Shown: one piece after another, positions 1-64,000 of the stretch
How positions within the stretch are numbered: the first letter of the stretch is position 1
Layout of the letters: each line of letters begins with the position of its first letter
IMG/VR virus record: IMGVR_UViG_3300031578_000005
Span: 64,514-128,513 of that record
Direction: 5' to 3' (one strand)
Source: a virus
Length of the DNA stretch: 64,000 nt
Program-made: the position numbers and the translations under genes
The notes under the pieces: model-generated
The model's input: only the letters and a program-made list of their open reading frames with translations
Databases searched by the model: none
What the model was told of the DNA's origin: nothing

Positions 1-2
1 AA

Positions 3-620
3 TGTGAACATGGGCATAAATGGAAAGCATCTCCAAATCAAATTAAATCAAATAAAACTTGGTGTCCAATATGTTTTAAGAATAAAACTATGAAAACTAT
101 TGAAGACGCTCACAATCTTGCAAAATTAAGAGAAGGTGAATGCTTAAGCAATAAATATATTAATGTTTTTCATAATCTAAAATGGAAATGTAATAAAGGG
201 CATGAGTGGAAGGCTGCATTTCATAATGTTGAGTCAGGTAATTGGTGTCCTATATGCAGAGAGTCTCGTGGCGAAAATAAAATTGCAACATTTTTAAGAA
301 AAAATAATATTCAATTTGAAAGACAAAAAACATTTGAAGAATGTAAAAACATTAGAAAATTACCATTTGATTTTTATTTGCCGAAATATAATATTTTGAT
401 TGAATTCGATGGTGAACAGCATTTTAATCCCAATTGTTATCATAATAAAAAATATGAGTTTTCGAAAATTAAAAATAATGACAATACTAAAACTAATTTT
501 TGTACTAGGAATAATATAATTTTAATTAGAATAAAATATGATGAAAAAAATATAGATAATTTTTTGTCAGAAAAATTTATTACTAATTTTATTGATGATG
601 ACGATAAAAATCAAAAATAA
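3..620 (+). CDS. Zinc-ribbon repeat + PD-(D/E)XK/Vsr-like (DUF2726/DUF559-like) putative homing endonuclease; 5' end truncated by window
   Basis: Frame open from nt 3 (CEHGHKW..WCPIC). Repeated C-x-x-GHxW...WCPxC units and C-terminal LPFDFYLP..LIEFDGEQHF motif. Confidence 0.75.
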   Translation, partial: CEHGHKWKASPNQIKSNKTWCPICFKNKTMKTIEDAHNLAKLREGECLSNKYINVFHNLKWKCNKGHEWKAAFHNVESGNWCPICRESRGENKIATFLRKNNIQFERQKTFEECKNIRKLPFDFYLPKYNILIEFDGEQHFNPNCYHNKKYEFSKIKNNDNTKTNFCTRNNIILIRIKYDEKNIDNFLSEKFITNFIDDDDKNQK

Positions 621-641
621 CTACAACTTATTTTATAATTA

Positions 642-669
642 AAGGGATGCCACATGACATCCCTTTTTT
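642..669 (+). terminator. Intrinsic terminator
   Basis: aagggatg-loop-catccctt followed by T-run. Confidence 0.6.
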
Positions 670-811
670 GTTAATTCTTTATTAACTAAACAGTTAAAAA
701 AAACGAAAAAATTATTTTAAAATTATATACAAAATTTCTTTAATGTCTTGTATTTATTGAAACTAATCAATAAGTTTGTAAAAATAATTTTTATAAAAAT
801 TAATAAAAAAA

Positions 812-3442
812 ATGAATGAAAAAAATCAAAAAAGTTATTCTTTAAATGAAATAAGAAAAGCAACGTTAGAATATTTTAACGGAGATGATTTAGCTACTGA
901 TGTATGGATAAAAAAATATTGTTTAAAGGATGATAAAAATTATTATGAATTAACTCCCGATGATATGCATCGAAGACTTGCCAAAGAAATTGCAAGAATA
1001 GAACAAAAATACAAAAATCCTCTTACCGAAGAAGAAATCTACGCAACACTTAGGAATTTTAAACGAATCGTACCACAAGGATCGCCAATGTCAGGTATTG
1101 GAAATGATTTTCAGGTAGTTTCACTAGGAAATTGCTTTGTTATTGGCTATAAAGCCGATTCTTATGGTGCCATTATGAAAGTCGATGAAGAACAAGCACA
1201 ATTAATGAAAAGAAGAGGTGGTGTTGGACATGATTTATCATATATTCGTCCAGCGGGCACCCCAGTAAAAAATAGCGCAATAACAAGCACAGGTATTGTT
1301 CCTTTTATGGAAAGATATTCAAATACGACAAAAGAAGTGGCACAGGATGGTCGTCGTGGTGCATTGATGTTGTCAATCTCAATAAATCACCCGGATTCTG
1401 AAGCATTTATTGATGCAAAAATGACCCAAGGAAAAATTACTGGAGCAAATATTTCGGTAAAAATTCACGATGATTTTATGAGAGCAGTTTTAACCGAGCA
1501 AGATTATTATCAAACATTTCCAATTAATTATGATATTTCTAGTTATACTGACCGGTCAAATCATCAATATAATGTACTAGAAGAACATGTATTTGGCGAC
1601 GATATTGTTTATATAAAACGTATTGATGCCAAAAAACTCTGGAATAAAATTATACACAACGCTTGGAAATCGGCAGAACCGGGAATATTATTTTGGGACA
1701 CATTAACCACAGAATCAGTACCATCTTGCTATGGTGTTGAGTTTGAGGAAGTTAGCACAAATCCTTGTGGCGAGCTTCCATTAACACCATATGATAGTTG
1801 TCGATTATTAGCAATAAATTTATTTGGATACGTTATAAATCCATTTACTCCCGAAGCCAGTTTTAATTGGGGTTTATTTAAAGCGGATGCAGTAATTGCC
1901 CAACGTTATATGGATGATATAATTGATTTAGAACTGGAAAAAATTGATAAAATCTTAGAAAAAATCGAGAATGATTCAGAATCAAATGAAATTAAAACCG
2001 TTGAGAAAAACTTGTGGTTAAAGTTTAAAGAAAAGGCCATTCAAGGTCGTCGTACCGGTCTAGGAATAACGGCAGAAGGTGATATGCTTGCTGCATTAGG
2101 ACTTAGATATGGAACAGATGAGGCAACTAACTTCGCAGAAGAAGTACATTTGCAATTAAAATTATGCGCTTATCGATCATCAGTTATATTAGCCAAAGAA
2201 CGTGGTGCATTTCCAATTTATAGTTCAACAAATGAATTAAATAATCCATTTATCAAAAGAATTGCTGAAGAAGATTTGGAACTATATCAAAGCATGATTA
2301 TTTATGGCCGTAGAAATATTGCTTTACTAACAATTGCTCCGACTGGAACTGTGAGCCTTATGACGCAAACAACTTCAGGAATTGAATCGGTTTTCTTACC
2401 CGTTTATAAACGTAGACGTAAAATTAATTCACAAGAGAAAAATATTAAAATTGACTACGTTGATGATGAAGGTATTGCTTGGCAAGAATATGCAGTATTT
2501 CATCATAAATTTGAAATGTGGCTAGAAATAAATGGATATGACGTTAATGTTGTTAAATCTATGACAGATGAGCAACTAAATGAGATTATAAAAAAATCTC
2601 CATACTATAAAGCAGCATCAAATGATGTTGATTGGATTAAAAAGGTCGAAATGCAAGGCAAAATTCAAAAACATATTGATCATTCAATTTCAGTTACAGT
2701 TAATTTACCTAAAGACGTTAGTGAAGAAATTGTCTCCAATGTTTATGAAACTGGATGGAAAAGTAAATGTAAAGGAATTACAGTTTATCGTGATGGTAGC
2801 CGTTCAGGAATATTAATTTCAGATAATGATAAAAAAGAAAAAGAAAAAATGGATGCATTACATGATATTCATGCACCAAAACGTCCAAAAAGATTAAAAG
2901 CGGAAATTCATCGTTTTCAAAATAATTTGGAAAAATGGATTGCCGTTGTTGGGATTAAAGATGGAAGACCTTATGAAATATTTACTGGTGTAAATGCTAA
3001 TGGATTAACTAATTTACCAACTAATATTAAAGAATGCGAAGTAGTAAAAAATATAATCGAGACCGATGATTTAAATGAAAAGGGCGATAAAATTAAAATC
3101 AAAAGATATGATATTGAATATATTGATAGTGATGGTATAAAGCAAATTCATACTGGTTTAAATCATGCATTCAATCCTGAATTTTGGAATTACGCTAAAT
3201 TAATATCTGGAATTTTGAGACATGGTATGCCTATAGTATATGCCTATGAATTGGTTGATTCACTTAATTTTAAAGAAGACTATATTAATACATGGAAAAA
3301 TGGTGTTGCACGTGTTATTAAAAAGTTCATTAAAGAAGGTGAAAAAACAAAAGGTAAATGCCCTGAGTGTGGTGGTGAAGATTTTGAATTTAAAGAAGGG
3401 TGTTTATTATGTCAAAAATGCGGGTGGTCAAAATGTTCCTAA
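812..3442 (+). CDS. nrdJ: Adenosylcobalamin-dependent (class II) ribonucleotide reductase with C-terminal TSCPD-like and zinc-ribbon domains
   Basis: TNPCGELPL catalytic motif, NCFV, GLGITAEGDML, TIAPTGT, KGITVYRDGSR, terminal CPECG..EGC..C..CGWSKC. Confidence 0.9.
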   Translation: MNEKNQKSYSLNEIRKATLEYFNGDDLATDVWIKKYCLKDDKNYYELTPDDMHRRLAKEIARIEQKYKNPLTEEEIYATLRNFKRIVPQGSPMSGIGNDFQVVSLGNCFVIGYKADSYGAIMKVDEEQAQLMKRRGGVGHDLSYIRPAGTPVKNSAITSTGIVPFMERYSNTTKEVAQDGRRGALMLSISINHPDSEAFIDAKMTQGKITGANISVKIHDDFMRAVLTEQDYYQTFPINYDISSYTDRSNHQYNVLEEHVFGDDIVYIKRIDAKKLWNKIIHNAWKSAEPGILFWDTLTTESVPSCYGVEFEEVSTNPCGELPLTPYDSCRLLAINLFGYVINPFTPEASFNWGLFKADAVIAQRYMDDIIDLELEKIDKILEKIENDSESNEIKTVEKNLWLKFKEKAIQGRRTGLGITAEGDMLAALGLRYGTDEATNFAEEVHLQLKLCAYRSSVILAKERGAFPIYSSTNELNNPFIKRIAEEDLELYQSMIIYGRRNIALLTIAPTGTVSLMTQTTSGIESVFLPVYKRRRKINSQEKNIKIDYVDDEGIAWQEYAVFHHKFEMWLEINGYDVNVVKSMTDEQLNEIIKKSPYYKAASNDVDWIKKVEMQGKIQKHIDHSISVTVNLPKDVSEEIVSNVYETGWKSKCKGITVYRDGSRSGILISDNDKKEKEKMDALHDIHAPKRPKRLKAEIHRFQNNLEKWIAVVGIKDGRPYEIFTGVNANGLTNLPTNIKECEVVKNIIETDDLNEKGDKIKIKRYDIEYIDSDGIKQIHTGLNHAFNPEFWNYAKLISGILRHGMPIVYAYELVDSLNFKEDYINTWKNGVARVIKKFIKEGEKTKGKCPECGGEDFEFKEGCLLCQKCGWSKCS

Positions 3443-3462
3443 TTTAATTCACATTTAATATT

Positions 3463-3499
3463 AAAAACTCTTGGAGATGTCCGGGAGTTTTTTATTTTT
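3463..3499. terminator. Probable terminator between convergent genes
   Basis: aaaactcttgga-gatg-tccgggagtttt hairpin plus T-run. Confidence 0.55.
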
Positions 3500-3670
3500 A
3501 CCTGAAATTTTATTGTAAATTAAATACTGAAATATGAAAGACTGGTTTGAAAGTAAAGGTCTTAAGGTTTTGACATACCAAACAGACACAATCGAAAAAG
3601 TTAATGAAAGTTTAAAATATGGGTAAGTATAGAGTAAAGATAACAGTAGCAGTTGACCCAAAAACTCAAG

Positions 3671-4594
3671 TTAATTAATTAATCCATTATTAAGTTCATT
3701 AACAATATTTTGTTTATAATTTATACGCATTAATTTAATATTGTTTTCAATACAAAACTTATTTTTAATTTCATCATGTTTTTGAATTAATATTAAATTG
3801 TCCACGCCCCCCCAAATCTTTTTAGGTATGAAATGTTGACTACCATCAAATTCAATACATATGTTATATTCGGGTAAATAAAAATCGAAAGGTAATGATC
3901 TATTATCTTTACATTCATCGAATCTCATTTGTTCTACAAAATTAATATTTTTTTCATTTAAATATTTAATTATAGTTAATTCACCCTTAGATTTTCTACA
4001 ATTAGGACAACCACTGTTATTATGAATAAAATTACGGTAGACTGGATTCCATGTAAAATTACAATGAATACACTTAACATTCAACCTAACCTTTGCTCCA
4101 GAATACGAGCCACCAATAAAACCATTAAATTTATATTTTTTTTCACTACATATTTTATTAATAACATTAATTGCCGATTCTTCTGACCTCATTAAGGTAT
4201 TACCACATACTGGACAACCACTATTTTTAATAACGAAATTATTATAGTTTGGTTGCCAAATATGTCCGTCTTTTAAACATTTAACATTAAATTTAGATTT
4301 TGTATTAATTTTTTCATTATTGAAACCAATAAATTCAAAATTTTTATCTGAACAAATTTTAATAATATCTGATTTAATTACATCCTTTGTTTTCTTTATT
4401 GTATTAGAGCATTTGGGGCATCCTGTTTTTTTTGAAATAAATGAAACATATGTGGGTTGCCAGATATGTAAATCTTTATTACATTGTAACATTAATTTAC
4501 TTTTATTATTTTTATAGGTATTATTAACAAAACCTAAAAATGTGTAATTCATTTCCTCACACCTATCATTTATTTTATTTATTATATTATCCAT
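3671..4594 (-). CDS. Zinc-ribbon repeat + PD-(D/E)XK/Vsr-like putative homing endonuclease
   Basis: Three C...HIWQP...GCPxC-type repeats and LPFDFYLPEYNICIEFDGSQHF; paralog of 3..620. Confidence 0.75.
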   Translation of the reverse strand: MDNIINKINDRCEEMNYTFLGFVNNTYKNNKSKLMLQCNKDLHIWQPTYVSFISKKTGCPKCSNTIKKTKDVIKSDIIKICSDKNFEFIGFNNEKINTKSKFNVKCLKDGHIWQPNYNNFVIKNSGCPVCGNTLMRSEESAINVINKICSEKKYKFNGFIGGSYSGAKVRLNVKCIHCNFTWNPVYRNFIHNNSGCPNCRKSKGELTIIKYLNEKNINFVEQMRFDECKDNRSLPFDFYLPEYNICIEFDGSQHFIPKKIWGGVDNLILIQKHDEIKNKFCIENNIKLMRINYKQNIVNELNNGLIN

Positions 4595-4841
4595 TTTTTA
4601 TTAATATTTTATTTTCAACATCCATTTTCATTAAATATTTAATTCTTGTTGATATTTTCATTTGCATTTCAGATGCTTTTTTAGAAAAACTATTTTTTAA
4701 TTCATCATCAATTTTAATTAATATTGTTTTTGTTTGCCGATTCATAATAATCATTTTTTATAAATACTAAAAATATTTTGAAAAGTATATACTTTATAAT
4801 AAATAAATATATATATTTGCTAATATATTAATTATAAATTT

Positions 4842-7106
4842 ATGCTAATGAAAAAACATGTAAAATTTGATGAGAATTTTAATCTCATTGCTCAGGAAAT
4901 TAACAGTAAGACAACTATTGAAGTAGTTAAGAGTGTGAACCACATCATCATTATTGATGTTAGTGGGTCGATGTCATGGGATTTACCTGAAATTAGAAAA
5001 AATCTAAAAAACAAAATTTCTAATTTAATTAAAGGTGAAGATGACACAATTTCAATTATTTGGTTTTCGGGTAGAAATGATGCTGGTATTTTAAAAGAAG
5101 AGATTCATGTGAACTCACTTAAACAGCTTAACGACTTAAATGATGCGATTGATAAATATTTAAAACCAGTTGGTTTAACTGCATTTACTAAACCATTAGA
5201 ACTTGCTAATGATATTATTGAACGTATTAGTAAAAATAATCAAGATGGATTGTTTTCGTTAATTTTTATGACTGATGGTTATTCTAATAACGACATTTCA
5301 TGGAATAACGTTAGAAACGCAGTAAAAGAAATATCACCTAAACTATCATCATCATTAGTTGTAGAATATGGGCATTATTGCGATACAAGAAAACTCATTG
5401 AAATTAGTGAACTTTTAGGGGGGGAGAAAATTGATTGCACTGGGTTTGAGGAATATGACATAGTAATTGCTAAGGGATTCACAAAAAAATTAAGTGGTGG
5501 TAAAAAGGTTGTTGTTGAAATAACCGATAAGCATCTATTTGATTTTGCATTTTCAATTGATAATGATGGTAGTGTTTTGGTATATAATATCACAGACAAT
5601 AAGATTATGGTTGGTGATAATGTTAATGAAATACATTTTTTCAGTGATAATGCTATTGGTGATGAAAATAATCATCAACACACAGCTTTATATGCAGCAA
5701 TTTACTTACTTTCCGAACGATTCATGTCTGATGAAGCTGAAAAGGTATTTTACTCATTAGGTGATAATCATTATTATAAAATGTTATCCAATGCATTTGG
5801 AAAACAAAAGCTCAATGAATTTAAAACAGCAATTAAAGAATGTGTTGCTGATGTATCAAAAAGATTTCCAGATGGTATTGCTAAAATTCAACCAGTTAGT
5901 GATAATGCTTATTGTTTAATGAATCTTATTGAAGATTTGGGTAATATCGACAATTGTTTATTTTATCCTAATCATCCTGATTTTACTTATAATCGAATTG
6001 GTAGGAAAAAAATTGCTGTTGGCTCAACACTAACGGATGCAGATAAACAAAGACTTAATGAAGCCAAAAATATTGATGAGGCTTCGACCATACTTAAAGA
6101 ACTCGAAGAAAAGAAAGTCGATATTAAATTCATTAACTCCAATCCAGATAGAGGTTATTCATTAACTGATTTGGTTTGGAACGATTCTCGTTCCAATCTA
6201 AGTGTTCGAATTTATATTGAAGGTGAAGCAATTTTACCAAAAAATAATTTCAATATTGAAAAGGTTGCTTCATTCAAATATAATACATTTACTTTAATTA
6301 AAGATGGTATCGTAAATGTTGAAAAACTACCAGTAAATTATTCATTGGAATTAATTTCTTTATTAAAGGCAAATGGTGTTAAATATGAGATTTATACAGC
6401 AAAGGATAACTTTGACAATACCGTTGTTATTGATCTTTCAAGTCTGCCTATCATTAACAGAGGCATGGTAAAGTCAATTTCAGCAAATGATTTGGCAAAT
6501 AAGGAATGGAACTTAATTAAATTACAGGGGGATAAAAAGGTATATGATTATTACAAAAAATCGTTATTTCCTAAAACAAGTAAATCTTTTACTGAATTAC
6601 TTGGTCAAGAAGCTGCTGATTGGTTAAAGGAAATAGGAATTACCGATTTTAATGGGTTTGCACCCAAAGTAACTTCCGCAGAAGCTACTGATTTTTATAT
6701 GTCAGTTAATCTCACAACAAAAATCAAGGGATTGTCGAGTCTACCAAAAGTAGAAGATGTTGTAGCTAAAATTAAGGACAAAAAGCCATTAAAATTAAAT
6801 GAATGGATTATGTCTGATGCAATCATTAAATATAATTCTCAATTGGAATCTGATATGTATAAATCACTTTCAGCAGAACAACAATTGGGCGTATTAAAAA
6901 CATATTTGGAAACTAAATCTGCTATGCTTAATAAAAAACGAAGAAAAGTTTTGCAGGAGATTGCAGAAATTAAATTCGCTTTGATTCTCAGCAAACGAAA
7001 TTTTATTGAATTTAAAACGTTTGATGAAAACACACTCAACATTAAATTAGATGATCAGGAGCTAACATTTACTTTCGAATTTAGTGAAAAAGAAGAAAAG
7101 ATATAA
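4842..7106 (+). CDS. von Willebrand factor A (VWA) domain protein
   Basis: MIDAS DVSGSM, GLTAF and FMTDG motifs in N-terminal part; upstream TATATTTG Bacteroidota-type promoter. Confidence 0.75.
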   Translation: MLMKKHVKFDENFNLIAQEINSKTTIEVVKSVNHIIIIDVSGSMSWDLPEIRKNLKNKISNLIKGEDDTISIIWFSGRNDAGILKEEIHVNSLKQLNDLNDAIDKYLKPVGLTAFTKPLELANDIIERISKNNQDGLFSLIFMTDGYSNNDISWNNVRNAVKEISPKLSSSLVVEYGHYCDTRKLIEISELLGGEKIDCTGFEEYDIVIAKGFTKKLSGGKKVVVEITDKHLFDFAFSIDNDGSVLVYNITDNKIMVGDNVNEIHFFSDNAIGDENNHQHTALYAAIYLLSERFMSDEAEKVFYSLGDNHYYKMLSNAFGKQKLNEFKTAIKECVADVSKRFPDGIAKIQPVSDNAYCLMNLIEDLGNIDNCLFYPNHPDFTYNRIGRKKIAVGSTLTDADKQRLNEAKNIDEASTILKELEEKKVDIKFINSNPDRGYSLTDLVWNDSRSNLSVRIYIEGEAILPKNNFNIEKVASFKYNTFTLIKDGIVNVEKLPVNYSLELISLLKANGVKYEIYTAKDNFDNTVVIDLSSLPIINRGMVKSISANDLANKEWNLIKLQGDKKVYDYYKKSLFPKTSKSFTELLGQEAADWLKEIGITDFNGFAPKVTSAEATDFYMSVNLTTKIKGLSSLPKVEDVVAKIKDKKPLKLNEWIMSDAIIKYNSQLESDMYKSLSAEQQLGVLKTYLETKSAMLNKKRRKVLQEIAEIKFALILSKRNFIEFKTFDENTLNIKLDDQELTFTFEFSEKEEKI

Positions 7107-7125
7107 TTTGCATTAACATTACAAT

Positions 7126-7160
7126 TAAAATCCTCAAATATAATTATTTGAGGATTTTTT
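7126..7160 (+). terminator. Intrinsic terminator
   Basis: aaaatcctcaaata...tatttgaggatttt + T-run. Confidence 0.65.
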
Positions 7161-7443
7161 ATTTTAAGATGTGATGATGTTAGCTTAACATATGTCATAT
7201 ATTATTCAAGTAATTAGATATAAACAAATATATATGATACATTTATTGTTGCAAACATTTACAGTTATAGTTATATTTAGCACAACCATTAATATTTGTC
7301 TGGTTAATGGTTGTGCTATTAAACTTAATGCTAATTTAGTCTTCTATGAAGAAAAAGATTCAATAATATTTAATCGTAATATATTGACAACCAGAGTAAA
7401 TTAATTATTATTATAAAATAATTTAAAAAAAGTTTGCAGATAT

Positions 7444-7472
7444 TGTAACATTTACTAACTTTGTTACGTATT
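7444..7472 (+). promoter_or_regulatory. ECF-type promoter at head of tRNA region
   Basis: TGTAAC-17nt-CGTATT, same motif as the 29-58 kb array. Confidence 0.6.
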
Positions 7473-7506
7473 TAGATGAAACGAATTAAGAAAATTGAAT
7501 AATTTT

Positions 7507-7632
7507 ATGAAAACATTAACGATAAATATAAACATTTCTACATCGACATCAAGTCGCATTGGAGACTCTATATTCTGTTCAAATTTTAATGGCAGAATTG
7601 GAAACATTTTATCGGGTTTTAGTTTTTATTAA
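7507..7632 (+). CDS. 41-aa putative leader peptide (attenuator)
   Basis: MKTLTININISTSTSSRIGDSIFCSNFNGRIGNILSGFSFY*. Its 3' end (tcgggtttt) is complementary to the 5' arm of the downstream terminator. Confidence 0.55.
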   Translation: MKTLTININISTSTSSRIGDSIFCSNFNGRIGNILSGFSFY

Positions 7633-7655
7633 ATATAAAAGCACTAAATAAATTC

Positions 7656-7687
7656 AAAACCCGAATTCAAAAGATTCGGGTTTTTTT
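7656..7687 (+). terminator. Attenuator-type intrinsic terminator
   Basis: aaaacccgaat-tcaaaag-attcgggtttttt. Confidence 0.7.
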
Positions 7688-7828
7688 GTGATTATAATTT
7701 AAATGTGAATTGAAAAATTCACAAAGTTCATTGACATACTGGTTTTTGGTAATCAAATAAAACTACCTGCTCGTGGTGATTACCGCACAATTAATTAATA
7801 TTAATTGACTAAATGTTTTATGTTATAT

Positions 7829-7917
7829 ATCGGAATGCTTGAGTGGTTTAAAAGCGTGGTCTGCAAAACCAATGGTAATCAATGAATTACACGTGAGTTC
7901 GAATCTCATTTCCGATT
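7829..7917 (+). tRNA. tRNA-Cys(GCA) with long variable arm
   Basis: Acceptor atcggaa/ttccgat, anticodon loop ctGCAaa, T-loop ttcgaat, U73. Confidence 0.75.
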
Positions 7918-7962
7918 CAAAGTTAATTTAAGTTTAAACTATTTATGTAAAATGTTATTAAC

Positions 7963-8571
7963 ATGATACCAATATTATATACAAAAAGAATTAAATCATT
8001 AATTAAAGAGGAATTAAATAGGCTTATTGTTGAAGTTTTTGAAGGTGAATTGAATACAAATTATCAAGAACTATCACAAAAATATGATACATATAATGTA
8101 ATTACATATAGGTTTGAAACCAATTCAAAAACCTCATATGATTTGGAATTTATTTTTAATTATGTTTTAGGTAATGAAAAAATGTCTGATGGTTCAGAAC
8201 TATATACACACATATTAAACATGAAACGTACTGATTACATGGAAAGTATTGATATTGGATTTACATTAAGTGATAGAATCAATAATTTTGGTTTAGATTC
8301 TATCGAAGCTAATGAATTTACAAAGAATTCAAATAAGAACGAACCAATCGAATTAATGGGTCGTATTAGCTATTTAATTAAAATGTTTATAAATTCTAAT
8401 GAGAATATCAATATTTTTATTGTCGGTAAAAATACTGATAGGAGTAAATTAAAAATTTACAGAACAATATTTAAAAATATCTTTAGCAATAATTTCATCC
8501 TTTTAGAAGGTGAGCATCATGGCTATAATGATGGTGCTTTATATTTCATAAAGAAAACAATATTGACTTAA
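7963..8571 (+). CDS. Hypothetical phage protein (N-terminal LIKEELNRLIVE motif)
   Basis: 202-aa ORF preceded by TATTTAT motif. Confidence 0.6.
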   Translation: MIPILYTKRIKSLIKEELNRLIVEVFEGELNTNYQELSQKYDTYNVITYRFETNSKTSYDLEFIFNYVLGNEKMSDGSELYTHILNMKRTDYMESIDIGFTLSDRINNFGLDSIEANEFTKNSNKNEPIELMGRISYLIKMFINSNENINIFIVGKNTDRSKLKIYRTIFKNIFSNNFILLEGEHHGYNDGALYFIKKTILT

Positions 8572-8743
8572 AATATTAAAGTCTGTGTTTTGCATATATT
8601 GCTATAATATGTAGATTATTGCAAAACATAAACAGTTATTAATATGCTAGTGTTGCTTTAATGGTTTCATATTTAAATTTTATTATAAAAACTCGAAAAT
8701 TTAATTTCGAATCATTATTTGTGCACAAAAATAAAAACTATTT

Positions 8744-8816
8744 GGACATATAGCTACAATGGTAGAGCGTCATCCTGTTAAGTTGAAAGGTCTTGGTTCG
8801 AATCCAAGTATGTCCT
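8744..8816 (+). tRNA. tRNA-Asn(GTT)
   Basis: ggacata/tatgtcc acceptor, loop ctGTTaa, ttcgaat T-loop. Confidence 0.75.
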
Positions 8817-8826
8817 CATTTTAATT

Positions 8827-8900
8827 ATCCGTGTATATCAATTGGTTAGATGAACACCCTGATAAGGTGTGGGTTGGTGGTTCAAGTCCACCCTCGGATA
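8827..8900 (+). tRNA. tRNA-Ile(GAT)
   Basis: acacc-ctGATaa-ggtgt anticodon arm, ggtgg-ttcaagt-ccacc T-arm. Confidence 0.8.
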
Positions 8901-8915
8901 CAAAATAAAAATAAT

Positions 8916-8989
8916 GCAGGTAACGCATAAATGATGGTGCACCAGTTTACCAAACTGGAATAGAGTCGGTTTGATTCCGATTACCTGCT
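8916..8989 (+). tRNA. tRNA-Gly(ACC), rare A34 anticodon
   Basis: gcaggta/tacctgc acceptor, ccagt-ttACCaa-actgg, U73. Confidence 0.7.
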
Positions 8990-9052
8990 CATTTACAATT
9001 AGTTGAAAATACATTTAGAATGTATTAAAATGAGTTTTGGCTCATTAACATT

Positions 9053-9157
9053 TTATCGTTGACGGAGTGGATTAACGTTGATACGATACTAAAGTCTGAG
9101 AGTGATAGTACGTTATCAATACTCAAGGACTCATGGGTTCGAATCCTGTACGATAAT
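9053..9157 (+). ncRNA. tRNA-like RNA with elongated anticodon arm (isotype undetermined)
   Basis: ttatcgt/acgataa acceptor, D-loop with GG, atggg-ttcgaat-cctgt T-arm, ~40-nt hairpin in place of anticodon arm. Confidence 0.5.
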
Positions 9158-9163
9158 TATTAC

Positions 9164-9256
9164 GGTAGAGTACTCAAATTGGTAAAGAGGTTTGTCCTGA
9201 AAACAAATAGGTCGTGTGATGAGCATGATGCGTGGGTTCGAACCCCACTTCTACCT
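9164..9256 (+). tRNA. tRNA-Ser(TGA)
   Basis: tttgt-ccTGAaa-acaaa, long variable arm, gtggg-ttcgaac-cccac. Confidence 0.8.
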
Positions 9257-9268
9257 CAAACAATTTAA

Positions 9269-9497
9269 CCTGCAAGTTATTTTGTTTCTCATACAATACT
9301 ATAAACAAGTTGTTATTGCAGTAATGAATTGATGTAAAGTATGTGTAAATTTTGGGTTGCATAAGAGGCTTTATTTTAATGTTCTGTGGATTGTTGTATT
9401 ATACCCGTGGTTGGCAACTCGGAAAATAAGAAAACATTTGAGAGACATTATTATACTTGTAAAATGGTATTGAATAAGTGAGTAGGAGGCTCACCCC
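9269..9497 (+). ncRNA. Candidate structured ncRNA between tRNAs
   Basis: No credible ORF. Long-range complementarity tgcaagt/acttgta and tgtttctc/gagagaca; terminal gtgag..ctcac hairpin. Confidence 0.3.
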
Positions 9498-9521
9498 AAA
9501 ATTTTTAATTTATTATTAAAT

Positions 9522-9596
9522 AGAGATGTAGCTGAGTAGGTTTAGCACCAGTTTGAAGGTCTGGGATTAACGTGGGTTCGATTCCCACCGTCTCTA
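9522..9596 (+). tRNA. tRNA-Phe(GAA)
   Basis: agagatg/cgtctct acceptor, loop ttGAAgg, gtggg-ttcgatt-cccac. Confidence 0.7.
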
Positions 9597-9711
9597 CACA
9601 AGGTCTTATGAATGTTATTAATTAAACATATTATATTGTTACAATTATATATTACATTATTTTTATGAATTATTTAGTATTTATATTAAATTCGTCTATA
9701 AGACATGAATT

Positions 9712-10941
9712 ATGCAATTAGTTGAACAACATATTATCAATCGTAATCATATATTCTATAATGAATGTGATTCGTTATGTTTTAAAACTAAAAATCTATA
9801 TAATTCATGTTTATATGTCATACGTCAGGCATATATCAATGATAAGGTTAATTTATTATATGATTTACACTCATTAATGAAAGATACTGAACAGTATAAA
9901 GAACTACCCGCTAAAGTGTCTTCCACAGTGTTGTTAATGATTCAAAAGAATTTCAAATCTTATTTCAAATCAAATGCAGAATTTTATAAAAATTCATCTA
10001 AATTTAAAGATAGACCTAAATTACCCAATTATTTGGATAAAATAAATGGTAGATATTTTGCTTCATATACAAATCAAGCCATATCAAAAAAAGTGTTTAA
10101 TAAATCACATAAAATATTATTATCTAAAACCAACATCGAGTTAACAACCAAAATAGTTGATTTTAATATCATCGATTGTGTTAGAATTGTACCGAGATTA
10201 GACCACTATGTTATTGAAATAGTATATACCATTCCAGATAAACCTAAATTACCTAACAATAATAAATATTTATCTATTGATTTTGGTGTTAATAATTTAG
10301 CAACAATAACGTCAAATGTTAAAGATGTTAAACCTATTATTATTAATGGTAGACCATTAAAATCAATTAATCAATATTATAACAAAAAACTGGCACACTA
10401 TAAATCTAAATTAGAATTGATTAATAAAAAGAAACATAGCAATAGGACAAGGAAATTGACTAACAAAAGAAAAAATAAAGTTGATTATTATTTACATAAA
10501 GCAAGTAAGACAATTGTTAGTTTAACAAAAAACAATAATATTAACACCATAATAATAGGTAAGAACGATAATTGGAAACAAGGTATCAACATGACAAAGG
10601 CTAATAATCAAAACTTTGTTAATATACCACATAGTAGATTTATAGATATGATTATTTATAAATGCGAAATAGAAGGAATCAATGTTATACTACAAGAAGA
10701 AAGTTACACAAGTAAAGCATCTTTTTTAAACTTAGATAATATACCTATTTATGGTGATAATCAAAAAAAGCATTTCAGTGGTTATCGTTATAACAGGGGT
10801 TTATATAAAATAAGAGGAAGAAAAGAATTTATTAATGCAGATGTGAATGGTAGTTATAACATATTAAGAAAAGCAATCCCAAAAGCATTTGCTGATGGGA
10901 TAGAGGGTATAGGAGTATATCCAATTAAACTTATGATTTAA
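9712..10941 (+). mobile_element. tnpB: IS200/IS605-family TnpB (RNA-guided nuclease); no tnpA seen (IS1341-like)
   Basis: RuvC motifs SIDFGVNNLA, QEESYTSK and INADVNGSYNI; OrfB-like N-terminus. Confidence 0.85.
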
Positions 10942-11017
10942 TGAAAAAATAATATTTTATATTATTTTAAACTCTGAGGGAGTCCTTTAAAGATATAAAT
11001 AACCTGTCCCTCTCCAT

Positions 11018-11090
11018 GCAGCATTGGTGTTTAACGATAGCATATGACTCTTCCAAAGTCGAGGTTTCGGTTTGAATCCGAAATGCTGCT
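11018..11090 (+). tRNA. tRNA-Gly(TCC)
   Basis: gcagcat/atgctgc, gact-ctTCCaa-agtc, U73. Confidence 0.8.
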
Positions 11091-11103
11091 CTCTTATTGA
11101 TAT

Positions 11104-11177
11104 TGTGGTGTAGCATGATTGGTTTATGCATCTGTCTTATACACAGGAGATTAAGGGTTCAAGTCCCTTCACCACAA
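11104..11177 (+). tRNA. tRNA-Ile(TAT)
   Basis: tgtggtg/caccaca, ctgt-ctTATac-acag, aaggg-ttcaagt-ccctt. Confidence 0.7.
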
Positions 11178-11278
11178 CAAAAAGGTTGGAAATACGAAAA
11201 TCAAAGCAGTAACTTTGAGAAGTAAATATTATACCTTCTATGAAAAATGAATTTTACTGATGAAATTTAGTAGTAGTT

Positions 11279-11350
11279 GTTTTATTAGCATAGCGGATAG
11301 TGCGTCTTGCGTTGAGCGAGAAGAGCTTGGTTCGAATCCAAGATAAGATC
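11279..11350 (+). tRNA. tRNA-Gln(TTG), atypical
   Basis: tcttg-cgTTGag-cgaga, cttgg-ttcgaat-ccaag; weak acceptor stem, G33. Confidence 0.5.
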
Positions 11351-11418
11351 AAAATTCCTCAATGGAAAGTAGATTTGTTTGTTACGATATTATAACTATC
11401 TTTACAAAAAAAATGATT

Positions 11419-12313
11419 ATGAAAAGAATTATGTTTTTAACATTTATTTTATTATCAACAATAGCATTTTCGGCAACATATTCTTCAATCACCTCTGGTG
11501 ATTGGAATATTGTTGGAACATGGAATAATAGCATACCAGTTGATGCAAATAATAACATTGTAACAATTAGCGCAGGACATACTGTAACTGCAACTAATTT
11601 AATTTTTAATAACAGATTTACAATTAATATTGAATCTAGTGCTACATTAATAATTTATGCAAATCCTGTTGATGGAGATGCAATAACAGTTAAAAATAAT
11701 TTAACATTAAATATTGCTGATGGTGGATTAATAATTATTAGCGGTAATTTCAAAGTTAACTGTTGATGGAACATTAACAATTGATGGAGATTTATCTGCG
11801 GGAAATGGTTCGGTATTATTAGGAACTGGAAACGTTACTGTTACAGGAACTGTAACCGGGCCATCAGGATTTGTAACTGATTCACAATTGCCTGTTGAAT
11901 TATTATATTTTAACGCATATTATCAAGATGATGCTGTCGTAATTAATTGGGCAACAGCAAGTGAAACTAATAACGATTATTTTGCTATTGAATATTCAGC
12001 TAATGCTCAAAATTGGTATTTTCTAACAAAAATAAATGGTGCTGGTAATTCTAAAATCAAAATTGATTATACCTATAAGTATAATGCCAATAATGATAAT
12101 TATTACAGGCTTACACAGGTTGATTATAACGGCAAATCAGAAATCTTTACATCTGATATTGTGTATGTTAGCACGCATTATCTAAACAAAAACATTAACT
12201 ATGATATCTATGATATTAATGGTAGATATTTAGGAAATAAAGCAATTAAAAATTTACAGCATGGTATATTTTTAATTAAAAACGACAATGAATTTAAGAA
12301 AATAATTCATTAA
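11419..12313 (+). pseudogene. Frameshifted secreted protein with T9SS-cargo-like C-terminus
   Basis: Signal peptide MKRIMFLTFILLSTIAFSA and SITSGDWN..TW. Frame changes near 11750 and then runs open into LPVELLYF..W.TASETNNDYF..YYRLTQVDYNG..IYDINGR. Confidence 0.7.
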
Positions 12314-12320
12314 TTGTAAT

Positions 12321-12405
12321 GCCGATGTCGCATAGTTGGTCAATTGCGCCACACTTGTAATGTGGAATCGTAAGAATGTCGTGGGTTCGAATCCTACCAT
12401 CGGCT
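12321..12405 (+). tRNA. tRNA-Thr(TGT), enlarged variable region
   Basis: gccgatg/catcggc, ccaca-ctTGTaa-tgtgg. Confidence 0.8.
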
Positions 12406-12434
12406 CTCACTTTAACATAATAAATAACTGAAAT

Positions 12435-12836
12435 ATGAGTTTACAATCAAAAATTAGGACTGACATGGTAGCTGCCATGAAATCCAGAGATACTGAAACA
12501 TTGTCATTATTAAGAGTTGCTGCTGGAGAATTTGGAAGGAAAATGAATAACGGCATTGAGCTTCCTGATAACCAAGTAATTGCAATTCTTAGAAAGATGT
12601 GTGAAAATGCTGTTGAAATGGGAAATTTTGGTGAAGTTGAGATTCTCAATAGATACATCCCCAAAATGCTTGATAAAGACCAAACAAAGGATATTATCGT
12701 AGATATTGTCAATAAGAATGGTTTTTCTGGAATTAAGGATTTGGGTAAGATCATGAGTGAATTAAAAAAGATATCTATGGCATCACAAGTTAATGGCAAA
12801 TTAGCGAGTGATATTGCCAAACAAATTTTGCAATAG
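12435..12836 (+). CDS. GatB/YqeY domain protein
   Basis: MSLQSKIRTDMVAAMKSRD..LSLLR; EVEILNRYIPKML; KDLGKIM. Confidence 0.8.
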   Translation: MSLQSKIRTDMVAAMKSRDTETLSLLRVAAGEFGRKMNNGIELPDNQVIAILRKMCENAVEMGNFGEVEILNRYIPKMLDKDQTKDIIVDIVNKNGFSGIKDLGKIMSELKKISMASQVNGKLASDIAKQILQ

Positions 12837-12853
12837 TATTTATAAACAGGAGA

Positions 12854-13146
12854 GTAAAACCAATTCATCGCTTTAGCGTGGATGGGATGTAAGCGACAAA
12901 CGTAAGTTTAACCCTGATTTACAGTATTTTACAGAAAAATTAAAAAACTTTAAAGTGAAAGCAACTTTTTGTATATTTATACGTATTTAATAATATATGC
13001 TAAAGTCATTTAAATATTAAGAACTTTGCGTTAAGAAATAATGTATCTGGGACGGATACTAAAACTCGGAACGAACTGCCTACATTAGTAGGAGTGTTGA
13101 CTTCCGAAGTCCAACCCATCAGTTTTGCTGTGGGTGGGTAGTTCAC
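12854..13146 (+). mobile_element. Internally deleted IS605/tnpB mini-element retaining both ends
   Basis: Left-end hairpin caattcatcgctttagcgtggatggg. ATG at 12997 gives MLKSFKY (TnpB N-terminus), joined to NIKNFALRNNVSG..LVGVLTSEVQPISFAVGG* (TnpB C-terminus). Right end ccaacccatcagttttgctgtgggtgggtagttcac. Confidence 0.7.
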
Positions 13147-13182
13147 AAGTAAATAACATTATTAATTATACAAACATGAAAA

Positions 13183-13416
13183 GTGATGAGGGTCCTAAGC
13201 AGAGAAAAAACAGCAACATTGTTCTTATTTTTAGGAACATTTTTCAACCCTTTGGGTTACGATGCCCTTTTAAAATGGCTAATGGATACGACAGGGAGTT
13301 ATTGGTTTTCAATTTCTATTTTTTACCTGTTATCTCTATCATGCTTTATCTCATACTTTGCCTTGGCTAAGATAAATCCATTTAAATTAATAAAAATTAG
13401 AAAAAATAAGAAATAA
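13183..13416 (+). CDS. Small membrane protein
   Basis: Two hydrophobic segments. Confidence 0.5.
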   Translation: MMRVLSREKTATLFLFLGTFFNPLGYDALLKWLMDTTGSYWFSISIFYLLSLSCFISYFALAKINPFKLIKIRKNKK

Positions 13417-13469
13417 TTAGTAATAGTTATTTCTTATTTTTGTAATTTGTCAGTAATAAGACATTAAAA

Positions 13470-13596
13470 CCTCGTTAGGGACTAACGAGTACACGAGTGG
13501 AGTAAAAGTAAGACTTCTAGCTCTTCAGAGCAGTAAGCAAATTGCTGTGAAACTCGAACCCCAATCCATCAGCTTTGCTGTAGGTGGGTGGTTCAC
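13470..13596 (+). mobile_element. Orphan IS605/tnpB right end (omega-RNA-like remnant)
   Basis: Ends ccaatccatcagctttgctgtaggtgggtggttcac, homologous to 13111-13146. Confidence 0.6.
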
Positions 13597-13618
13597 AAAA
13601 ATTGTTATATGAGAAAAC

Positions 13619-13692
13619 GTTCGGTTAGCATAATTGAATAATGCACGGCATTTCTAACGCTGCGACTACAGGTTTGAATCCTGTACCGAACA
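13619..13692 (+). tRNA. tRNA-Arg(TCT)
   Basis: gttcggt/accgaac, loop ttTCTaa. Confidence 0.75.
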
Positions 13693-13704
13693 CAATAAAA
13701 AATA

Positions 13705-13775
13705 TATGTGTAGATCAATTGGATTAGTGCCTCACGTTCCTAAAGTGAATATTATGAATTCGAATCTCATTAGTT
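13705..13775 (+). pseudogene. Degenerate tRNA-Arg(CCT)-like remnant
   Basis: tcac-gttCCTaaa-gtga and ttcgaat loop, but acceptor stem unpaired. Confidence 0.35.
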
Positions 13776-13820
13776 AAAACATGAATATACTATTAGCGAG
13801 TCCCGTCTCCGTCACTAAAT

Positions 13821-13892
13821 GTTCCCATAGTTTAATTGGAAAAATTTGGATTTCCTAAATCTAAGACTCAGGTTCAACTCCTGATGGGAGCA
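13821..13892 (+). tRNA. tRNA-Arg(CCT)
   Basis: gttccca/tgggagc, tggat-ttCCTaa-atcta. Confidence 0.75.
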
Positions 13893-13923
13893 CAATAAAT
13901 TTTAACAATTAAAACTTAAAAAG

Positions 13924-14199
13924 ATGAATATAATTAAAATTGAAAATGTAAAACAAATAACGGGGTTTCAAAATCGACTTGAGATCAAATCTGATTATAA
14001 GTATTCTTCAGAAAATTCGATAATGGCTATCTTAAGTGATGATGATATTAATAATGATAATTGCTTAGTTAAATTAAGAGGATATGTTATCAACATATTA
14101 TTATTACCAAAAAGATATAAATATACTTTTAATGAAACTAAAACTGGTGAACTAATTGCAATACAATTAAGTAAAAATTGTGTTATTAGTTATTATTAA
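13924..14199 (+). CDS. Hypothetical protein
   Basis: 91-aa ORF between tRNAs. Confidence 0.5.
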   Translation: MNIIKIENVKQITGFQNRLEIKSDYKYSSENSIMAILSDDDINNDNCLVKLRGYVINILLLPKRYKYTFNETKTGELIAIQLSKNCVISYY

Positions 14200-14202
14200 C
14201 AT

Positions 14203-14274
14203 GTCCCCATAGTTTAATTGAAAAAATGAAAGTCTTCGAAACTTAGGATATCGGTTTGACTCCGGTTGGGGATA
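14203..14274 (+). tRNA. tRNA-Arg(TCG)
   Basis: gtcccca/tggggat, aagt-ctTCGaa-actt. Confidence 0.7.
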
Positions 14275-14332
14275 CGAAATATAAACGTCTCTATGGTGTA
14301 ATTGAATAGTACAATTTTACGAAAATAAATAT

Positions 14333-14408
14333 GTGCCTGTATCGCACTTCGCTACGAACGAAGAGAAGCGTAATTGGATACATGTGGGTTCGAGTCCCAT
14401 CGGGCATT
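14333..14408 (+). tRNA. Atypical tRNA-Arg(ACG) with D-loop-like segment placed after the anticodon arm
   Basis: gtgcctg/cgggcat acceptor, cttcg-ctACGaa-cgaag, then gtaattggatac, then gtggg-ttcgagt-cccat. Confidence 0.6.
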
Positions 14409-14480
14409 CAAAAATAATTAATGTTATTTTGTAACAATATCAGATTATTTTCGTAAAATTGTATAAATAAAAATTATATT

Positions 14481-15365
14481 ATGATATCAAGAAGAGGTGG
14501 TTTAAAAGAACTGGCAATTTTCGATAATTTCGAAATTGATCGTAAGTTGCCAAAATATGCAAAAGATGATGCATCGGGTAAAAAAAGTAATAGCAATTTT
14601 ATTAATTTTAATAATACCGGTGACTCAGAATCTGATGAAGGTGGTGTATGGCTGACAACGCAAACTACGAGTGGTAATGTTTCGATGAAACAACCATTTG
14701 GCGGTAACAGTTTTAGAAACAAATTAGTTAATTGGTTATTAAGAAAACCAAAAGTAATTGTGCCTGTTGCTAAAATTGGCGTAATTGAATTTTTCACCAA
14801 TTTATCTAAATCATATACGGAATTAACACCAATTGCTGATATTGCTACACATTATAAAAATGCGTTGCTTCAAGCAAATAATATGGGACAAACTGCATTG
14901 GTTGAAAAGCTCAAGAACCTTATTGATGTAGTGAGAGGTGAAGCACATTTAATTCAAATGAATTTAAGAAAATATGTTACAGAAAAACAAGTAATTGATT
15001 TTTATGAACTTGTTGGTGAAGATAAGAATTTAAAACTGACATGGATTAAGAATTTTGGTAGAATTATTCCAGATGAGGTTTATGAGATCAAAAAAAATGT
15101 TGATGAAAGAAATGTTTTTGATAATTACGTTATTCTTCACTATGATCCGGAAAATAATGGTGAAGCTTTAACTAAAGCAGAAATTGAAAAGAAAAAAGAC
15201 CCGATATTATTTGGTGTAATAAAAAACAGTAAAAAACTTTATTATGTTGCTGACTGGAAAGATGATTATTGCGAATTAACATTAGAAGAAATGTTTACAA
15301 AACTAGGTGATAAGGTGTTGAAGATTAATAATAAAAACGTTAAAACATTTATTGATAAAGTATGA
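14481..15365 (+). CDS. Conserved hypothetical phage protein
   Basis: 294 aa with KDPILFG..LYYVADW motif; ECF-type promoter at 14430. Confidence 0.7.
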   Translation: MISRRGGLKELAIFDNFEIDRKLPKYAKDDASGKKSNSNFINFNNTGDSESDEGGVWLTTQTTSGNVSMKQPFGGNSFRNKLVNWLLRKPKVIVPVAKIGVIEFFTNLSKSYTELTPIADIATHYKNALLQANNMGQTALVEKLKNLIDVVRGEAHLIQMNLRKYVTEKQVIDFYELVGEDKNLKLTWIKNFGRIIPDEVYEIKKNVDERNVFDNYVILHYDPENNGEALTKAEIEKKKDPILFGVIKNSKKLYYVADWKDDYCELTLEEMFTKLGDKVLKINNKNVKTFIDKV

Positions 15366-15718
15366 ATACAACAGTAACTAAATTAGCAAATAATATTTCA
15401 AAGTTAACGACAGAAGAAATTGATGAATTAAATACCGTGCTTATAAATATGGGAATCGCATCAAATATTTATAAGTATTCAAATGGAATTATTAATAATT
15501 CTCAATCAACGGCATATAATGTTTATCTCACAAGTGCTGGTGATAAAAAAATACTTATGGTCAAAACGCTTAAAGAATTATTTGGTATTGGACTTAGAGA
15601 AGCTAAGGATATTATTGATAGTATACCTTGTCTTTTAGCTGAAGATGTTTCAATTGACATTGCTGAAGCATATAAAAATGATATCGAAAGTATTGGTGGT
15701 AAGATTGAAATAAAATAA
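15362..15718 (+). CDS. rplL: Ribosomal protein bL12 (L7/L12) homologue
   Basis: C-terminal VYLTSAGDKKILMVKTLKELFGIGLREAKDIID..GGKIEIK matches the L7/L12 CTD. Confidence 0.8.
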   Translation: MNTTVTKLANNISKLTTEEIDELNTVLINMGIASNIYKYSNGIINNSQSTAYNVYLTSAGDKKILMVKTLKELFGIGLREAKDIIDSIPCLLAEDVSIDIAEAYKNDIESIGGKIEIK

Positions 15719-15724
15719 TATATA

Positions 15725-16069
15725 ATGAAAAAATATTTATTTGTTGGTGAAAAACGCTCAAATACTGCAATTCGAATGAATGTGACATGGATAGATAAAA
15801 AATTAAGTGCAGGACATTTATCAAAAGCGGTTGAAAATATTGGGATTAATTGGGATGAATGTGCATTCAAAAACGTATTTGAAGACAATATCGAGGATAT
15901 TGCATCTTTTGATGGTATTATTATTGCAATGGGCAGAAAGGTTGAGAAAGAACTTAAAAAATATCAAATTAAACATGAATTTATATTTCATCCCGCAACG
16001 CGTGGCGAAGTTAGAAACATTGAAAAATATAAACAACATGTCAAAGATAGAATAGGGCATATCGTATGA
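15725..16069 (+). CDS. Hypothetical protein (possible uracil-DNA-glycosylase-like fold)
   Basis: LFVGE, IIAMGR and HPA motifs. Confidence 0.45.
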   Translation: MKKYLFVGEKRSNTAIRMNVTWIDKKLSAGHLSKAVENIGINWDECAFKNVFEDNIEDIASFDGIIIAMGRKVEKELKKYQIKHEFIFHPATRGEVRNIEKYKQHVKDRIGHIV

Positions 16070-16088
16070 CTATTTCACACTCTAATAT

Positions 16089-16179
16089 GGAAGATTGCCA
16101 GAGCTGGTTGATTGGGACACCCCGCTAAGGTGTTGTACAACTTAGACTTGTACCGTGGGTTCGAATCCCACATCTTCCT
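16089..16179 (+). tRNA. tRNA-Ser(GCT)
   Basis: ggaagat/atcttcc, acacc-ccGCTaa-ggtgt, long variable arm. Confidence 0.85.
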
Positions 16180-16284
16180 CTTGGTTGTTTTTGTACTCTC
16201 ATTGTTTTTATGGAAAAGCACAATTATGGAAATTATGCTGAATATTTTACTAAGCATTTTAGTATTTATTACCAAACAAAATGT

Positions 16285-16458
16285 ATGTGGGAATATGATA
16301 GAGTCGTAATTAAATTCAAACAAAATGATGAATTACTTGAAAGAATTAATCATTTGGGTGCTAATGGGTGGGAAATTATAAGTTATATTGAAAATACACC
16401 AAAAAAATTTAGTGATTCTTGGGAAAGTACTATACTTATAAAAAGAAAATTAAAATAA
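16285..16458 (+). CDS. Small hypothetical protein (DUF4177-like)
   Basis: MWEY..INHLGANGWEI..LIKR; TATTTAT motif upstream. Confidence 0.5.
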   Translation: MWEYDRVVIKFKQNDELLERINHLGANGWEIISYIENTPKKFSDSWESTILIKRKLK

Positions 16459-16465
16459 AACCAGT

Positions 16466-16876
16466 ATGAAACTATTAGATGAAATTAAAGACATAATAAA
16501 CCAGTATAACTTAACTCCATTAATTTTACCCGATGGTTATAAAAATGTGTATCAATACATCAATGATAATCCCAAAGCATTGGATGAATTTAAATCAGAA
16601 ATTTCCGATTCAGAATTATATTTAAAATATAAAAAATATATTCCTAAAGGTTGGTATGGTTTTGATATTGGTCAACCAATAATATCGTCATGGTCAGTAA
16701 TTATTGATAAGATATTAGAAATTTGTGTAATAAACGATAATGATTTTGAGATTCATCAAATCAAACTAAAATTTGGCGGAATTCGATTTTATGTTCAAAG
16801 TAATGCAATTGAAGATATTTTCGAAATTGATGATTATATTGAAAATAATTTATATGATGAAGCATTAATTTATTAA
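16466..16876 (+). CDS. Hypothetical phage protein
   Basis: QIKLKFGGIRFY motif. Confidence 0.6.
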   Translation: MKLLDEIKDIINQYNLTPLILPDGYKNVYQYINDNPKALDEFKSEISDSELYLKYKKYIPKGWYGFDIGQPIISSWSVIIDKILEICVINDNDFEIHQIKLKFGGIRFYVQSNAIEDIFEIDDYIENNLYDEALIY

Positions 16877-16885
16877 CATATTACA

Positions 16886-17491
16886 ATGAATATTATATCC
16901 GAAATAATTAAAGAAGAATTTTCGAAATTATTTGAGAACGAAATCATTCCCCCAGACATCCCCAATACAATGAATTTTTGGCATGGTGGTAATCTTGACG
17001 ATTACAATGATATTATCTCACAAAAGAATGGAAGATATGAATATGGTGCGGGATTATATGCCACAACACATTATGATACAGCAAAAAAATACTCAAAAGG
17101 TAGCAGAAAGTTGTATTTAATTACAATTGAAAACGGTGTCGATATCAACAAAGCCCAATTAAATATTGAAGATGTTAAAATTTTTATTAATACGTATTTA
17201 ATTGGTGGCATGAGAAAAATAATATGGAATAGATATCAACCATACATAAAAGATGATGTAATTAATGCTGGTATTTTTAATAATGTCATTTTAAATGAAA
17301 AAGCAATCAAATCAACAAATACAAGATATTTACGAGAATTTTATGTCAATAATGGTATTGATTATGAGATAATTAATAATGCCTATGGTTGGGGGGAAAA
17401 AATGATGGTATTATATAATATGAAAAAAATTATTAATGTCATCACAATTAAACCAACAGATAAAATCACTAAATATGATTTGTTAAAATAA
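16886..17491 (+). CDS. Putative ADP-ribosyltransferase-fold protein with N-terminal IIKEE motif
   Basis: FWHGG..YGAGLYAT..A..Y..LY pattern. Confidence 0.45.
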   Translation: MNIISEIIKEEFSKLFENEIIPPDIPNTMNFWHGGNLDDYNDIISQKNGRYEYGAGLYATTHYDTAKKYSKGSRKLYLITIENGVDINKAQLNIEDVKIFINTYLIGGMRKIIWNRYQPYIKDDVINAGIFNNVILNEKAIKSTNTRYLREFYVNNGIDYEIINNAYGWGEKMMVLYNMKKIINVITIKPTDKITKYDLLK

Positions 17492-17679
17492 ATTATTGAT
17501 ATATTGAAAAACTATTAATATAGTAAAAACACATTACGAATTAGAGTGGTCTATCTCACCAGTCTCATAAGCTGGACTACCCATAAGGTAACCGTCCGGG
17601 ATTCTGGCTAAATCCAATTAACGACAAAAACGTTAATGCTATTGTTATTGCTATGTTTTTCATACTTAAATAACTTAAA

Positions 17680-17925
17680 TTAAATTATTATTTCAGCTTC
17701 ATCCTTAAATTGTAATTTGGATATGTCTGTAATAACGTTTCCCTTGCCATCAAGCGTAGCTACCTGAACATTTTTAATAGGAATATTGTCCACAACCGAA
17801 GCCGGAAATACCCAACTACTACTGACTAATTCAGGAATGGGTCTAAACACGTTTAGGATAGTCTTAAGTAAACCCCCTGAACGCTTTCCCAAATTACCTA
17901 ATTTGCCAAATTGTATAAACTGCAT
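17680..17925 (-). CDS. Hypothetical protein
   Basis: ORF in operon with 17935..18258. Confidence 0.5.
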   Translation of the reverse strand: MQFIQFGKLGNLGKRSGGLLKTILNVFRPIPELVSSSWVFPASVVDNIPIKNVQVATLDGKGNVITDISKLQFKDEAEIII

Positions 17926-17934
17926 ATTTTTATT

Positions 17935-18258
17935 CTATAGCATTGGTATTATATTTAATGTCACTGATCCAATCACAGCAATTTGATTACCGGCAGGTAA
18001 ACTTAAATATGTTTCAACATCGCCAAGTAATCTAGCACCAGTATTTGTTGTAACTACGGGGTTACCACCAATTTTTATATAACAATCATCAGTAGGTAAT
18101 AATCTAATAATTTTGCTTGTAGTGTATCCCGAAAATTGTACGGAGGTACCAGTACTGGTTAAATTATATACATTATTTGTATCCCAAGAGCCTACTTGAA
18201 ATTCCCTATTATTTCCATCATATGGAACATATGAATTAACTTCATTTTCTTTTAACAT
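17935..18258 (-). CDS. Hypothetical (possibly virion) protein
   Basis: Beta-rich ORF; TATTTAT motif upstream on minus strand. Confidence 0.55.
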   Translation of the reverse strand: MLKENEVNSYVPYDGNNREFQVGSWDTNNVYNLTSTGTSVQFSGYTTSKIIRLLPTDDCYIKIGGNPVVTTNTGARLLGDVETYLSLPAGNQIAVIGSVTLNIIPML

Positions 18259-18377
18259 TCTGTGTAAATTTTATATAATATCATATATAAATACAAACTA
18301 AATATGATTTGTTAAAATAAATTATTGATATTATTGTAACATTGATAATTTATTTACGTATAACAAATAAAAATAAA

Positions 18378-18677
18378 ATGAGAAGTACTGAACTAAAAGT
18401 TGAAATCACTGAATTATTCATGGCAAAAGCAGATTTTGACAGGCGATTTTACGGAACCGTAAAAAGGGAAATTGATGAAGATGGTAATACAATTCTTTAT
18501 GGTAAAATTTTAGTGAAAAATGATATCCATAATGGATATATATACGGCACAGCAGTGGATAATTATGAATTATCAAAAAACTTGGATAAGCTAGTTAAGA
18601 TGATTCTTGATGAAAATCTTCATGATAACAAAAGTGTTGTCATTAACGGAAAAATGTTTGAATATAATCTGAATTAA
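18378..18677 (+). CDS. Hypothetical protein
   Basis: ORF after ECF-type promoter at 18335. Confidence 0.6.
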   Translation: MRSTELKVEITELFMAKADFDRRFYGTVKREIDEDGNTILYGKILVKNDIHNGYIYGTAVDNYELSKNLDKLVKMILDENLHDNKSVVINGKMFEYNLN

Positions 18678-18702
18678 GAACAAATAGTAAACCATAGAAA
18701 TT

Positions 18703-18912
18703 ATGAATAAATCGAAAACATTTAAAGTAGCACAAGGCAATGAAATTTTACCGTGTGTTATCAGCCATAATTCTGAAATAGTGGTATGTGGTTGTGGTTG
18801 GAAAGGACATGAAACTGAGTTAAAAACAAAAAAAGTAACTATAATAGCAAACTGCCCCGAAGATATTGAAGTATGTCCCAAATGTGAAAGCGAATGGTTG
18901 ACATTCTACTAA
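18703..18912 (+). CDS. Small zinc-finger protein
   Basis: CGCGWKG...CPKC. Confidence 0.55.
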   Translation: MNKSKTFKVAQGNEILPCVISHNSEIVVCGCGWKGHETELKTKKVTIIANCPEDIEVCPKCESEWLTFY

Positions 18913-19137
18913 TTATGGTTGTTAACTGTACGCAGGTTTGATTAGTTGCATGAAAACGGCAAAAGATTAAATTGAAATACTGATGATAAGTTGAGTTTAA
19001 AACTTTTTTAGAAGCAGGAAAAAGAAATTAACTAAGTCTATTGTTATAAATTAATTGAATTAATATTATTTTTCTTGCAATTAATTAAAATTAGTATTAG
19101 TTTTACGGAAAATAATTACAATACAATAAATAACAAT

Positions 19138-19383
19138 ATGGGAGAAAATATCGAATTACAAGATGTAGAAGTAATTGAAAATTCACTAGATACCGTAGAT
19201 ACTGTGCCAGTAGAACTTTCAGAAGAAGAAAAACAATTGATTGAACGCAAACAACGTATTCAAGAAATAATCACAGCTAAAAATATTAGCAAACCCAAAA
19301 AGCATTATGGTGTTAAATATAAAAAAGAACGTCAGAAAAAAAATAAACAAACAAAAAAATCACGTAGAGCAAATCGTAAATAA
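19138..19383 (+). CDS. Hypothetical protein with basic C-terminus
   Basis: ORF. Confidence 0.5.
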   Translation: MGENIELQDVEVIENSLDTVDTVPVELSEEEKQLIERKQRIQEIITAKNISKPKKHYGVKYKKERQKKNKQTKKSRRANRK

Positions 19384-19384
19384 T

Positions 19385-19732
19385 ATGGGACAATCACCAT
19401 ACTCAGAAACCGATTTGAATAACTATGTATACGTAGTACCAAATAGTCATTTTTGGACTGATTTGAATCAATTAACCAATGCTTTAGAGATTGATCCGCC
19501 ATCTAAAGAATATATATTAATTGGACTTGATAATACCATTAAAAACGGATATGATATTCAGTTAATTAATTCTGATATAAAACATGATACACCAGTAGTT
19601 AAATCAGTTAATGATATTATTAATTACATTAATGATGATAAGACCTATAGCAATAATATTCTATTCTTAATGCTTAACTATATGATACATTTTGGATATA
19701 ATCTAGTTAAAACCACTGCAAATGAATATTGA
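19385..19732 (+). CDS. Hypothetical protein
   Basis: ORF in operon. Confidence 0.55.
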   Translation: MGQSPYSETDLNNYVYVVPNSHFWTDLNQLTNALEIDPPSKEYILIGLDNTIKNGYDIQLINSDIKHDTPVVKSVNDIINYINDDKTYSNNILFLMLNYMIHFGYNLVKTTANEY

Positions 19733-20078
19733 TCTTAATAGTACGTATTGGGATAGACTAAAGGGTTATGTCACAAAACTACGGGTAGATGCCCGTTGGG
19801 TATTACGTGATAATATCACCAATAAATCATATGGATCATTAAGAATTGTTTCACATCCAGATTTGCCACCCGGACATTTACGTGCATTTTTTACATATGT
19901 GGTGACAATAACCCCTAAGACTAGGGAGGAAAAGATTCAAACAATTGAAGATTATCAAATGGAAATTACTGAACTTGAAGTTTATTCAATTGAAGATAGC
20001 ATTAACACTGAAAATAAAACATATGAAGCACCATATAAAGAACTTGAAGAAATGTTTGGTGTAAAAGTATTTGAATAA
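19722..20078 (+). CDS. Hypothetical protein
   Basis: ORF in operon. Confidence 0.6.
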   Translation: MNIDLNSTYWDRLKGYVTKLRVDARWVLRDNITNKSYGSLRIVSHPDLPPGHLRAFFTYVVTITPKTREEKIQTIEDYQMEITELEVYSIEDSINTENKTYEAPYKELEEMFGVKVFE

Positions 20079-20089
20079 TAGCATACCAA

Positions 20090-21127
20090 ATGAAAAAGAA
20101 ATATAAATTATTAATTATTGGTCACATGCGACATGGTAAAGATACTGTTGCGGGAATGATTGAAGAATTTACGGGAATGTCATTTAAAAGCTCATCAGAA
20201 ATGGCAGCTGAGATTTTTATTTATGACAAACTAAAGGATGAATATGGATATTCAACATTTATTGAATGTTTTGAAGACCGCATGGCTCATCGTGCGGAAT
20301 GGCATGATTTAATTTGTGAATATAATATGCCTGATAAAGCAAGGTTAGCAAAAGAAATATTGGAATATAATGACATGTATGTTGGAATGCGGAGTCAAGA
20401 TGAGATACAGAAGTGTATTGATGATAAAGTCTTCGATATGATTATTGGTGTTTATGATGAAAATAAACCATTAGAACCGAAAGATTCATTTAACATCGAT
20501 TTATTTTCATCAAGTGATATTATCATACCAACAGGTGATTTGAATTTGGTAAAATTAAAAGTAAAAAAAATCTGTGATCTTTTATTAAACCAAGACTCAG
20601 ATAGACCCAAAAAATTTCTTAAATTTCCAAAAATTGGCTTAGACGTTGATGGTGTATTAGCTGATTTTACCGGTGCTTGGGCTAATTTATATTCAGATGT
20701 TAATGCCACACCAAGTTCATGGTATTTTGATAGGAAAATTGTTGAAAGATTTGAAGCAATGAGAGAAAATAATACTTTAGATGATTTTTATTTAAACATT
20801 GAGCCATTAATAGGGGAAAGCGAATTACCATTTGAACCACATTGTTACATCACCTCAAGACCCGTTTCGAAAGAAATTACTGAGGCATGGTTAGATAAGC
20901 ATAATTTTCCACGTAAACCCGTAATTAGTTTGGATATTAAAACCAGTAAAGTCGATGCTGCAAAAAAAGCTGGTGTTGAAATATTTATTGATGATTCATT
21001 TGAAAATTTTGTTGATTTAAATAATAACAATATTTTCACCTATCTATTTACAGCACCTTGGAATATAAAATATGATGTTGGACATATGAGGCTTAATTCA
21101 TTAAAAGACATGTCATTATTAAAATAA
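20090..21127 (+). CDS. Fusion: dNMP-kinase-like P-loop domain + HAD 5'(3')-deoxyribonucleotidase-like domain
   Basis: IIGHMRHGKDTVA at N-terminus; GLDVDGVLADF, ITSR, FIDD and APWN in C-terminal half. Confidence 0.7.
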   Translation: MKKKYKLLIIGHMRHGKDTVAGMIEEFTGMSFKSSSEMAAEIFIYDKLKDEYGYSTFIECFEDRMAHRAEWHDLICEYNMPDKARLAKEILEYNDMYVGMRSQDEIQKCIDDKVFDMIIGVYDENKPLEPKDSFNIDLFSSSDIIIPTGDLNLVKLKVKKICDLLLNQDSDRPKKFLKFPKIGLDVDGVLADFTGAWANLYSDVNATPSSWYFDRKIVERFEAMRENNTLDDFYLNIEPLIGESELPFEPHCYITSRPVSKEITEAWLDKHNFPRKPVISLDIKTSKVDAAKKAGVEIFIDDSFENFVDLNNNNIFTYLFTAPWNIKYDVGHMRLNSLKDMSLLK

Positions 21128-21218
21128 TAATAACGTAAAATTAGTTGAAATATTAAACTAAACGGTCATCTCATAGTATTTATGTTTGATTTAAAACATT
21201 AACATTAACTAAAAAAAT

Positions 21219-21686
21219 ATGAGTAATATTGTAGCTGATATCGTCGAGAGCGTTGAGATAAAACCAAATAAAACAAAGAGCATTTTAAAATGGATTATCA
21301 GTATTTCAGTCACACTGATTAGCTTAGCATTTGTTTTTGGCGAAATTAAAGCAAATTATTTAAATAAGTTAAATAATATTGAAATCACAACCAAAAAGAA
21401 TACTGAATCTGTAGTTGAATTAAAACATGAAATGAATATTAACGTTAATAAACTCAATAATAGAATTAATAAAGTTTATGATGATGGATATGAGATTTTT
21501 GTTGATTTTCAAGAATACAATCAAAGACAACTTGAGTTATTTATTGATTACGGTGCAAGTAATAAAGAAATATTAAAAAAGGTATTACAAATAAGTATTA
21601 CAGAAAAAAATAAGGAAGTAAGAACTATCATGGAAAAAGCAAAAAACTATGATAAAGATACTCTCAATAATACAATAAAACATTAA
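21219..21686 (+). CDS. Membrane-anchored coiled-coil protein
   Basis: Single TM helix; TATTTAT motif upstream. Confidence 0.55.
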   Translation: MSNIVADIVESVEIKPNKTKSILKWIISISVTLISLAFVFGEIKANYLNKLNNIEITTKKNTESVVELKHEMNINVNKLNNRINKVYDDGYEIFVDFQEYNQRQLELFIDYGASNKEILKKVLQISITEKNKEVRTIMEKAKNYDKDTLNNTIKH

Positions 21687-21688
21687 CG

Positions 21689-22003
21689 ATGAAAGTACTT
21701 GCAATGAATTATAATAAAAATGAATTTATTAAATTTCTCACGAAATTAAATTGTGATGACGCAATAATAAATAAGTTCATAGAACTACCTGAATTGGTTA
21801 AGCGTAATGGCAATACGTATGAGATATACATAAACACAACATGGTATAATATTGATAGACCATACTATAATTTTGAACTAAATTACTATTCAGAATATCT
21901 AAATGAGTTTTTATTTAATACAAAAATTTTAAATAAAGTCGAATTAAGCATTAATAACTTATTATATGAATTAACTAATGCTAAATTAATAACCAGAAAA
22001 TAA
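21689..22003 (+). CDS. Hypothetical protein
   Basis: ORF. Confidence 0.55.
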   Translation: MKVLAMNYNKNEFIKFLTKLNCDDAIINKFIELPELVKRNGNTYEIYINTTWYNIDRPYYNFELNYYSEYLNEFLFNTKILNKVELSINNLLYELTNAKLITRK

Positions 22004-22662
22004 TGAAAATTACAATCGCAATAATTTCAGATACACATAATAAGCACAAACAATTAAATTTACCTGATGCTGACGTTATTATTCATTGTGGTGACTTTAC
22101 TTCTGTTGGTAAAGAACATGAGATTCGTAATTTTTTTAAATGGTATTCTAAGTTAGAACAATATAAACATAAAATAGTTATTGCCGGAAATCATGATTGG
22201 TTATTTGAAACCAATAGTTTATTAGCAAAAAGTTTGGTGCCCAAAAATGTGATTTATCTTGAAGATTCTGGTGTTGAAATCGAAGGAATTAAATTCTATG
22301 GTACTCCTGTTCAAAGACCATTCAATAATTGGGCATTTAATCGTCCAGAAGAAAAACTTGAAAAACATTGGCAAGCAATTCCAGATAATATCGATGTATT
22401 AATTACACACAGCCCACCATACTCAATTATGGATTTAAGCATATATAATGGAGATTGCTGTGGCTCACCGAGTTTATATAATGAGGTTGTAGAACGCATT
22501 AAACCATTAGTTCATTTAATGGGACATATCCATGATGGCTATGGCGTTAAGATTATTAATGGTGTTGTTTTTATCAATGCCTCAAATCTTGATGAAAGTT
22601 ATAATTGTGTAAATAAACCAATATTAATTGAATTGATTAATGGTAAAGTAAATATTCTTTAA
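22003..22662 (+). CDS. Calcineurin-like metallophosphoesterase
   Basis: ISDTH, HCGD, AGNHD, THSPP and GHIH motifs. Confidence 0.9.
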   Translation: MKITIAIISDTHNKHKQLNLPDADVIIHCGDFTSVGKEHEIRNFFKWYSKLEQYKHKIVIAGNHDWLFETNSLLAKSLVPKNVIYLEDSGVEIEGIKFYGTPVQRPFNNWAFNRPEEKLEKHWQAIPDNIDVLITHSPPYSIMDLSIYNGDCCGSPSLYNEVVERIKPLVHLMGHIHDGYGVKIINGVVFINASNLDESYNCVNKPILIELINGKVNIL

Positions 22663-22672
22663 ATCATATAAT

Positions 22673-23524
22673 ATGAAAAACAAATTACAACAACATATAA
22701 AACACATTAAAACGATGTTTTATACTCTCATTGGGTGCAAGTTGAAGAGGAAAGATAGTACTAACTATATTAGGCATTACGAATATCAATTAAGATATAT
22801 TGAAGATGGTTTTCATAAACAACTATTTGATCAAATTATGACATATATTGTAGCTGGAAGATTTAAAGAGAAAACATTTCTAATGACTGATTGTGTTGGA
22901 ACACCACCAAATGGTGAACATATGTTTTGTAATAAGTTGATTAGATTAAAAAGCACCGTAAATGAAACATACTCAACGATAACCGGATATGATACATTTC
23001 AAGTTGCAATTAATTTGTTTGATAGAAAATGTTTTGAAAATGATATAATATTTGATGTTGAGAATGAAAATCATATTAATGAAATATTGGAAATATATGG
23101 ATTACTAAAAAATAATTCAGATTACAATAAGGGGGTTGACATTGAAAAAGATTTTCTTCATAGTGGGTTATTTTTTATTGAAAAGGGTAAAATTTGTTAT
23201 TATATCATTAAAAAGGATGATAATGATAAAATGTTTATACGTGATAAAAAATATGTCGAAAACAATAGTGTATTTAATGATTATTTATTTTTATCATTCG
23301 ATATTACAGATGCAAAATATGACAATACCAATGAGATAATCGAATATTGTAAAAACTCAATAAGAAAACATTATAAACTAAAAGAAGATACGAAACATCT
23401 TGATTTAAAAGATAGGTTTTCGTTTATAATATTCGATGATGATAATAAAATAAAGAACTTACCTTATTTAAATAACATTGATTTTGTATTATCTGAAATT
23501 GGTTGTAAATATGAAGATATTTAA
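22673..23524 (+). CDS. Hypothetical protein carried in attC-like cassette (true start may be downstream)
   Basis: 283-aa ORF bounded by attC-like sites. Confidence 0.55.
   Translation: MKNKLQQHIKHIKTMFYTLIGCKLKRKDSTNYIRHYEYQLRYIEDGFHKQLFDQIMTYIVAGRFKEKTFLMTDCVGTPPNGEHMFCNKLIRLKSTVNETYSTITGYDTFQVAINLFDRKCFENDIIFDVENENHINEILEIYGLLKNNSDYNKGVDIEKDFLHSGLFFIEKGKICYYIIKKDDNDKMFIRDKKYVENNSVFNDYLFLSFDITDAKYDNTNEIIEYCKNSIRKHYKLKEDTKHLDLKDRFSFIIFDDDNKIKNLPYLNNIDFVLSEIGCKYEDI
22682..22738. repeat. Short attC-like site
   Basis: AAATTACAAC-aac-a-tataaaaca..tgttttata-ctctc-ATTGGGTGC. Confidence 0.6.
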
Positions 23525-23539
23525 GGATAATAACAACCA

Positions 23540-23675
23540 GCACCCAACACCGTGTATAGTGCATTTGGTGGGTATAGGTTATTTGTAATACATCACATTT
23601 AATTAACATTATAATGACTTGATAATTAGGTGCAATAAAAACCAAACGCCACCATACACGTCAACGTTGTAATTT
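23540..23675. repeat. attC-like site
   Basis: GCACCCAAC-acc-gtgtatagtgcatttggt...accaaacgccaccatacac-gtcaac-GTTGTAATTT. Confidence 0.7.
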
Positions 23676-23733
23676 ATTTAAATCACAATATAAATGATAA
23701 ACATTTTATGAATAAAAATAATTAAAAATTAAT

Positions 23734-24768
23734 ATGAAAGATTTGAAACCAAAATTCGATTTTAATGATATATCATTAGTACCTGCGATATTATCCAATA
23801 TCATTTCAAGAAATGAGATAAATATTTTTGACATTAACAATAAATTACCAATATTTGTGTCACCAATGGATACAGTCGTTGATGATGGTAATTATAAAAC
23901 ATTCATTGATTTAGGCATGTATGTTTGTATGCCAAGAAATTATAGCGAATCAAATAAAAAATATGAAGATGAATGCTTCATTTCTTATGGTCTTGATGAT
24001 ATTGAATCAATCATAAATAACGGCGAAGAACTACCAAAAAGGGTATTAATCGATGTTGCTAATGCACATTCAATCAGGGTATATGAAGTATCAAAAAAGA
24101 TTAAAGAAAATTATAATATTGAATTAATGGTTGGTAATATTGCCAATCCAGAAACATATATTAAATATGCAAAAATTGGTGTCGATTATATTCGCTGTGG
24201 AATTGGTGCGGGGCAAAGCTGCACAACTTCAGCAAATAGCTCCATACATTATCCAATTGCTTCATTAATACATGAAATATCAAAAATAAAAAAAGAATTA
24301 AAATTTAAAAACGCACCAAAGATTATTGCTGATGGTGGATTTAAAAACTATGATGATGTAATTAAGGCAATTGGAATTGGTGCTGATGGCGTGATGTTGG
24401 GCAGTATTATAAATAAATCTATTGAGTCTTGTGGTGATAATTTTATAGTAAAAAATAATGAATATATTAAGATTGATAATGACGATGCAATAAAATTATA
24501 TGGAGAAGGAATAACAATTTTTAAAAGATTTAGAGGCATGAGTACAAAAGAAGTCCAAATAAAATGGGGGAAAAAAGAGTTGCGCACATCCGAAGGAATT
24601 GTTAAATTTAACAAAGTCGAATATTCGATATCGGGATGGATTGATAATTTTAAGGATTATTTAAAATCATGCATGTCATATCAAAATAAACTAAATATTT
24701 CTGAATTTATTGGTAATTCTGATTTTATCTTTATAACAAAAAATGCATATGACAGATTCAATAAATAA
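23734..24768 (+). CDS. IMP dehydrogenase/GMP reductase family protein
   Basis: FDFNDI, SPMDTV, IDVAN, GNIA, GIGAGQSCTT (catalytic Cys), IADGG, VMLGS, FRGMS, SEG. Confidence 0.85.
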   Translation: MKDLKPKFDFNDISLVPAILSNIISRNEINIFDINNKLPIFVSPMDTVVDDGNYKTFIDLGMYVCMPRNYSESNKKYEDECFISYGLDDIESIINNGEELPKRVLIDVANAHSIRVYEVSKKIKENYNIELMVGNIANPETYIKYAKIGVDYIRCGIGAGQSCTTSANSSIHYPIASLIHEISKIKKELKFKNAPKIIADGGFKNYDDVIKAIGIGADGVMLGSIINKSIESCGDNFIVKNNEYIKIDNDDAIKLYGEGITIFKRFRGMSTKEVQIKWGKKELRTSEGIVKFNKVEYSISGWIDNFKDYLKSCMSYQNKLNISEFIGNSDFIFITKNAYDRFNK

Positions 24769-25168
24769 AACAGATAATCTAGCAGAAATCATCAGTAGTT
24801 TATCTACCAATGAGATTAATAACTTATATGGTAAATATTCAGATGTTCTGGAACTCTATGTAATTAGAAATCGTGAACAGTTGCCATATCTAGCATATGC
24901 AATTGATACGGCATATAATTATATCAAAGAAAATCATGGCGATTTAGATAAGGACTGGAAAACAATGACAGTTCTGGTAATAACGAAACTATTAATTGAT
25001 GGTAATATTAATAGCGTAAATGATGTGACAAAATTAATTGATGATTTCATCAAGTACCATAATCAAAATTATGAAAAATATGTTAATGACTTGATTATTT
25101 TTGATGATATTGATAATTATTTAAGATTCACACATAAATTCACGGGGAAAAACATCAATAATAAATAG
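24743..25168 (+). CDS. Hypothetical protein
   Basis: ORF. Confidence 0.5.
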   Translation: MHMTDSINKTDNLAEIISSLSTNEINNLYGKYSDVLELYVIRNREQLPYLAYAIDTAYNYIKENHGDLDKDWKTMTVLVITKLLIDGNINSVNDVTKLIDDFIKYHNQNYEKYVNDLIIFDDIDNYLRFTHKFTGKNINNK

Positions 25169-25175
25169 AGTATTT

Positions 25176-25406
25176 ATGAACAAAGACGACATTATGGAAA
25201 GATCAATTAAATACCGGAGATTTGAAGAATTCTTAAATACTGCTTCAAATACATCAGATGAATCATCATTACAAATTTTTCTTGATAAATTAGTTACTGA
25301 GGGTTGGAACATTATTTATTATAACGAAGAAAAAACCGACCCGAATCATAAGGACGAATTACATGTTGTTATTTTAGCAAACAAACGACAAAATAGCATT
25401 ATATGA
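25176..25406 (+). CDS. Hypothetical protein
   Basis: ORF in operon. Confidence 0.5.
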   Translation: MNKDDIMERSIKYRRFEEFLNTASNTSDESSLQIFLDKLVTEGWNIIYYNEEKTDPNHKDELHVVILANKRQNSII

Positions 25407-25573
25407 GCAAAGATTCTGGATATTTAGTTGAAACTAAAACAGGCAAAAATGGTAGAACATACCATCGTGAGAACTTAATCGATAAAAAAATAATTGTCCA
25501 CGTTATTGATGATAACAACCTGAAAATATTATGCGATCCCCAAACAATAAAAATTACTGGATATATTGATTAA
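25403..25573 (+). CDS. Small hypothetical protein (not in ORF track)
   Basis: MSKDSGYLVETKTGKNGRTYH...ITGYID*; overlaps upstream stop (ATGA). Confidence 0.5.
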   Translation: MSKDSGYLVETKTGKNGRTYHRENLIDKKIIVHVIDDNNLKILCDPQTIKITGYID

Positions 25574-25578
25574 AAGCT

Positions 25579-25992
25579 ATGATTATGGAAAATATTAAAT
25601 TAATACCAAAACACACTTATCTATTTAAAATTAGATCATCAAATAATTTAAGTGCCGGAACAATACTTGCAATTACAAATACTGCATGCTATATCAAATG
25701 GAATAATGGTAGTAATAATACATATATATGGTATGAGAAGGAATATGTTGATATATACATGAGCATTATTGAAGACATTACAGAATTTGATGATGTTGTT
25801 AATACCAAACGGGTATTGAATGATGTTGTTAATACCAAACGGGTATTGAATGATGCCGTAACACCAATAAAATATATTCCATGCAGGAAATGTAACGGTA
25901 CTGGTAAAATCCTTGATGACGGATCAAGTACTGGTGATAGTGTTTGCAATATCTGTTGGGGAGCAAAGATCACCGTTATTGGTGGAGATTAA
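25579..25992 (+). CDS. Hypothetical protein with DnaJ-like zinc finger
   Basis: CRKCNGTG...CNICWG. Confidence 0.55.
   Translation: MIMENIKLIPKHTYLFKIRSSNNLSAGTILAITNTACYIKWNNGSNNTYIWYEKEYVDIYMSIIEDITEFDDVVNTKRVLNDVVNTKRVLNDAVTPIKYIPCRKCNGTGKILDDGSSTGDSVCNICWGAKITVIGGD
25791..25855 (+). repeat. In-frame 30-bp tandem duplication
   Basis: tgatgttgttaataccaaacgggtattgaa x2 (DVVNTKRVLN x2). Confidence 0.9.
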
Positions 25993-26296
25993 TTGTGATT
26001 TCAAATATACGTTGATCAATATAATGGTTTGACTCGACTATTTTAACATCGAATTTATTGTCGATATCGAAAAACATCAAACCAATGTCATCAGGTAAAT
26101 TATCTGGATATTTTACGGCAATTTCAAAATAAATTTGATGGGCATTAACATAATTTATTTGAACGATAAAATCAAAATTTTCCTTCAATAATTCTAAGCC
26201 GGATAATAACTTCGAGTTTAATTTAATAAGTTCTGCATTTACTTTTAATGCTTTAGCCGAATTTATTATTGTGATGTTCTCATAAATGTCATACAT
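25976..26296 (-). CDS. Hypothetical protein
   Basis: ORF. Confidence 0.5.
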   Translation of the reverse strand: MYDIYENITIINSAKALKVNAELIKLNSKLLSGLELLKENFDFIVQINYVNAHQIYFEIAVKYPDNLPDDIGLMFFDIDNKFDVKIVESNHYIDQRIFEITINLHQ

Positions 26297-26397
26297 AAGT
26301 CTGTAATTTTACAGAAGTAAATTTAATCAAAATTACTTTAAAATGCAATAGTATTTATAAATAAATAAATAGATTTTATCACGTTAATTATAAACAC

Positions 26398-27303
26398 ATG
26401 AATAATTATTATCAGATATTAATTATGAATAGTGGCAACATCATTCATAATGCTTTTGCGACATCACATAAAGACTTAATCAATAAGTATTTGGCCAATT
26501 CAGATGTTCAAAATAAAACATATTTTAAAGCAACATTTACACCCAGAGAAAATTCCAGACTAGATGATGTAGATAATTACCAATTGATTATAAATGAAAA
26601 TTATGTTCCCGAATGGTTTCATGGTGAATTGGCAGAAAATATCGTCATTGACTTAAAAATAATAATCACTTCAATGATAATCAGAAGCTATAAACGGCTA
26701 TTATTAAATGAGGGTGCAATACTAATTGGTAATGCAATAATTGATGACGTTAAGAATTCAATTGTTTTTGGAATGTATGATAACGCCAAAATAAAAACAC
26801 TGGATGATACTTCAAGAATTATATTAATGACAGGTAGTGCTGGTGTAGATGTTATGACTGATGTTACAATTATTGATGAAATGCGTGAAGGTGCAAGCGT
26901 CAGGCAAATGCTGGGCTATAGTAAGATATTATCAATGTTCGAACAAACACGTGTTAATTCAATTAATGACTACGCCAGAATTGGTATATTAAAAGGAAGT
27001 TCAAAAATAAATGAAATGCATGATGATTCAAAAGCCGATAGACTTAAACACATCTCATCAATAACTGAAATGCATGGTCACGCAGTTATTGAGGAAATGT
27101 GGGATTGGTCAGTTGTTGAGAAAATGTTCGATCAATCAAAAATTAATTACATGGACGAAGATACTAAGGTCTTGGAAATGTATGGTGAATCAACCATTAA
27201 TGAAATGCATGGAAATGCTGTTGTTGAGAGATTATGCGAAAATTCATTGGTGAGAAAATTATATAATGCCGCACAAATACTAAGAAATGAACTTGAAGGA
27301 TAA
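26398..27303 (+). CDS. Repeat protein (9-aa IxEMxxxS repeats, probable beta-solenoid)
   Basis: INEMHDDS, ITEMHGHA, IEEMWDWS, VLEMYGES repeats. Confidence 0.6.
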   Translation: MNNYYQILIMNSGNIIHNAFATSHKDLINKYLANSDVQNKTYFKATFTPRENSRLDDVDNYQLIINENYVPEWFHGELAENIVIDLKIIITSMIIRSYKRLLLNEGAILIGNAIIDDVKNSIVFGMYDNAKIKTLDDTSRIILMTGSAGVDVMTDVTIIDEMREGASVRQMLGYSKILSMFEQTRVNSINDYARIGILKGSSKINEMHDDSKADRLKHISSITEMHGHAVIEEMWDWSVVEKMFDQSKINYMDEDTKVLEMYGESTINEMHGNAVVERLCENSLVRKLYNAAQILRNELEG

Positions 27304-27304
27304 T

Positions 27305-27637
27305 ATGTTGAAAAAATTAGTAATTATAATGTTGATGTTAATCAGTATGAACGCATCTGCTAAACATTATCGGATATATAATTATAATGGCAGTAAATGT
27401 GAGATGATTAGTTATAATGACAATCTCGAATTAGATGGTACCTGCAAAACATGGAATAATAACGTCTTAATCAGCATCAGTCACTATAAAAACGGCATCA
27501 AAACCCGGACGTGGAAAGTCTATTATCGCAATGGCGGTTTAGAATATAAAATTAAATACAGAAATGGTGTAAAGACTGGCACGTGGAAACATTATGACGA
27601 ACATGGTGTTGTTATTGAAGAAAAACAATATCAGTAA
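27305..27637 (+). CDS. Secreted MORN-variant repeat protein (YwqK-like)
   Basis: Signal peptide; YKNGIKTRTWKVYYRNG / YRNGVKTGTWKHYDEHG repeats. Confidence 0.7.
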   Translation: MLKKLVIIMLMLISMNASAKHYRIYNYNGSKCEMISYNDNLELDGTCKTWNNNVLISISHYKNGIKTRTWKVYYRNGGLEYKIKYRNGVKTGTWKHYDEHGVVIEEKQYQ

Positions 27638-27711
27638 TTGCTATAAACATAACGTAATTTTAAGCTATGGAGAAAAACACAGACAGTACATATAAATGCA
27701 TCTGTTAAAAC

Positions 27712-27910
27712 TCCAAAAAATTTCCAGAATTTTTTGATGGCCAGAATTTTTGCTAATTACTTATAGCATAAGGATTTTCGGAATTTTTGAAAATTTTTTC
27801 TGGGAAAATTTTTGCAGTCTTTATGTGAGGCTACAAGTGTAGCACCCCGGCCCCCTCAGAGGGGGGGTCTAACGGGGGGGTGTAAGGGGGGGATACGTAG
27901 GGGGTGGGGT
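27712..27910. other. Phased A/T-tract + G-tract element (candidate genome end, packaging site or origin)
   Basis: Repeated (g)aattttt tracts at 27712-27815, then G7-N6-G7-N5-G7-N7-G5-T-G4 at 27861-27909. Confidence 0.5.
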
Positions 27911-28006
27911 GTATATATGTTAAAACCATATAAGACTTAAATAAACCCAGCAAATTCGAAAGATAATATAAAAGTAATACATCACACCCATTTAGGATAG
28001 GAATTA

Positions 28007-28036
28007 AAAAACAGGGCTAAAACTGGCCCTGTTTTG
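28007..28036 (-). terminator. Terminator of 28056..28622
   Basis: aaaacagggc..gccctgtttt with flanking A-run. Confidence 0.6.
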
Positions 28037-28055
28037 GTTGGTGTTTTAGTGGATG

Positions 28056-28622
28056 TTATTTAACACGTTCGAGGGTTTCACCATTGATTTTAATTTCGTC
28101 GAGGTTTCCAACGAGGAAATCCCTGAATTTATCTGATCGAAGATCGAGGTGTTTTTTTATTGCTGATTTGGCAAGCGTTTTGTCTGAACTTTTTACGGTT
28201 TTATATTGGCCTTTTACCAGAACTTTTTTACTAATGCTTTGACCGAAAATATGAACCTGCATAGTATCTTTATGCAAACGTATTGCAGGGGTTAAATTAA
28301 TATAAGCATCAATTTGTCCCTTGCTTTGGTTGCTATGATCTTCAATATCAGCTGATAGGTTTTTTTCTGCTGATGCAAGCAATTCCTGTAGTGCTTGTTT
28401 GCAAATATCCACGGCAATACCAGAACTGGCAGAAATATTTAACAAGTCATTGTCATTGCAGGCTTTCAATCGTTGCAGATCGGTTTCTTTTGCATTTTTA
28501 ACGCTGATGTTAACATTTACAACATAGTTTGCGATCTCCATCGTTGATTTGCTTTCATAACCATTAATGGCAATGAATGAACTACCTTTTAAGTTTTGAA
28601 ATTTGTCGAAAAATGCTTTCAT
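28056..28622 (-). CDS. Hypothetical phage protein, divergent from ECF sigma gene
   Basis: 188-aa ORF; ECF-type promoter on minus strand at 28651-28678. Confidence 0.7.
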   Translation of the reverse strand: MKAFFDKFQNLKGSSFIAINGYESKSTMEIANYVVNVNISVKNAKETDLQRLKACNDNDLLNISASSGIAVDICKQALQELLASAEKNLSADIEDHSNQSKGQIDAYINLTPAIRLHKDTMQVHIFGQSISKKVLVKGQYKTVKSSDKTLAKSAIKKHLDLRSDKFRDFLVGNLDEIKINGETLERVK

Positions 28623-28826
28623 AATATCGATGTTTTGGTTTATATGTACTAATACGGTTTTTACTGGAAAAGGTTACAAAATAACTAGTTTTTTTCTGAT
28701 AAAACCAGATTATTTTTATCTTTGCCCGATATTTACTGCCATTATATATATATTGAAATTATCTGCACTCATAACTATTTGATTTACAGCGATGTTACAA
28801 ATTAATTAAAAATAATCTAATAAAAA

Positions 28827-28854
28827 TGCAACCTTTTTTGTAACATATCGTACA
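28827..28854 (+). promoter_or_regulatory. Putative autoregulatory ECF promoter
   Basis: TGCAAC-16nt-CGTACA directly upstream of sigma gene. Confidence 0.55.
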
Positions 28855-28904
28855 CAGGGATATAAAACAAAACAAACACAGTACTAACAATAAATTTTGA
28901 CAAG

Positions 28905-29597
28905 ATGAAAGCAAATGTAAATAACAAAAAAAATCAGAGTAGGTACAACAAGTCTGAAATTTTGAAACGGGCATGGAAAATTTTCAAGTCAGAAAACAAT
29001 GATAAGAACTTTGGTGATTGCTTGCGTGAAAGTTGGAGTATTGCCAAAAATGGTAATAACGTATCTACTTTTGAGGAGATATATAAAAAGTATAATAAAC
29101 AACTATACTATTTTATACTGGCAATGATAAAAAACGAAGACAGTGCCAAAGAAATTCTGCAAGATGTTTTCATGAGGTTAGACCGGCATTTTGAGGAGTA
29201 TGATGTATATAAGGCAAAAATTTCGACATGGTTACATACAATAGCGAAGAATCTTGTAATTGACTATATAAGAAAAGAAAAACAAACCCGTAACACCGTT
29301 AATGTGAGTGATTACGTAGATAGTGAAGGCAACGAATTTTTTATTGTTCCTGATAGCAGTAAAAGTTCGGGTTTAGTTGAGAATAAAGAGATCAGCGTAA
29401 AAATCGAATTAGCATTTGCAAATTTAAGTCCTAAACTCAAAAAAATCGCTGAATTGTATTTTATTGAGGAAAAACAATATCTGGAAATTTCAGATATTTT
29501 AAATATGCCAATGGGATCGGTAAAAGGTTATATTAATCGCATACGCTTGCAATTACAAACTGAATTAAAACAAGTCTACCAAACCATTGATCAATAG
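28905..29597 (+). CDS. ECF-type RNA polymerase sigma-70 factor with N-terminal extension
   Basis: Region 2 (FEEIYKKY..LY..AKEILQDVF..ISTWLHTIAKNLVIDYIRK) and region 4 (LSPK..YLEISDILNMPMGSVKGYINR). Confidence 0.9.
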   Translation: MKANVNNKKNQSRYNKSEILKRAWKIFKSENNDKNFGDCLRESWSIAKNGNNVSTFEEIYKKYNKQLYYFILAMIKNEDSAKEILQDVFMRLDRHFEEYDVYKAKISTWLHTIAKNLVIDYIRKEKQTRNTVNVSDYVDSEGNEFFIVPDSSKSSGLVENKEISVKIELAFANLSPKLKKIAELYFIEEKQYLEISDILNMPMGSVKGYINRIRLQLQTELKQVYQTIDQ

Positions 29598-29733
29598 GAC
29601 AATGTTCAGAACTGGTCGCAAATTGCAACCAGTTCATTTAATAAATACGGTTGTTATAAATGTAACTATTTTTAAATAAAAACGTATAAGTACATATACA
29701 ATGTTCAGAGTATAAACCTAAAATTATAAAGCA

Positions 29734-30060
29734 ATGACAATTAATTTAATAACACAATATGAATATGATTTATTAAAATCTATTCAAAAGGATTATCCAA
29801 TACTTACATTCCAAAATAATGGGTATGAATATATCAATAAAAATATGTTTTCTGAAATGGATAAAATTGCATTTGATAATATACATAACATATTAGCAAA
29901 GGCCATTGTTGGGTTTGTTAGGTTTGATAATTTTAAGTTGTCAAAGAAGGGTGAAATTAGAATACGTTTTCAATATTATTGGGATGAAAGATTTGCCGGT
30001 GTTGGTTATCTTGACTTAATTACTCTTTTAAATGGGTTTGAAGAAAATGAGTTGTGTTAA
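29734..30060 (+). CDS. Hypothetical early protein
   Basis: ORF with own ECF promoter and aaagcaATG start context. Confidence 0.65.
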   Translation: MTINLITQYEYDLLKSIQKDYPILTFQNNGYEYINKNMFSEMDKIAFDNIHNILAKAIVGFVRFDNFKLSKKGEIRIRFQYYWDERFAGVGYLDLITLLNGFEENELC

Positions 30061-30120
30061 TTGTAACCTTTTCAGGTCAATTTACGTATAAGTATATATA
30101 ACCAATTAAATCATAAAGCA

Positions 30121-30378
30121 ATGGCAACAACTAAAGCAAAACCAGCAGTAAGAAACTTATCAGTAATTTGTAGTGAGATTCGTAAAGATTGGGGATCAAA
30201 AATGTATTTTGGTGCCGTACCTTATTTTCAGGCAATGCAATGTTTGAATAGTGTCAATGACAATTACGGCATGGACAGCGGTAAAAGTATTGTGCTGTAT
30301 TTTTTAAGCAATGCCGGAATGTGGCGGGGTGATGTAGCCAAAAGAATTAAATTGGAATTGAAAGCATTGTGTAAATAG
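30121..30378 (+). CDS. Hypothetical early protein
   Basis: YFGAVPY..AM..YFLSNA..WRG; own promoter and terminator. Confidence 0.7.
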   Translation: MATTKAKPAVRNLSVICSEIRKDWGSKMYFGAVPYFQAMQCLNSVNDNYGMDSGKSIVLYFLSNAGMWRGDVAKRIKLELKALCK

Positions 30379-30500
30379 CTTTATTCCTAAAAAAAAACCC
30401 TTATGTTATTGTAAGGGTTTTTTTGTTTTAATCCGTAACCTTTTCAAGTCAATGTACGTATAGATATTATGACAATATACTAACATAAAAACGCAAAGCA

Positions 30501-30761
30501 ATGGATATTAATCTTGACCTAATAACAACGAAAAACTATCCCAATTCTACAATATTAGGAATTAACGAAACATTTTACCCAAATGAGGGCTGGGTTAATA
30601 AAGGTAATAGTATCGTTCTTAATCAACCAATTGATGTGTTAAAAACAATTATTAAATTAAGAATTGCCAACGGTGCAACAAATTTCAATTTTATTGTTAA
30701 GGATGAGTTTGATCAGATTCGTTATCCCGATTATTCGGCAAAGGAATTAATTGTTGCGTAA
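30501..30761 (+). CDS. Hypothetical early protein
   Basis: ORF with own promoter. Confidence 0.65.
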   Translation: MDINLDLITTKNYPNSTILGINETFYPNEGWVNKGNSIVLNQPIDVLKTIIKLRIANGATNFNFIVKDEFDQIRYPDYSAKELIVA

Positions 30762-30821
30762 TCCGTAACCTTTTCAGGTCAATGTACGTATATGTACATA
30801 TAAACCAAAAACATTAAAGCA

Positions 30822-31115
30822 ATGACAACTACTAATAATATCAGAACGTTTTACTTTAATACAGGTGTTAATCCCGCTAATGTACATAACCCCGAATTTC
30901 CTTATGAATATCATAAGAGGGTTGGCAATGTTATCCGTAACGGTGTTTTACAGATACCATTCGATTGTGAGAATGTACCTGAAAATGCCACATTCAAATT
31001 TTTGACCAGTAATCCCGAATTGGATGAAGCAAAAAACCCTGAAATTATTGTACGTAAAGTTTTAAATTCGTCTATGGCTAGTGAATATGCTTACTTTATT
31101 GTGCCATCACTGTAA
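30822..31115 (+). CDS. Hypothetical early protein
   Basis: Stop codon is the TAA of the next promoter. Confidence 0.65.
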   Translation: MTTTNNIRTFYFNTGVNPANVHNPEFPYEYHKRVGNVIRNGVLQIPFDCENVPENATFKFLTSNPELDEAKNPEIIVRKVLNSSMASEYAYFIVPSL

Positions 31116-31169
31116 CCTTTTCTGGTCAATGTACGTATAGATATCATAAACCAATTAAAACATCAGGCA

Positions 31170-31517
31170 ATGACAACAATTAGAAAAACGTCAGAAAAAG
31201 CAACATATTTAGAGGGTAATTTTTATTTACGTGATGAGAAAATTAATTGGGCACACCCAATTAATTTTCCAACAATTTTCGTTGCATATGGAGCAGCAAT
31301 AAAAAGTGGTAATTGGCAGAAATGTACAAGTATTAATACACCTCAATACGTTATTGATAATTATTTTAACAAACAATCAAGAGTATTAAGTGGTTTGTGG
31401 AAATATTGTTTTGAACTTGAAAAAATAACATGGAAACAAGTAAATGAAAATAAAGACCAAGTACTACAACTCATTAATTTGGCAAACAATGAGTTATTAA
31501 AATTGAAACCATTGTAA
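31170..31517 (+). CDS. Hypothetical early protein
   Basis: Stop codon is the TAA of the next promoter. Confidence 0.65.
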   Translation: MTTIRKTSEKATYLEGNFYLRDEKINWAHPINFPTIFVAYGAAIKSGNWQKCTSINTPQYVIDNYFNKQSRVLSGLWKYCFELEKITWKQVNENKDQVLQLINLANNELLKLKPL

Positions 31518-31571
31518 CTTTTTCAGGTCAATGTACGTATAATAATTATAAACAAATTAAAACATCAGGCA

Positions 31572-31784
31572 ATGAAATCAGAATTTGAATTAAGGGATAA
31601 TCAATATCTGCCAAATGGTTTAGGTAAACCCGCTGAAACTTATTACTATATTGTTAATGATAAGGGTCAGATAATCAATAAGAAAACGTTAAAACCATAT
31701 CGGGGCAAACAAATGGATAATTATGCCTTTAAAAACATTGCAGTTGCACAGGCATTTTTAAAAATAATTAATAACACCCTGTAA
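31572..31784 (+). CDS. Hypothetical early protein
   Basis: Stop codon is the TAA of the next promoter. Confidence 0.65.
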   Translation: MKSEFELRDNQYLPNGLGKPAETYYYIVNDKGQIINKKTLKPYRGKQMDNYAFKNIAVAQAFLKIINNTL

Positions 31785-31835
31785 CCTTTTCTGGTCAATG
31801 TACGTATAATAATTACACCAAAACATCAAAGCAAA

Positions 31836-32117
31836 ATGAAAACGATTCAAGATTATGTAAATGAGATTAAAATTGCTAGTGATGCAGATTGGAAACGTAA
31901 TGGTTACATATTACCTCCACCTGAATTTTCAATTGAACAAGGCAAAAAATATTCAAGAATTGTCAGAACCTCACTGGGTTCGAATAGCGTTCATTGTTTT
32001 GTAGATGCAGAAGGAAACATCTATAAAGCATCGAGTTGGAAAGTACCAGCTAAGGGAATAAGAGGAAACATAAATAACGATAAAAAACCTTTACTTGGTA
32101 GAGATTATTACCGATAA
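31836..32117 (+). CDS. Conserved hypothetical phage protein
   Basis: GKKY.RI..SVHCFVD..GNIYKASSWK.PAKG.RGNI. Confidence 0.7.
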   Translation: MKTIQDYVNEIKIASDADWKRNGYILPPPEFSIEQGKKYSRIVRTSLGSNSVHCFVDAEGNIYKASSWKVPAKGIRGNINNDKKPLLGRDYYR

Positions 32118-32172
32118 GATTCTTTTACATAACAATTACGGCAATGTACGTATAAATCTAAAAATTACGACA

Positions 32173-32388
32173 ATGATAAATGAAAATTTCATGATAACAT
32201 TTAAGTGTTTGTATTTATTAATATTAAATACTGGTGGTGATTTTGAAGAACTGTTTGATCCGATGTTAGAATCAGCGTCATTTGATTTTGATAATGGCAA
32301 TATCGAACAAGCGCAAAAGAAACTTAAATTTGTGCAAGAATCAATTATTAAGGTATTGGAAGAAAGTTTTGATGGTCAATTGAATTAA
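32173..32388 (+). CDS. Hypothetical protein
   Basis: ORF. Confidence 0.55.
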   Translation: MINENFMITFKCLYLLILNTGGDFEELFDPMLESASFDFDNGNIEQAQKKLKFVQESIIKVLEESFDGQLN

Positions 32389-32446
32389 ATCCTAACCTTT
32401 TCTGGCTAATGTACGTATAAGTATTATAAACCAAAACATCAAGACA

Positions 32447-32806
32447 ATGACAGCAATTATTAAATTTGAAGCAAAAGTTACTCCCGAACAAATGTCAGAC
32501 CTGATGGTAACAGCATTAGAGGGTGGAATTAACTACTGGTGTGGTAAGGTCAAGAAATTAGATGAACCATTGGATGATGATGAATATCTTTCTGATGTAA
32601 TTGGCAGAGGTGGTAGACTAAAACTCTATGATGCCGAATCGGATGACACATGGATACTTGATCAGGAAATGTTTTTAAAGGGGTTGAAAATGTACATGAT
32701 TAAAAATGGTTATTTATCTGTTGAAGACCTGATCGATGGTCATGATGCTGAAACTGCTGATTGTATTATTCAATATGCGATATTTGACGAAATTACGTTT
32801 GGTTAG
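32447..32806 (+). CDS. Acidic hypothetical phage protein
   Basis: ALEGGINYW..DAETADCIIQYAIFDEITFG. Confidence 0.7.
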   Translation: MTAIIKFEAKVTPEQMSDLMVTALEGGINYWCGKVKKLDEPLDDDEYLSDVIGRGGRLKLYDAESDDTWILDQEMFLKGLKMYMIKNGYLSVEDLIDGHDAETADCIIQYAIFDEITFG

Positions 32807-32909
32807 TTGGTTTGCTTTCAAAAACCCGTGTATGCTTTCACGGGTTTTTTTTTGTTTTAATCTGTAACAATTTTAGTTAAAATCCGTATAATAATCAAAA
32901 TTTAAAGTC

Positions 32910-33113
32910 ATGAAAGAAAATTTTACAAGACAAGAAGTTATTAATATCTTAGTGTCCACATTATTATTTTCGGGAGCGAATAATAATCAGGGTTTAGCTA
33001 AAATATCAGGTAAAAACTTTGGCGAACAAGCTGAAACGATTATCAATGCCAATGAAAAATATTATGATACGGGTAAGTCAATAATTTCTGTTGTTGCTGA
33101 ATTTACTAAGTAG
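32910..33113 (+). CDS. Hypothetical protein
   Basis: ORF with own promoter. Confidence 0.55.
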   Translation: MKENFTRQEVINILVSTLLFSGANNNQGLAKISGKNFGEQAETIINANEKYYDTGKSIISVVAEFTK

Positions 33114-33175
33114 TTTTGTAACCTTTTCAGGTCAATGTACGTATAGATATTATAAACAAATTAAAACCTGTTATT

Positions 33176-33376
33176 ATGATTTGTGAATTAGTAACAACCA
33201 AAGTAATTACGGTCATTGAGTTTAATAAATATCAAAGACTGGATAAGACCGGTTTAAATCCTGCTGGTGTTCATAATACCTATTCAGGTGGTTATTGGAA
33301 TGTTTTTAATTACGATAAGAACTTAATTGAGTTCTTGGATAATAATAATATCCTGTATTCAGTCAATGAAGTGTAA
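33176..33376 (+). CDS. Hypothetical protein
   Basis: Stop within next promoter. Confidence 0.55.
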   Translation: MICELVTTKVITVIEFNKYQRLDKTGLNPAGVHNTYSGGYWNVFNYDKNLIEFLDNNNILYSVNEV

Positions 33377-33429
33377 CAACTTCAGGTCAATGTACGTATA
33401 AGAATTATAAACCAATTAAATCAATTACA

Positions 33430-33764
33430 ATGAAAATCTTAACGGTCAAAATTTTAAAAGCATTTGAAAAGCAAGGTTATTGTGGTGATAAAAAACTGAG
33501 GAAATAAAAATTGTCATGAAACCTTTTAATCCCACTGGTGCAGGAACGTGGTACTTATATGAAAAAGACGGCGATGATATTTACTGGGGATTTGTAAATC
33601 TGGGTGATTCCGAAATGGCCGAATGTGGCACTGTATCAATGCAAGAATTAATGGCTTATCGTGGCAGGTTTGGTTTGGGTATTGAAAGAGATATGAGTTT
33701 TGAGCCATTATCAATGAGTTTGAAAGAAGTGATTGAAACCATTAAAAGTGGTGGTCACGTGTGA
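33430..33764 (+). pseudogene. DUF2958-like protein, frameshifted near 33495
   Basis: MKILTVKILKAFEKQG.. stops early; second frame has FNPTGAGTWYLYE..FVNLG..ECGTVS..EL..GLGIERD. Confidence 0.6.
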
Positions 33765-33942
33765 AAATATTTGCAGTCAATGTTTTGTTTTAATCTTGTC
33801 AGCCCGTTGTATTGTTTAACCAGAACGACAACGGGTTTTTTAATTTTATTCGAATTAGAGTAGTTACACTACTTGTTTTGTAACATTTTCCGATAAAACC
33901 CGTATAATAATCATAAGCAATGTACAACTAATAACTAAAGCA

Positions 33943-34293
33943 ATGACAACCTTAAAGCAAGTTAAACCCAGAATTATTGTCTATGATAATGAAGGTGATT
34001 CATTTGATAGATACACAATCATTGATACTAAAAATGGTGATATGTATGGTGCAAGTGACCAACCTTTTGCCCCACAAGGTTTCGGACAATATTGTGGTAA
34101 CTTGGTTGATTCATATATGACACAAACTTATGGTGCTTGTTATGCCAAACGTACACCAACACAAGTTAAATCCATAATGCAAGAGCAAATTAATATTGCC
34201 GATGGTGATGTAAAATGGTTAGGTAAAAGGATTAAAGACAATAACGATTTGCCGGAAGGTGTTCAAAAATATATTAAACAAATATTGGAATAG
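33943..34293 (+). CDS. Hypothetical protein
   Basis: YDNEGDSFDRYTI..PFAPQGFGQ. Confidence 0.65.
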   Translation: MTTLKQVKPRIIVYDNEGDSFDRYTIIDTKNGDMYGASDQPFAPQGFGQYCGNLVDSYMTQTYGACYAKRTPTQVKSIMQEQINIADGDVKWLGKRIKDNNDLPEGVQKYIKQILE

Positions 34294-34380
34294 TTTTAAA
34301 TTAAAAACCCCCGTAACTATTTGCAGGGTTTTTCGTATAATGTACAACGTGTTAATGTACTAAACTAAAACATTAAAGCA

Positions 34381-34728
34381 ATGACAAACATAGAGCTTAA
34401 AAACAAATTGATTGAGTTGTTTCCTGAATACAAATTTACCTGTGATGAAAAGGAATTTGATTGTATTCATGGTGTAATGGAATTGAAACCAAGAACGTTC
34501 AGAGATGGTAAAAAGAATTTAGTTAAAACTCGAAATAGGATTATCTTTGTTAGTTCTGAAATGTATCCTAATACCAATAGGAATTTCAGATATGCCTTAA
34601 ATTATACCACATCACAAATTAGAATGTATCGTCATAAAAATTGGTCAGACAATGAATATAAGAAAGCATTTGCCAGTGGTAAGACCGATGAAATTTTGTT
34701 AGGTGAAATAAAAATGCTATTTAACTAA
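34381..34728 (+). CDS. Hypothetical protein
   Basis: ORF with own promoter. Confidence 0.6.
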   Translation: MTNIELKNKLIELFPEYKFTCDEKEFDCIHGVMELKPRTFRDGKKNLVKTRNRIIFVSSEMYPNTNRNFRYALNYTTSQIRMYRHKNWSDNEYKKAFASGKTDEILLGEIKMLFN

Positions 34729-34755
34729 AACTGTTAAAAGGGAAAGGGTTTGATT

Positions 34756-34998
34756 ATGAACAAAATCTATACAATCGAATATAAGGGCGAAAGCATGATC
34801 GGCACATCATTTTTTGTCGTTGTTGTTGTCGCTGCATCTGGTGATATTGCAAGAGAATATGTTAAAAATAAGATTGGTATTGATGCCGAACCTACGTGCC
34901 TAGTGAATGCAACGTACCCGACAATTTATGTACGTGATGGAAGTGTACCTGAACGAATACAAGCAAAAATACTTTATAATGGCAATTGTCATTATTAA
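34756..34998 (+). CDS. Hypothetical protein
   Basis: ORF. Confidence 0.5.
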   Translation: MNKIYTIEYKGESMIGTSFFVVVVVAASGDIAREYVKNKIGIDAEPTCLVNATYPTIYVRDGSVPERIQAKILYNGNCHY

Positions 34999-35083
34999 TA
35001 AAAAATCACATAACATTTTCAATTAATTTCCGTATAATAATAATCATAAGCAATATACTAACTAAAACCAAAAACATCAGGTA

Positions 35084-35290
35084 ATGAAAGCAAAAAATTT
35101 AACAATTCATCAAAAAATAAATTACCGTTCATATTTTAGAATGGTAGAAGAAGACTCTTTCTTTATGAGGGCAAATAGAATATATAGGTCTTTTATGTAT
35201 TCAACAAGTTGTGTATTTGATTTAAACATTCCTTATCATAAAGAATTATGCCTGCCTTTGAATCATGGGTTAGCCAGAAATGCAAGATAA
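35084..35290 (+). CDS. Hypothetical protein
   Basis: ORF with own promoter. Confidence 0.5.
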   Translation: MKAKNLTIHQKINYRSYFRMVEEDSFFMRANRIYRSFMYSTSCVFDLNIPYHKELCLPLNHGLARNAR

Positions 35291-35606
35291 ATATCAATAC
35301 GAGTTAAAATAATAATCTAAAACTACTATCATGAATGAAGTTAAGGTTAATGGCAGCACTTACTATGCCGATGTAAGGAATAGAATTCTTTATGAAGACC
35401 GGGAAAAAACCAAAGGGACTCCCTTTTCATTCCTAACAAAAAATGAACTGGAACAAGTTGAAAGAGAATTAAGATTCCCTCGAACAAAAAAAGTTGATAA
35501 GGACTAAATAAACATGTTTTAATTAAAAACCCTTGTAACATCTACAGGGGTTTTTACGTATAATAACTATAAGCAATTATAATATTAACTTAAAATACTT
35601 AAAGCA

Positions 35607-35849
35607 ATGAAACGAAAAATTTATTATGTTGTTGAGAAGGAACTTAATAACATAGATGGAAATGAAGAAGCTACTGGGTTTAAAACCATTAGCTTGTATG
35701 GGATTGTAACTGATTTTGCAAAAACTGATTTAATATCGGTAGGTGTAATCAATGATGTTTCTAATGCTGATAAGTCAACCGATGTAATTCAAGACTATTT
35801 GAATGATAATGGCATGGGTGATGAAGAATTTGAATTTAAACAATTATAA
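35607..35849 (+). CDS. Acidic hypothetical protein
   Basis: ORF with own promoter. Confidence 0.6.
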   Translation: MKRKIYYVVEKELNNIDGNEEATGFKTISLYGIVTDFAKTDLISVGVINDVSNADKSTDVIQDYLNDNGMGDEEFEFKQL

Positions 35850-35927
35850 CTGATTTAAATTAAAAACCCTGTAACTTTCACAGGGGTTTTTACGTATAAT
35901 AATCATGAACAAATTAATTTTAACGTT

Positions 35928-36152
35928 ATGACAATTACAGTATTTGTTGAACCTAAATCATTAACAATTTTTTTAGAGGTAACTAAAATATTAAAAGATT
36001 TAACAATTAATAATACTTATATTTTTAATCCCTCTGATTTAGTCTTTACTGAAGCAATGATCTCAAATTGGATTTGGATTAACATGGAGATTGAAGAATA
36101 TTTGAAGTTGAAATATTGCATTGGTAAATTAGTTTTGAATCGATCTAAATAA
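35928..36152 (+). CDS. Hypothetical protein
   Basis: ORF with own promoter. Confidence 0.55.
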   Translation: MTITVFVEPKSLTIFLEVTKILKDLTINNTYIFNPSDLVFTEAMISNWIWINMEIEEYLKLKYCIGKLVLNRSK

Positions 36153-36199
36153 GTATTAAACCCTTGTAACATCTACAGGGGTTTTTACGTATAATAACT

Positions 36200-36290
36200 A
36201 TATTGCAAGGGTTGGTGGCCACAAGCTATCGAGAGAGTGGACTCCAAAGCACCTGATATTCTAATTATTTAGACTCAAAGTAAATAAGGC
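36200..36290 (+). ncRNA. Candidate small RNA, copy 1
   Basis: ORF-less unit behind ECF promoter; homologous to 42550-42635. Confidence 0.5.
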
Positions 36291-36364
36291 TTTTAAACAA
36301 AAACTTCTGTAACATTTTTAAATAGAAATCGTATAATGGCTATAAACAAATTAAAACAATTACT

Positions 36365-37297
36365 ATGGAAACCAAAGCAAAAACAGAAAAACAGATTGAA
36401 AGGGACTTACAAAGGGCCGAAGTTAATAAGAGAAGATCAAATGCAAGTCCTAAGACAGTCAGCTTAAATGAGCTGTTATTCCCTGTTGATCTTACTGATG
36501 AAGAATTACCATCTAATTCTGAGTATAGTCGTAGGGTTATTGGTATTATTGGTGGTTCAGACTTTTTATTGAATCAGTGTTCACCCCGTTATGAACTGGT
36601 TAAGAACGTCGATATCTTTCCTGAAATTGAAAAGGTATTAAATGCCAATTCCATCATTTTTACACCTGAGTATAAACATGTTGAACATGTAAAATTCTTT
36701 GCTGATTATCAACTCACTGATCCGGCTTTATCACATAGGATTATTGATAGCAACGATATTATTCAACCGATGTTAAGGGTTCAACATTCATATAATGGCT
36801 TGACCAAATACAGAATTGTTTTTGGTTATTTCCGTTTGGTTTGTAGCAATGGTTTGGTTATTCCCGTTAAGGAAATGGCAGAATATAATCTGGTTATTGT
36901 CGGTAAACACACCGAAAGCATTTTGCATTCATTTTCAAAATTGAATGAAATGTTAACAAACTTCTTCACCAACAAAAAAATTACTGCTGAAATTTTGTCA
37001 AAGTATGATGGCCTTGGTGGTCGCATGGTTGTAAAACCACAAGATCGCATTTTGGAGGTTTTAAAGGCCACGGGTATAAATGCTGTTGATAATTCAAAGT
37101 TCAATACCGTTGATAATATCATGGGTAGAATTAACGTTGAATTGAATCAAAATCTGGGTTATAAAGTCGTTAATGACTGGTTGGTTTACAATGGTATTAA
37201 CCAATACATAAATGACAATTCAGTTAACATCGCATCACCGGATAAACGTTCAGAAACCGATTCAAAAGTATTTGAGTACATGCTGGAATATGCATAG
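36365..37297 (+). CDS. DUF932/DUF945-family protein
   Basis: SPRYELVKN..; VQHSYNG..GYFRLVCSNGL. Confidence 0.75.
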   Translation: METKAKTEKQIERDLQRAEVNKRRSNASPKTVSLNELLFPVDLTDEELPSNSEYSRRVIGIIGGSDFLLNQCSPRYELVKNVDIFPEIEKVLNANSIIFTPEYKHVEHVKFFADYQLTDPALSHRIIDSNDIIQPMLRVQHSYNGLTKYRIVFGYFRLVCSNGLVIPVKEMAEYNLVIVGKHTESILHSFSKLNEMLTNFFTNKKITAEILSKYDGLGGRMVVKPQDRILEVLKATGINAVDNSKFNTVDNIMGRINVELNQNLGYKVVNDWLVYNGINQYINDNSVNIASPDKRSETDSKVFEYMLEYA

Positions 37298-37399
37298 GTC
37301 AATGTACAATAATTGAGGTAGTATATAATGTACTACCTCTTTTGTAACATTTTCTGATAAAAATCCGTATAAGTACATATAAACCAAAACATCAAAGCA

Positions 37400-37780
37400 A
37401 TGAAAAAATCACTGGAATTATTAAGGAAGGGTTTTCAATCATCATCGGGTTTAACACCTGAGTTTGTACAGTTTTTCAGAACTTTCAAAAGTGAGTTCAC
37501 CAAAGAATTAAAAAGTATTGGTGCAACGGCAATTGTTTTCAGCCGTGGTCATTTTTACTTGTCGGGTTTTTTCACTGTTGACGATCAGATATGGTATTTT
37601 AGCCTTAGCGATGTACGTGGCATGGATTATAGTTTAGTCCATAATCCCGATAGTTGTATGAGTAAATTACTGTATCGTACAGCAACGTCTTATAAGGATT
37701 ATACTGGTGGTCAAAACAGATATGCAGTTATTAAAAAGGGCATGGCCGAAAATATGTGCTGGTCATTCAAGGCCATATAA
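37400..37780 (+). CDS. Hypothetical protein
   Basis: GHFYLSGFF..YFSLSDVR..LLYRTA..KDYTGGQN. Confidence 0.7.
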   Translation: MKKSLELLRKGFQSSSGLTPEFVQFFRTFKSEFTKELKSIGATAIVFSRGHFYLSGFFTVDDQIWYFSLSDVRGMDYSLVHNPDSCMSKLLYRTATSYKDYTGGQNRYAVIKKGMAENMCWSFKAI

Positions 37781-37866
37781 TTTTAATTAAAAATATTTAA
37801 AATTCCCTGTAACAATTACGGGGGTTTTTTCGTATAAGTACATATAAACCAATTAAATCTATTGCA

Positions 37867-38241
37867 ATGACAGCTATAATAAAAGAAAAAGTTTTAGAGG
37901 GCAATAAACTCATTGCTGAATTTATGAGCCTAAAAGCTATGGAAGTGGCCAAAGGAATGCTAGATATAAAATACGAACATAACTTTACAACACATGGATT
38001 CAAAGAGCAAACCCACGAAGGATGCTTATTATTTCATTCATCTTGGGATTGGCTTATGCCAGTTATAAACAAAGCAATTGATTATGGTTTTCATTATCAA
38101 TTAGCTAATGGTGAGATAACTTGCTGGGCTGATGGTATGTATAAATATTATGCACCATATACGTCAGACAATGAAATATTAACAAATTGTTGGGTTGCAG
38201 TAGTAGAATTTATTAAATGGTATAATAACAATAAATATTAA
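37867..38241 (+). CDS. Hypothetical protein
   Basis: NKLIAEFM..FHSSWDWLMPV..AVVEFIKWYN. Confidence 0.7.
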   Translation: MTAIIKEKVLEGNKLIAEFMSLKAMEVAKGMLDIKYEHNFTTHGFKEQTHEGCLLFHSSWDWLMPVINKAIDYGFHYQLANGEITCWADGMYKYYAPYTSDNEILTNCWVAVVEFIKWYNNNKY

Positions 38242-38429
38242 AACAATGATTTATATTTTAACTATTGTTGGTGTTATAGTCGGAATCAATCTGATATTGT
38301 TCGGATATGTTCTATGAAAATTGTACAAATGGTCAAAGGATATTCATCCTAAAGATCAAAATGATGAAGTGTAACATCTACTGATAATGTTCGTATAACA
38401 ACTATAAAAAACAATTAAATTTTACGATA

Positions 38430-39200
38430 ATGAAAATTTCAACATTAAAAATATTACTAAAATATTGCACTAAAGATCAGATTAGAAATGCTGATTTTAG
38501 TGGTGCTAATTTTAGTCGTGCTGATTTTAGTGGTGCTGATTTTAGACATGCTAATTTTAGTGGTGCTGATTTTGGTTATGCTAATTTTAGAGATGCTAAT
38601 TTTAGACATGCTGATTTTAGTGGTGCTGATTTTGGTTATGCTGATTTTAGAGATGCTGATTTTAGACATGCTGATTTTAGTGGTGCTGATTTTAGTGGTG
38701 CTAATTTTAGTTATGCTAATTTTAGAGATGCTAATTTTGGTTATGCTAATTTTAGTTATGCTAATTTTGGTTATGCTAATTTTAGAGATGCTAATTTTGG
38801 TTATGCTAATTTTAGTGGTGCTGATTTTAGTCGTGCTGATTTTAGTATAATAATTAATGAAAATACTTTTGGTTTAACAATTAATTGTCCTTTAGAAGGA
38901 TCATTTATTGGATATAAGAAAACCGGTGGCTATATCATTGTACTTGAAATATGTAGTGATTCAAAAAGAAGTTCAGCCACTACATATAAATGTCGTGCAT
39001 CAAAAACTAAAACAATAAGAATTGAAAATATTGATAAAACAATTGCTGATATTACGAAGATTTCTAGTGGTTATGATTCAAATTTTATTTATGAAATTGG
39101 TAAAATAAATGAAGTTAATAATTTTGATGATAATCGTTGGAATGAATGCTCAACAGGAATACATTTTTTCATGTCACGTCAAATGGCAGTTAATTATTAA
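38430..39200 (+). CDS. Pentapeptide-repeat protein with DUF5758-like C-terminus
   Basis: ~23 A(D/N)F(S/R/G)x repeats (15-bp DNA repeat, 38488-38845), then GSFIGYKK..KCRA..ECSTGIHFF. Confidence 0.85.
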   Translation: MKISTLKILLKYCTKDQIRNADFSGANFSRADFSGADFRHANFSGADFGYANFRDANFRHADFSGADFGYADFRDADFRHADFSGADFSGANFSYANFRDANFGYANFSYANFGYANFRDANFGYANFSGADFSRADFSIIINENTFGLTINCPLEGSFIGYKKTGGYIIVLEICSDSKRSSATTYKCRASKTKTIRIENIDKTIADITKISSGYDSNFIYEIGKINEVNNFDDNRWNECSTGIHFFMSRQMAVNY

Positions 39201-39229
39201 CCAGTAACAACCAATTAAATTTTACGATA

Positions 39230-39481
39230 ATGAAAAGAATTCTATTGAATATATTAATCGTGGTTACGACAATACTAAATACAGTCGTACTTATTGTTGT
39301 AATAAACTTATTAAGTTGTGATAACATCTTTGAAAGTATGGTCTTTATTTCAAAATATAACTTATTTCAATACCTATGGGTTATTAGCTTATCAATAGCT
39401 ATTACAAGCATATTACTACTGTATTTATTGGCAGTTATTAATAATCGTCATCACCTGAAAAATACTGATCAAATACTGTAA
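39230..39481 (+). CDS. Small membrane protein
   Basis: Two TM segments; stop in next promoter. Confidence 0.55.
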   Translation: MKRILLNILIVVTTILNTVVLIVVINLLSCDNIFESMVFISKYNLFQYLWVISLSIAITSILLLYLLAVINNRHHLKNTDQIL

Positions 39482-39543
39482 CCTTTTCAGGTCAATGTCC
39501 GTATAGTAATTATAAGCAATGTACTAATTTAAAATTTAATGTC

Positions 39544-39945
39544 ATGCCAAATGTATTAACAACAAAAGAATATCAAGATATTGAAAATAAGTTTTCAGAT
39601 AAAATGTTCTTGACATTAACCAAAGTAAAACAATATGAACTTAAACCTTATGGCAAGTTCGTATTAAAATGGAAAATAAGAGGTCATGAAACGCCCAATC
39701 AAATTGCAATATCTGAGGTGGATTTGGATCATGGTGAAGCAATGCCAATGACAGAATCCCAAGAAAAGGCGGTTGTTAAAATGATGAAACAATTCAAAAC
39801 CGATATTTTAACTGATGGTAATAAATTTTTTACTCGAACCAATTCGGGTTTGACACCTATTTGGCATAAAAAACTATCAATGTACAAGAGTGACGAAGCA
39901 TTTAAAACTGTTGTCGATGACGGTCATTCATTTGGAAAGAAATAA
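39544..39945 (+). CDS. Hypothetical protein
   Basis: ORF with promoter and terminator. Confidence 0.6.
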   Translation: MPNVLTTKEYQDIENKFSDKMFLTLTKVKQYELKPYGKFVLKWKIRGHETPNQIAISEVDLDHGEAMPMTESQEKAVVKMMKQFKTDILTDGNKFFTRTNSGLTPIWHKKLSMYKSDEAFKTVVDDGHSFGKK

Positions 39946-40100
39946 AAATATTTATGTTTGCTTGCTTGGTTTTATTGGTTTACCCCGTGCTGATTACACG
40001 GGTTTTTTTATTTGATTAAATTAAATGCATTAATAATTAACAATGCTTGTAAATTCAAAAAATTTTAATTAATATTGTCTAACTAAAAAAATTCGTAATT

Positions 40101-40301
40101 ATGAGTAGCGATGAAGCAATTCAATTAATGGTAAGTGGTAAAAGAGTTAAACACAATTATTTTGCAGATAATGAATATATTTACATGATCGATAATAACT
40201 TATTTGATGAAGTGGGTTTGAATTTAGGCAATGTACATGAGTTCTTTGCAGTAAGACCATTAATGAAAGATTGCTGGAGTGAATGTACATATAGTAATTA
40301 A
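40101..40301 (+). CDS. Hypothetical protein
   Basis: EAIQLM..GKRVKH. Confidence 0.55.
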   Translation: MSSDEAIQLMVSGKRVKHNYFADNEYIYMIDNNLFDEVGLNLGNVHEFFAVRPLMKDCWSECTYSN

Positions 40302-40349
40302 AAACACTTTTGTAACAATAACAGGATTTTAACGTATAATAAAATAAAA

Positions 40350-40646
40350 ATGAAAAAGTTAATCAGTCAAGATAAAATTGATACTGCGGCAGATCAATAC
40401 GCTAGTGCACTTTATAATAGTTTTGACGATATCCGTGGATATAGTGTTGCTGAAACTGGTTTTCAAAATGGCTGTGAATTTGTTGAAAAAGAATTTGAAC
40501 AATTTGCAGTTGATTTTGCTGATTTTCTTAAAGATATTGTTATTGACGTAAATCCATTTGGTGACAATAAATGGGTATGTATTGATGGCACGGATAAAAG
40601 TTCTAAAGAACTATTTGATGAATTTATTAATAGCGATTCTTTGTAA
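40350..40646 (+). CDS. Hypothetical protein
   Basis: Stop in next promoter. Confidence 0.6.
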   Translation: MKKLISQDKIDTAADQYASALYNSFDDIRGYSVAETGFQNGCEFVEKEFEQFAVDFADFLKDIVIDVNPFGDNKWVCIDGTDKSSKELFDEFINSDSL

Positions 40647-40812
40647 CATTTCCTGATATCATACGTATTATTAACTGTAAGCAAGCTAAGCTTGCAAAAA
40701 CAAATGCTCTTTAAATCTTAAACTATGTTAAACATGAATAGACCAATAAGAGGTTCCCCATAAAAGATGGATATAGATAAATATGATATAATAAGATAGA
40801 TAGACGGTAATT

Positions 40813-40980
40813 AAAAATTCGTTCGGTATCTGCCCTCGGCTTTGGGAAACTGGCCAGTCCCTGCCAATATATGAATGCTTTCGGCCCTCGGAAATATTTT
40901 AATTGTCCTCAACCCACCAAGGTGATCGGACACAACCGAAAGCGCAAATAATACCATCGGGCACTCTCGAACGAAATTTT
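40813..40980 (+). ncRNA. Candidate structured ncRNA
   Basis: Nested pairings ttcgttcg/cgaacgaa, tgccc/gggca and gctttcgg/ccgaaagc; ECF promoter at 40642 and boxA-like tgctctttaa at 40705. Confidence 0.55.
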
Positions 40981-41083
40981 ATCCCTCACAGACGAATTTA
41001 AAAAATCTGTGAGGGTTTTTTATTTTGTAACATTTCCTGATAAATTTCGTATAATAACTATAAACCAATTAAATTATAAGACA

Positions 41084-41266
41084 ATGAAAAGTATAATTGT
41101 AAAGAACATAACAGTTCAATTCGATTCTGATGATGAAGGAGCTGATAAACATACAGCATTAAATATGCTTGATGAAATGAATAGTGTCTTACAGGAAAAA
41201 TTTCCAGATGCACAACCACAAATTTTTGTTAGTACAATTGTAGATGACGATATTGAAATTGCCTAA
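41084..41266 (+). CDS. Small acidic protein
   Basis: ORF with own promoter. Confidence 0.55.
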   Translation: MKSIIVKNITVQFDSDDEGADKHTALNMLDEMNSVLQEKFPDAQPQIFVSTIVDDDIEIA

Positions 41267-41613
41267 ACTAATTTTAATTAATTCCCCTGTAACAATTGCG
41301 GGGATTTTACGTATAATAACCATAACGATATATGTGATGATTAATTCTCACATGGTGTTATGCAAGTGGGCTAATGAAAAATCAGTTCTGCCCCGAAACA
41401 AAAAACTCCAAGTGGTTAGGCCACCAGAGGTTATATGATGCTTTAGGGTTTTAAGTGAAAAATATAACCAGTTGAGAATTATGCATAACGGAATGAAGCG
41501 ATGGGTGTTTAATTTAAACACCCATTTTTTATATAATAAAATTACATTATTATTTTTGTAACATCAACAGTTAAAATTCGTATAATAACTATAAACCAAT
41601 TAAAATCTGAATT

Positions 41614-41844
41614 ATGTTCGAAGCATTAAGTGATTCAATAGTAAAAGAAACTCCAAGTAAATTTCAGCAATTCTTTGGAGCAAAAGATAAAATCTATGTT
41701 ACCAAATTTCAAAGGCATTGGATCGACAATAGCTTGGTTTGGTACAATAAGAAAACTGGTAAACATATCAGTCCAGTATCAAAAACACATGAAAAAATCA
41801 ATGCCGCTGTTATTATCAGAGAAATTGCTGAAAATAAATCATAA
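41614..41844 (+). CDS. Hypothetical protein
   Basis: ORF with own promoter. Confidence 0.55.
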   Translation: MFEALSDSIVKETPSKFQQFFGAKDKIYVTKFQRHWIDNSLVWYNKKTGKHISPVSKTHEKINAAVIIREIAENKS

Positions 41845-41924
41845 TATCAACAGTTAAAAATCCCCTGTAACAACTATGGGGATTTTTACGTATAACTATC
41901 ATAAACCAATTAATACTATTTATC

Positions 41925-42143
41925 ATGACAGTTAAAGCCAGCATTGTAGTAATGAGCCATTTATCTGATGCTCAAATTGAAGTGAGTTTTGATAAGAATC
42001 AAGCCAGACAACGAATGAATTTTGTTAAATACATTATCTTACAAACAGGTGGAAACCTCACACAAGAAATTAATCCCGATGAACTTTGGGAAAGGTTTAA
42101 TCTGAAAGATGAAGTCAATCTAAGTAAGCTAAAAACCTCATAA
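41925..42143 (+). CDS. Hypothetical protein
   Basis: ORF with own promoter. Confidence 0.55.
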   Translation: MTVKASIVVMSHLSDAQIEVSFDKNQARQRMNFVKYIILQTGGNLTQEINPDELWERFNLKDEVNLSKLKTS

Positions 42144-42228
42144 CAATTACAGGGAGTTTTTGTAACATTTTTATTTAAAAAAACGTATTATTAATATAAT
42201 CTGATTATGTAATTTAAATCAATTTAAT

Positions 42229-42459
42229 ATGGCAAACTTTAAACTAGTTATTGAAATTGAACTCGATGCTGAAAATCCATTAGATGCCGCAAAAGAGTTT
42301 AAGAATTGGGTGAAAGAAGAATATGATTTTCAATCATACGTATTCTTCTTTCAAAACACTGAAACCAAAGAACTATTTTCTGTAGATTTGAGTGAAGATG
42401 ACGAAGATGCGGTTTTACCTGTTGATCTTTGCGATTATCAACCAGAGATTGAAAAATAA
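42229..42459 (+). CDS. Small acidic protein
   Basis: ORF with own promoter. Confidence 0.6.
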   Translation: MANFKLVIEIELDAENPLDAAKEFKNWVKEEYDFQSYVFFFQNTETKELFSVDLSEDDEDAVLPVDLCDYQPEIEK

Positions 42460-42549
42460 CTACATTAACAAATCTGGTGATAGGTTGTTATTATCACTAG
42501 ATTTGTTAATATTTTCGTAACATTTTTATTTAAAAAACGTATAATAACT

Positions 42550-42635
42550 ATATTGCAAGGCACGATGCTCCAAAGGTATCGGACAGTAGACTCCAAGGTG
42601 CCTTATACTTTGCTTATTTAGAACGATAATAAATA
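42550..42635 (+). ncRNA. Candidate small RNA, copy 2
   Basis: aaggcac..gtgcctt stem; shares tattgcaagg, tatcg, gactccaa and ttatttaga with 36200-36290. Confidence 0.5.
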
Positions 42636-42692
42636 ACTGATTTTCGTAACTTATTTTAAATAAAAACGTATTATAACTACAAACCGAAAATT

Positions 42693-42881
42693 ATGAGTAA
42701 TACATCACCATTAGAACAAGTACCATGCCGAATTAAATATTATCTATTGGATTGGAAAGATACTTATATGAAAGAGTATATTGAAAAATATGGTGATGTT
42801 AGTTTACATAATTTAACCAAGTTACAATTACAGGAATTATTTAATTACATCACAACCACAGATTTAAATACGTTTTTGTAA
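42693..42881 (+). CDS. Hypothetical protein
   Basis: Stop in next promoter. Confidence 0.55.
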   Translation: MSNTSPLEQVPCRIKYYLLDWKDTYMKEYIEKYGDVSLHNLTKLQLQELFNYITTTDLNTFL

Positions 42882-42932
42882 CATCAACAATTAAAATCAG
42901 TATAGTAATTATAAACCAATTAAATCGATATT

Positions 42933-43760
42933 ATGAAATTTGAAAGTATTGGCAATGCAGCAAAACAAGTGGGTGTAGCTTATTTAGGCGGGGTTAATGC
43001 CAGCGCAAAACTTGAAAAGAATTTAAAAGTTGGTCAATATACCTATGGGTTATATTTAGCACCGGCAATGACAAGTGGTTTTAATGTTTGTGAGGGTTCA
43101 ACCCCTGAATGCCGTTTAGGTTGTTTAGCCACAAGTGGCAGGGCAGGAATGGAATTACTTGCGGGCAAAGTTAAAACTCAAAATTCACGGATTAAAAAAA
43201 CCCGTTTGTTTTTTGAACAACCCGTATTTTTTATGCAGTGGTTAATTGCTGAATTGAGTTTTTATCAGGCCAAAGCAAAAAAGGATGGTTATGGTTTTTC
43301 AGCCCGTTTAAATTGCACAAGTGATATTGACTGGGCAAATGTAAGATTTCAGGGCAAAAACATCTTTGAAATATTTCCTGATGTAAATTTTTATGATTAC
43401 ACCAAAATACCTACGAAGTTTTTCAATAAACCCGAAAATTATCATTTAACATTTTCATATACAGGTAAGAATTGGGGTGTTTGTGAAAAACTCCTAAACA
43501 AAGGCAATAGTATTGCCGTTGTGTTTAATGTTAAAAATGAATTGGGATTGCCAGAAACATTTAACGGGTTCAAGGTTGTTAACGGCGATCTAACCGATTA
43601 CAGACCAAATGATGGCAAAGGTGTTATTATCGGGTTAAAATGGAAACGTATTGCAGATAAGATCAACGAAAAACAGATTTTAAATAGTTGTTTTGTGGTT
43701 AATCCTTTAACCTATGTTCAACCTAAAAAGGTCAATGTACATGAACTGGTTTTGGCTTAA
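42933..43760 (+). CDS. Gp88-family (Cys-rich, radical-SAM-like) phage protein
   Basis: LYLAPA..NVC..C..GCL..SGR; RLNCTSDI; FYDYTK; NYHLTFS; GD.TD.R. Confidence 0.7.
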   Translation: MKFESIGNAAKQVGVAYLGGVNASAKLEKNLKVGQYTYGLYLAPAMTSGFNVCEGSTPECRLGCLATSGRAGMELLAGKVKTQNSRIKKTRLFFEQPVFFMQWLIAELSFYQAKAKKDGYGFSARLNCTSDIDWANVRFQGKNIFEIFPDVNFYDYTKIPTKFFNKPENYHLTFSYTGKNWGVCEKLLNKGNSIAVVFNVKNELGLPETFNGFKVVNGDLTDYRPNDGKGVIIGLKWKRIADKINEKQILNSCFVVNPLTYVQPKKVNVHELVLA

Positions 43761-43864
43761 TGTCATTAAACCCCCCTGCTAGTATTAACAGGGGGTTTAA
43801 TCATTATATTAACTAATAACAATTTTTAATTAAAACCAATTAAATATTATTTAAACTTATTATT

Positions 43865-44083
43865 ATGACAATCTATGGATTATATATTGTAAAAAATGGT
43901 ACTGGTATAGATATTGTTAAAGACAATATCCGTGAATGCAAGGAATCTATTAAAGATTATCAACGTGATATTCACTATGCCGAAAAATTAATTGCTAAGA
44001 CAATGACAAAGATTAGAGAATGTGAAGCTAAGATTAAAGAATATCAGCAATTAACTATTGTCAATGGTAAAGTTAAGAAGTAA
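43865..44083 (+). CDS. Small coiled-coil protein
   Basis: ORF. Confidence 0.5.
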   Translation: MTIYGLYIVKNGTGIDIVKDNIRECKESIKDYQRDIHYAEKLIAKTMTKIRECEAKIKEYQQLTIVNGKVKK

Positions 44084-44150
44084 GTGTAACATCTACAAAG
44101 AATTTACGTATGAGAATGTACTGGAATTATAAACCATAAAATTTAAAGCT

Positions 44151-44450
44151 ATGTATAAAGTCAATGCACAAGAATTTATTAAGGCCAATACCATTACTGA
44201 TAAGGATAATATTCGCAAGGCATTATGTATGCCAAAGTCATTCCCTGAGAAGTTATTAACTCCTTTGGTACCTGATGGTATTGCCAAGTTCAAGGGTGAT
44301 AAGTTACCCCGGCCTTGGTCAGTTAATCAACATTTTAATGTTGGTGAAAACTATCCACTTTATTTTAGAGAAACTGAATTTGTTGTAAGTCCTGTTAATG
44401 GTCAGGGAATGAAATTAACTGAGGGTGTATGGTCAGTTAAGACCTTTTAA
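44151..44450 (+). CDS. Hypothetical protein
   Basis: ORF with own promoter. Confidence 0.55.
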   Translation: MYKVNAQEFIKANTITDKDNIRKALCMPKSFPEKLLTPLVPDGIAKFKGDKLPRPWSVNQHFNVGENYPLYFRETEFVVSPVNGQGMKLTEGVWSVKTF

Positions 44451-44477
44451 TGTACGAATTTTAAATAAAAACATATC

Positions 44478-44672
44478 ATGGGAAAAATTATTAAATGGAT
44501 TATCATCATTGTTCTTGCTGTCATATTGTACAAAGCATATAATGCCAGTCAAAAAAACGGCAGGAGTATTATCAACAATGCCGGAAAAGAAAGCAAGGCT
44601 TTGTTTGAACAATCCCAACAAAAGGCCAAGGCCATTACCGATGAATTTAAATCCGGTATGGATGAAGAATAA
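44478..44672 (+). CDS. Small single-TM protein
   Basis: N-terminal hydrophobic helix. Confidence 0.55.
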   Translation: MGKIIKWIIIIVLAVILYKAYNASQKNGRSIINNAGKESKALFEQSQQKAKAITDEFKSGMDEE

Positions 44673-44763
44673 CAACGTAGATTCCCCGATGTTATTGTAA
44701 CATCTACGGGGAATTTTACGTATGAGAATGTACATAAATAAATTTTAACTAAAAATTCATCAA

Positions 44764-45081
44764 ATGAACAATTCAGAATTAAATAATCTATCAATTTCAG
44801 AGTTAAAAGACCTAAGAAATAAAGTGACTGAAATGTTATCACTTAAAATGCAAATTGCCGGTAGAATAAATGCTGATTTTTTAAGTAAAGGAATGACCGT
44901 AAAATATGTCGGTGGAACTAATAAAATTAAGAACGAAAGATTTAAAATTCTTAAAATAAATAAAGTTAATGCTCAATGTAAAAGTTTTTCAACTGGAATT
45001 ACTTGGAACATTAAGTTAGCTAATATTGAACCATGTGAGGCATCTAATTCTGATTTATCAAGTCAAATTATTAAAAACTAA
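44764..45081 (+). CDS. Hypothetical protein
   Basis: ORF with own promoter. Confidence 0.6.
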   Translation: MNNSELNNLSISELKDLRNKVTEMLSLKMQIAGRINADFLSKGMTVKYVGGTNKIKNERFKILKINKVNAQCKSFSTGITWNIKLANIEPCEASNSDLSSQIIKN

Positions 45082-45092
45082 ATTATAATACT

Positions 45093-45254
45093 ATGGAAAA
45101 TGTTAAAAACACCGATGTTATTATCGTAGCTACCAAATATATTAAAGGTGGCAAAGAAGTTGTTAAGTATGATACATCAAATGGTAGATGTTGGGTTGAA
45201 GTTATTAAAGGCGATCTAATCACCATCAAAAAAACATTTGAGATCATCAAGTAA
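45093..45254 (+). CDS. Small hypothetical protein (not in ORF track)
   Basis: MENVKNTDVIIVATKY..FEIIK*; stop in next promoter. Confidence 0.45.
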   Translation: MENVKNTDVIIVATKYIKGGKEVVKYDTSNGRCWVEVIKGDLITIKKTFEIIK

Positions 45255-45311
45255 CATCTACAAAGATTTTACGTATGAGAATGTACATAAACTAATTTAA
45301 ATTATACAGCA

Positions 45312-45755
45312 ATGGGAAATGTTAAAAATTTTAAAAGACAACAAATCAATAAGATCGCAGGTCTATACCTTGCCGAACAAGAAGAGGGTGATTATTACGA
45401 TGCGTACTTAAAACTTATTGAAGCACGTGAAAACGGCAATGGCGATAACCCCGCAGCAAATTTTGTTGATGTATGGGAACCAATTATCTCAATTGGCGTT
45501 GATGAAATGATTGACTTGATTGAACCCGATGAAAATGATGCAATGTACGATGCACCTGAGTTCATTAATAACATGGATTGGTCAATGTTAAAGGAACAGA
45601 AAAAAACATTACTTGAGTTAATTTCATGGAATAAGATACCATTGATGAATGATAATCTAAATGGCATTGTACATCTTATTGATGCTATTCAGGATTATGC
45701 ATGTGATGAATTGGGAATGTCCGTTGATGATGTGTTTGAAATTCCAGAAGAATAA
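45312..45755 (+). CDS. Acidic hypothetical protein
   Basis: ORF with own promoter. Confidence 0.6.
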   Translation: MGNVKNFKRQQINKIAGLYLAEQEEGDYYDAYLKLIEARENGNGDNPAANFVDVWEPIISIGVDEMIDLIEPDENDAMYDAPEFINNMDWSMLKEQKKTLLELISWNKIPLMNDNLNGIVHLIDAIQDYACDELGMSVDDVFEIPEE

Positions 45756-45768
45756 TTATAAAGATATT

Positions 45769-46086
45769 ATGGAAGCAAACAACGCAATTCTTTTTTCAAA
45801 TGTTGATAAAGAAGATTACTGGGTAAGCTCTGGAATTGTTTTCAAAACAGATGCTATCAATCACTATGAAGATGCTTATAATAAATTAAAAGATAAGATC
45901 GAATCAGATGAAGTAATTAATCATGTAGTTGATAAAATGTGTTTAGATGCCGATTTATTTGATTATGACATAACATTTAAGTTTGTACGAACATATTGGA
46001 AATACGGATTATTCTTTGTGTTTGAAAATAGTGAAGGGATAATAAAAGAACATAAAATGCTTGCAGATTTTGTAAGAATATTTTAA
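45769..46086 (+). CDS. Hypothetical protein
   Basis: ORF. Confidence 0.55.
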   Translation: MEANNAILFSNVDKEDYWVSSGIVFKTDAINHYEDAYNKLKDKIESDEVINHVVDKMCLDADLFDYDITFKFVRTYWKYGLFFVFENSEGIIKEHKMLADFVRIF

Positions 46087-46172
46087 AGATATTGTACGGC
46101 AATGTACGATTGGCGGCAGATTAATAATTAATCCCTAAGTATTTATCTGAAAATGCTTGGGGATTTTTAATT

Positions 46173-46535
46173 ATGGAACTAACTAAGGCAATACTTGATG
46201 AATTCAATTCTTATTTAAAAACAATTAAATATAAAAACAAAATCAGCATATTAAAATTAGAATTTCTCACAGATGAAATTGGCGATTATATTTACTTGCT
46301 CTGTATTAAAATAAAACCCAGCCAACAACAAAAAGGCTATGGTGATGCTGTACTTGATGATATCATACAAATTGCTGATAAGTATAATGTCCGTATTAGA
46401 TTATGGGCTACCGATATTTATGGCGTTAGTCTCAAGGCATTGTACGGTTTTTATGGCAAACATGGTTTTAGCTTAATCAAAGACGAATTAGATGGACATA
46501 TGATCTATCACCCAAAAAAGATCAGAAAGCATTAA
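46173..46535 (+). CDS. GNAT-like acetyltransferase
   Basis: IKPSQQQKGYG motif A, L.GFYGKHGF; TATTTAT motif upstream. Confidence 0.6.
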   Translation: MELTKAILDEFNSYLKTIKYKNKISILKLEFLTDEIGDYIYLLCIKIKPSQQQKGYGDAVLDDIIQIADKYNVRIRLWATDIYGVSLKALYGFYGKHGFSLIKDELDGHMIYHPKKIRKH

Positions 46536-46613
46536 ATACAGATTTTAATTATTGTTTTTGTAACATCTACCGATAATATCCGTATAATAATTATTAATAT
46601 TAAATGTTTAGTT

Positions 46614-46859
46614 ATGAAAAAACTTATTTATTTACTATTTGTAATAGTATTAACGGGATGTGGTTATTCTACTCCAATATTAAATGATTCAAGAGAACCA
46701 TTTGTCGTTAGTAAAATATTACCATTTAACAAAAGTCATGTTAAATATATTGGTAATATGCAAAAATCATCACTAACCTTCACTCCAGAATCAGTAAGCA
46801 CAGCAATAATTGCTCCTGTTGGAATGTATAATATCGGAGACACGATTTCATTAAAATAA
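46614..46859 (+). CDS. Small lipoprotein
   Basis: MKKLIYLLFVIVLTG-C lipobox. Confidence 0.65.
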   Translation: MKKLIYLLFVIVLTGCGYSTPILNDSREPFVVSKILPFNKSHVKYIGNMQKSSLTFTPESVSTAIIAPVGMYNIGDTISLK

Positions 46860-46935
46860 ATTTAATAATTGCTTTTGTAACATCTACCGATAATGTCCGT
46901 ATAATACCAATATAAACCTTTAAAAATCAATTGTT

Positions 46936-47277
46936 ATGAAATTCTATCAGAACATCAATACAAACGAAATTATTGGCGTTGATAATATGCGCCAAGTAAT
47001 TTCACACCCAACAGAACAATCAATGAGAGCGGGTTTTGTTAACTATTCATATGAGGTTGTTTATGATATGATTTGCCCCAATAAAATCCTTGGTGAAGGC
47101 ATTACGTCATTTTGTATCACCAATTCTTTTTTAACTAAAAACTATAAGAGAATTAAAAGAGAAATTGCTTTAAATCGATATCCAAATTTTAATCAGTATC
47201 GACATAAACAACTATGTGATGAAGCAAGTATTAGTGGTATTGAAAAATTGGATATAATCAGAAAGCAAACATTTTAA
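46936..47277 (+). CDS. Hypothetical protein
   Basis: ORF with own promoter. Confidence 0.6.
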   Translation: MKFYQNINTNEIIGVDNMRQVISHPTEQSMRAGFVNYSYEVVYDMICPNKILGEGITSFCITNSFLTKNYKRIKREIALNRYPNFNQYRHKQLCDEASISGIEKLDIIRKQTF

Positions 47278-47291
47278 ATTAAAACAATTCA

Positions 47292-48632
47292 ATGAAAACA
47301 ATTAAAGACTTTACACCAGAAATACAATCAAAAATTCCTGAATATATTAAAAAATATACTGAGGGAATTGAAGATGGAAAACGATATAAGAATTTCAATT
47401 TAACTGATGCTGAAAATCTAATTCATTGGAATTATGAATTATGTAATTATAAAAAACCTGTTATTATTGTTGCTGAAAATCCCTTTGAATCACAAATAAT
47501 CTTTAATTATATCGTAGCAAATAAAGAACGGTTTTTGCCAATGTTGTATTTAATATATTCATTAAAAAATAACATAAAAGAAAATATTGAGAAATTTTTT
47601 GTGAAAGGTTCTCAACTAGATTCTCAACTACATTCTCAACTAGATTCTCAACTACATTCTCAACTAGGTTCTCAACTACGTTCTCAACTAGATTCTCAAC
47701 TACATTCTCAACTAGGTTCTCAACTACGTTCTCAACTACATTCTCAACTACATTCTCAACTACGTTCTCAACTACATTCTCAACTAGGTTCTCAACTACA
47801 TTCTCAACTACTTTCTCAACTAGGTTCTCAACTAGATTCTCAACTACTTTCTCAACTACGTTCTCAACTACGTTCTCAACTACTTTTTCAACTACATTCT
47901 CAATATAATAATGATTGGTTATTTACTACTAATATTTATTCCAATGTATTAATTTCGTGGTTTATGTTTATAAAAGATGAATTTAATATTGAATCAGAAA
48001 TTGGTATTAAATTAGATTCATGGAATGATTTGTATTTAAAATCAAACATTTATTCTGCAATATTTTCTGAACTAGTGTGTGTTGTAAGTAAATATCCACA
48101 AAAGATACATAGAAATACTGATGGTTTATTACATAATTTAGATGGAAATGCTGTTGAATGGAATTCAATTTCAGTTGAAACCAAATTTGATTGTTATTAT
48201 ATTAATGGTCGAAATATGCCATCATGGATTTTTGATAAATTCAAAAATAATCAATTACAAAAAGAAGATTTTTTAAATGAAGAAAATGAAGATATTAAAG
48301 CCGGGATATATGAATTGATTGAAAGTAAAGGTGAGGGCAGTATGTTGACATTTTTAAATGCTATTGAGGTAGATAGAAAAACAATACCCCATGAATATGG
48401 TGAAGAAGAATTTATATTGTACAAGACAAAAGAAAAATTCAATGAAGAAGTGGATTTAAATGGTAATTCTCCATCAGAATTGGCTTGGTTAAAAATGACA
48501 TGTCCCTCAACCGGATCAAATTATCTAATTCCTTCGGATGCAAGTTTTAATGACTGTGTTACTGCAGCAAAATATCATCGGCCAATTTTTGTACCAGAAG
48601 ATATTCCATATTATTGGAATAGTAGAAACTAA
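47292..48632 (+). CDS. DUF6745-like protein with SQLx tetrapeptide repeat tract
   Basis: ~24 x 12-bp ttctcaactaNN at 47609-47903; LHNLDG.A..W, MTCPSTG..Y motifs. Confidence 0.7.
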   Translation: MKTIKDFTPEIQSKIPEYIKKYTEGIEDGKRYKNFNLTDAENLIHWNYELCNYKKPVIIVAENPFESQIIFNYIVANKERFLPMLYLIYSLKNNIKENIEKFFVKGSQLDSQLHSQLDSQLHSQLGSQLRSQLDSQLHSQLGSQLRSQLHSQLHSQLRSQLHSQLGSQLHSQLLSQLGSQLDSQLLSQLRSQLRSQLLFQLHSQYNNDWLFTTNIYSNVLISWFMFIKDEFNIESEIGIKLDSWNDLYLKSNIYSAIFSELVCVVSKYPQKIHRNTDGLLHNLDGNAVEWNSISVETKFDCYYINGRNMPSWIFDKFKNNQLQKEDFLNEENEDIKAGIYELIESKGEGSMLTFLNAIEVDRKTIPHEYGEEEFILYKTKEKFNEEVDLNGNSPSELAWLKMTCPSTGSNYLIPSDASFNDCVTAAKYHRPIFVPEDIPYYWNSRN

Positions 48633-48706
48633 ATAAATTATTTAATTTATTTGTTTATTATAAATAATAATGTTATTATTGTATTTTAATTATTAAAAAT
48701 ATTTTT

Positions 48707-49096
48707 ATGGAAACTTTAAACTTTAACAAAGAATTCAATGGACATCAAGGTGATGTTCAAATTTATTCAATTGATGTATTACCAGTAAATGCTAAAAGAA
48801 TAAATAAAACATTTATTGCTAAATCAGAAAAGTCTGGTCATGCACATGCTATGTGTGGAGACTACGAATTATATGAATTACCTGAAAAAGATAATTTCAT
48901 TATTAAAGTCGGTACTGATGGATGTACATTAAATCATACATCAATTCAAAATTTAACATCAGAATATTGGGATAAAAACGAAGTATTAACTGTTGCTGAT
49001 CATAAACCGACCATATTAAAAACTGGTATTTATTATATTGGTATTCAAAAGAGAAAAAAACATTTCTCTAAAGTTTGGGAAAAAGTTAGGGATTAA
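48707..49096 (+). CDS. Hypothetical protein, likely partner of upstream DUF6745-like gene
   Basis: HQGDV..SE.SGHAH..LNH..DH..G.Y..V.D pattern. Confidence 0.65.
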   Translation: METLNFNKEFNGHQGDVQIYSIDVLPVNAKRINKTFIAKSEKSGHAHAMCGDYELYELPEKDNFIIKVGTDGCTLNHTSIQNLTSEYWDKNEVLTVADHKPTILKTGIYYIGIQKRKKHFSKVWEKVRD

Positions 49097-49161
49097 TAAT
49101 AACAACATAAATTTTAATTATTGCTTTTGTAACATATTCACATTGTACACGTAAAATATAT

Positions 49162-49292
49162 CAGCAGTATTCTTGAAGACAGTAATACATAAGTGCACAT
49201 AAAATTTACTGTCTTGGTTGAAGTCAGATAATAAAATTGGGGTTGCTCCTATAATAAAAATCTGATGGGGGGTCACTCCCCTCTACTGTTGC
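49162..49292 (+). ncRNA. Candidate tRNA-like structured RNA
   Basis: cagcagta/tactgttg closing stem, aagacagtaa/ttactgtctt, tcagat/atctga, terminal gggg/cccc hairpin; follows ECF promoter at 49128. Confidence 0.45.
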
Positions 49293-49374
49293 AAAATAAG
49301 ATGTTTTGTTGTTTTATCACGTGCAAAACAATTAAATGCGTTAGTATAATAGTTTGCAAGAAAAAACTAACGCT

Positions 49375-49448
49375 TGATGTGTAGCTCAGTTGGTTAGAGT
49401 ACCTGCTTAAACTGTAGGAGGTCGTGGGTTCAAGTCCCATCACATCAT
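49375..49448 (+). tRNA. tRNA with atypical anticodon loop ttAAAct (nominal Phe-AAA; undetermined)
   Basis: tgatgtg/cacatca, gctcagttggttagagt D-arm, cctgc/gtagg, gtggg-ttcaagt-cccat. Confidence 0.65.
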
Positions 49449-49519
49449 CAAGAAAATATTAATGTTCATTGTAACATTTTCACATTGTACACGTATATAT
49501 AATCGAAGTTCTTTAACAT

Positions 49520-49613
49520 GGCACTTTTTGCAAATATTGGTTTTGCAATCTATTCATGAAGGGTTAACCGAAGTATGATAGAATCAATGTGGGTTCGATT
49601 CCTGCAAGTGCTA
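49520..49613 (+). ncRNA. tRNA-like RNA with elongated anticodon arm
   Basis: ggcactt/aagtgct, tgcaaa..tttgca D-arm, gtggg-ttcgatt-cctgc T-arm; boxA-like gttctttaaca at 49508. Confidence 0.5.
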
Positions 49614-50089
49614 CGAGAAAACCAACCGTTGATTCTCCCCTGATTGGGGACACGTTGAACAGTACTTGTGTAGAGTAACACGAATAGTAAGGCTATTAAG
49701 GCAGCTTCACGAACTGCGTCCTGTTAAGATGCGTGACGGCAATGGTTACTCAGAGGTAGAACGTCCTACCATGACGACTGAGTAAAAAACTTTTCTGGTG
49801 TTTTGAAACTCATTTATGAAGAATCGAACGAACATCAGAAAAGTTTTTCTTTTTTGTAACAAATTCTAATAATGTCCGTATAGTATTTATTAATAATAAT
49901 TTAATTATGAAAAAACTTATAATGCTTTTGCCAATGATAGTAATTAAAGACTATCCCAGTTTCAAAAAAGTAATAATGGTTTTTATTTAAAAACTTGTTA
50001 ATATCATTTTTTAAATTATCTTTGTAACATCAACGGGAATATTTACGTATAATAACAATAAATTAACTTTAAATAAGAACAATATCACT

Positions 50090-51007
50090 ATGACAGCTAA
50101 TTTAAATAATACCGTAATAAAAGTTCTTAATGCCGAACATGGCAAAAAGGTCATTAAATGGTGGAAAGATCAAGGAGTTGATACATTTAATTTTAACGGA
50201 AACTCTATTGGTAGTTATTATGGACTGGTCAATAATAAATTCAATAAATTCATTTTTTGTCCACCACATGGTTCTGAAGTTATTGAACTTCCCGATGATA
50301 ACTTCACACTACCACAGTATTGGCATGTGATTGTTACAGTAGTGAATCACGATATGTTATTAAAATGGTTTAATGGACTTCATTTGCCCATTGGAAATAT
50401 CTGTGGTATGTGTAAGTCTATTAATAGTGATAATACAATTACCTATACAAAAGAACATAATCCCCGGACTTCTATTAAATCACCCAACTATGATTTTGGT
50501 ATTGAGATTACAACCGAACAATTTAAAAAATACGTCATGAATGAAAATAAAAAGATTAGTGGTTATAAACTCAAAGATAAATACAAAAACAATAAAAGCG
50601 TTTGTGGTGCTGCTTGTGATATCGAAGGATATAATTGTTTTGGAATGACAACTATTACTTCAAGAACAGCAATCATATGTACTAGTGAATATCCATACAA
50701 TGATTCTATTCAAAAACTTAAAGAAGCTGGCGTATTCGAATTATGGTTTGAACCCGTATATGAACAAGTAAAAACCCTGCCCGTTATTAATGGCTATAAC
50801 GGCAAAATCATTAATAACAGCGTTGTCGAATATGGCTGTGTTACATTTAATGTTGATGCACTTAAAACAATTTTAACTTGTAGTAAAAATTTAGGCTCTC
50901 GCACAATTACCGCAATTACACTATCATCAGGTGTGGTGATTACATTAGCCGAGATTGAACAAATTGTCGATTACATGATGATTACAACTGCTAATGTCCG
51001 TAGTTGA
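50090..51007 (+). CDS. Hypothetical multi-domain phage protein
   Basis: 305-aa ORF with own promoter. Confidence 0.65.
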   Translation: MTANLNNTVIKVLNAEHGKKVIKWWKDQGVDTFNFNGNSIGSYYGLVNNKFNKFIFCPPHGSEVIELPDDNFTLPQYWHVIVTVVNHDMLLKWFNGLHLPIGNICGMCKSINSDNTITYTKEHNPRTSIKSPNYDFGIEITTEQFKKYVMNENKKISGYKLKDKYKNNKSVCGAACDIEGYNCFGMTTITSRTAIICTSEYPYNDSIQKLKEAGVFELWFEPVYEQVKTLPVINGYNGKIINNSVVEYGCVTFNVDALKTILTCSKNLGSRTITAITLSSGVVITLAEIEQIVDYMMITTANVRS

Positions 51008-51600
51008 TATTGTACAATAGATAATGTCTTGAAAATTAACGTCAACTATCAATTGGCAATGTCCGATGGTGATTGTCCGTAGTTGATATTGTCCGTTGTC
51101 GTTTTCAACAGTAATCATTTTATAAACTTTTATAATTATTTATAAAATCGACTTTGTGAAAAAATTTAAAATGAACGTCGATGTCATGGGTGTGGGGACT
51201 ACCTTTTCCCAGTAATTATTATCGACAATCATTAAAAATTTAACTTTTATCGACATCTGCTCCAGCAACAGCGAATGTACGTTGCCGAACTCATTGATTA
51301 TCAACACCTACTGAAATGCTCTTGTATGTACCCGACATTACTATATTTATAGTCACGAGTACACATAACCAGTAGTTATAGTACTGGTGATTTTAATAAA
51401 ACCCTCATGAGTCAATGACGTCAGGGTCTGGACTGAAAAGATCGGTTTTAGTCGGTTTTAGTATGTGATTATTTTTAGTATGTGATTAATTTATAATACG
51501 TGGTTTATGATTAGTTTTAATTTATACCGATTAGTTTTAGTTTATTGTTACAGTTATTTTTAACACACTAAAGAGTTTTTAGCACGAGATCGGTTTTAGC
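50995..51600. repeat. Non-coding region with clustered short direct repeats
   Basis: tgtccgtagttgatattgt x2, tcggttttag x3, ttagtatgtgatta x2, gattagtttta x2. Confidence 0.6.
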
Positions 51601-51684
51601 AGAAGTTTTTTGTAACATCTACTGGATATTTACGTATAATGACTTAAGCAATTATTAATTACTAACACTTAAAATCTACACCGT

Positions 51685-52017
51685 ATGAACAAACACCGGC
51701 TTTATTACAACAGCGAATACAATGGATTTCATGTTCTTTATAAAATCAGCGATGGTTTGGCAACCATTAGTGGATGTTGTAATTTTATCGAAGATACCCG
51801 TACTACAATTACTAGGGCAATAGTAAATGAACAATATCTTAAAAAACTAATTGTTGTTGATGCCCTGCATTTAGAGCAACATGATTTTATCCAAATGCAC
51901 GGTAAATACGTTGATTCTCCATGTGCGCTTACGACATTAGGGGATAAATCCTATTTATTTTATCGGGATAAGCATATTATCAGATATTATTACTCCGAAC
52001 AGTTTATTACTTATTAA
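51685..52017 (+). CDS. Hypothetical protein
   Basis: ORF with own promoter. Confidence 0.55.
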   Translation: MNKHRLYYNSEYNGFHVLYKISDGLATISGCCNFIEDTRTTITRAIVNEQYLKKLIVVDALHLEQHDFIQMHGKYVDSPCALTTLGDKSYLFYRDKHIIRYYYSEQFITY

Positions 52018-52234
52018 CAACATAAAAACATCTGGCTATGACAACAACAGAAATAATACTATCATCAATCATTTGCTTATGATATTCATATCACATAAAC
52101 CAATAAAAACAATATGTGATAACGGATGGTTAGACAATCCCAAACTTGCAGCTTTATTGTGGCCACTAGGATTTTTGGCGATGTTTTTGGCAGCTATTAC
52201 TGTAGTTTTAAACATATCTTCAACAACAAATACA

Positions 52235-52847
52235 GTTATATGCAATGCTACGTTTGTGCTTCGTGTTAAGTTTCATCGTAACATTCTTTTTGTTTTATTT
52301 TCCCAACGCTCTTAAAAATTCATTAATACTTTTAGTTGTTTCAAAACCTTCACCCGTGTGAAAAAAATAGTTTTGAAGTTTTCCATTTCGAGTTATAAAC
52401 CCTTGTGATTTAACCTTTGTTGGTATTCCCATATATGGTGTTTTACCATCAACATCATCTGAATCTATAATTGTGTATTTTTCTCCATAGTTAGCACCAT
52501 TATAAAAGTCTTCTTTTCCAGAAACCTTAATATCATATTTACCCAACACATAAATAATTCCATTTACGGAATCTGGTTCAATTTCAGTGTTTTCATTTAA
52601 CTTTCCACCAAAGTTTTTCACTTGGTCAATTAATTTTCTCATTTCGTTTTCCATATATTTTATTTTACATATAAATATTCAGAATTAAATTTTCCACCAC
52701 ACAAAAATAAAACAAAAGGGTTCATCTCTCGTATCAAGTTTATTGTTAAATCCGCACAGCATATAACAACGTGTATAAAATATAGCCAATTAAGGTCTGT
52801 GGTTTATATCAAATGTTGTGTGTGGCTACGTTTCATACACGCAGCCG
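52235..52847. mobile_element. Solitary attC-like cassette, inverted relative to the 56-64 kb array
   Basis: Starts GTTATATGC (52235), ends GCATATAAC (52759-52767), then hairpin gtgtat..tagcc...ggcta..atacac and GTT (52847). Confidence 0.7.
52295..52654 (-). CDS. Cassette cargo protein with MRKLID..LNE N-terminus
   Basis: 119-aa ORF; TATTTAT motif upstream. Confidence 0.6.
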   Translation of the reverse strand: MENEMRKLIDQVKNFGGKLNENTEIEPDSVNGIIYVLGKYDIKVSGKEDFYNGANYGEKYTIIDSDDVDGKTPYMGIPTKVKSQGFITRNGKLQNYFFHTGEGFETTKSINEFLRALGK

Positions 52848-52997
52848 TTAGCATAATCAACACTGACATTAGTATGAGTTTAAGTATGGATTAAAGAACA
52901 AATATTATAATTTGATGTTTTTTGTAACATCTACAGGATTTTTACGTATAGGAATTAAATAATTAAAACAATAAATTCAATCTAAAAACTTCTGACT

Positions 52998-53420
52998 ATG
53001 TGTTTACGTACCCAACAAAAACGAGTTAAAACCGCTAAAGCAGATATTATTGTGTATAAGCATGTGATTAATAACTGCTTTAGCAATTCAATCGATTATG
53101 GTGATCACAAGCCCAAACGCCTTTATACATCTGTTAATAGTGATTATATCACTTCATATCAAAAAACTCCTGTTGAAATTGGCAAGACCTATAAGTCCAA
53201 ACTAGATAAGCCCGATGATCATGGTGATATTCATATGGATTTACATTCATTTGCTGATTTAGCTGATGCCAAGAAAGAAGCTAGGAATTGGCGTGAAGTT
53301 CTGGTTAAGTGCGTCATACCTAAAGGTGCTAGGTATTATCTGGGTGATTTTGAAGAATATAGCTCTTATGCTTCAAATCAATTACAGTACATAGAAATTA
53401 TCAGAGACTATAAAATCTGA
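52998..53420 (+). CDS. Hypothetical protein, paralog of 54800..55225
   Basis: MCL.T..AK.DIIVYK..LHSFA..VLVKCVIPKG..SNQLQY shared. Confidence 0.7.
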   Translation: MCLRTQQKRVKTAKADIIVYKHVINNCFSNSIDYGDHKPKRLYTSVNSDYITSYQKTPVEIGKTYKSKLDKPDDHGDIHMDLHSFADLADAKKEARNWREVLVKCVIPKGARYYLGDFEEYSSYASNQLQYIEIIRDYKI

Positions 53421-53473
53421 AAATTTGTAACATTTACTGATTATTTAACGTATTAATATAAAAACTTCTGATT

Positions 53474-53776
53474 ATGAGAACAGATAAAGAATTGTATAAG
53501 ATATTGTTAGACAATATTGATAAGCTCGAACATGGGTTGTGTAAATTATGTTATGTCCTAGAAAGTACTGGTGTAATGGATAATGACGAAAGTAATAGAA
53601 CAGCCGAAAATATAGCTGCACTTAGGAAGGGGTTGTTATTAAAGCTTTTATTTTTTCCAAAAAAAGAATTTGGGTGTTGGTTCTTTCCGTGGGGTTCTAA
53701 ACCAGAGAGGATAAAACTTTTAAAAGCTTTGATTTTCATAGAGAGTTTGAAGTTTTGGAAATGCTTTAAAAGATAA
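53474..53776 (+). CDS. Hypothetical protein
   Basis: ORF with own promoter; distantly similar to 58550..58903. Confidence 0.55.
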   Translation: MRTDKELYKILLDNIDKLEHGLCKLCYVLESTGVMDNDESNRTAENIAALRKGLLLKLLFFPKKEFGCWFFPWGSKPERIKLLKALIFIESLKFWKCFKR

Positions 53777-53844
53777 ATATTGTTCAATTAACCACTAATG
53801 CTAATAGACAATTGTTTATAGCCTTTGTTATAAAACATTTTATT

Positions 53845-54120
53845 ATGTATGTAAATTTAAAAGTAAGCACAAGTGAAGAGTATTTTTCACAACAAGAACG
53901 GGAAGTAGATTGGGAAGAAGATGACAGCTCAAAAGTACCAACAAAACAAGCAAACGAGATCGGAAAAATACTCGCAACGGAGATTAGTATTTTTTTATTA
54001 CGCAGAGCTACTGGTTTTTGTGGAAGTGTAGTTGACCATATGGTTAGTGCTCGTAGAGAGCTGATAAAAAAATACGAAAATGATTATGAAACTTATATAG
54101 AATACAATGACTTTTATTAA
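53845..54120 (+). CDS. Hypothetical protein in degraded attC-like cassette
   Basis: Preceded by tGTTATAAAACATTT (53827), followed by partly complementary aaatattttatag. Confidence 0.5.
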   Translation: MYVNLKVSTSEEYFSQQEREVDWEEDDSSKVPTKQANEIGKILATEISIFLLRRATGFCGSVVDHMVSARRELIKKYENDYETYIEYNDFY

Positions 54121-54204
54121 ATATTTTATAGAAGTAAGTATAAGAACCGTGCAAAATTATGTACAAAAGATAATATGAAAGATTAATTAAAAAATGAAAA
54201 AGCA

Positions 54205-54486
54205 ATGGAAATAATTTTAGATACAAAGCGAATTACTGTTAATAATATAATTACCAGAACCGAACTACTTAGGTTAGCGGGAATTACAGAAGAAATGGAA
54301 AAAAAGAGTATAGCTGCTGTTAAAAGTGCTGGAACGGGATGGGAAGTTTGGCGTAGAATAATTGGTGACGAACCTGACGAACAACTTAAAAGTGACGATG
54401 TAATTAACTTAACTGATGAAAAATATTCTAACCTATTTTATAACAGAACCTTTTTTACTGGATGTAATAATACTACAGGCGGGTAG
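54205..54486 (+). CDS. Hypothetical protein (possible ubiquitin-like fold)
   Basis: ELLRLAG..PDEQL..VINL..FFT, C-terminal TTGG. Confidence 0.45.
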   Translation: MEIILDTKRITVNNIITRTELLRLAGITEEMEKKSIAAVKSAGTGWEVWRRIIGDEPDEQLKSDDVINLTDEKYSNLFYNRTFFTGCNNTTGG

Positions 54487-54533
54487 ACATTTATCGATTT
54501 AAATGATATTATCTACTGAAATTTTAAATAATA

Positions 54534-54773
54534 ATGATAAAAACTGAATTTTATATTGCCGGTGGAAACAAAATGCAAATGAGCACAAAACTAAGTGATT
54601 GTACCAAACTTTGTGAAATTGATGGAATATTATATGATTATGACGGAAATAGGCAGATATGGGTTAAAAATGCAAATACAGATTACTTTACTGAAAGAAT
54701 CGTAATGCAAGAACAAGATAATATCAGCACAGATGGAATTGTTCGTGTGATTATATTTAGTACTGATAAATAA
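54534..54773 (+). CDS. Hypothetical protein
   Basis: ORF. Confidence 0.5.
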   Translation: MIKTEFYIAGGNKMQMSTKLSDCTKLCEIDGILYDYDGNRQIWVKNANTDYFTERIVMQEQDNISTDGIVRVIIFSTDK

Positions 54774-54799
54774 AAACTTCAAATTAAAAACTTCTGACT

Positions 54800-55225
54800 A
54801 TGTGTTTACAAACTAATTGGGAACAGGCTAAAATAGCTAAAACTGATATTATCGTATACAAGATTTTATCCTGTGTGAATAAAAAATATCTTACTCCTTA
54901 TAGGAATGCTCGTGTTGAGATCGGCAAGACCTATGAGTCTGATTTGGATGAACCTCAATTAAAGTTTTATATTGGGAATTCATTTGAACGGATAGTTAAA
55001 GTGAGTTTACATTCATTTGCAAATAAAAAATCAATAATTGCAGCCCAAACAAAAGAATCGGGAATAACATGGTTTGGCAAAAGAGTTCTGGTCAAATGCG
55101 TAATTCCTAAAGGAAGTGAATATGTTAAAGGCAAGTTTTCTTCGCTTACAGCTGATCATAATTCTTATACATCAAATCAATTACAATACCTAGAAATTAT
55201 CGGAGACTATCACAATGAGAGCTAA
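54800..55225 (+). CDS. Hypothetical protein, paralog of 52998..53420
   Basis: Shared motifs and identical aaaacttctgactATG leader. Confidence 0.7.
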   Translation: MCLQTNWEQAKIAKTDIIVYKILSCVNKKYLTPYRNARVEIGKTYESDLDEPQLKFYIGNSFERIVKVSLHSFANKKSIIAAQTKESGITWFGKRVLVKCVIPKGSEYVKGKFSSLTADHNSYTSNQLQYLEIIGDYHNES

Positions 55226-55598
55226 AGACAATATCGAATTTATTTCCACGTGGGGGTTAAAACGTGATTGGTCATATCGAGGTGAAGAATTTATTTATAT
55301 TCCCTTGACATGGAAATTGGGTGTATCAAATATTGAAGCATTAAAGATTAGGATTGCTAAATGGAGACCTAAATATAATCGTAGTAATCAAGCACTGATT
55401 TATTATGAGGTAAATACCCAAGAACAAGCCCAAGTTATTTTGAATAGTTACGTTAATTTCAACTTCAAGCATTTAGAAAAACGATTTGATGAATTATATG
55501 AACGAGATAGGGGCATGATGATGAATACGGGTGATACCTGTAAATGGTTATTGGGTATTATTCCGATATTGCGTAATGAGTTTTTGATTATAACATGA
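55215..55598 (+). CDS. Hypothetical protein
   Basis: ORF. Confidence 0.55.
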   Translation: MRAKDNIEFISTWGLKRDWSYRGEEFIYIPLTWKLGVSNIEALKIRIAKWRPKYNRSNQALIYYEVNTQEQAQVILNSYVNFNFKHLEKRFDELYERDRGMMMNTGDTCKWLLGIIPILRNEFLIIT

Positions 55599-55616
55599 TT
55601 TTTAAATAAAAACAAC

Positions 55617-56006
55617 ATGGTAAAAATAAATCGAAATGTGGGTGCAAGAGTAATTGTGAAATCAGTTCTTGTTGAGATTAATCCCAAGGTTAAAATTAGA
55701 AAGTTAAAAAATGTTCAAGGTACAATTGTCGAACGTGGTGATCATGAGCAATATTATCACACATGTAGTGGTGGATATACTTATGTTTGGAAGAATTTAA
55801 TTAAAAAGGATGTTTATAATAATTACGCCATTAAGTTAGATAATGGCGTTGTTGATATTGAAAATAATAATATTATTGTTGTTCGTGAAATTGAATTAAA
55901 ATTTTTGGATCGTTTGCCTGTTGCTGTTAAATTTATAACAAAAAAACAATATGATAATGCTTTGAAATTAATTAAACTTTATGAAAAACAACATGGTATT
56001 ATCTGA
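55617..56006 (+). CDS. Hypothetical protein
   Basis: ORF. Confidence 0.55.
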   Translation: MVKINRNVGARVIVKSVLVEINPKVKIRKLKNVQGTIVERGDHEQYYHTCSGGYTYVWKNLIKKDVYNNYAIKLDNGVVDIENNNIIVVREIELKFLDRLPVAVKFITKKQYDNALKLIKLYEKQHGII

Positions 56007-56110
56007 GCTACCAGAAAATTTGTTGGCTTAAACATAGCAGATAATTTATTTTGTAACATTTTCTGTTAATATACGTATAATGGCTAAACTTTGTGATAAA
56101 GAACGAGAAA

Positions 56111-56485
56111 ATGAAAATAAAACAATATGAATGGATTAAAAAAGAAATTGGTGTTAGGGAATTTTCTTTACCCACAGTTCCCGTATATTTTTTTGAAACA
56201 GGAATAAGACGTGCTATAAGGATAATACCAGTTTCTTTAGGTGAAGATAAAATCATCAATGCCATTGAGATTACATTTGTTTATAATTCCTCAGAATGTA
56301 AGATCGAAGTATTTAGTGTTCCTGTCACAGAAATTGAAGATATTTATCATCTTCAAGGTGAAAGGCTTCACAGATTTTTTGTAAATTGGATTGATGGGGA
56401 TTTAAATACAAGAACTAAAGAACAATTTGATGGTGATTTACAACTTGCATTAAATCAAATTATAAATCGAACATATTTTATTTAA
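56111..56485 (+). CDS. Hypothetical protein
   Basis: ORF after ECF promoter at 56052. Confidence 0.6.
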   Translation: MKIKQYEWIKKEIGVREFSLPTVPVYFFETGIRRAIRIIPVSLGEDKIINAIEITFVYNSSECKIEVFSVPVTEIEDIYHLQGERLHRFFVNWIDGDLNTRTKEQFDGDLQLALNQIINRTYFI

Positions 56486-56538
56486 ACCAGCACTAAACCG
56501 CTTATACATATTGTTAGGCATATGTGCTTTAAATTCAA

Positions 56539-56724
56539 ATGATTATGACAAAGAATGAAATTATTAAAAAACGTTATCCCTTTTTCAATGGAAAAAATAT
56601 TGAATTAGATTTAGAAGAAACAAAGGAACTTATGAATGACCTATTAGATGTAGTTATTTCAATGTATGTTCCTGATGGTAATCCTGAAATATGGTTGAAT
56701 AAAATACAAAAGTTACGTGATTAG
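56539..56724 (+). CDS. Cassette ORF, hypothetical
   Basis: Between GTT 56513 and TAAC 56743. Confidence 0.55.
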   Translation: MIMTKNEIIKKRYPFFNGKNIELDLEETKELMNDLLDVVISMYVPDGNPEIWLNKIQKLRD

Positions 56725-56807
56725 GTTTCTTGGTATTATGCTTAACTGCTAAGTATATGGTGCATTGCAATTAGATGCACTAATTTTTAAATTTTAAATA
56801 CACACAA

Positions 56808-57167
56808 ATGAAAAATAAAGGGATTAAACAACAACCCACAGAGTCAAGCAATGATTTATATACATTGTCATGCCCCGTTGATTTATTTCGTTATTTCCTG
56901 CGTAAAAACTACAAGGATATAGATATAAGTAATGAAGAGTGTGATGGCATTGGAGAAGAATTTTACGAATACCTGCGAAACTTGAATTTAACCGAAGAGC
57001 AAAAGCGAAACATATTGCCTAAAAATACATTTGACGTAATATTAAACAGCGAACACCCATTCAGAACTAATGGCTTTCCTGCCGCTTATGTTATACATTT
57101 TGCGCAATTTGTAGAGCAGCAGAAACAAAAAGCGTTGGCAGAAGGTTATGATCCAAATGGGGCATAA
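56808..57167 (+). CDS. Cassette ORF starting inside hairpin loop
   Basis: Stop codon is the TAA of core TAAC 57165. Confidence 0.6.
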   Translation: MKNKGIKQQPTESSNDLYTLSCPVDLFRYFLRKNYKDIDISNEECDGIGEEFYEYLRNLNLTEEQKRNILPKNTFDVILNSEHPFRTNGFPAAYVIHFAQFVEQQKQKALAEGYDPNGA

Positions 57168-57201
57168 CTGCTGCAAATATATATTTTAGTTAAATTTTGA
57201 T

Positions 57202-57483
57202 ATGGTACAAATTATTTTAGAACAGATAAATGAAGTAAGCAAATTTTGTGTAGGAAAAAATATTTCTTACATAAAATTTGACTATACAAAAGACTATTCA
57301 ATATTAACACAAATAGGAATAAATGGATACAATATTTATTTAGAAATATTTTTTGATGTAAAATCTGATACAGTAGAAGATGTGTGTGTTAATGTATATA
57401 AAGACAAGAAATGTAAATTTGCTTACGGAGGAACTATGAAAGATTGTTTGAAACGAATTACTGATGAAATCAAATTTAATTAA
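57202..57483 (+). CDS. Hypothetical protein wholly inside an attC-like loop
   Basis: Flanked by caaatatat..ttaaattttgat / atcaaatttaa..atatatttg arms. Confidence 0.6.
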   Translation: MVQIILEQINEVSKFCVGKNISYIKFDYTKDYSILTQIGINGYNIYLEIFFDVKSDTVEDVCVNVYKDKKCKFAYGGTMKDCLKRITDEIKFN

Positions 57484-57521
57484 ATATATTTGTTGTTATA
57501 ACATTCAGTTAATTATTGATT

Positions 57522-57737
57522 ATGAAAACATTGGAATACAGCGATTTTTTAACCAGCAGAATAGATTACTGCTTGTGTGATGATAATAAAACAAATTTAG
57601 AAAAGATTAATACTTTAAATATCTACAAAAAAAATTACGGTGATTTATTGGCTAATAATTATCTTCCATTAGATGAAGTTGAAAGGTTAAAAAATCAACT
57701 ACGAAGAATAGATGATAACATTAAGTCGTTGTCTTAG
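57522..57737 (+). CDS. Cassette ORF, hypothetical
   Basis: Between GTT 57495 and TAAC 57745. Confidence 0.55.
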   Translation: MKTLEYSDFLTSRIDYCLCDDNKTNLEKINTLNIYKKNYGDLLANNYLPLDEVERLKNQLRRIDDNIKSLS

Positions 57738-57814
57738 TTGGATGTAACGGTCGGCAATATGAAGCGGTTGTAATTAGATGCACTAATTTTTAAATAACTA
57801 AAAACGATAATAAA

Positions 57815-57997
57815 ATGAACAAACTTAAAATTAAAGAGTATGCCAACAATGCATTATATACTGTATTAGTTGCCGTGTTTTTGTGGGTGATGGTTAGTAA
57901 TACCATACAGGCTTTTAAATGCCCAAGTATGACACGCACACAACTGTTTTTACACACACCTAAATCGTTTGTGTGTGATTGGCAACATTGCAACTAA
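57815..57997 (+). CDS. Cassette ORF, small membrane protein
   Basis: Starts in loop; stop is core TAAC 57995. Confidence 0.55.
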   Translation: MNKLKIKEYANNALYTVLVAVFLWVMVSNTIQAFKCPSMTRTQLFLHTPKSFVCDWQHCN

Positions 57998-58097
57998 CGT
58001 TTTTCATATCTTAAATAATAACATCAAGTTTAATAAATGTTCTTGTAACATCTGCAAAATCTTTACGTATAAGTATTCACAATAAATCGATAAGTAT

Positions 58098-58541
58098 ATG
58101 AAAAATTTAGAATTTAAAGGATTTGATGGACACTTGATATTATTATGTAAAAGTCATTATAAACTCACCGAAAGCTTTATCGAGAGTTTAAAAATGATCT
58201 GGGCAATAAGATGTGGATATCCTTATGATAAAAACGATAATTCATCTATAAGATATATTTTAGATGGATTATATAAGATTCTTGAACCTACAATTGAAAA
58301 TCCTCAACAATTTCAAGAAAAATTACATGAGAGTTTAATTTCGTGTATTTATGACCTCAATACATTGGAGAAGTTAGTACTTTTCTATCGTGATGAAATA
58401 TCCATGCTTCAAGTGCGTGAAAAATCCGCTAATGGTAAATGGACGACCTTAATTAAATTACCCCAGCCCCAAAAAAGATTATTTAATAGAATATTAACGG
58501 GTAATGGTAGATATGATGATTACAAATTAATTCAAAAATAA
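58098..58541 (+). CDS. Hypothetical protein
   Basis: ORF after ECF promoter at 58043. Confidence 0.6.
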   Translation: MKNLEFKGFDGHLILLCKSHYKLTESFIESLKMIWAIRCGYPYDKNDNSSIRYILDGLYKILEPTIENPQQFQEKLHESLISCIYDLNTLEKLVLFYRDEISMLQVREKSANGKWTTLIKLPQPQKRLFNRILTGNGRYDDYKLIQK

Positions 58542-58549
58542 CCGTAAAT

Positions 58550-58903
58550 ATGGAAACAAGAACAACACATGAATTGCTTACGATCTTAAGAGATAATGCT
58601 AAGGTTGATCAAACAGGATTGATAATTCGAGCAGGACTTTGCTATGAAGTTGGCCCCCTGAATACTAAAGAACTAATTAATGATGATGAATATTCATTGT
58701 TACGTCATTATATTAAGGTTAATATGCCCAAATATACAATTCCTGTTGATACTAAAATTATTGACTATGACGATAATTTCAACATAATCGATCATTACGA
58801 TGATTTTAGTCAAACTGGTTTTGGTTGGCTACCAACATCATGGAAACCTAGATTGAGGTGGTTAAATAAACACATTAAGTTAACTTTAAAAAATGCCGTT
58901 TAA
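58550..58903 (+). CDS. Hypothetical protein
   Basis: RT..ELL.IL..GLC..W..PRL.WL. Confidence 0.6.
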   Translation: METRTTHELLTILRDNAKVDQTGLIIRAGLCYEVGPLNTKELINDDEYSLLRHYIKVNMPKYTIPVDTKIIDYDDNFNIIDHYDDFSQTGFGWLPTSWKPRLRWLNKHIKLTLKNAV

Positions 58904-58933
58904 TTGTTTGTAATAACAGGTTAATTAAAAAAT

Positions 58934-59107
58934 ATGAAAAAATTATTAAAATTAATAGAAAAGTACGAAGAAAAAAGCGGAAGGACTTGTGTCGAAATCC
59001 GAATTTTTTCAGATGGTAGTGGAACAGTAACTGAGTGGGACTTTGAACTTTTTTCTTTTAATAATTTAGAAGAACTGAACAAATGGTTGGTAGGTTGTTC
59101 TATTTAA
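58934..59107 (+). CDS. Small hypothetical protein (not in ORF track)
   Basis: MKKLLKLIEKYEEKSGRTCVEIRIFSDGSG... Confidence 0.45.
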   Translation: MKKLLKLIEKYEEKSGRTCVEIRIFSDGSGTVTEWDFELFSFNNLEELNKWLVGCSI

Positions 59108-59118
59108 AACATGATAAA

Positions 59119-59370
59119 ATGAATTGGAATAACGGAACATTACAGACACCACAATTGAGAATACAAATTACAAACTCTCATATCCAAGCAAAAGGGATTT
59201 GGGTTATGCATGTAAGAGAATTTAACTGGAACACAAAACAAATTGGCGTACCAAATGAAGCTACCGAAGAAGAAGCCCAAATTGCAGCTGTTGAATTAGT
59301 GAGGAAGTATGTAAATGATATGCTGACTGCTTTAAATGGCTTACTTGAAAGAAACCAAAAAGACTGTTAA
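59119..59370 (+). CDS. Hypothetical protein
   Basis: ORF. Confidence 0.55.
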   Translation: MNWNNGTLQTPQLRIQITNSHIQAKGIWVMHVREFNWNTKQIGVPNEATEEEAQIAAVELVRKYVNDMLTALNGLLERNQKDC

Positions 59371-59454
59371 GCAAAAAAATGGAACTCGAATAAACCCAGT
59401 GCCGAAATAACCGACACTGATAATTGATTAAAACAAATTTAAAACCTAGAAATA

Positions 59455-59796
59455 ATGAGCGATTTAAAAGTAGAAGATTTTTTTAGAAAATGGGTAGGAA
59501 CTAGACCCAATTTAAAGACAGCCTTTCATGAAGCTGGAATTGAAGCTATGGCATTTGCAGTAGCTTACCATAAAGCACTACAGAAAGCGAATGAGGCTGA
59601 AACGGGAGAAAGCAACTGCACTATATTTGGTGTTATACACTGGGCGTTTTTACCAGAACAGACACCAAGCTACGGTGATGAAATACTATTAGTTTACCCA
59701 CCAGAGCAAATGACAAAGCCGATTGTTACAATATACGATAGAAATACAGAATGGATTGATGGTTGCAAGTACGCAGTTATTACGCCTTGTGTATAA
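59455..59796 (+). CDS. Hypothetical protein reading through an attC-like right arm
   Basis: GTTATACAC at 59632 is complementary to GTGTATAAC at the stop (59789-59797). Confidence 0.55.
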   Translation: MSDLKVEDFFRKWVGTRPNLKTAFHEAGIEAMAFAVAYHKALQKANEAETGESNCTIFGVIHWAFLPEQTPSYGDEILLVYPPEQMTKPIVTIYDRNTEWIDGCKYAVITPCV

Positions 59797-59861
59797 CGGA
59801 AAGTATATGTTTTCGGTTGCGATTAAAAGCAGCTAATCATCAATTACAAATAAACTTACAA

Positions 59862-60122
59862 ATGGGAGTAAAAGGAATAAGAACGAACGAAACCGCAACT
59901 GAAATATATACAGTGTTACCAACTTTTAAAATTAATTTACTAAAATATATCAAAATGAGAAAATGGATTAATTTAATACGATTTATCAAAAAGCACCGAA
60001 GTAGAGGCATTGCTTCCTTTAGTGTAGTAACCAATAGCGATACTTTCATAATAACCACAGAAGATTGTGAACAAACAGAAGCTTCTTGGAAAGAAAATAT
60101 GCTTAGGATACCTTACAGATAG
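59862..60122 (+). CDS. Cassette ORF, hypothetical
   Basis: ATG in hairpin loop, or at downstream MRKWIN. Confidence 0.5.
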   Translation: MGVKGIRTNETATEIYTVLPTFKINLLKYIKMRKWINLIRFIKKHRSRGIASFSVVTNSDTFIITTEDCEQTEASWKENMLRIPYR

Positions 60123-60224
60123 CCGCAATGCTGGCATTAATTTTTATTGTGGGTAACGTTGAGTATTGGCGTTTGTTGCCGATTAGAAAGCACTTAATTA
60201 TCAAATTACTAAACACTTTATAAA

Positions 60225-60428
60225 ATGGAAAATACTTCAAATACCCACGAAAACGGCAATAACGCTAATACTGTGTTATGTGGCGTTATTGATAGGATAT
60301 TAACCGAAAAGAAAGTAGATAGTTGTCCCAAAATATTACCACAATGCCAATTAGGTGATGTTTGCATATTATGTGATACAATGACTAAAGATAAGCCTAA
60401 AAACTGTCTTAGACATAATGCCACATAA
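60225..60428 (+). CDS. Cassette ORF, Cys-rich, with MENTSNTHENG leader
   Basis: Starts in loop; stop is core TAAC. Confidence 0.55.
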   Translation: MENTSNTHENGNNANTVLCGVIDRILTEKKVDSCPKILPQCQLGDVCILCDTMTKDKPKNCLRHNAT

Positions 60429-60495
60429 CGTTGAGTATTGGCGTTGTTGCCGATTAGAAACCACAAAATTATTAATTTACTAAATACTTTATAAA

Positions 60496-60708
60496 ATGGA
60501 AAATACTTCAAATACCCACGAAAACGGCAATTGCGCTAACCGTGTGTTAGCGGTTGTTACTCCTGAAATGGAGCAATTCGCAAGTGAATATGGTTTATTT
60601 ATCATATCAGTAGGGCAAAAATATATCAATGCTTTATCGCCTGATTTTACGACAGAAAGCAGTATGGAAATATTTAAACGTGAGTATTGGGGTCGGAAGT
60701 GGTTTTAA
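60496..60708 (+). CDS. Cassette ORF with same MENTSNTHENG leader
   Basis: Hairpin near-identical to 60154-60278. Confidence 0.55.
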   Translation: MENTSNTHENGNCANRVLAVVTPEMEQFASEYGLFIISVGQKYINALSPDFTTESSMEIFKREYWGRKWF

Positions 60709-60822
60709 TAACCGCTAACGTTGACAATAAGAAATGTATGGGATTTAGAAGCAGTAACCTATCCACATACACCGAACTAAATTAAATTTGCATTTGTAAT
60801 TATATTTGTGTATATTTGTAGT

Positions 60823-61377
60823 ATGAAAGCATACGTTTATACACATACAAGATTAGATACCAATGAAATATTTTATGTTGGCATTGGAACACAAGACAAT
60901 TACAGGAGGGCATCAAAAACGGTAAATAGGTCTGTATTTTGGAAAAACATAATAAATAAAACTGGATGGAAAGTAGATATTGTTTTTGATAATTTAAGTT
61001 GGGATAAAGCTTGTGAAATAGAAAAAGAATTAATAATAAAATATGGGCGTAAAGATTTATGTTTAGGTAGTTTAGTTAATTTAACAGACGGAGGTGACGG
61101 AAATTCTGGAAGAAAAATATCACAAGAAACAAGACAAAAAATGTCAAATATGAAAAAAGGCGTTCCAAAATCTGATGAACATAAAAAAAATATGAGTATA
61201 GCACTAAAAAACAATAACAGTACAAAAGTGATTGATACAAATACAGGCTTTATTTATAATTCTGTACACGAAGCAGCTGAAGAAAATGGGTTAAAAAACT
61301 ATGTTTTAAGTAACTACTTAACTGGTAGAACGAAAAACAACACGACATTAAAATATTATATTGATAAAACTTGTTAA
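60823..61377 (+). CDS. GIY-YIG-like homing endonuclease with NUMOD3/NUMOD1-like DNA-binding modules
   Basis: YVYTH..FYVGIG..R; LVNLTDGGDG; SQETRQKMS..SDEHKKNMS; YNSVHEAA; upstream TAnnTTTG promoter. Confidence 0.75.
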   Translation: MKAYVYTHTRLDTNEIFYVGIGTQDNYRRASKTVNRSVFWKNIINKTGWKVDIVFDNLSWDKACEIEKELIIKYGRKDLCLGSLVNLTDGGDGNSGRKISQETRQKMSNMKKGVPKSDEHKKNMSIALKNNNSTKVIDTNTGFIYNSVHEAAEENGLKNYVLSNYLTGRTKNNTTLKYYIDKTC

Positions 61378-61505
61378 AGTTTAATTATAAAACAATTAAG
61401 GCGAAGAAGCGTAGCCTTTATGAACGCTTCATAGTACAACTGCACAATTTGGCACAAACACCCATATATTTTTTATTGTGTGTTACCACCAGTATTTTAT
61501 TCATC

Positions 61506-61673
61506 ATGGCTAAAAAAACTAATAAGAAAATTAACTGGAGTAAATGTGATAAACCTTACAAAGAGATATTTCACGGAATTTGCTTCAATTATTGCATAAA
61601 TCGAAACTGCTTAATATCGAAAGAAACGTGTGTCGCTTATCAAAAATGGGATAAGTCCGATGGGGTCTTTTAA
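61506..61673 (+). CDS. Cassette ORF, small Cys-rich
   Basis: Between GTT 61482 and TAAC 61683. Confidence 0.45.
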   Translation: MAKKTNKKINWSKCDKPYKEIFHGICFNYCINRNCLISKETCVAYQKWDKSDGVF

Positions 61674-61726
61674 TATTGGCGGTAACGGTTGCAAATATGA
61701 AACGTTACAACACAAATGATAATTAA

Positions 61727-61754
61727 TGTAACAAAAATTGAAAATTAACGTATA
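61727..61754 (+). promoter_or_regulatory. ECF-type promoter inside an attC-like loop
   Basis: TGTAAC-aaaaattgaaaattaa-CGTATA. Confidence 0.6.
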
Positions 61755-61812
61755 ATATAATTGCAACACAACAGCAATGTTTTATATTTGTTGTTATAAA
61801 CATGTAAAAATT

Positions 61813-61998
61813 ATGGAGCAGAAAAAATTAGTAGAAAAGTTGATTAAGGCATCAAATGAAATTTCTAAAAATAGAAAACCGAGTGCCAATTATATACATC
61901 TAAGTAAAGAATATATACAACAGCAAGCAGATGAACGAAAAATTTCATTTGATGACATGGTAGAAATTATTAAAAAGGAACTGATGCCTAATGAATAA
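61813..61998 (+). CDS. Cassette ORF, hypothetical
   Basis: Between GTT 61793 and TAAC 62012. Confidence 0.55.
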   Translation: MEQKKLVEKLIKASNEISKNRKPSANYIHLSKEYIQQQADERKISFDDMVEIIKKELMPNE

Positions 61999-62096
61999 TT
62001 TTTATTGTTTATAACATTGAATGTATGTGTAGTACAGCCTTGCACATATTTTCAACTTAAAACTAAACTTAATTGGCTGTATTACATATACATATT

Positions 62097-62216
62097 GTTA
62101 TAAAACGTTTATTATGATTGACAAACTACATACAGAAATTGAAAACTTCATAAATTCAGATAATGACTGGATGCGTAAAACCTATGAAGTCGATGAAGCA
62201 AATACTTATACACCTT
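62097..62216 (+). pseudogene. Truncated cassette fused to next right arm
   Basis: GTTATAAAAC start lacks a complementary end; ORF MIDKLH.. runs into cttatacacct-tGTTA. Confidence 0.45.
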
Positions 62217-62338
62217 GTTATATGCTGTGCGGAAATATACCACTAAACTTAAATCGAAGAACTAAACCTTTTTGTTTTATTTTTGTGGGAGGATTTTAAA
62301 AAATTGAATATTTATATAGAATAAAACTATTTAATAAT

Positions 62339-62887
62339 ATGGAATTAAGAAAATTTATAGCAACTACTATACGTGAATATTTGAACGAACAAGAAATTGG
62401 TGGAAGTGGGTTGATTTTATATCATGGTTCTGGTGAAGATAAACCATTTGAAAAATTCAATAACAATCAATTTTTCACGGTAAATGATTATATTGCATGT
62501 AATTATGCTGAAAATAATGGTGGCTTACTCTATAAGGTTAAAACAGATATAAGAAAAACTTTAGAACTTAAAGGTAATTATGTAAGTCTTGGTGGAAAAT
62601 CTATGAAAACTATCGAACCAGAACAATATGAGTTAGAATATAGTTTAGTGAAAAAATTATATGGTGATTCAGCTTTAGAACATTGGTTGAATCATGGATT
62701 TAATCCAAGTCCTGCACATGTTTTTAACGGTGATTATACAGCAATAATTAATTGGGCAAAAAATAATGGTTATGATTCTATTAAATTTTTTGATGAGTCA
62801 TTTGATACATTTGTTAGGGATATTACGTATATAATTTTTAATGGAAATAATATTAAAATTATTGATGTTAGTGAACCTGATTGCTAA
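62339..62887 (+). CDS. Putative ADP-ribosyltransferase-fold (ART-PolyVal-like) cassette cargo with IREYLNE N-terminus
   Basis: LYHGS..F..F..FFT..A..YA...GYDSI..YIIF..NIK. Confidence 0.6.
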   Translation: MELRKFIATTIREYLNEQEIGGSGLILYHGSGEDKPFEKFNNNQFFTVNDYIACNYAENNGGLLYKVKTDIRKTLELKGNYVSLGGKSMKTIEPEQYELEYSLVKKLYGDSALEHWLNHGFNPSPAHVFNGDYTAIINWAKNNGYDSIKFFDESFDTFVRDITYIIFNGNNIKIIDVSEPDC

Positions 62888-63051
62888 AAATAAAACAAAA
62901 AGAATGTTACGATGAAACTTAATACGAAGCAGAAACGCAGCATTGCATATAACGGACGGCAATATATGTAGTTGCCTTGCACAAAACTTTAAAATTATTA
63001 TAAACCTTAATAGGCAATTACATATATTGCTTGTTAGCAACAGTACGGATT

Positions 63052-63285
63052 ATGAAAAAAATTGATGAATATAGCGAAAAAGCTGGTGCTTTATTTTTGA
63101 TAGAACAGCACACTATCGGTAATTTACGTGATGAAGCTGATTTGAATAACGCCAAATATCACGCACAACAGACAGTAGGTTTTATTGAAGATTTATTGTT
63201 GAATATAGATGGTACGATTGAAGATAAGATTCAATTTCTATCAAAAATAAAGGAAGAAATACCTAAATTTCACGGTAAGGGTTAG
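63052..63285 (+). CDS. Cassette ORF, hypothetical
   Basis: Between GTT 63033 and TAAC 63295. Confidence 0.55.
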   Translation: MKKIDEYSEKAGALFLIEQHTIGNLRDEADLNNAKYHAQQTVGFIEDLLLNIDGTIEDKIQFLSKIKEEIPKFHGKG

Positions 63286-63360
63286 TATTGTTGCTAACGG
63301 TCAAGCGTAAGATACGTTGCGATTTAATGCACAAATTTTTAAACTTATAAAAACATTGAT

Positions 63361-63579
63361 ATGAAACAGAAAAATAACAAATTAGCACAATTTAAGCAAT
63401 GGATTTTACGCTTTGTTATAGGGCGTTATTTCTATTACTTATTCAATATATTAGTTGGATTGGTCATTGCTTTATTAACATATCCATTTAGATTAATAGG
63501 TGGTAAAATAGGGTTAAAATCTGATATATGCTCATGGCTCGATAAACACTTTCCATTGCCTGATGATAATGCCCTATAA
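63361..63579 (+). CDS. Cassette ORF, membrane protein
   Basis: Starts in loop; stop is core TAAC 63577. Confidence 0.55.
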   Translation: MKQKNNKLAQFKQWILRFVIGRYFYYLFNILVGLVIALLTYPFRLIGGKIGLKSDICSWLDKHFPLPDDNAL

Positions 63580-63638
63580 CGGTCGCAGATATACTAAGTT
63601 TTTGATTAAATAGTAATAATTTTAAATAACAGATAACG

Positions 63639-63887
63639 ATGAAAAATGAACAAAAATATTATAACTTACCAGACCAAAAATTTGGTATATCTGGTGTTAT
63701 TAGTAATTATTCATGTCCAATATGTGATTTAGGACATAAACCTAAAAAAGTTTTTTATATTCCAATAAAAGATAAGAATGGAATACCAAAAGATAAATCA
63801 CTAAGAGTAATAGAAGGTAGTGAATTACATAAAAAACTTTTGAATGGTGGTACAAAATTGCCTATGTGCTGGATTGTTGAAGAATAA
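63639..63887 (+). CDS. Cassette ORF with CPIC motif
   Basis: Starts in loop, reads through GTT 63696. Confidence 0.55.
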   Translation: MKNEQKYYNLPDQKFGISGVISNYSCPICDLGHKPKKVFYIPIKDKNGIPKDKSLRVIEGSELHKKLLNGGTKLPMCWIVEE

Positions 63888-64000
63888 TTACTTATAACGT
63901 TGAGTATAAGAAACGTAGCGTTTTGAAATACTGAACAACAATAACTTACAAATGTAAAATTGAAATAGAAACTTAATATTAACCACAGGCTCAGCTATGT

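What the first reader, a model, noticed from the sequence alone, without database searches (positions are those of the whole stretch)
22682..23675. Footprint of one cassette inserted precisely into a pre-existing attC-like site
Seen: the outer cores AAATTACAAC (22682-22691) and GTTGTAATTT (23666-23675) are perfect reverse complements. The inner cores ATTGGGTGC (22730) and GCACCCAAC (23540) match at 8/9. Removing 22731-23666 restores a self-complementary short hairpin site. Inference: this is the nested pattern expected from site x site recombination at G|TT. It fixes the crossover point and shows the system acting ~33 kb from the main array, between two metabolic genes.
Basis: partly seen in the sequence, partly recalled or inferred. 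Interest (0 to 1): 0.78.

Follow-up and report, generated by a model that had tools for sequence, protein, structure and literature searches.

The report
Gene cassette inserted into phage hairpin site
A protease-like gene in a giant soil phage sits as a swappable cassette inside a small folded DNA site that many large phages share, which is a clean footprint of integron-style gene capture.

Summary
Both repeat pairs exist as described. Taken alone they are not beyond chance: a perfect inverted repeat of 10 nt or more occurs in 30 of 1261 equivalent placements, and an 8/9 pair in 66% of 316. I first read them as noise, but comparison with other DNA reversed that.

- **Inner pair.** It recurs at homologous places in two distant homologues (L006, L007) with compensating changes.
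- **3' flank.** It belongs to a structured attC-like family of about 130 nt. Eleven of 21 pairs show compensatory change. The family forms a seven-site array in L007.
- **Left part (22678-22730).** It is the left portion of a hairpin site whose 20-nt core is exact in 31 stretches of IMG/VR viral contigs, mostly intact.
- **Replication.** Two of those loci (L118, L123) repeat the nested pattern with unrelated cargo. Rejoining the halves in silico gives a two-tier hairpin (z -4.7).
- **Cargo.** It is an Anbu/proteasome-beta-like Ntn hydrolase.

Not shown:
- that the site pre-existed at this locus. Two complete relatives hold other genes there and no site.
- the exact crossover base.
- the recombinase. 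There is no tyrosine recombinase; small serine recombinases are present.

This scan had already noted the integron-like array in this same window (e1-6153872, e1-6153873). Clusters of attC sites without an integrase (CALINs) in phages are published (PMC9892861).

The parts
22003..22662 (+). Upstream conserved gene: calcineurin-like phosphoesterase, 219 aa
   Evidence: Pfam Metallophos, E 1.5e-13. It is 65-66% identical to the genes in L013 and L014, and homology runs to the stop codon.
22673..23524 (+). 283-aa ORF. It is read from a start codon in the resident site, through the left junction, into the cassette.
   Evidence: ORF list. The frame upstream of Met56 is open for 62-82 codons in 4 of 4 long-form loci, while the other two frames carry 5 to 14 stops over the 100 codons scanned.
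22678..22730 (+). Left, larger part of the resident short hairpin site. It comprises the outer arm R'' (22678-22691, core 22682-22691), the inner stem 22696-22704 / 22716-22724, the loop 22705-22715 and the spacer 22725-22730.
   Evidence: It aligns with 21 distinct intact sites from viral contigs and with L118, L123 and L008. The local hairpin has z -3.91. The 20-nt core is exact in 31 viral stretches.
22730..22731 (+). Left junction, A|TT (the family has G|TT)
   Evidence: In alignment A5 site-type conservation ends at this column and cargo-specific sequence follows the TT.
22731..22745 (+). Cassette 5' end, TTGGGTGC-AA-GTTG, complementary to the cassette's own R'' region
   Evidence: The homologous elements in L006, L007 and L008 sit in two different reading frames, so conservation is at the nucleotide level.
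22838..23524 (+). Core of the cargo: an Anbu/proteasome-beta-like Ntn hydrolase starting at Met56-Thr57
   Evidence: AlphaFold2 model, pLDDT 87.2, pTM 0.80. Best structural match is Anbu: Z 13.2, rmsd 3.7, 182 residues aligned, model 57-266 on chain 1-210. A profile hit to a proteasome beta subunit (E 0.0048) aligns the conserved Thr, Asp and Lys of the profile with T, D and K of the chain. 70 of 72 aligned relatives have Met directly before the Thr or Ser.
23532..23679 (+). The cassette's attC-like site. It comprises R'' 23545-23548 (wider arm 23533-23548), L'' 23549-23557, L' 23653-23661, the bulge CAAC 23662-23665 and R' GTTG 23666-23669.
   Evidence: Alignment and consensus fold with four sites of L006 and L007: 21 pairs, 11 with compensatory change. 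Model R1 scores it 126.6 bits, but it was a training sequence. It shares CGTCAACGTTGT with L007 site 2.
23666..23667 (+). Right junction, G|TT
   Evidence: CGTT is invariant in the five aligned sites.
23667..23679 (+). Right, small part of the resident site (TTGTAATTTATTT), complementary to 22678-22690
   Evidence: L118 and L123 carry G|TTGTAAT at the same place, after their own cassette sites.
23734..24768 (+). Downstream conserved gene: IMP dehydrogenase / GMP reductase-like, 344 aa
   Evidence: Pfam IMPDH, E 3.5e-35. It is 54% identical to the gene in L014, from the start codon on.

Best explanation
The stretch 22731-23666 is a gene cassette of the integron type. It carries an Anbu/proteasome-beta-like Ntn hydrolase gene, followed by the cassette's own folded site of about 130 nt. 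The cassette's first bases pair with the first box of that site.

The cassette lies inside a much shorter hairpin site. Rejoined, that site has an outer helix, an inner 9-bp helix and an 11-nt loop. It belongs to a family that is highly conserved in many large phages. Recombination between the cassette's site and the resident site, at the conserved (G/A)|TT of the 3' core, split the resident site into a 53-nt left part and a 13-nt right part. That gives the nested complementarity seen.

The left part supplies an ATG and 19 codons, so the cargo is read as a fusion. The active enzyme most likely begins at Thr57, either after removal of the extension or by initiation at Met56.

**Shown:** the anatomy, the homology of both sites to families found elsewhere, the covariation, and replication of the nested pattern at two other loci.

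**Inferred:** that site-specific recombination made the arrangement, the strand form of the substrate, the enzyme, and whether the event happened at this locus or before the module arrived here.
For: 1. **Cassette ends covary in three loci.**
   - window: TTGGGTGC-AA-GTTG / CAAC-CA-GCACCCAA
   - L006: TTAGGTAC-AA-GTTT / AAAC-CA-GTACCTAA
   - L007: TTAGCGGG-CA-GTTT / AAAC-CGA-CCCGCTAA, beyond an inserted transposase gene
   - Duplex energy: window -39.6 against -24.5 +/- 4.2, 0 of 300 shuffles as good; L006 -42.1, 5 of 300.
2. **The left element is conserved as nucleotides.** The same bases are read in two frames: VSGQF in L007 and LAVSL in L008.
3. **The 3' flank aligns with four sites of L006 and L007.** There are 21 consensus pairs, 11 with compensatory change.
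4. **Model R1 finds untrained sites.** It was built from those 5 sites.
   - four further sites in L007 (47-97 bits), giving a seven-site array
   - three sites in L009, one directly after a short-form homologue
   - ten in the window's 57.7-64 kb array
   - 46 in 24 viral loci, every one on the strand of the short site in that locus
5. **The 20-nt core of the left part is exact in 31 stretches of IMG/VR contigs**. The window's left part aligns with 21 distinct intact sites up to the G|TT.
6. **The window's outer boxes differ from the consensus on both sides together.** The consensus has TATAAC/GTTATA and the window has TACAAC/GTTGTA.
7. **Small cassettes with complementary ends.** 15 of 20 distinct intact loci have a perfect 9-nt partner of their R'' flank 232-437 nt to the left. 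Controls give 0 and 1 of 20.
8. **Replication.** L118 and L123 carry the same leader, G|TT, unrelated cargo, an R1-type site and then G|TTGTAAT.
9. **The rejoined site folds well,** z -4.72.
Against: - Taken alone, both pairs are within chance for this 27% G+C DNA.
- The window's own 130-nt site does not fold better than shuffles: DNA z -0.28 and -0.65, RNA z +0.46.
- The left junction has A where the family has G.
- No empty allele of this site type was found. All 3 leader-type viral loci and L008 are occupied.
- Both complete syntenic relatives hold other genes in the slot. They lack the hairpin, the cores and any R1 hit.
- The leader is joined to the same cargo family in L008, P0007 and P0008. 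Site and cargo may therefore have travelled together.
- L118 and L123 stay alike for about 45 codons, well past the G|TT, so not all exchange happens at the core.
- No tyrosine recombinase was found in the window's record (39% complete) or in the two complete relatives.
- The extension is kept open in frame, so coding constraint adds to its conservation. Identical codons at identical residues are 13 of 13 in the leader against 33 of 47 elsewhere, which is only a modest excess.
- R1 places the L008 site on the opposite strand, so strand calls for these near-palindromes are not safe.
Confidence: 0.7

Rival explanations
1. The anatomy is the same, but the chemistry is not integron-like. The crossover site would be the double-stranded palindrome CAAC|GTTG (AACGTT in the main array), cut by one of the phage's own small serine recombinases. 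The hairpins would then be accessory or incidental.
For: - Small resolvase-type serine recombinases (open frames of 196-224 aa) are present in 3 of 3 genomes: G000:43699-44112, three in G001 and two in G002.
- No tyrosine recombinase was found in any of them.
- The right junction reads CAACGTTG, a perfect 8-bp palindrome.
- L007 sites read CAACGTTG and CAACGTTA.
Against: - The stems covary while their sequence drifts. That is expected for folded single-strand sites, not for protein-read duplex sites.
- L007's array has the cargo typical of chromosomal integron arrays (SIR2-like, PIN toxin) and no serine recombinase in the 9 kb held.
- No link between the recombinase genes and the sites was tested.
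Confidence: 0.25
2. The conserved hairpins would be regulatory nucleic-acid signals, such as terminator or processing signals, or operators with the invariant loop CATTAAAACGA. Genes would be swapped between them by ordinary homologous recombination at these shared sequences, as proposed for the promoter-stem-loop cassettes of T4-type phages (recalled, not read here). No dedicated recombinase or defined crossover would exist.
For: - The loop and much of the short site are invariant in 25 of 25 aligned copies, more than structure alone needs.
- The sites lie between genes.
- L118 and L123 diverge about 75 nt past the core rather than at it.
- No integron integrase was found.
Against: - Cassette ends 230-1300 nt apart are complementary and covary. 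A local signal does not require that.
- No Rfam family matches 22000-24500 at E up to 1.
- No terminator-like site was found in 22400-24000.
- The same site family forms a co-oriented seven-site array with single-gene spacing in L007.
Confidence: 0.1
3. Both repeat pairs are chance matches in AT-rich DNA, and the ORF is an ordinary gene with a long intergenic spacer. This was my first reading.
For: - Sliding-geometry tests give 2.4% for the outer pair and 66% for an 8/9 pair.
- There are 96 inverted pairs in the 1401 nt around the locus.
- The 3' spacer shows no significant fold.
Against: - The inner pair recurs with compensating changes in L006 and L007.
- Both halves belong to families found in dozens of other contigs.
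- The nested pattern recurs in L118 and L123.
Confidence: 0.03

Closest known systems
Integron gene cassettes with attC sites, in particular clusters of attC sites lacking an integrase (CALINs) in virulent phages. Source: Qi et al. 2023, Front Microbiol 14:1091391, PMC9892861. I read the abstract and the passages returned by a term search.
   Same: - A promoterless ORF is followed by an imperfect hairpin site with outer boxes ...YAAC / GTTR... and inner paired boxes.
- The cassette's first bases are complementary to the first box of its own site.
- The junction is at G|TT.
- No integrase sits next to the sites.
- The carrier is a phage. The paper reports 17 CALINs in 10,705 phage genomes, one of them in a Polaribacter phage.
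   Different: - Here one full-size site is nested in a second, much shorter site (about 58 nt rejoined) of a family that is nearly invariant in sequence across 29 viral contigs.
- The cassette boundary lies inside the reading frame, so the resident site supplies the start codon and 19 codons.
- The right-hand box GTTGTAA departs from GTTRRRY.
- In the window's main array and in most other phage loci the genes run opposite to the sites.
- I did not run IntegronFinder or HattCI models.
attI, the primary docking site of an integron (textbook knowledge, not read here)
   Same: It is a fixed site where incoming cassettes are inserted at G|TT and from which they are expressed. In the window, L118 and L123, 3 of 3 leader-type loci in which both ends are held carry exactly one cassette (L118's holds two ORFs); L008's contig ends inside the ORF.
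   Different: attI is not a hairpin, and it sits beside intI and the cassette promoter. This site is a hairpin related to the cassette sites. It has no integrase next to it and works as a translational leader.
Promoter-early stem-loop (PeSL) 'mobile regulatory cassettes' of T4-type phages (recalled from memory; my literature search for them failed on a term-length error)
   Same: Small accessory genes of large virulent phages are separated by conserved stem-loop elements that are thought to promote modular exchange.
   Different: PeSLs are promoter-plus-terminator signals exchanged by homologous recombination. This window has such a promoter motif separately (TGTAAC-N16-CGTATAAT). The sites described here have complementary cassette ends and a defined junction.
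Anbu, BPH, HslV and proteasome beta subunits (for the cargo protein)
   Same: The fold is the same: VIA-align Z 13.2 to Anbu and 11.5 to BPH, and the Foldseek rows listed (50, to rank 50, E 1.0e-06 to 9.5e-06) are proteasome subunits plus one Anbu. Thr57, Asp73 and Lys88 are conserved at the spacing of the catalytic Thr1, Asp17 and Lys33 (the residue names are recalled).
   Different: There is no Pfam or PHROG match, and sequence identity to solved chains is 7-15%. This member has a 56-residue N-terminal extension with Met, not Gly, before the Thr. Activity and assembly state are untested.

Membership tests
Integron-type gene cassette / attC site | Outer boxes: R'' of the form RYYYAAC at the 5' end of the site, and R' of the form GTTRRRY at its 3' end (consensus recalled) | tested here: inconclusive
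   The cassette's R'' is ACCCAAC, which fits. The left junction is ATTGGGT, which fits except for A in place of G at position 1. The right junction is GTTGTAA, which fits at 5 of 7 positions. L006 has GTTAGGT / ACCTAAC, a full fit.
Integron-type gene cassette / attC site | Imperfect hairpin with a second pair of boxes (L''/L') whose structure, rather than sequence, is conserved | tested here: met
   The L helix is 9 bp, 23549-23557 / 23653-23661. The consensus fold of 5 sites has 21 pairs, 11 with compensatory change. The window copy alone does not fold better than shuffles.
Integron-type gene cassette / attC site | The cassette's 5' end is complementary to the R'' of its own site, the footprint of a circular intermediate | tested here: met
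   Seen in the window, L006 and L007 with compensating changes, in L118 and L123, and in 15 of 20 distinct short-site loci.
Integron-type gene cassette / attC site | Extrahelical bases on the bottom strand, and recombination of the folded single strand | not tested
   A 4-nt bulge (CAAC, 23662-23665) lies between the two helices. Strand choice and extrahelical bases were not analysed, and recombination cannot be tested with these tools.
Integron-type gene cassette / attC site | Recognised by the curated attC covariance models (IntegronFinder, HattCI) | not testable with these tools
   Those models are not on hand. Rfam gave no match for 22000-24500 at E up to 1.
Complete integron | An integron integrase (a tyrosine recombinase) next to attI and a cassette promoter | tested here: not met
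   PF00589 gives 0 matches in the window's record, which is 39% complete, and 0 of 2 in the complete relatives. The control genomes matched in 14 of 14.
CALIN (cluster of attC sites lacking an integrase) | At least two attC sites close together without an integrase (definition as given in PMC9892861) | tested here: inconclusive
   The locus has one full-size site plus the split short site. R1 gave no hit on the left part at E up to 10. It scored intact short sites at only 23-24 bits.
Proteasome-beta / HslV / Anbu Ntn hydrolases (cargo) | Ntn-hydrolase fold with an N-terminal Thr nucleophile and conserved Asp and Lys | tested here: met
   Fold: Z 13.2 to Anbu, with model residue 57 on chain residue 1. 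Residues: D73 is invariant, and M56, T57, K88 and G105 are at least 90% conserved in 72 sequences. The profile alignment to 8adn_N pairs the conserved T, D and K. Activity is untested.

The most novel reading that the evidence does not exclude
The leader-type hairpin would be a docking-and-expression platform of giant phages. It would be a recombination site built into the first 20 codons of an open frame, so that any captured cassette at once receives a start codon and an N-terminal leader. The phage's own small serine recombinase would serve it. That would make it an integron analogue without IntI, spread through many large phage lineages.
Probability: 0.2. Interest if true: 0.8.

Novelty: new variant of a known kind. 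Interest (0 to 1): 0.62.

Why it matters
If the reading holds, this is a single, clean insertion event outside any array. Both halves of the target site and both ends of the cassette can be read, which locates the exchange to within four bases. That turns an integron-like system of giant phages into something testable with two short DNA substrates.

The reading also shows three further things:
- One hairpin site of about 48 nt is shared almost unchanged by at least 29 viral contigs.
- A recombination site can double as the front end of a gene.
- Phage accessory genes, here a proteasome-like hydrolase, are drawn from the same cassette pool as a cassette array of unknown origin (L007) that carries SIR2-like and PIN-domain (toxin-antitoxin-like) genes.

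CALINs in phages are already published, and this scan had already flagged the array in this window. The gain is therefore mechanistic detail and breadth, not a new principle.

Tried and rejected
1. **Chance reading (first 60 calls).** I held it on three grounds: the sliding tests, the position of both left arms inside the ORF, and the conserved N-terminus. I gave it up.

2. **Wrong 'main array'.** It has 39 matches against 0.85 expected and lies a median of 31 nt before start codons. It is a promoter-type motif. The array meant lies at 56.5-64 kb.

3. **Signal scans.** Rfam gave no match for 22000-24500. The promoter and terminator scan was at chance level.

4. **Leader copies in the genome.** A search for the leader peptide or its DNA elsewhere in the 128.5-kb record found no second copy.

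5. **Protein search with residues 1-40.** It returned only the query and missed P0007, which is known to share the leader. The search is insensitive and says nothing.

6. **Homologue searches that found nothing.**
   - GenBank phages by tblastn: no match.
   - Viral contigs with alignment A1: 30 pattern matches, none confirmed.
   - Genome contigs: 22 pattern matches, none confirmed.
   - G001, G002 and G003: 0 of 3.

7. **HUH/Y1 transposase (PF01797).** 0 of 3 genomes.

8. **Sequencing runs.**
   - Two DNA holders were found; no RNA holder is listed.
   - Contigs laid on 21500-25000 show no joint at either core.
   - The five joints listed have sides of 21-33 nt at 85% likeness and lie elsewhere.
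   - X2 has two contigs that leave the window sequence at 22723, and depth is raised over 22670-22786. Both fit other organisms that share the conserved site.
   - Contigs cannot show rare forms, so this is no evidence either way.

9. **Empty allele.** I did not type a joined sequence. Instead I scanned with one unbroken 20-nt stretch and inspected all 31 hits. None is an empty leader-type site. L111 is an odd copy that I could not class.

10. **Missing contigs.** I could not fetch the contigs of P0002, P0003, P0004 and P0008, which include the closest homologues.

11. **Supplements.** The supplements of PMC9892861 (the list of the 17 CALINs) were not seen and may bear on overlap with these phages.
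Full report
**What is in the sequence.** The window is 27-31% G+C. It is the second half of a 128,513-nt IMG/VR virus record estimated at 39% complete. Its nearest GenBank matches are uncultured huge phages and Prevotella Lak phages, at 60-80% identity over short stretches.

The finding spans three features:
- a 283-aa ORF (22673-23524);
- the 209-nt spacer behind it;
- the flanking genes, a calcineurin-like phosphoesterase (22003-22662) and an IMPDH/GMP-reductase-like gene (23734-24768).

The outer pair extends to 13 of 14.

**Chance.** I slid the same two zones along the window.
- A perfect inverted repeat of 10 nt or more turns up in 30 of 1261 placements.
- An 8/9 pair turns up in 66% of 316 placements.

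The 1401 nt around the locus hold 96 inverted pairs. Both left arms lie inside the ORF, and the N-terminus looked conserved in homologues. I therefore first read the finding as noise. That reading did not survive comparison with other DNA.

**The cargo.** The ORF has no Pfam or PHROG match. It has 9 close homologues and 97 representative relatives at E up to 0.001.
- A 72-sequence alignment has D73 invariant, and M56, T57, G62, K88, G105 and D117 at least 90% conserved.
- A profile of that alignment hits a proteasome beta subunit (E 0.0048) and aligns the conserved Thr, Asp and Lys.
- The AlphaFold2 model has pLDDT 87.2 and pTM 0.80.
- Foldseek matches that model to proteasome beta subunits at E about 1e-6.
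- VIA-align matches it best to Anbu: Z 13.2, rmsd 3.7, 182 residues, with model residue 57 on chain residue 1.
- BFVD hits include phage proteins named proteasome beta or HslV.

In 70 of 72 relatives a Met stands directly before the Thr or Ser, and 44 of the 72 start there. Residues 1-56 of the window protein are thus an extension. The frame of that extension is open for 62-82 codons in 4 of 4 long-form loci, while the other two frames carry 5 to 14 stops over the 100 codons scanned. So the extension is kept translatable.

**The inner pair is real.**
- *L006.* This homologue is 51% identical. GTGTTAGGTAC in codons 17-20 is the exact complement of GTACCTAACAC, 19 nt after the stop. Both lie at the places homologous to the window's arms.
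- *L007.* GTTAGCGGG in the extension matches CCCGCTAAC 1.3 kb further on, beyond a DDE transposase gene that has been inserted after the ORF.
- *All three.* Each also keeps a second 4-bp helix, GTTG/CAAC or GTTT/AAAC.
- *Energies.* The long-range duplex is stronger than in shuffles for the window (0 of 300 as good) and L006 (5 of 300). It is not stronger for L007's immediate flank or for the short-form L009.
- *Reading frames.* The left element sits in two different frames in the four loci. The same bases give VSGQF in L007 and LAVSL in L008. Its conservation is therefore at the nucleotide level.

**The 3' flank is an attC-like site.** The window's 23534-23680 aligns with the L006 flank and three sites of L007. 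They share ...YAAC-AC-(R)CGGTAT at the left and ATAC-CGYCAAC-GTTR at the right. The window and L007 site 2 share CGTCAACGTTGT.

The consensus fold has 21 pairs, 11 with compensatory change. In the window the parts are:
- outer helix CAAC 23545-48 / GTTG 23666-69;
- inner helix 23549-57 / 23653-61, 9 bp;
- a 4-nt bulge, 23662-65.

On its own the window copy folds no better than shuffles. The L006 copy is strong, z -5.3.

A covariance model of the five sites (R1) finds untrained sites:
- four more in L007 (47-97 bits), each behind an ORF, which makes a seven-site array whose cargo includes a SIR2-like protein and a PIN-domain protein;
- three in L009, one directly after a short-form homologue of the cargo;
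- one more in L006;
- ten in the window at 57.7-64 kb, all on the minus strand.

In whole records at E up to 0.001, R1 hits G000 seven times, G001 seven times and G002 not at all.

**The left part is a conserved site.** L008 shares 30 identical bases with the window's codons 9-18 although the proteins are only 41% identical. Codon bias explains much of that: identical codons at identical residues are 13 of 13 in the leader against 33 of 47 elsewhere.

A scan of IMG/VR with the 20-nt core gave 31 stretches on 29 contigs, one of them the relative G001. In 27 of the 31 the element is an intact hairpin: TAAC-AA-CAAATAAAACA-CATTAAAACGA-TGTTTTATTTG-CAACC-GTTA. There are 21 distinct copies after 3 near a locus end and 3 duplicates were dropped, and their flanks vary on both sides.

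The window aligns with them column by column up to CTCTC-A|TT.
- Its third stem pair is changed on both sides.
- Its outer box is TACAAC where the consensus has TATAAC. This matches GTTGTA at 23666 where self-matched intact sites have GTTATA.

In 15 of 20 distinct intact loci, the 9-nt complement of the left box and its flank lies 232-437 nt to the left. Controls give 0 and 1 of 20. These sites therefore close small cassettes with complementary ends. R1 finds 46 further sites in 24 of these loci, each on the strand of the short site in its locus.

**Replication of the nested pattern.** L118 and L123 carry the leader-type version, from the ATG through AAATTACAA and the hairpin to ATCG|TT.
- L118 is followed by a 176-aa ORF plus a second small ORF.
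- L123 is followed by a 251-255-aa ORF unrelated to the window's cargo.
- L118 shares only residues 1-31 with the window protein.

Both cassettes end in an R1-type site (43.7 and 42.6 bits). The first box of that site (AAAACCTACACACAAC) is the complement of the cassette start, and the site is followed by G|TTGTAAT, the partner of ATTACAA in the leader. The window's two halves, joined by coordinates, fold into a two-tier hairpin (z -4.72).

**What argues against, or limits, the reading.**
- The only syntenic relatives, L013 in G001 and L014 in G002, are both rated complete. Their flanking genes are conserved at 54-73% identity.
- In the slot they hold a 106/110-aa acidic protein and a 151/158-aa protein. 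L014 also has a tRNA-like stretch, and L013 keeps only a remnant of the IMPDH-like gene.
- They have no homologue of the cargo anywhere, no leader hairpin or cores in the slot, and no R1 hit in the loci.
- At this distance intergenic DNA cannot be compared. Insertion at this locus is therefore neither shown nor excluded.
- The leader is joined to the same cargo family in L008, P0007 and P0008. L118 and L123 stay alike for about 45 codons beyond the core. So modules also move or break elsewhere.
- The left junction has A, not G.
- The resident and cassette cores share (G/A)TTG, so the crossover is placed only within those bases.
- No tyrosine recombinase was found and no Y1 transposase. Small serine recombinases are present in all three genomes, one of them about 20 kb before the window's start. 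No link to the sites was tested.
- Contigs of two runs show no alternative joint, which says nothing about rare forms.

**Comparison with what is known.** Phage CALINs, and attC sites of virulent phages that IntI1 can use, are published (PMC9892861; abstract and passages read).

Other agents of this scan described the integron-like array at 56.5-64 kb of this same window (e1-6153872, e1-6153873). They also described a phage cassette array headed by a serine recombinase on other DNA (e1-5134818). I did not test the latter. One related bold reading elsewhere in the scan later fell (e1-878563).

What this locus adds:
- a single insertion outside the array, in the orientation usual for bacterial arrays (gene and site on one strand);
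- both halves of a short, widely conserved target site;
- use of that site as a translational leader;
- the identity of the cargo.

My two literature searches found no paper on such sites in huge phages. That is a narrow search, not proof of absence.

**Verdict.** The cassette-in-site interpretation is supported in its core (confidence 0.7). It is unproven for the place of the event, the exact base and the enzyme. I rate it a new variant of a known kind, interest 0.62.

Noticed in passing
window 29662-61754: A promoter-type motif, GTAAC-N15-19-GTATA (fuller form TGTAAC-N16-CGTATAAT). There are 39 matches, 38 on the + strand, against 0.85 expected. It lies a median of 31 nt before the next start codon. 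Some copies overlap a G+C-rich hairpin followed by a T run. The relative G002 has 23 forward copies, mostly at 34-69 kb.
   Followed up: partly
window 60173-60278 and 60444-60549: A 106-nt stretch is duplicated at 90% identity. It covers a hairpin site and the first 12 or so codons (MENTSNTHENGN) of two ORFs that then diverge near a GTTA core. One leader thus carries two different cargos inside the main array.
   Followed up: no
G000:C1:43699-44112 (about 20 kb before the window's start): A small serine recombinase (Resolvase domain, 70.7 bits, open frame of 224 aa). G001 has three and G002 has two. No tyrosine recombinase was found in any of the three genomes.
   Followed up: partly
L007 1-9137: A seven-site cassette array of unknown origin. 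It carries an amidohydrolase, a SIR2-like protein, a PIN-domain ORF (8421-8834) overlapped at its start by a 77-aa ORF (8198-8431), and the Ntn hydrolase. A DDE transposase gene (6751-7962) is inserted between that hydrolase ORF and its site. A TTGCTATATTTG motif lies in the loop of one site, and the same motif lies upstream of the L006 gene.
   Followed up: partly
L008 3214-3562: A 78-aa ORF is bounded by GTTAGGCAC and GTGCCTAAC. These look like the classical integron core and inverse core (consensus recalled). The ORF lies directly before the leader-type site of the Ntn hydrolase gene.
   Followed up: no
L114, L115 and L120 (around the 20-mer match): A second hairpin lies beside the first. 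It has the same 11-nt loop, CATTAAAACGA, but other stems (TATAGCA/TGCTATA and TATGTTC/GAACATA). The loop is conserved while the stem covaries.
   Followed up: no
L013 6889-7032 and L014 6080-6160: In relative G001 only an N-terminal remnant of the IMPDH-like gene is left. In relative G002 the slot holds a tRNA-like stretch (seen by eye, ARAGORN not run) between its two genes.
   Followed up: no
window 38422-38916 and 47537-47956: Long in-frame tandem repeats, of period 15 nt (22 copies) and period 12 nt (24 copies), inside ORFs 38430-39200 and 47292-48632.
   Followed up: no
window 22838-23524 and proteins P0002-P0102: A family of Anbu-like Ntn hydrolases without any Pfam model: 97 representative clusters at 50% identity with E up to 0.001. 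44 of the 72 aligned start at Met-Thr or Met-Ser. They occur in phage-like and array contexts.
   Followed up: partly

Follow-up and report, generated by a model that had tools for sequence, protein, structure and literature searches.

Proposed integron-like arrays of gene cassettes in virulent T4-type jumbo phages, with a candidate class of head-packaged effector cassettes

A 64,000-nucleotide stretch of viral DNA (hereafter the window) carries two gene cassettes, W52 and W62, named for their positions in kilobases, that are built on one shared chassis and enclose unrelated genes. The same chassis recurs in other viral contigs, in arrays where covarying, attC-like hairpins adjoin cassettes with self-complementary ends, and these arrays are linked to the gene of a Xer/IntI-clade tyrosine recombinase. 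Cassettes of the class found in the window carry a conserved coding leader that is coupled to a late-type motif, and T4-type head genes are encoded by the same genome. The reading that we favour, with a probability of about 0.6, is that virulent T4-type jumbo phages bear an array of cassettes resembling an integron, one class of whose cassettes would encode head-packaged and probably injected effectors.

Two cassettes with common flanks

A first-pass annotation of the window had described shared left and right flanks around two open reading frames, of 119 and 182 aa, and these flanks are confirmed. In a repeat search of the window, the right flanks match as an inverted repeat (52235-52301 and 62887-62953, 67 nt, 96%), as do the left ends (52751-52778 and 62206-62233, 28 nt, 96%) and the inner left blocks (52700-52729 and 62258-62287, 30 nt, 87%). 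By BLAST against the phage's own record, the 133-nt left flank aligns over 121 nt at 78% identity. For the 17-nt left end, chance predicts 0.07 occurrences in the window and there are exactly two, a number reached in 0 of 100 shuffles, and the 128.5-kb record contains these two chassis copies only. Also present, as the annotation had described, are an inner inverted repeat and a TATTTAT motif. It had overlooked that the first 17-22 cargo codons belong to the conserved chassis, that the two ends of each cassette are mutually complementary (GTTATATGC / GCATATAAC), and that a structured hairpin adjoins each cassette. The features of the two loci and of the terminal array are as follows.

52235-52301, minus strand: W52 right flank, with the inner repeat beside the stop codon, a middle block with AAACTTAA.ACGAAG, and the R-end AGCATTGCATATAAC (52235-52249).
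52295-52654, minus strand: W52 cargo ORF, 119 aa, with leader type B (MENEMRKLIDQVKNFGGKLNE) at about 52592-52654 and a cargo domain at residues ~28-119.
52655-52767, minus strand: W52 left flank, with the late-promoter-like motif AATATTTATATG at 52668-52679, the inner repeat at 52700-52729 and the L-end GTTATATGCTGTGCGGA at 52751-52767.
52764-52850, minus strand: attC-like spacer hairpin that begins with TAAC, ends with GTTA and adjoins W52 on its upstream side; of 16 positions, 15 pair, including 13 Watson-Crick pairs (hairpin finder).
61683-61796, plus strand: hairpin H1 of the terminal array (hairpin finder).
62012-62100, plus strand: hairpin H2, upstream of a composite unit in which a 61-aa ORF remnant (62114-62299) is fused to W62.
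62206-62338, plus strand: W62 left flank, with the hairpin 3'-arm remnant TTATACACCTT, the L-end at 62217-62233, the inner repeat at 62258-62287 and the late-promoter-like motif AATATTTATATA at 62307-62318.
62339-62887, plus strand: W62 cargo ORF, 182 aa, with leader type A (MELRKFIATTIREYLNE) at 62339-62389, then an ART-PolyVal-like ADP-ribosyltransferase domain.
62887-62953, plus strand: W62 right flank, with the R-end AGCATTGCATATAAC at 62939-62953.
62950-63036, plus strand: hairpin H3, directly 3' of the W62 R-end.
63033-63298, plus strand: unit U3, with a 77-aa ORF (63052-63285) and mutually complementary ends GTTAGCAACAGTAC ... GTATTGTTGCTAAC.
63295-63418, plus strand: hairpin H4 (hairpin finder).
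63415-63580, plus strand: unit U4, with mutually complementary ends GTTATAGGGCGTTAT ... GATAATGCCCTATAAC.
63577-63699, plus strand: hairpin H5, after which the array reaches the contig end at window position 64000.

W52 and its hairpin form an inserted block (52236-52847) that is inverted with respect to the neighbouring plus-strand genes. The plus-strand frame at 52079-52234 stays open for 15 further codons past 52847, with G|TTA at both junctions, and an interruption of a small membrane-protein ORF by the W52 block at G|TT, as first suggested, fits the sequence. A search for uninterrupted relatives with the upstream gene found none, and neither did one of viral and metagenome collections with the N-terminal portion of the ORF; an exact 25-nt word just past the insertion (about window 52849-52873) matched nothing, and in the contigs of two soil-metagenome DNA runs no listed joint skips 52236-52847. 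The contig data showed neither an excised circle nor an empty site or a recombination junction.

Searched by blastn against a phage collection, both loci together gave two short matches only, in uncultured huge-phage records. A 19-nt word of the right flank matches eight stretches of prokaryote assemblies. The match in an Aquimarina chromosome is a chance one inside mutL; the remaining matches lie on short MAG contigs with mixed bin labels, from which no host can be assigned.

One chassis, many cargos

Flank profiles run with nhmmer over 135 sources located the left flank at 39 loci and the right flank at 49, and pairing of these matches yielded 35 distinct cassettes from other viral contigs. 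Their 37 cargo ORFs fall into 24 BLASTP clusters, one of which is a spurious overlapping frame (leaving about 23 real ones) and some of which are remote ART homologues of one another. The phage cassette observation is thus real and general: the proposal of a standard cassette into which genes are swapped is borne out, and the flanks are by no means restricted to the two genes of the window. From start to end the chassis comprises a 5' arm (GTTA...), the TATTTATA motif, which is common to the phage's structural genes, a conserved N-terminal leader of 17-22 aa terminating in [LIVF]xE, a variable cargo (ART-PolyVal, GNAT, HExxH and unknowns) and a 3' arm (...TAAC) that is complementary to the 5' arm of the same cassette. 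Because the chassis includes a coding leader, the cargo is swapped behind that leader; the annotation was right that the cargo is swappable, and its placement of the swap point at the ATG does not hold. A contig from an independent sequencing run matches the window until 62392, the leader end, and again from 62886, the right-flank start. Four DNA methyltransferases and Tad6 are likewise among the cargos of the arrays.

The two enclosed ORFs had been called unrelated, and they share no BLASTP cluster. Against PF18760 (ART-PolyVal), W62 scores 27.1 bits, under the cut-off of 31.2, and its BLAST cluster-mate L020 reaches 55.4 bits. The AF2 model of W62 matches ART folds with a Foldseek probability of 0.99-1.0, its best PDB matches being chain 9k3a_B of a cyanophage pre-ejectosome and the anti-CRISPR protein 6kyf, followed by PARPs, and His29 of a YHGS motif is invariant in a 15-sequence alignment. 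On this structural model, the W62 cargo is predicted to be an ADP-ribosyltransferase of the ART-PolyVal kind, with an H-Y-E ART fold. The W52 cargo belongs to a different family, so that the two are not diverged homologues. It has no Pfam family match, its AF2 model has no PDB fold match at E<=0.001, and its atlas scores (0.77) are uninformative on function. The model shows a helix at residues 2-13, a low-confidence linker at 16-23 and then the domain, which has 20 metagenomic relatives, five of them without a leader.

Covarying hairpins and self-complementary cassette ends

The data set extends to at least 185 hairpins, 140 cassettes and 67 recombinase loci. Each hairpin, about 90 nt in all, reads TAAC, an unpaired spacer, a covarying stem of about 20 bp with an invariant G.T pair, a loop of about 34 nt, and GTTA. 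Paired cells make up 96.5% of the total against 71.8% in shuffles, a level reached by 0 of 500, although the percentage is inflated in that the hairpins were picked by the hairpin finder. Of the 16 stem pairs, 13 show compensatory changes and one is G.T in all 33 hairpins compared, and the TAAC/GTTA cores are invariant in the same 33. Mismatches are tallied as 84 G:T against 8 A:C. The strand-specific G.T pairs would suit a folded RNA as well as a folded single-stranded DNA. The core reads GTTA[TG]N.., a partial fit only to the attC consensus GTTRRRY. A cmscan of window 50-64 kb against Rfam at E<=10 returned five weak matches to unrelated families, none inside the elements.

The units themselves, with a median length of 353 nt, are co-oriented, mostly single-ORF cassettes, the longest ORF lying on the hairpin strand in 81 of the 83 units of at least 300 nt. 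Pairing of the flanks is poorly discriminated by RNAduplex energy (own-pair median -52.9, shuffled -44.2), and the single best local alignment is likewise weak (16 vs 10); explicit counts of blocks and brackets took over from both measures. By these counts, the two ends of one unit are complementary for 9 bp or more in 88 of 140 independent units, compared with 75 of 1391 non-own combinations, and the end 12-mers exist in 88 different versions among the 140 units.

A linked tyrosine recombinase

The recombinase is a protein of 267-268 aa in the Xer/IntI clade, encoded co-oriented with the array at its downstream end. At 45 of 48 recombinase loci, the 5 kb upstream of the gene contain hairpins on its strand, with none on the opposite strand, whereas downstream of the gene they occur at 0 of 64 loci; the totals are 185 upstream and 0 downstream. 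In the complete genome G001, five of six leader genes and five of nine hairpins abut the recombinase. Scored against models of known families, three of the recombinases reach 152-157 bits on TIGR02249 (integron integrase; cut-off 265), matched in two stretches, and 95-112 bits on NF011946 (cut-off 435); scores against XerA are 177-179 bits, with a cut-off of 220. The IntI-specific insert is missing, and the PDB match to IntI4 (2a3v) is likewise split into two stretches. The phage's own record, which is 39% complete and whose array reaches the contig end, yielded no such recombinase. No inverted partner of the R-end was found after the recombinase gene.

The suggestion of an integron-like event at G|TT, made from the window, holds in kind: ...TAAC/GTTA... 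units, attC-like hairpins and a linked Xer/IntI-clade recombinase are all present. In the reading that we favour, a cassette runs from GTTA... to ...TAAC with self-complementary ends, with attC-like hairpins between cassettes and the recombinase gene at the array end. The recombinase would act on the hairpins and use the TAAC/GTTA cores to excise and insert cassettes. The conserved flanks may allow further shuffling by homologous recombination, including swaps of cargo domains behind the leader, and W52 and W62 belong to a special class provided with a leader and its own likely late promoter.

It is also conceivable, though doubtful, that homologous recombination alone shuffles the cassettes, as described for promoter/stem-loop elements (PeSLs), the hairpins and brackets being RNA elements (terminators, attenuators, processing or stability elements) that simply offer repeated homology to the recombination machinery of the phage, and the recombinase an array gene with an unrelated job. 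In the portions of two studies used here, T4-type phages are described as shuffling ORFs via repeated promoter/stem-loop modules and as forming mini-circles (PMC2839356, PMC4122927), and PeSL stems too are said to contain G-T pairs (PMC2839356). A coding-strand bias of G:T over A:C is the expected product of selection at the RNA level, and the scores of the recombinase below the IntI and XerA cut-offs also favour this explanation. So do type-0 cassettes, which are flanked on both sides by differing hairpin variants and thereby indicate that exchange points are not fixed. Chance or plasticity explains poorly, however, a link between array and recombinase that is strictly directional and near-universal (45/48 vs 0/64). 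Homologous recombination leaves unexplained both the complementarity of own ends across 88 sequence versions and a non-Watson-Crick pair that is invariant and keeps a fixed distance to the conserved TAAC/GTTA cores, and the cassette flanks have a late-type motif, not the sigma70-type early promoters of PeSLs.

The late motif and the coding leader

In the structural half of the genome, 20 of 49 genes have TATTTAT in the 60 nt upstream, the chance level being 0.044 per 60 nt; of 77 genes in the early region only 4 have it, W52 and W62 being two of the four. The signal is visible only by position relative to start codons, the 12-mer AATATTTATATA not being enriched window-wide (7 matches, 9 expected). 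The position of TATTTATA suggests that it is likely a late promoter, from which the leader cassettes would be transcribed late in infection. Motif and leader are closely coupled: 15 ORFs have both, one the motif only, one the leader only and 82 neither (Fisher p = 1.2e-15).

At least 20 unrelated cargos stand behind leader A or B, the last three residues of which are LNE, INE, VNE, LTE, LIE or FNE. Pairwise comparison of the leader codons of 31 cassettes gives 1453 synonymous and 421 non-synonymous differences, with Arg encoded by five codons. To judge by this synonymous codon turnover, the leader is under peptide-level selection, the peptide and not the RNA being its target. The leader is separable from what follows it, the W52 domain being found with leader B, with other N-termini, and leaderless in 5 of 21 proteins. 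In the AF2 models of W52 and W62 it appears as a detached helix, predicted with moderate confidence, followed by a low-confidence linker that contains LNE. Leader cassettes are present in only 12 of the 48 recombinase-linked arrays. Neither the W62 protein nor its first 24 residues had a tblastn match in the phage collection, and the search returned no cultured carrier of the leader.

The phage's own genome encodes a Peptidase_S77 (PF03420, 67 bits) and a Gp23 capsid protein (PF07068, 245 bits), the latter with INE at residues 58-60. The S77 protease is present in four of five large cassette-bearing contigs, including both complete genomes (2/2). In T4, according to the sections of two reports drawn on here, a 65-residue capsid propeptide and capsid-targeting propeptides of 10-20 residues are removed, and Alt is cut at ITE and LTE (PMC5694885, PMC3012670). 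The T4 internal proteins are diverse and have only the capsid-targeting tag in common (PMC3012670). By analogy, the phage leader would be an amphipathic capsid-targeting propeptide that brings the protein into the prohead, where the S77 protease would cut it off. The cargo, namely the W62 ADP-ribosyltransferase or the W52 domain, would then be packaged and injected with the DNA like T4's internal proteins and its Alt. Packaging of the cargo and cleavage of the leader are transferred here from T4, and on that parallel the leader-class cargos are probably head-packaged effectors that are injected.

An unlikely alternative is that the leader serves another purpose: it could be a translation-initiation or mRNA element that is coding by coincidence, or act as an oligomerisation or chaperone-binding helix, an inhibitory pro-segment that holds toxic enzymes in check, or a tag for some other virion part or host location. 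Its near-perfect coupling to the late motif of head genes speaks against this, as do an ending in hydrophobic-x-Glu that resembles T4 processing sites in a phage encoding a T4-type protease, and a length of 17-22 aa that matches the 10-20 residues given for T4 capsid targeting in the part of PMC5694885 consulted. Among T4 internal proteins, too, diverse proteins have only such a tag in common, and the synonymous turnover points to selection on peptide, not RNA. On the other side, [LIV]NE at residues 11-26 is barely enriched proteome-wide (10 of 182 ORFs, about 6.5 expected), which makes such an ending a weak signal near N-termini in general; leaderless W52 domains indicate that the domain can work untagged; and the leader helix is modelled with moderate confidence.

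Other origins of the cassettes

Non-autonomous transposons, either MITE-like or IS200/IS605-like and moved in trans by a TnpB-associated or Y1/HUH enzyme, would account for the terminal inverted repeats of the cassettes (GTTATATGC / GCATATAAC), for hairpins that are strand-specific imperfect palindromes, and for a W52 block apparently inserted 3' of TAAC and itself ending in TAAC; a TnpB-like ORF lies at window 9712-10938 (OrfB_IS605, 75 bits). We regard this origin as very improbable. The inverted repeats differ among cassettes, in at least 88 versions, unlike the recognition sites of one transposase, and the cassettes are ordered, co-oriented and situated beside a tyrosine recombinase. A Y1 transposase was not found in the record, and a serine recombinase (resolvase) is present in the phage's own record only, in 0 of 5 related large contigs.

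Simple local duplication and divergence of one gene, or an ORF-bearing group I intron or other structured RNA, might be suggested by two copies in one genome with conserved flanks and by three cases in which upstream ORFs run in-frame into the left flank, but is refuted by the spread of the same flanks with other cargos through dozens of other phages, by the cargo clusters and by the W62 fold, the cargos being unrelated in sequence and fold, with the conserved TTATATGC word standing in another reading frame in the LR745206 copy and no Rfam model, those of introns and ribozymes included, matching the elements in window 50-64 kb at E<=10.

Significance

If correct, the favoured reading would join integron-style cassette capture to T4-style, tag-based packaging, two processes previously unconnected, and would account for a rapid gain and exchange of injected anti-host and anti-defence enzymes in large virulent phages. 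At somewhat less than even odds, we would go further and see in these arrays a phage-borne integron analogue with a compact Xer/IntI-like recombinase that captures and reshuffles cassettes at folded TAAC...GTTA hairpins, one class of these cassettes being pre-fitted with a late promoter and a capsid-targeting, protease-removable leader such that any domain placed behind it becomes a head-packaged, injected effector. Were this true, the array would be a plug-and-play counter-defence arsenal, the phage mirror of bacterial integrons as biobanks of defence genes. The combination of hairpin, recombinase and leader may serve as a signature for mining such effectors in metagenomes, and it provides a candidate pair of compact recombinase and site, along with a short candidate packaging tag of natural origin beyond T4 and E. 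coli. For the origin of attC-like folded sites and recombinases from Xer systems, the hairpins (at least 185) and 140 cassettes constitute an abundant data set.

Comparison with known systems

Integrons are promoterless in their cassettes, which are expressed from Pc, whereas one class of the phage cassettes has its own late-type motif and coding leader. Both systems have co-oriented, mostly single-ORF cassettes between imperfect palindromes whose structure is kept as their sequence varies, with conserved ...AAC / GTT... cores around an unpaired spacer and a stem whose non-Watson-Crick positions are fixed. A cassette pairs at its 5' end with its own 3' site, a Xer/IntI-clade recombinase adjoins, and methyltransferases and conflict genes abound in the cargo. 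Differences lie in the recombinase, which at about 268 aa has no IntI insert, stays below the integron-integrase cut-offs and is encoded downstream and co-oriented, whereas integron intI is divergent and beside attI. The complementary ends span 9-20 bp here, compared with about 7, and the carrier is a virulent-looking T4-type jumbo phage. Clusters of attC sites have been reported in virulent phages, and the part of that report used here describes them without a linked integrase (Qi et al. 2023, PMC9892861).

PeSLs, in the excerpts of PMC2839356 and PMC4122927 that we draw on, are likewise repeated regulatory and stem-loop modules around non-essential ORFs in hyperplastic regions, with gene insertion, deletion and replacement and with G-T pairs in their stems. 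As described there, a PeSL joins a sigma70-type early promoter to a terminator and works by homologous recombination, whereas the phage cassettes have a late-type motif, conserved TAAC/GTTA cores and complementary ends that are specific to each cassette, and are linked to a tyrosine recombinase. In the cassette flanks, which contain TATTTATA and long-range complementary arms, a -35/-10 with a stem-loop was not found. PeSL-like early promoter stem-loops occur elsewhere in the window, at 30-58 kb (repeat families D3-D18).

The Xer-dependent dif modules of Acinetobacter plasmids are comparable in that, in the accounts available in part, gene modules between inverted Xer-type sites are shuffled between replicons. 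They differ from the present arrays, in which no dif-like 11-6-11 site is definable, the hairpins are long, and the recombinase is phage-encoded beside the array.

With T4's internal proteins and its Alt, the leader class shares a T4-type head with Gp23 and S77 protease, probable late expression (here to judge by the late-type motif), and a set of unrelated small proteins, an ADP-ribosyltransferase among them, that have only an N-terminal hydrophobic-x-Glu propeptide in common. T4 Alt is an R-S-E ART, and W62 is modelled as the H-Y-E / ART-PolyVal kind. The phage leader, known here from sequence, is unrelated in detail, somewhat longer (17-22 aa) and of two types; and unlike the genes of the T4 proteins, those behind it reside in putatively mobile, bracketed, recombinase-linked cassettes.

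Two cassettes with a common chassis

Two stretches of the window share a chassis, i.e., conserved flanks (left end, right end, inner repeat, late-type motif and leader) around a variable cargo ORF.

About 52.2-52.8 kb, minus strand: cassette W52, enclosing an ORF of 119 aa
52236-52847, inverted amid plus-strand early genes: block of W52 and one hairpin, both junctions reading G|TTA
61.68-63.70 kb, plus strand: terminal array of five hairpins (H1-H5), continuing into the contig end
About 62.2-62.95 kb, plus strand: cassette W62, enclosing an ORF of 182 aa unrelated to that of W52

The first-pass annotation had described shared flanks around unrelated ORFs. This is confirmed by three inverted-repeat pairs from a repeat search of the window, 52235-52301 with 62887-62953 (67 nt, 96%), 52751-52778 with 62206-62233 (28 nt, 96%) and 52700-52729 with 62258-62287 (30 nt, 87%), together with the entire left flank, of which 121 nt can be aligned at 78% identity. 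Left and right ends are reverse complements of each other (GTTATATGC ... GCATATAAC), and the window contains exactly two occurrences of the 17-nt left end where chance would give 0.07. The phage's own record, a 128,513-bp fragment of 29% G+C estimated to be 39% complete, holds these two chassis copies only. An Rfam search of the region matched no family, E-values up to 10 included.

The flanks also share direct repeats, AAAYTT.ATACGAAG and, beside the inner repeat, TTTTGTGTGGTGG (for example 62240-62262 and 62909-62931 in the window, and 300-345 and 800-870 at the cassette locus L142). Overall, the series is inverted repeat, direct repeat, inverted repeat, direct repeat, the gene, and then its mirror image; this arrangement could record nested insertions into hairpin loops. 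Judged from the sequence, a 67-codon membrane ORF is a candidate for the gene that the W52 block may have split. The chassis is a breakpoint in contigs of two soil metagenome runs, and one soil contig matches up to the leader end, continues with sequence of unknown identity and matches again from the right flank.

Cargo diversity

Exact flank words are present in other viral contigs. Since a 15-mer scan includes chance matches, nhmmer flank profiles were used as a filter on 135 sources, giving 49 matches at 39 loci for the left flank and 55 matches at 49 loci for the right. Paired left and right matches define 37 cassettes (35 distinct) of 483-1649 nt, whose 37 cargo ORFs (at least 60 aa, first 20 residues removed before BLASTP) form 24 clusters, one of them a spurious overlapping frame. 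The proposal of a cassette with swappable cargo therefore stands: the flanks are not confined to two genes, and the two window ORFs are unrelated in the clustering, so that they are not the diverged homologues expected of a simple duplication. Several clusters are remote ART relatives that align over a common YHG[ST]...G.YF[ST], so the truly unrelated folds number fewer than 24, and clearly more than a handful.

A Pfam scan covered 20 of the 37 cargos. Curated cut-offs are passed by two, an ART-PolyVal at locus L020 (55.4 bits) and one GNAT (31.1 bits); W62 scores 27.1 bits on ART-PolyVal, slightly below the 31.2 cut-off. Weak matches comprise one HExxH protein and one PARP-like protein, and eight of the 20 have no Pfam family at E<=0.1. 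One bracket (L019, 844-2492) contains two tandem leader-A genes, the first for an HExxH protein of 237 aa and the second for an ART of 217 aa; the ART gene has a late motif of its own, and no hairpin separates the two.

The leader peptide

Most cargos start with leader A (MELRKFIATTIREYLNE), while W52 and some others start with leader B (M..E[IM]R[KQE][MLY]ID[KQ]VKNF...[LIV]NE). Among 31 type-0 leader-A cassettes, conservation spans ...CTTATACACCTT-GTTATATGC to the last leader codon, collapses, and returns about 25 nt before the stop codon, ending at GCATATAAC-GG. Pairwise codon differences within these 31 leaders are mostly synonymous (1453 versus 421 non-synonymous) and five Arg codons are in use (AGA, AGG, CGA, CGC and CGT), so selection is at the peptide level. 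The leader is a separable module. It measures 17-22 aa, ends in LNE, INE, VNE, LTE, LIE or FNE and stands ahead of unrelated domains; among relatives of the W52 cargo, some start with leader B, others with a different N-terminus, and in 5/21 proteins the leader is missing. In AlphaFold models of the W52 and W62 proteins (mean pLDDT 75.8 and 75.1, respectively), each leader forms a detached helix followed by a low-confidence linker containing the xNE site. Three further leader-B genes lie in the phage's own genome record C1 (165-674, 61293-61685 and 61977 onward), with the same promoter-proximal sequence.

The late-type motif

TATTTAT lies within 60 nt upstream of 20/49 structural-half genes, including the prohead protease gene. 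It precedes 4/77 genes in the early region, two of them W52 and W62; a CGTATAAT-type motif is found there instead, at 36/77 genes. Leader and late motif occur together in 15 of the 99 array-unit ORFs that reach 60 aa; one ORF has the motif only, one the leader only and 82 have neither (Fisher p = 1.2e-15).

Between 30000 and 58100 of the window, small plus-strand ORFs are very frequently preceded by TTGTAAC..(short stem, often CCCTG..CAGGG)..ACGTATAAT, as at 35533-35566, 36164-36197 and 41016-41073, and the CGTAT[AT][AGT] part lies within 60 nt of the start in 36/77 genes of this early region. The arrangement resembles an early promoter into which a stem-loop is built, equivalent to the PeSLs of T4-type phages. 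Elsewhere in the window, a late-type TATTTATA motif stands ahead of a TnpB-like ORF (9712-10938; OrfB_IS605 75 bits, Cas12f1-like TNB domain 34 bits).

A capsid-targeting reading of the leader

In T4 gene order, the phage's own genome carries genes for a major capsid protein of the Gp23 family (245 bits) and for a prohead protease of the Peptidase_S77 family (67 bits). Residues 58-60 of the capsid protein fall at ...MINE|SS, and an S77 protease is present in 4/5 large cassette-bearing contigs, including both complete genomes. The best structural match of the W62 model is a chain of a cyanophage pre-ejectosome (E = 1e-4), followed by the anti-CRISPR protein 6kyf (1.5e-4), which we take to be the ADP-ribosylating AcrIF11, and then by PARPs and diphtheria toxin; these matches point to an H-Y-E ART fold. 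For this clade of ARTs, as found in polyvalent proteins of phages, Iyer et al. (PMC5512222) predicted packaging and injection. As an excerpt of PMC5694885 states, T4 gp21 cuts N-terminal propeptides off gp23 (65 residues), gp24, Alt and internal proteins, capsid-targeting sequences are propeptides of 10-20 residues, and Alt is processed at ITE and LTE. The T-even internal proteins are described, in an extract of PMC3012670, as highly diverse and defence-countering, with only the capsid-targeting sequence in common. [LIV]NE occurs at residues 11-26 of 10/182 ORFs versus about 6.5 expected, so the motif alone is weak evidence for this reading.

Beside the major capsid gene, outside the window, two adjacent large proteins (C1:9443-12642; L140, 147-3343) fuse a Mom-family domain to a GIY-YIG nuclease domain, and one adds a WWE domain, which is an unusual fusion.

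Hairpins and cassette ends

Cassettes stand in tandem arrays with a hairpin between neighbours. The layout is ...TAAC, about 5 unpaired nt, a stem of about 20 bp, a loop of about 34 nt, the other arm, 2 unpaired nt and GTTA.... A hairpin finder with Watson-Crick-only scoring located 68 distinct hairpins, some A/T-only artefacts and some opposite-strand readings among them, in which mismatches between the 5′ and 3′ arms are G:T in 84 cases, T:G in 4, A:C in 8 and C:A in 4. An alignment of 33 (36 with an AAC flank minus three opposite-strand readings) was counted over a 22-pair structure. Paired cells amount to 96.5%, versus 71.8% in shuffles (0/500 reach it) and 30-52% with slid partners, a percentage inflated because the finder picked the hairpins. 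Free of that inflation are the covariation, with 158 double-sided changes versus 47.9 in shuffles and compensatory changes at 13/16 stem pairs, and one pair that is G.T in 33/33 hairpins. The TAAC/GTTA cores are invariant.

The ends of each cassette pair mutually, with cassette-specific sequences. The first sample contained at least seven left-end/right-end types, most with their own inner repeat, and neighbours in an array can differ in type, so the complementarity lies within the cassette. At recombinase loci, 140 distinct inter-hairpin units (median length 353 nt) have 88 different end 12-mers. A unit's own ends pair without interruption over a median of 10 bp, and pairing of at least 9 bp is found in 88/140 units versus 75/1391 non-own combinations. 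The longest ORF lies on the hairpin strand in 81/83 units of at least 300 nt.

In the terminal array of the window, mutually complementary ends bracket the inter-hairpin units U1, U3 and U4. The W62 unit is composite, made of a 61-aa ORF remnant, a hairpin-arm remnant and W62's own left flank. Hairpin H1 (61683-61796) has an enlarged loop with an early-promoter-like motif at 61727-61761, and hairpin loops may thus host promoters.

Linkage to a tyrosine recombinase

Of five large related contigs, three, including both complete DTR genomes (288 and 311 kb), encode a protein about 268 aa long in which Phage_integrase and Phage_int_SAM_4 domains are combined; the own record, at 39% completeness, has no PF00589 match. 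The best NCBIfam model for the protein is XerA/integron integrase (177-179 bits, under the 220 cut-off), and the integron integrase model TIGR02249 gives 152-157 bits in two stretches versus a cut-off of 265. By sequence, its top matches in the PDB are Vibrio IntI4 and a XerC-like protein from an archaeon.

In the cassette-gathered sample, the recombinase lies within the fetched stretch at 12/51 leader-bearing loci (8 distinct), always downstream of the leader ORFs, at a distance of 0.5-4.5 kb, and on their strand. In the complete genome G001, 5/6 leader genes and 5/9 hairpins form one 4.3-kb array abutting the recombinase gene. Across loci, the recombinase gene is preceded by a cassette right end; a conserved TAT[CT/TA]ATATA directly follows this right end in 6/8 loci and, offset by 3 nt, in one more; no inverted partner of the right end was found after the gene.

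A recombinase-first sample comprises 80 loci (67 distinct). Where the upstream sequence reaches 1.5 kb or more, family hairpins lie within 5 kb upstream on the same strand in 45/48 loci and on the opposite strand in none; within 5 kb downstream they lie in 0/64 loci, for totals of 185 upstream and 0 downstream. Leader ORFs occur upstream in 12/48 loci and in no other position. At 19 loci the contig stops within 1.5 kb upstream of the recombinase, versus 3 loci where it stops that close downstream, as repeats would cause. The rule from this sample predicts a recombinase just past position 64000 of the window.

Pfam families above cut-off were found for 8 of the 20 longest non-leader array cargos: four DNA methyltransferases, the Thoeris inhibitor Tad6, an RNA ligase, a 3′-5′ exoribonuclease and a DUF. 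The genes right downstream of the recombinase differ between G001 (L149, 8855-9727) and the other complete genome, G002 (L150, 10329-11021), where one genome has a gene for a sigma-70-like factor, bearing a late motif, and the second genome has one for a SIR2-family protein.

Other features of the phage genome

Some contigs from each of the two metagenome runs lack a 189-aa ORF (60808-61377, within 60747-61446), joining 60786/60747 to 61434-61446. The ORF is thus polymorphic for presence or absence, as a free-standing homing endonuclease would be; by eye the N-terminus looks GIY-YIG-like, and a Pfam scan of the ORF gave no family. Long tandem arrays inside large ORFs, at 38422-38916 (period 15 nt, 22 registers) and 47537-47956 (12 nt, 24), are presumably 5-aa and 4-aa peptide repeats. 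A 106-nt direct repeat (60173-60278 and 60444-60549; 90% identity, 271 nt apart) yields two paralogous small ORFs, both beginning MENTSNTHENGN. Outside the window, an ORF of 878 aa has immediately upstream of it a small serine recombinase (C1:43510-44166; Resolvase, 70.7 bits) that none of the five related large contigs contains, and tRNA-like 3′ ends (..GGTTCGAATCC..) in several upstream regions of C1:51800-62600 suggest a tRNA gene cluster.

A proposed integron-like system and its relatives

Altogether, the observations agree with an integron-like system of cassettes that would use folded TAAC...GTTA hairpins as its sites; one cassette class would also bring a late promoter and a leader for capsid targeting. 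Because the G.T pairs are strand-specific, the folded form under selection is either RNA of the coding strand or one specific strand of the DNA. In the main rival explanation, the hairpins are RNA elements and shuffling occurs by homologous recombination, as in PeSLs; this leaves unexplained both the directional linkage to the recombinase and the self-complementary cassette ends. In attC sites, extrahelical bases mark strand choice. The A.C mismatches that the G.T positions would form on the complementary strand could, by analogy, be a comparable mark.

Predicted attC clusters without an integrase occur in virulent phages, and some are recombined by IntI1, according to an extract of Qi et al. 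2023 (PMC9892861); methyltransferases are among the cassette cargos both there and here. Among the titles and abstracts listed by full-text literature searches, none describes, for T4-type phages, an array that is linked to a recombinase and contains late cassettes tagged with a leader. A 2024 preprint puts forward the mirror idea, in which chromosomal integrons of bacteria serve as biobanks of defence systems. We rate the system as related to known kinds, namely the integron, the T4 capsid-targeting sequence and the PeSL.

Follow-up and report, generated by a model that had tools for sequence, protein, structure and literature searches.

The window analysed here is a stretch of 64,000 nucleotides, positions 64,514 to 128,513 of the virus record IMGVR_UViG_3300031578_000005, a 128.5-kb contig rated 39% complete by CheckV. 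Towards its right end, small genes are separated by imperfect hairpins that begin with TAAC and end with GTTA. Thirteen of them (A to M) lie between 56743 and 64000, in agreement with the original prediction of at least 13 units; 11 were detected by a covariance model, and B and G, which enclose whole genes in their loops, were recognised solely through their complementary arms. The features are as follows, in window coordinates.

56482..56516, plus strand: leftmost half site, resembling a 3' arm and ending in GTTA (56513-56516), no 5' arm upstream
56513..56746, plus strand: cassette body c0 (GTTAGGCATA.../...TATGCTTAAC), ORF 56539-56724, ends matching at 9/10 by eye
56743..56870, plus strand: hairpin A, 3' core variant GTCA (38.3 bits, E 0.0027); the ATG of ORF 56808-57167 is inside its loop
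56866..57168, plus strand: cassette body c1 (GTCATGCCCC/GGGGCATAAC)
57165..57498, plus strand: hairpin B, entire ORF 57202-57483 in the loop, 23 matched arm positions
57745..57868, plus strand: hairpin C, 3' core variant ATTA (44.2 bits, E 0.00025); the ATG of ORF 57815-57997 is inside its loop
57995..59793, plus strand: stretch of five ORFs with TAAC at both ends, no hairpin recognisable by the covariance model
59794..59918, plus strand: hairpin D (67.2 bits, together with arms and covariation)
60154..60278, plus strand: hairpin E, loop encoding MENTSNTHENG... (82.1 bits)
60426..60549, plus strand: hairpin F (77.9 bits)
60716..61485, plus strand: hairpin G, homing-endonuclease gene 60823-61377 in the loop, from arm complementarity
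61683..61796, plus strand: hairpin H (77.9 bits)
62012..62100, plus strand: hairpin I, short class (64.4 bits; DNA fold z -2.5)
62217..62953, plus strand: cassette body with conserved ends GTTATATGC/GCATATAAC, ORF 62339-62887
62950..63036, plus strand: hairpin J, short class (80.5 bits; DNA fold z -4.53)
63295..63418, plus strand: hairpin K (83.3 bits)
63577..63699, plus strand: hairpin L (78.7 bits)
63895..64000, plus strand: hairpin M, 3' end cut by the contig end (36.4 bits)
52235..52850, minus strand: solitary opposite-strand unit, hairpin 52850-52764 with cassette body 52767-52235 (78.3 bits)

Hairpins of this family also turned up in at least 117 IMG/VR stretches, in the 462-kb phage LR756500.1 and in Cellulophaga phage phi19:3; they concentrate in phage contigs and in records whose titles name Bacteroidota. 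Single modules are also held in common: the leftmost half site with the IMG/VR locus L162 (81% identity), the right end AAATGGGGCATAAC of body c1 with phi19:3, hairpin H with LR756500.1 400595-400723 (84%), and hairpin L with the Cellulophaga phages phi19:3 and phi13:2 (78-80%). From TAAC through GTTA, hairpins E and F share 90% identity, and the genes that follow them are unrelated. The bodies 62217-62953 and 52235-52767 have their ends in common but neither their genes (52654-52295 in the latter) nor their upstream hairpins. The endonuclease in hairpin G matches phrog_314 (E 4e-22), and ORF 62339-62887 gave a weak ART-PolyVal match (PF18760, 27.1 bits, under the cut-off of 31.2). A TAAC directly follows hairpin B on its 3' side (GTTATAAC).

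The hairpins are built in one order: TAAC, a spacer of 5-6 nt, a stem of 17-18 bp, a loop of 30-80 nt, the returning stem, a spacer of 2 nt and GTTA. At the base TAACGG pairs with TTGTTA, and a 3-nt bulge leads to the 17-18 bp stem, which contains conserved G.T wobbles; the loop is A/T-rich with a conserved motif, and in many cases the gene's start codon lies within it. Across 26 hairpins from three phages, stem positions were paired in 92.3% of cells, compared with 68.6% in shuffles (0/500 as high) and 33-48% in slid controls, and compensatory changes occurred at 14/17 upper-helix pairs. The structure rests on this covariation and not on folding energy: when the segments were folded, as had been proposed, single-strand DNA folds of seven plus-strand hairpins surpassed dinucleotide shuffles by a modest margin only (z -0.67 to -4.53, weaker than -1.2 in 3/7). 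The sense strand is the folding strand. Four G.U positions are conserved with G always on the 5' arm, transition mismatches on the sense strand are G.T by 31:4 and, in a second count, by 150:15, and RNA energies make the coding-strand fold the more stable one in 64/64 hairpins. Covariance-model matches are confined to arrays and to the sense strand, and none was obtained in LR756500.1 outside 400.3-410.1 kb.

The original prediction named eight unit-specific pairs of complementary ends, and all eight are in the sequence: GTTATACAC/GTGTATAAC (59632/59797), GTTATGTGGC/GCCACATAAC (60275/60429), GTTAGCGGTT/AACCGCTAAC (60546/60719), GTTATAAACA/TGTTTATAAC (61793/62015), GTTATATGC/GCATATAAC (62217/62953), GTTAGCAACA/TGTTGCTAAC (63033/63298), GTTATAGGGC/GCCCTATAAC (63415/63580) and GTCATGCCCC/GGGGCATAAC (56866/57168). 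When the bases after GTTA were compared with those before the next TAAC, 14/29 cognate pairs, a figure lowered by the off-set end coordinates of hairpins A and C, matched at 8/10 or better, as against 15/1196 non-cognate ones (Mann-Whitney p = 7e-8). The complementarity also exceeds that of shuffled controls: over the whole 128.5-kb contig, perfect inner extensions of at least 6 nt were present in 17/6110 GTTA..TAAC pairs 30-1500 nt apart, and in 1-7 in ten local shuffles. Such extensions run consecutively in three clusters, two at 31.0-32.5 and 61.0-62.4 kb of the contig and one at 59.6-63.6 kb of the window. In 80 of the 117 IMG/VR loci, with G.T wobble taken as a match, 46/89 hairpins had a downstream partner at 9/10 or better, as against 7/89 when a foreign end was put in its place. 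End types such as GCAACA, TGCCCC and GAGTGC recur in distant phages with unrelated genes, so the ends are drawn from a restricted set of types and are not free sequence.

Where units come and go could be read in a pair of IMG/VR loci, L158 and L159, the one near-identical genome pair with indels. They are 98.9-100% identical and differ by three indels (a 392-nt unit, a 744-nt two-unit block adjoining the recombinase gene, and a 1229-versus-224-nt replacement), each bounded TAAC to TAAC. The breakpoints had been expected at G|TT; the recent ones fall on TAAC, where the hairpin starts at its 5' base when read along the coding strand, so the mobile unit consists of a hairpin and its downstream gene, the reverse of the order in an integron cassette. 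In Logan contigs from two soil runs, 57744 is linked to 59794 within TAACGG, and 58000 to 60721 behind TAACGT. Four contigs part from the window sequence precisely at position 60716 (the T of TAAC), and one does so immediately behind the GTTA at 62100. Taken singly, each of these joints is weak because of short sides (20-46 nt) at a likeness threshold of 85%. Contigs from both runs also carry hairpin G without the endonuclease, and a variant of hairpin D with a 7-nt loop was found in two metagenome runs. L162 has a complete copy of hairpin M (97% identical) plus one further unit, and its upstream cassette is different, with the break at TATAAC. Older mosaic boundaries fall at GTTA as well, as seen in hairpins E and F, in the contig that departs at 62100 and in the two conserved-end bodies 62217-62953 and 52235-52767. 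No circle junctions were seen in contigs, where rare forms cannot show.

An IntI-like recombinase acting in trans had been proposed. The contig indeed contains no tyrosine recombinase, but the contig breaks off within the array, inside hairpin M, and the gene of the relatives lies just downstream of their arrays, so that action in trans is not established and an enzyme of this phage may lie beyond the contig end. LR756500.1 has neither a tyrosine recombinase nor serine recombinases. PF00589 was present in 20/50 hairpin-bearing IMG/VR records and missing from 30/50; among the 14 records at least 90% complete, eight had no PF00589 match and a ninth had only a larger one of 394 aa. Eighteen of the 20 are small recombinases with open frames of 268-301 aa, one of them shortened to 172 aa by an in-frame stop. 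In 16/18 of these records (55-362 kb) the small Xer-type gene is 1.0-6.3 kb downstream of a matched hairpin on the same strand. In 10/10 fetched loci, 2-11 sense-strand hairpins (at least six in 9 of 10) are upstream of the recombinase gene and none after it; the complete ORF could be read in 9/10, with L157 carrying an in-frame stop. In relatives a terminal TAAC without a hairpin lies 40-60 nt upstream of the gene. We rejected the identification of this Xer-type enzyme (264-277 aa) as IntI: it scored 148-168 bits with TIGR02249 (NCBIfam) against the integron-integrase cut-off of 265 and, between the two aligned blocks, lacks some 48 residues relative to VchIntIA.

We consider it probable, at roughly 70%, that the interval 56.5-64.0 kb of the window belongs to an integron-like cassette array carried by the phage, with mobile units that run from TAAC to TAAC. 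A unit comprises a hairpin with an A/T-rich loop, GTTA, the gene body, an end complementary to the bases after GTTA, and then TAA, which often doubles as the stop codon of the gene. Recombination between two TAAC cores would excise the unit as a circle, in which the unit-specific ends may lengthen the hairpin stem into one long site, and the circle could re-enter at another TAAC, including the hairpin-less terminal one near the relatives' recombinase gene. We infer that the linked recombinase does the cutting and that its substrate is the folded single strand, not a duplex. Small accessory genes of a large phage would thus be held as swappable units, each headed by a hairpin with a four-base core, in an order reversed from that of bacterial integrons and with a simpler recombinase in related phages.

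The hairpins may instead be RNA elements of early or accessory transcripts that act in processing, stability or translation control, the genes being shuffled by homologous recombination between conserved hairpin modules, a route proposed for the PeSLs of T4-type phages, and the complementary ends being under selection to close each mRNA into a panhandle. The G.T asymmetry fits an RNA structure equally well as a folded DNA strand, and the strong sense-strand bias, the G on the 5' arm, the wobble counts and the coding-strand stability are all in line with this account, as are the loops with their motif and start codons, the many hairpin genomes without a recombinase, the weak DNA folds and the precedent of the PeSLs of T4-type phages (available parts of PMC2839356 and PMC4122927). 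However, homologous exchange in modules of about 100 nt should not give 3/3 recent indels exactly TAAC to TAAC, and it leaves unexplained both the Xer-type recombinase just after the array and the hairpin-less TAAC beside its gene; moreover, a search of Rfam gave no family at E <= 1, and the RNase III domain PF14622 is absent from the contig and LR756500.1. We regard this account as unlikely, although it and recombination are not exclusive and a hairpin could serve both.

A remnant of a classical integron (CALIN) would mean that the hairpins are ordinary attC sites, taken over from bacterial integrons, on which a host IntI acts at G|TT of the bottom strand. Their AAC/GTT cores, their layout of spacer plus stem and their length of 87-125 nt all resemble attC. 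The polarity is opposite, though, as seen from the sense-strand wobbles, the TAAC indels and the hairpin tied to its downstream gene; genes begin within the hairpin, the linked enzyme falls below the integrase cut-off, and phage contigs and Bacteroidota-titled records are where the family concentrates. Even considering that CALINs have been reported from 17 phages including a Polaribacter phage, and that IntI1 recombined 5/6 tested phage attC sites (available part of PMC9892861), we give such a remnant very little credence. It is harder still to believe that the units move by HUH (IS200/IS605-type) single-strand transposition of hairpin-ended elements with insertion 3' of TAAC. Strand-specific mismatched hairpins and a fixed 4-nt site repeated directly on both sides of each unit do suggest it, and IS608 resembles this arrangement. 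But no Y1 transposase over cut-off is present in the contig or LR756500.1 (the best match in the latter, 13.7 bits, is broken by seven stop codons), the linked gene is a tyrosine recombinase, and the units are arrayed head to tail, not dispersed.

The integron-like cassette array can be compared with several known systems. The pdif (XerC/XerD) modules of Acinetobacter plasmids use 28-bp duplex sites and host XerC/D, and their Xer-type sites alternate in orientation, so that inverted copies of one half site flank each module. The phage array likewise has gene modules bounded by Xer-type sites with inverted half sites at both ends, but pdif modules are not known to have long hairpins, strand asymmetry or a phage context. 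PeSLs, in the available parts of PMC2839356 and PMC4122927, are small conserved regulatory modules between non-essential genes, each formed by a compact terminator stem-loop with a sigma70-like promoter next to it, that are exchanged by homologous recombination and mark points of gene gain, loss and replacement, with mini-circles reported. Position in large phages and association with gene turnover are alike; here, in contrast, a long-range stem encloses a loop motif, the flanks of a fixed 4-nt core are complementary and specific to each unit, and there is a linked tyrosine recombinase. The CALINs that Qi et al. 2023 (PMC9892861) reported in virulent phages, one of them a phage of the flavobacterium Polaribacter, are likewise groups of attC-like sites that lack an integrase; they were called with attC models from as few as two sites, with an IntI1 bottom-strand test, and the available part of that paper mentions neither an Xer-type enzyme nor a mirrored polarity, nor start codons within hairpins. 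The word Cellulophaga is absent from its main text. Thus the supposition that nothing comparable had been described must be narrowed, as phage CALINs (PMC9892861) and PeSL cassettes (PMC2839356) are in print, while our literature search found no paper describing the present system.

The integron-like character itself was borne out by the fixed-core cassette architecture, the recombinase linkage and the core-bounded indels in relatives, but a classical integron it is not. Both the phage system and integrons, sedentary chromosomal ones and CALINs included, line up small genes between imperfect hairpin sites whose AAC/GTT cores are invariant and in which two paired boxes enclose an unpaired spacer. 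Both also have a variable loop and unit-specific core-flanking bases complementary across one cassette; in both, a tyrosine recombinase of the Xer/IntI branch adjoins the array (here in relatives), and recombinase-less arrays exist too. In integrons, however, the bottom strand is recombined, the hairpin trails its gene and the recombinase gene is divergent at attI, whereas in these phages, linked to Bacteroidota, the sense strand folds, the hairpin heads its gene with start codons and a conserved A/T-rich motif in its loop, and a recombinase of 264-277 aa, under the IntI model cut-offs, is encoded downstream and co-oriented with the array.

The source contig is a linear IMG/VR phage record of 128,513 bases, the window being its second half, and because CheckV gives it a completeness of 39%, the full phage genome is probably ~300 kb long. 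Imperfect inverted repeats that start with TAAC and end with GTTA separate the small plus-strand ORFs lying between 56.5 kb and the contig end. The original prediction of at least 13 units of hairpin-separated small genes agrees with our count of 13 hairpins (A to M), 11 of which were retrieved by a covariance model trained on 26 hairpins. The array runs into the contig end. The features of the array and of the rest of the contig are listed here in window coordinates unless the contig is named.

57165-57498, plus strand: hairpin B, with a whole gene in its loop, recognised by arm complementarity only
57995-59793: five-ORF stretch without a hairpin
60716-61485, plus strand: hairpin G, with a whole gene in its loop, recognised by arm complementarity only
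60823-61377: homing-endonuclease gene in the loop of hairpin G (phrog_314, E 4e-22)
52235-52850, minus strand: solitary unit
contig 31.2-32.3 kb: three further hairpins
contig 61.1-61.9 kb: two further hairpins
31110-31180, 33117-33167, 35527-35571 and 41553-41604: example copies of a second intergenic repeat family
38482-38855 and 47608-47903: tandem repeats
7829-14408 and 49375-49448: tRNA genes

With its default filters, the covariance search skipped two hairpins on which it had been trained (contig 61086-61174 and 61779-61863, locus L034). Simple match-score anchored stem scans did not tell shuffles apart from real hairpins, and energy- or model-based detection was used instead; a profile built from the 5′ arm alone was too weak (best E 0.008). 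At 22682-23675 a further member of the hairpin family comes after a plus-strand gene; it faces the minus strand and has CAAC/GTTG cores rather than TAAC/GTTA. The second intergenic repeat family, unrelated to the hairpins, occupies 30060-47900 with many copies of 45-75 nt at 78-100% identity. Fourteen tRNA genes score above the Rfam gathering score, thirteen of them clustered at 7.8-14.4 kb.

The cargo is largely anonymous. Eight of ten cassette proteins remain unnamed after Pfam and PHROGs. The accessory genes are mostly ORFans, with an ART-like gene and the homing endonuclease among them. The protein encoded immediately before the array (56093-56485) had no relatives in IMG/VR, the exact 22-nt loop motif had no match in IMG/VR, and blastn of 56400-59800 against phages returned nothing.

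Each hairpin has TAAC followed by GG at its 5′ base, and the pairing of TAACGG with TTGTTA includes two G.T wobbles. The 5′ arm then bulges by 3 nt before a 17-18 bp stem, which has two more conserved G.T positions with the G always in the 5′ arm and is capped by a loop of 30-80 nt. Hairpins of the long class (~124 nt) carry the ATG of the next ORF, together with a conserved A/T-rich motif, in this loop, and their 3′ arm is therefore coding; those of the short class (~87-89 nt) have the ATG after GTTA. Six variable bases and then G-T-W follow GTTA, and the next TAAC is preceded by W-A-T plus the complement of the same unit's six variable bases, which gives another conserved G.T. The stop codon is often the TAA of the core.

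All eight complementary end pairs that had been named from the sequence are present in it, and such complementarity is better than in shuffled or foreign controls, as had been expected of a cassette array. Across the contig, 17 of 6110 GTTA-to-TAAC pairs have at least six perfectly complementary inner bases, compared with 1-7 in ten local shuffles, and the real pairs form consecutive runs. With hairpins as boundaries in this contig, the 462-kb relative LR756500.1 and the Cellulophaga phage phi19:3, cognate ends matched at 8 or more of 10 positions in 14 of 29 cases and non-cognate ends in 15 of 1196 (p = 7e-8), two hairpin end coordinates being mis-set in a way that disfavours the cognate class. 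The 23 end pairs of at least 6 nt in the whole LR756500.1 genome are not above its shuffles (21-32) and are informative only through their clustering at 399.9-412.1 kb. As for the hairpins themselves, 92.3% of stem cells are paired compared with 68.6% in shuffles, none of 500 of which attains the real value, and slid controls reach 33-48%; compensatory changes were found in 14 of 17 upper-helix pairs. Single-strand DNA folding of seven hairpins on the plus strand gave only modest z-scores (-0.67 to -4.53). The long loops cost energy, and the structural case rests on covariation.

The same hairpin family is spread over distant phages. Hairpin H shares 84% identity with a site in the uncultured phage LR756500.1, compared with only 65-70% for the core genes of this phage pair. 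The model hits in LR756500.1 are confined to 12 on the minus strand (400.3-404.4 kb) and 3 on the plus strand (409.4-410.1 kb); the rest of the genome has none, and both arrays have complementary cassette ends. Larger cargo of its plus-strand array, a radical SAM protein and a leucine-rich-repeat protein (410164-411819), is encoded by these genes.

L022 10164-11051, plus-strand array of LR756500.1: larger cassette gene
L022 11169-11819, plus-strand array of LR756500.1: larger cassette gene

Hairpin L has matches in Cellulophaga phages phi19:3 and phi13:2, the first of which shares the layout. In IMG/VR, a degenerate short-class pattern fits at least 117 stretches, with lengths that peak at 87-90 nt in the permitted range of 76-106, and in a collection of species-representative genomes it fits 104. 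Among the matches listed from that collection, 41 of 80 record titles name Bacteroidota taxa, and many others are short metagenome-bin contigs. In the 80 of 117 IMG/VR loci examined, a complementary downstream partner end was found for 46 of 89 hairpins, compared with 7 of 89 when a foreign end was used. The end type GTTAGCAACAGTAC...TATTGTTGCTAAC is common to this contig and LR756500.1 with unrelated genes between, and AAATGGGGCATAAC is common to this contig and phi19:3, again with unrelated genes; since end types recur in distant phages around unrelated genes, the ends constitute a limited vocabulary. One gene, judged by eye to be homologous over its full length, occurs both in the marine 76-kb phage phi19:3, as gp031 (L026 5364-5732) behind a half hairpin, and in LR756500.1 (399888-400256), within a GTTAGCAACA...TGTTGCTAAC cassette.

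What moves as a unit can be seen in one near-identical pair among 128 loci compared, the phage records L158 and L159, which are 98.9-100% identical over aligned blocks and differ at three places. One record has an extra 392 nt consisting of exactly TAAC-hairpin-GTTA-gene-end, with TAACGGYTG on both flanks; the other has 744 nt more, comprising two units, which stand after the last cassette end and ahead of the terminal site that precedes the recombinase; and a 1229-nt segment is swapped for a 224-nt segment with TAAC at each border. All three recent events thus run from TAAC to TAAC, and the gain or loss at G|TT that had been predicted does not hold for them. What is gained or lost is therefore a hairpin together with the gene that follows it, and a whole ORF including its start codon stays in one unit. 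Another pair (L093/L134) was uninformative because a contig ends inside the array.

Logan contigs from the soil metagenomes of this phage join 57744 to 59794 inside TAACGG and 58000 to 60721 after TAACGT, and four of them part from the array with the T of the TAAC at 60716 as the precise point of divergence. They also contain a hairpin D variant with a 7-nt loop, and in both soil runs hairpin G occurs without its endonuclease (joint 60786>61434, in one and three contigs, respectively). Because the sides are short (20-46 nt), any one of these observations is weak by itself. No circle junction was found among the joints listed from Logan contigs, which cannot show rare forms. In L162, a 95.7-kb metagenome contig, hairpin M lies at 97% identity behind a different cassette, three further modules are shared in a different order, and the array extends one unit past the end of the present contig. 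Older module borders lie at GTTA too, at hairpins E and F and at a Logan loose end at 62100. The cassette bodies 62217-62953 and 52235-52767 (minus strand) share ~120 nt at the left end (78%) and 67 nt at the right end (95.5%) around unrelated genes. The inverted repeat CTTTTTGTTTTATTTT / AAAATAAAACAAAAAG brackets this cargo from within, a sign that exchange may also take place at a second level.

No recombinase had been seen in the window originally, and a PF00589 search of the whole contig was likewise empty at E<=1; LR756500.1 has no PF00589 match either. In a survey of 50 picked hairpin-bearing IMG/VR records, PF00589 was present in 20, and 18 of these carry a single small recombinase each (111-150 bits) with an open frame of 268-301 aa, one being shortened to 172 aa by an in-frame stop. 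Sixteen of the 18 follow a matched hairpin on the same strand at a distance of 1.0-6.3 kb, another is 12 kb downstream and the last is far off on the opposite strand; because the records span 55-362 kb, this closeness is not due to chance. In ten fetched loci the sense-strand hairpins are upstream of the recombinase gene, 6-11 in nine loci and 2 in L153, and none of the ten has a hairpin after it. The unit end of the last hairpin finds a complementary partner TAAC in 8 of 9 loci (9-12 of 12 positions, wobble counted), and most of these partners are followed by a hairpin-less TATAATATATAA-like or GTGGGGTTAGACATCAC sequence 40-60 nt before the ATG of the recombinase gene. In L161 an empty mini-cassette takes the place of the terminal site, and in L153 and L160 the recombinase gene starts further beyond the terminal TAAC.

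For all eight array-linked recombinases the top NCBIfam model was NF040815 XerA (168-207 bits, just below the cut-off of 220); on the integron-integrase models they remained far under the cut-offs, with 148-168 bits on TIGR02249 (cut-off 265) and 69-112 bits on NF011946 (cut-off 435). The nearest solved structures are archaeal XerA, 4a8e (E 4e-40) and 5hxy, and the catalytic motifs HxLRH and LGH..TTxIYTH are aligned. The alignment to VchIntIA splits into two blocks separated by 33 residues, compared with 81 in VchIntIA, a region that we take to be that of the IntI-specific domain. Judged by its sequence, the linked enzyme of the relatives is a Xer-type simple tyrosine recombinase (CB + CAT only, ~270-300 aa, RHR...Y). 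The small recombinase is missing from 9 of 14 near-complete hairpin-bearing records and from LR756500.1, whose array neighbours offered no candidate enzyme, being only a glycosyltransferase, radical SAM proteins, an LRR protein, GNAT and ClpP. The present contig encodes, outside the window, a serine recombinase (G000:C1:43699-44112, L027; Resolvase domain 70.7 bits, open frame 224 aa). It was not linked to the arrays, being remote from all of them and having no counterpart in LR756500.1.

Among transition mismatches in 16 hairpins, 31 give G.T on the sense strand and 4 on the other; in 64 further hairpins from nine IMG/VR loci the split is 150 to 15, and every one of the 64 folds more stably on the strand that carries its genes. 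The minus-strand unit at 52.8 kb and both divergent arrays of LR756500.1 also follow their own gene strand. Because the G.T asymmetry and the hairpin orientation track the gene strand, the folding strand is the sense strand alone, as DNA or as RNA. The attC-like hairpins proposed originally stand, but the bottom-strand folding of integrons does not apply to them.

Such a sense-strand bias is what would be expected of an RNA element, and the main rival explanation is that the hairpin is such an element and is shuffled by homologous recombination. The phage PeSLs, already in print (PMC2839356, PMC4122927), pair a sigma70-like early promoter with a compact terminator stem-loop and exchange by homology, whereas here the stem encloses a loop motif and the breakpoints are at a 4-nt core. 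We consider the RNA-element rival rather improbable, and a role as an RNA element may coexist with a cassette system. The reading we prefer, with a probability of about 0.7, is a phage-borne integron-like cassette system with the TAAC core at the 5′ base of the sense hairpin, whose Xer-type recombinase is encoded just after the array in relatives. The balance also tips slightly towards a wider proposal, in which Bacteroidota phages with genomes from ~40 kb to >400 kb would possess their own gene-capture system that parallels the integron through separate origin or early divergence; a plain Xer-type recombinase without the IntI insertion would exchange units at TAAC on a coding-strand hairpin, the units carrying their own expression signals and a start codon in the hairpin.

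Gene capture and reshuffling have their textbook example in the integron, which is thought to need a specialised integrase. If the wider proposal is true, the IntI-specific domain would not be needed for single-strand hairpin recombination, and there would be a second, widespread route to hairpin-based gene capture that follows the same cassette logic, uses a simple Xer-type enzyme, has the opposite polarity and places expression signals within the site itself. Much ORFan turnover in these phages would then be site-specific and not illegitimate or homologous, which would explain the turnover of many small accessory genes in large phages, genes that likely have host-takeover and anti-defence functions. 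It would also explain assembly breaks inside arrays, as in this contig and L162, and would offer a direct experimental handle consisting of one small enzyme and one ~90-nt site.

Among known systems, CALINs are already reported in phages (PMC9892861, whose supplements list 17 CALIN phages), and the literature covered, outside that CALIN-phage list, gave no account of hairpins of this family, of their polarity or of the Xer-type partner. The hairpins have no Rfam match at E<=1. No IS200/IS605-type Y1 HUH transposase was found in the contig, and LR756500.1 has only a 13.7-bit match with 7 stop codons. A dif-like site and RuvC-type resolution were also considered and set aside. A CALIN has at least two closely spaced attC sites without an integrase nearby; here there are 13 hairpins, which may count as attC sites, and no recombinase in a contig whose end cuts the array. 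The imperfect hairpin, the AAC/GTT cores and the cassette-specific complementary bases of integron attC sites are all present, a likeness that presumably extends to attC geometry. In integrons the bottom strand folds, the crossover is at G|TT and attC trails the gene, whereas here the sense strand folds, the exchange is at TAAC and the hairpin heads the gene. Integrons have attI beside a divergent intI, whereas in the relatives the recombinase gene follows the array and points the same way; integron cassettes are promoterless and share a common Pc, whereas many cassette genes here start in the hairpin loop. IntI carries its specific domain, whereas the array-linked enzymes score below all integron-integrase cut-offs. 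Of the integron-like array proposed originally, the attC-type sites and the cassette logic are supported. The enzyme, the folding strand, the side of the crossover and the layout of the platform do not match those of integrons; by these tests the system is not a member of the integron family, yet it works like one.
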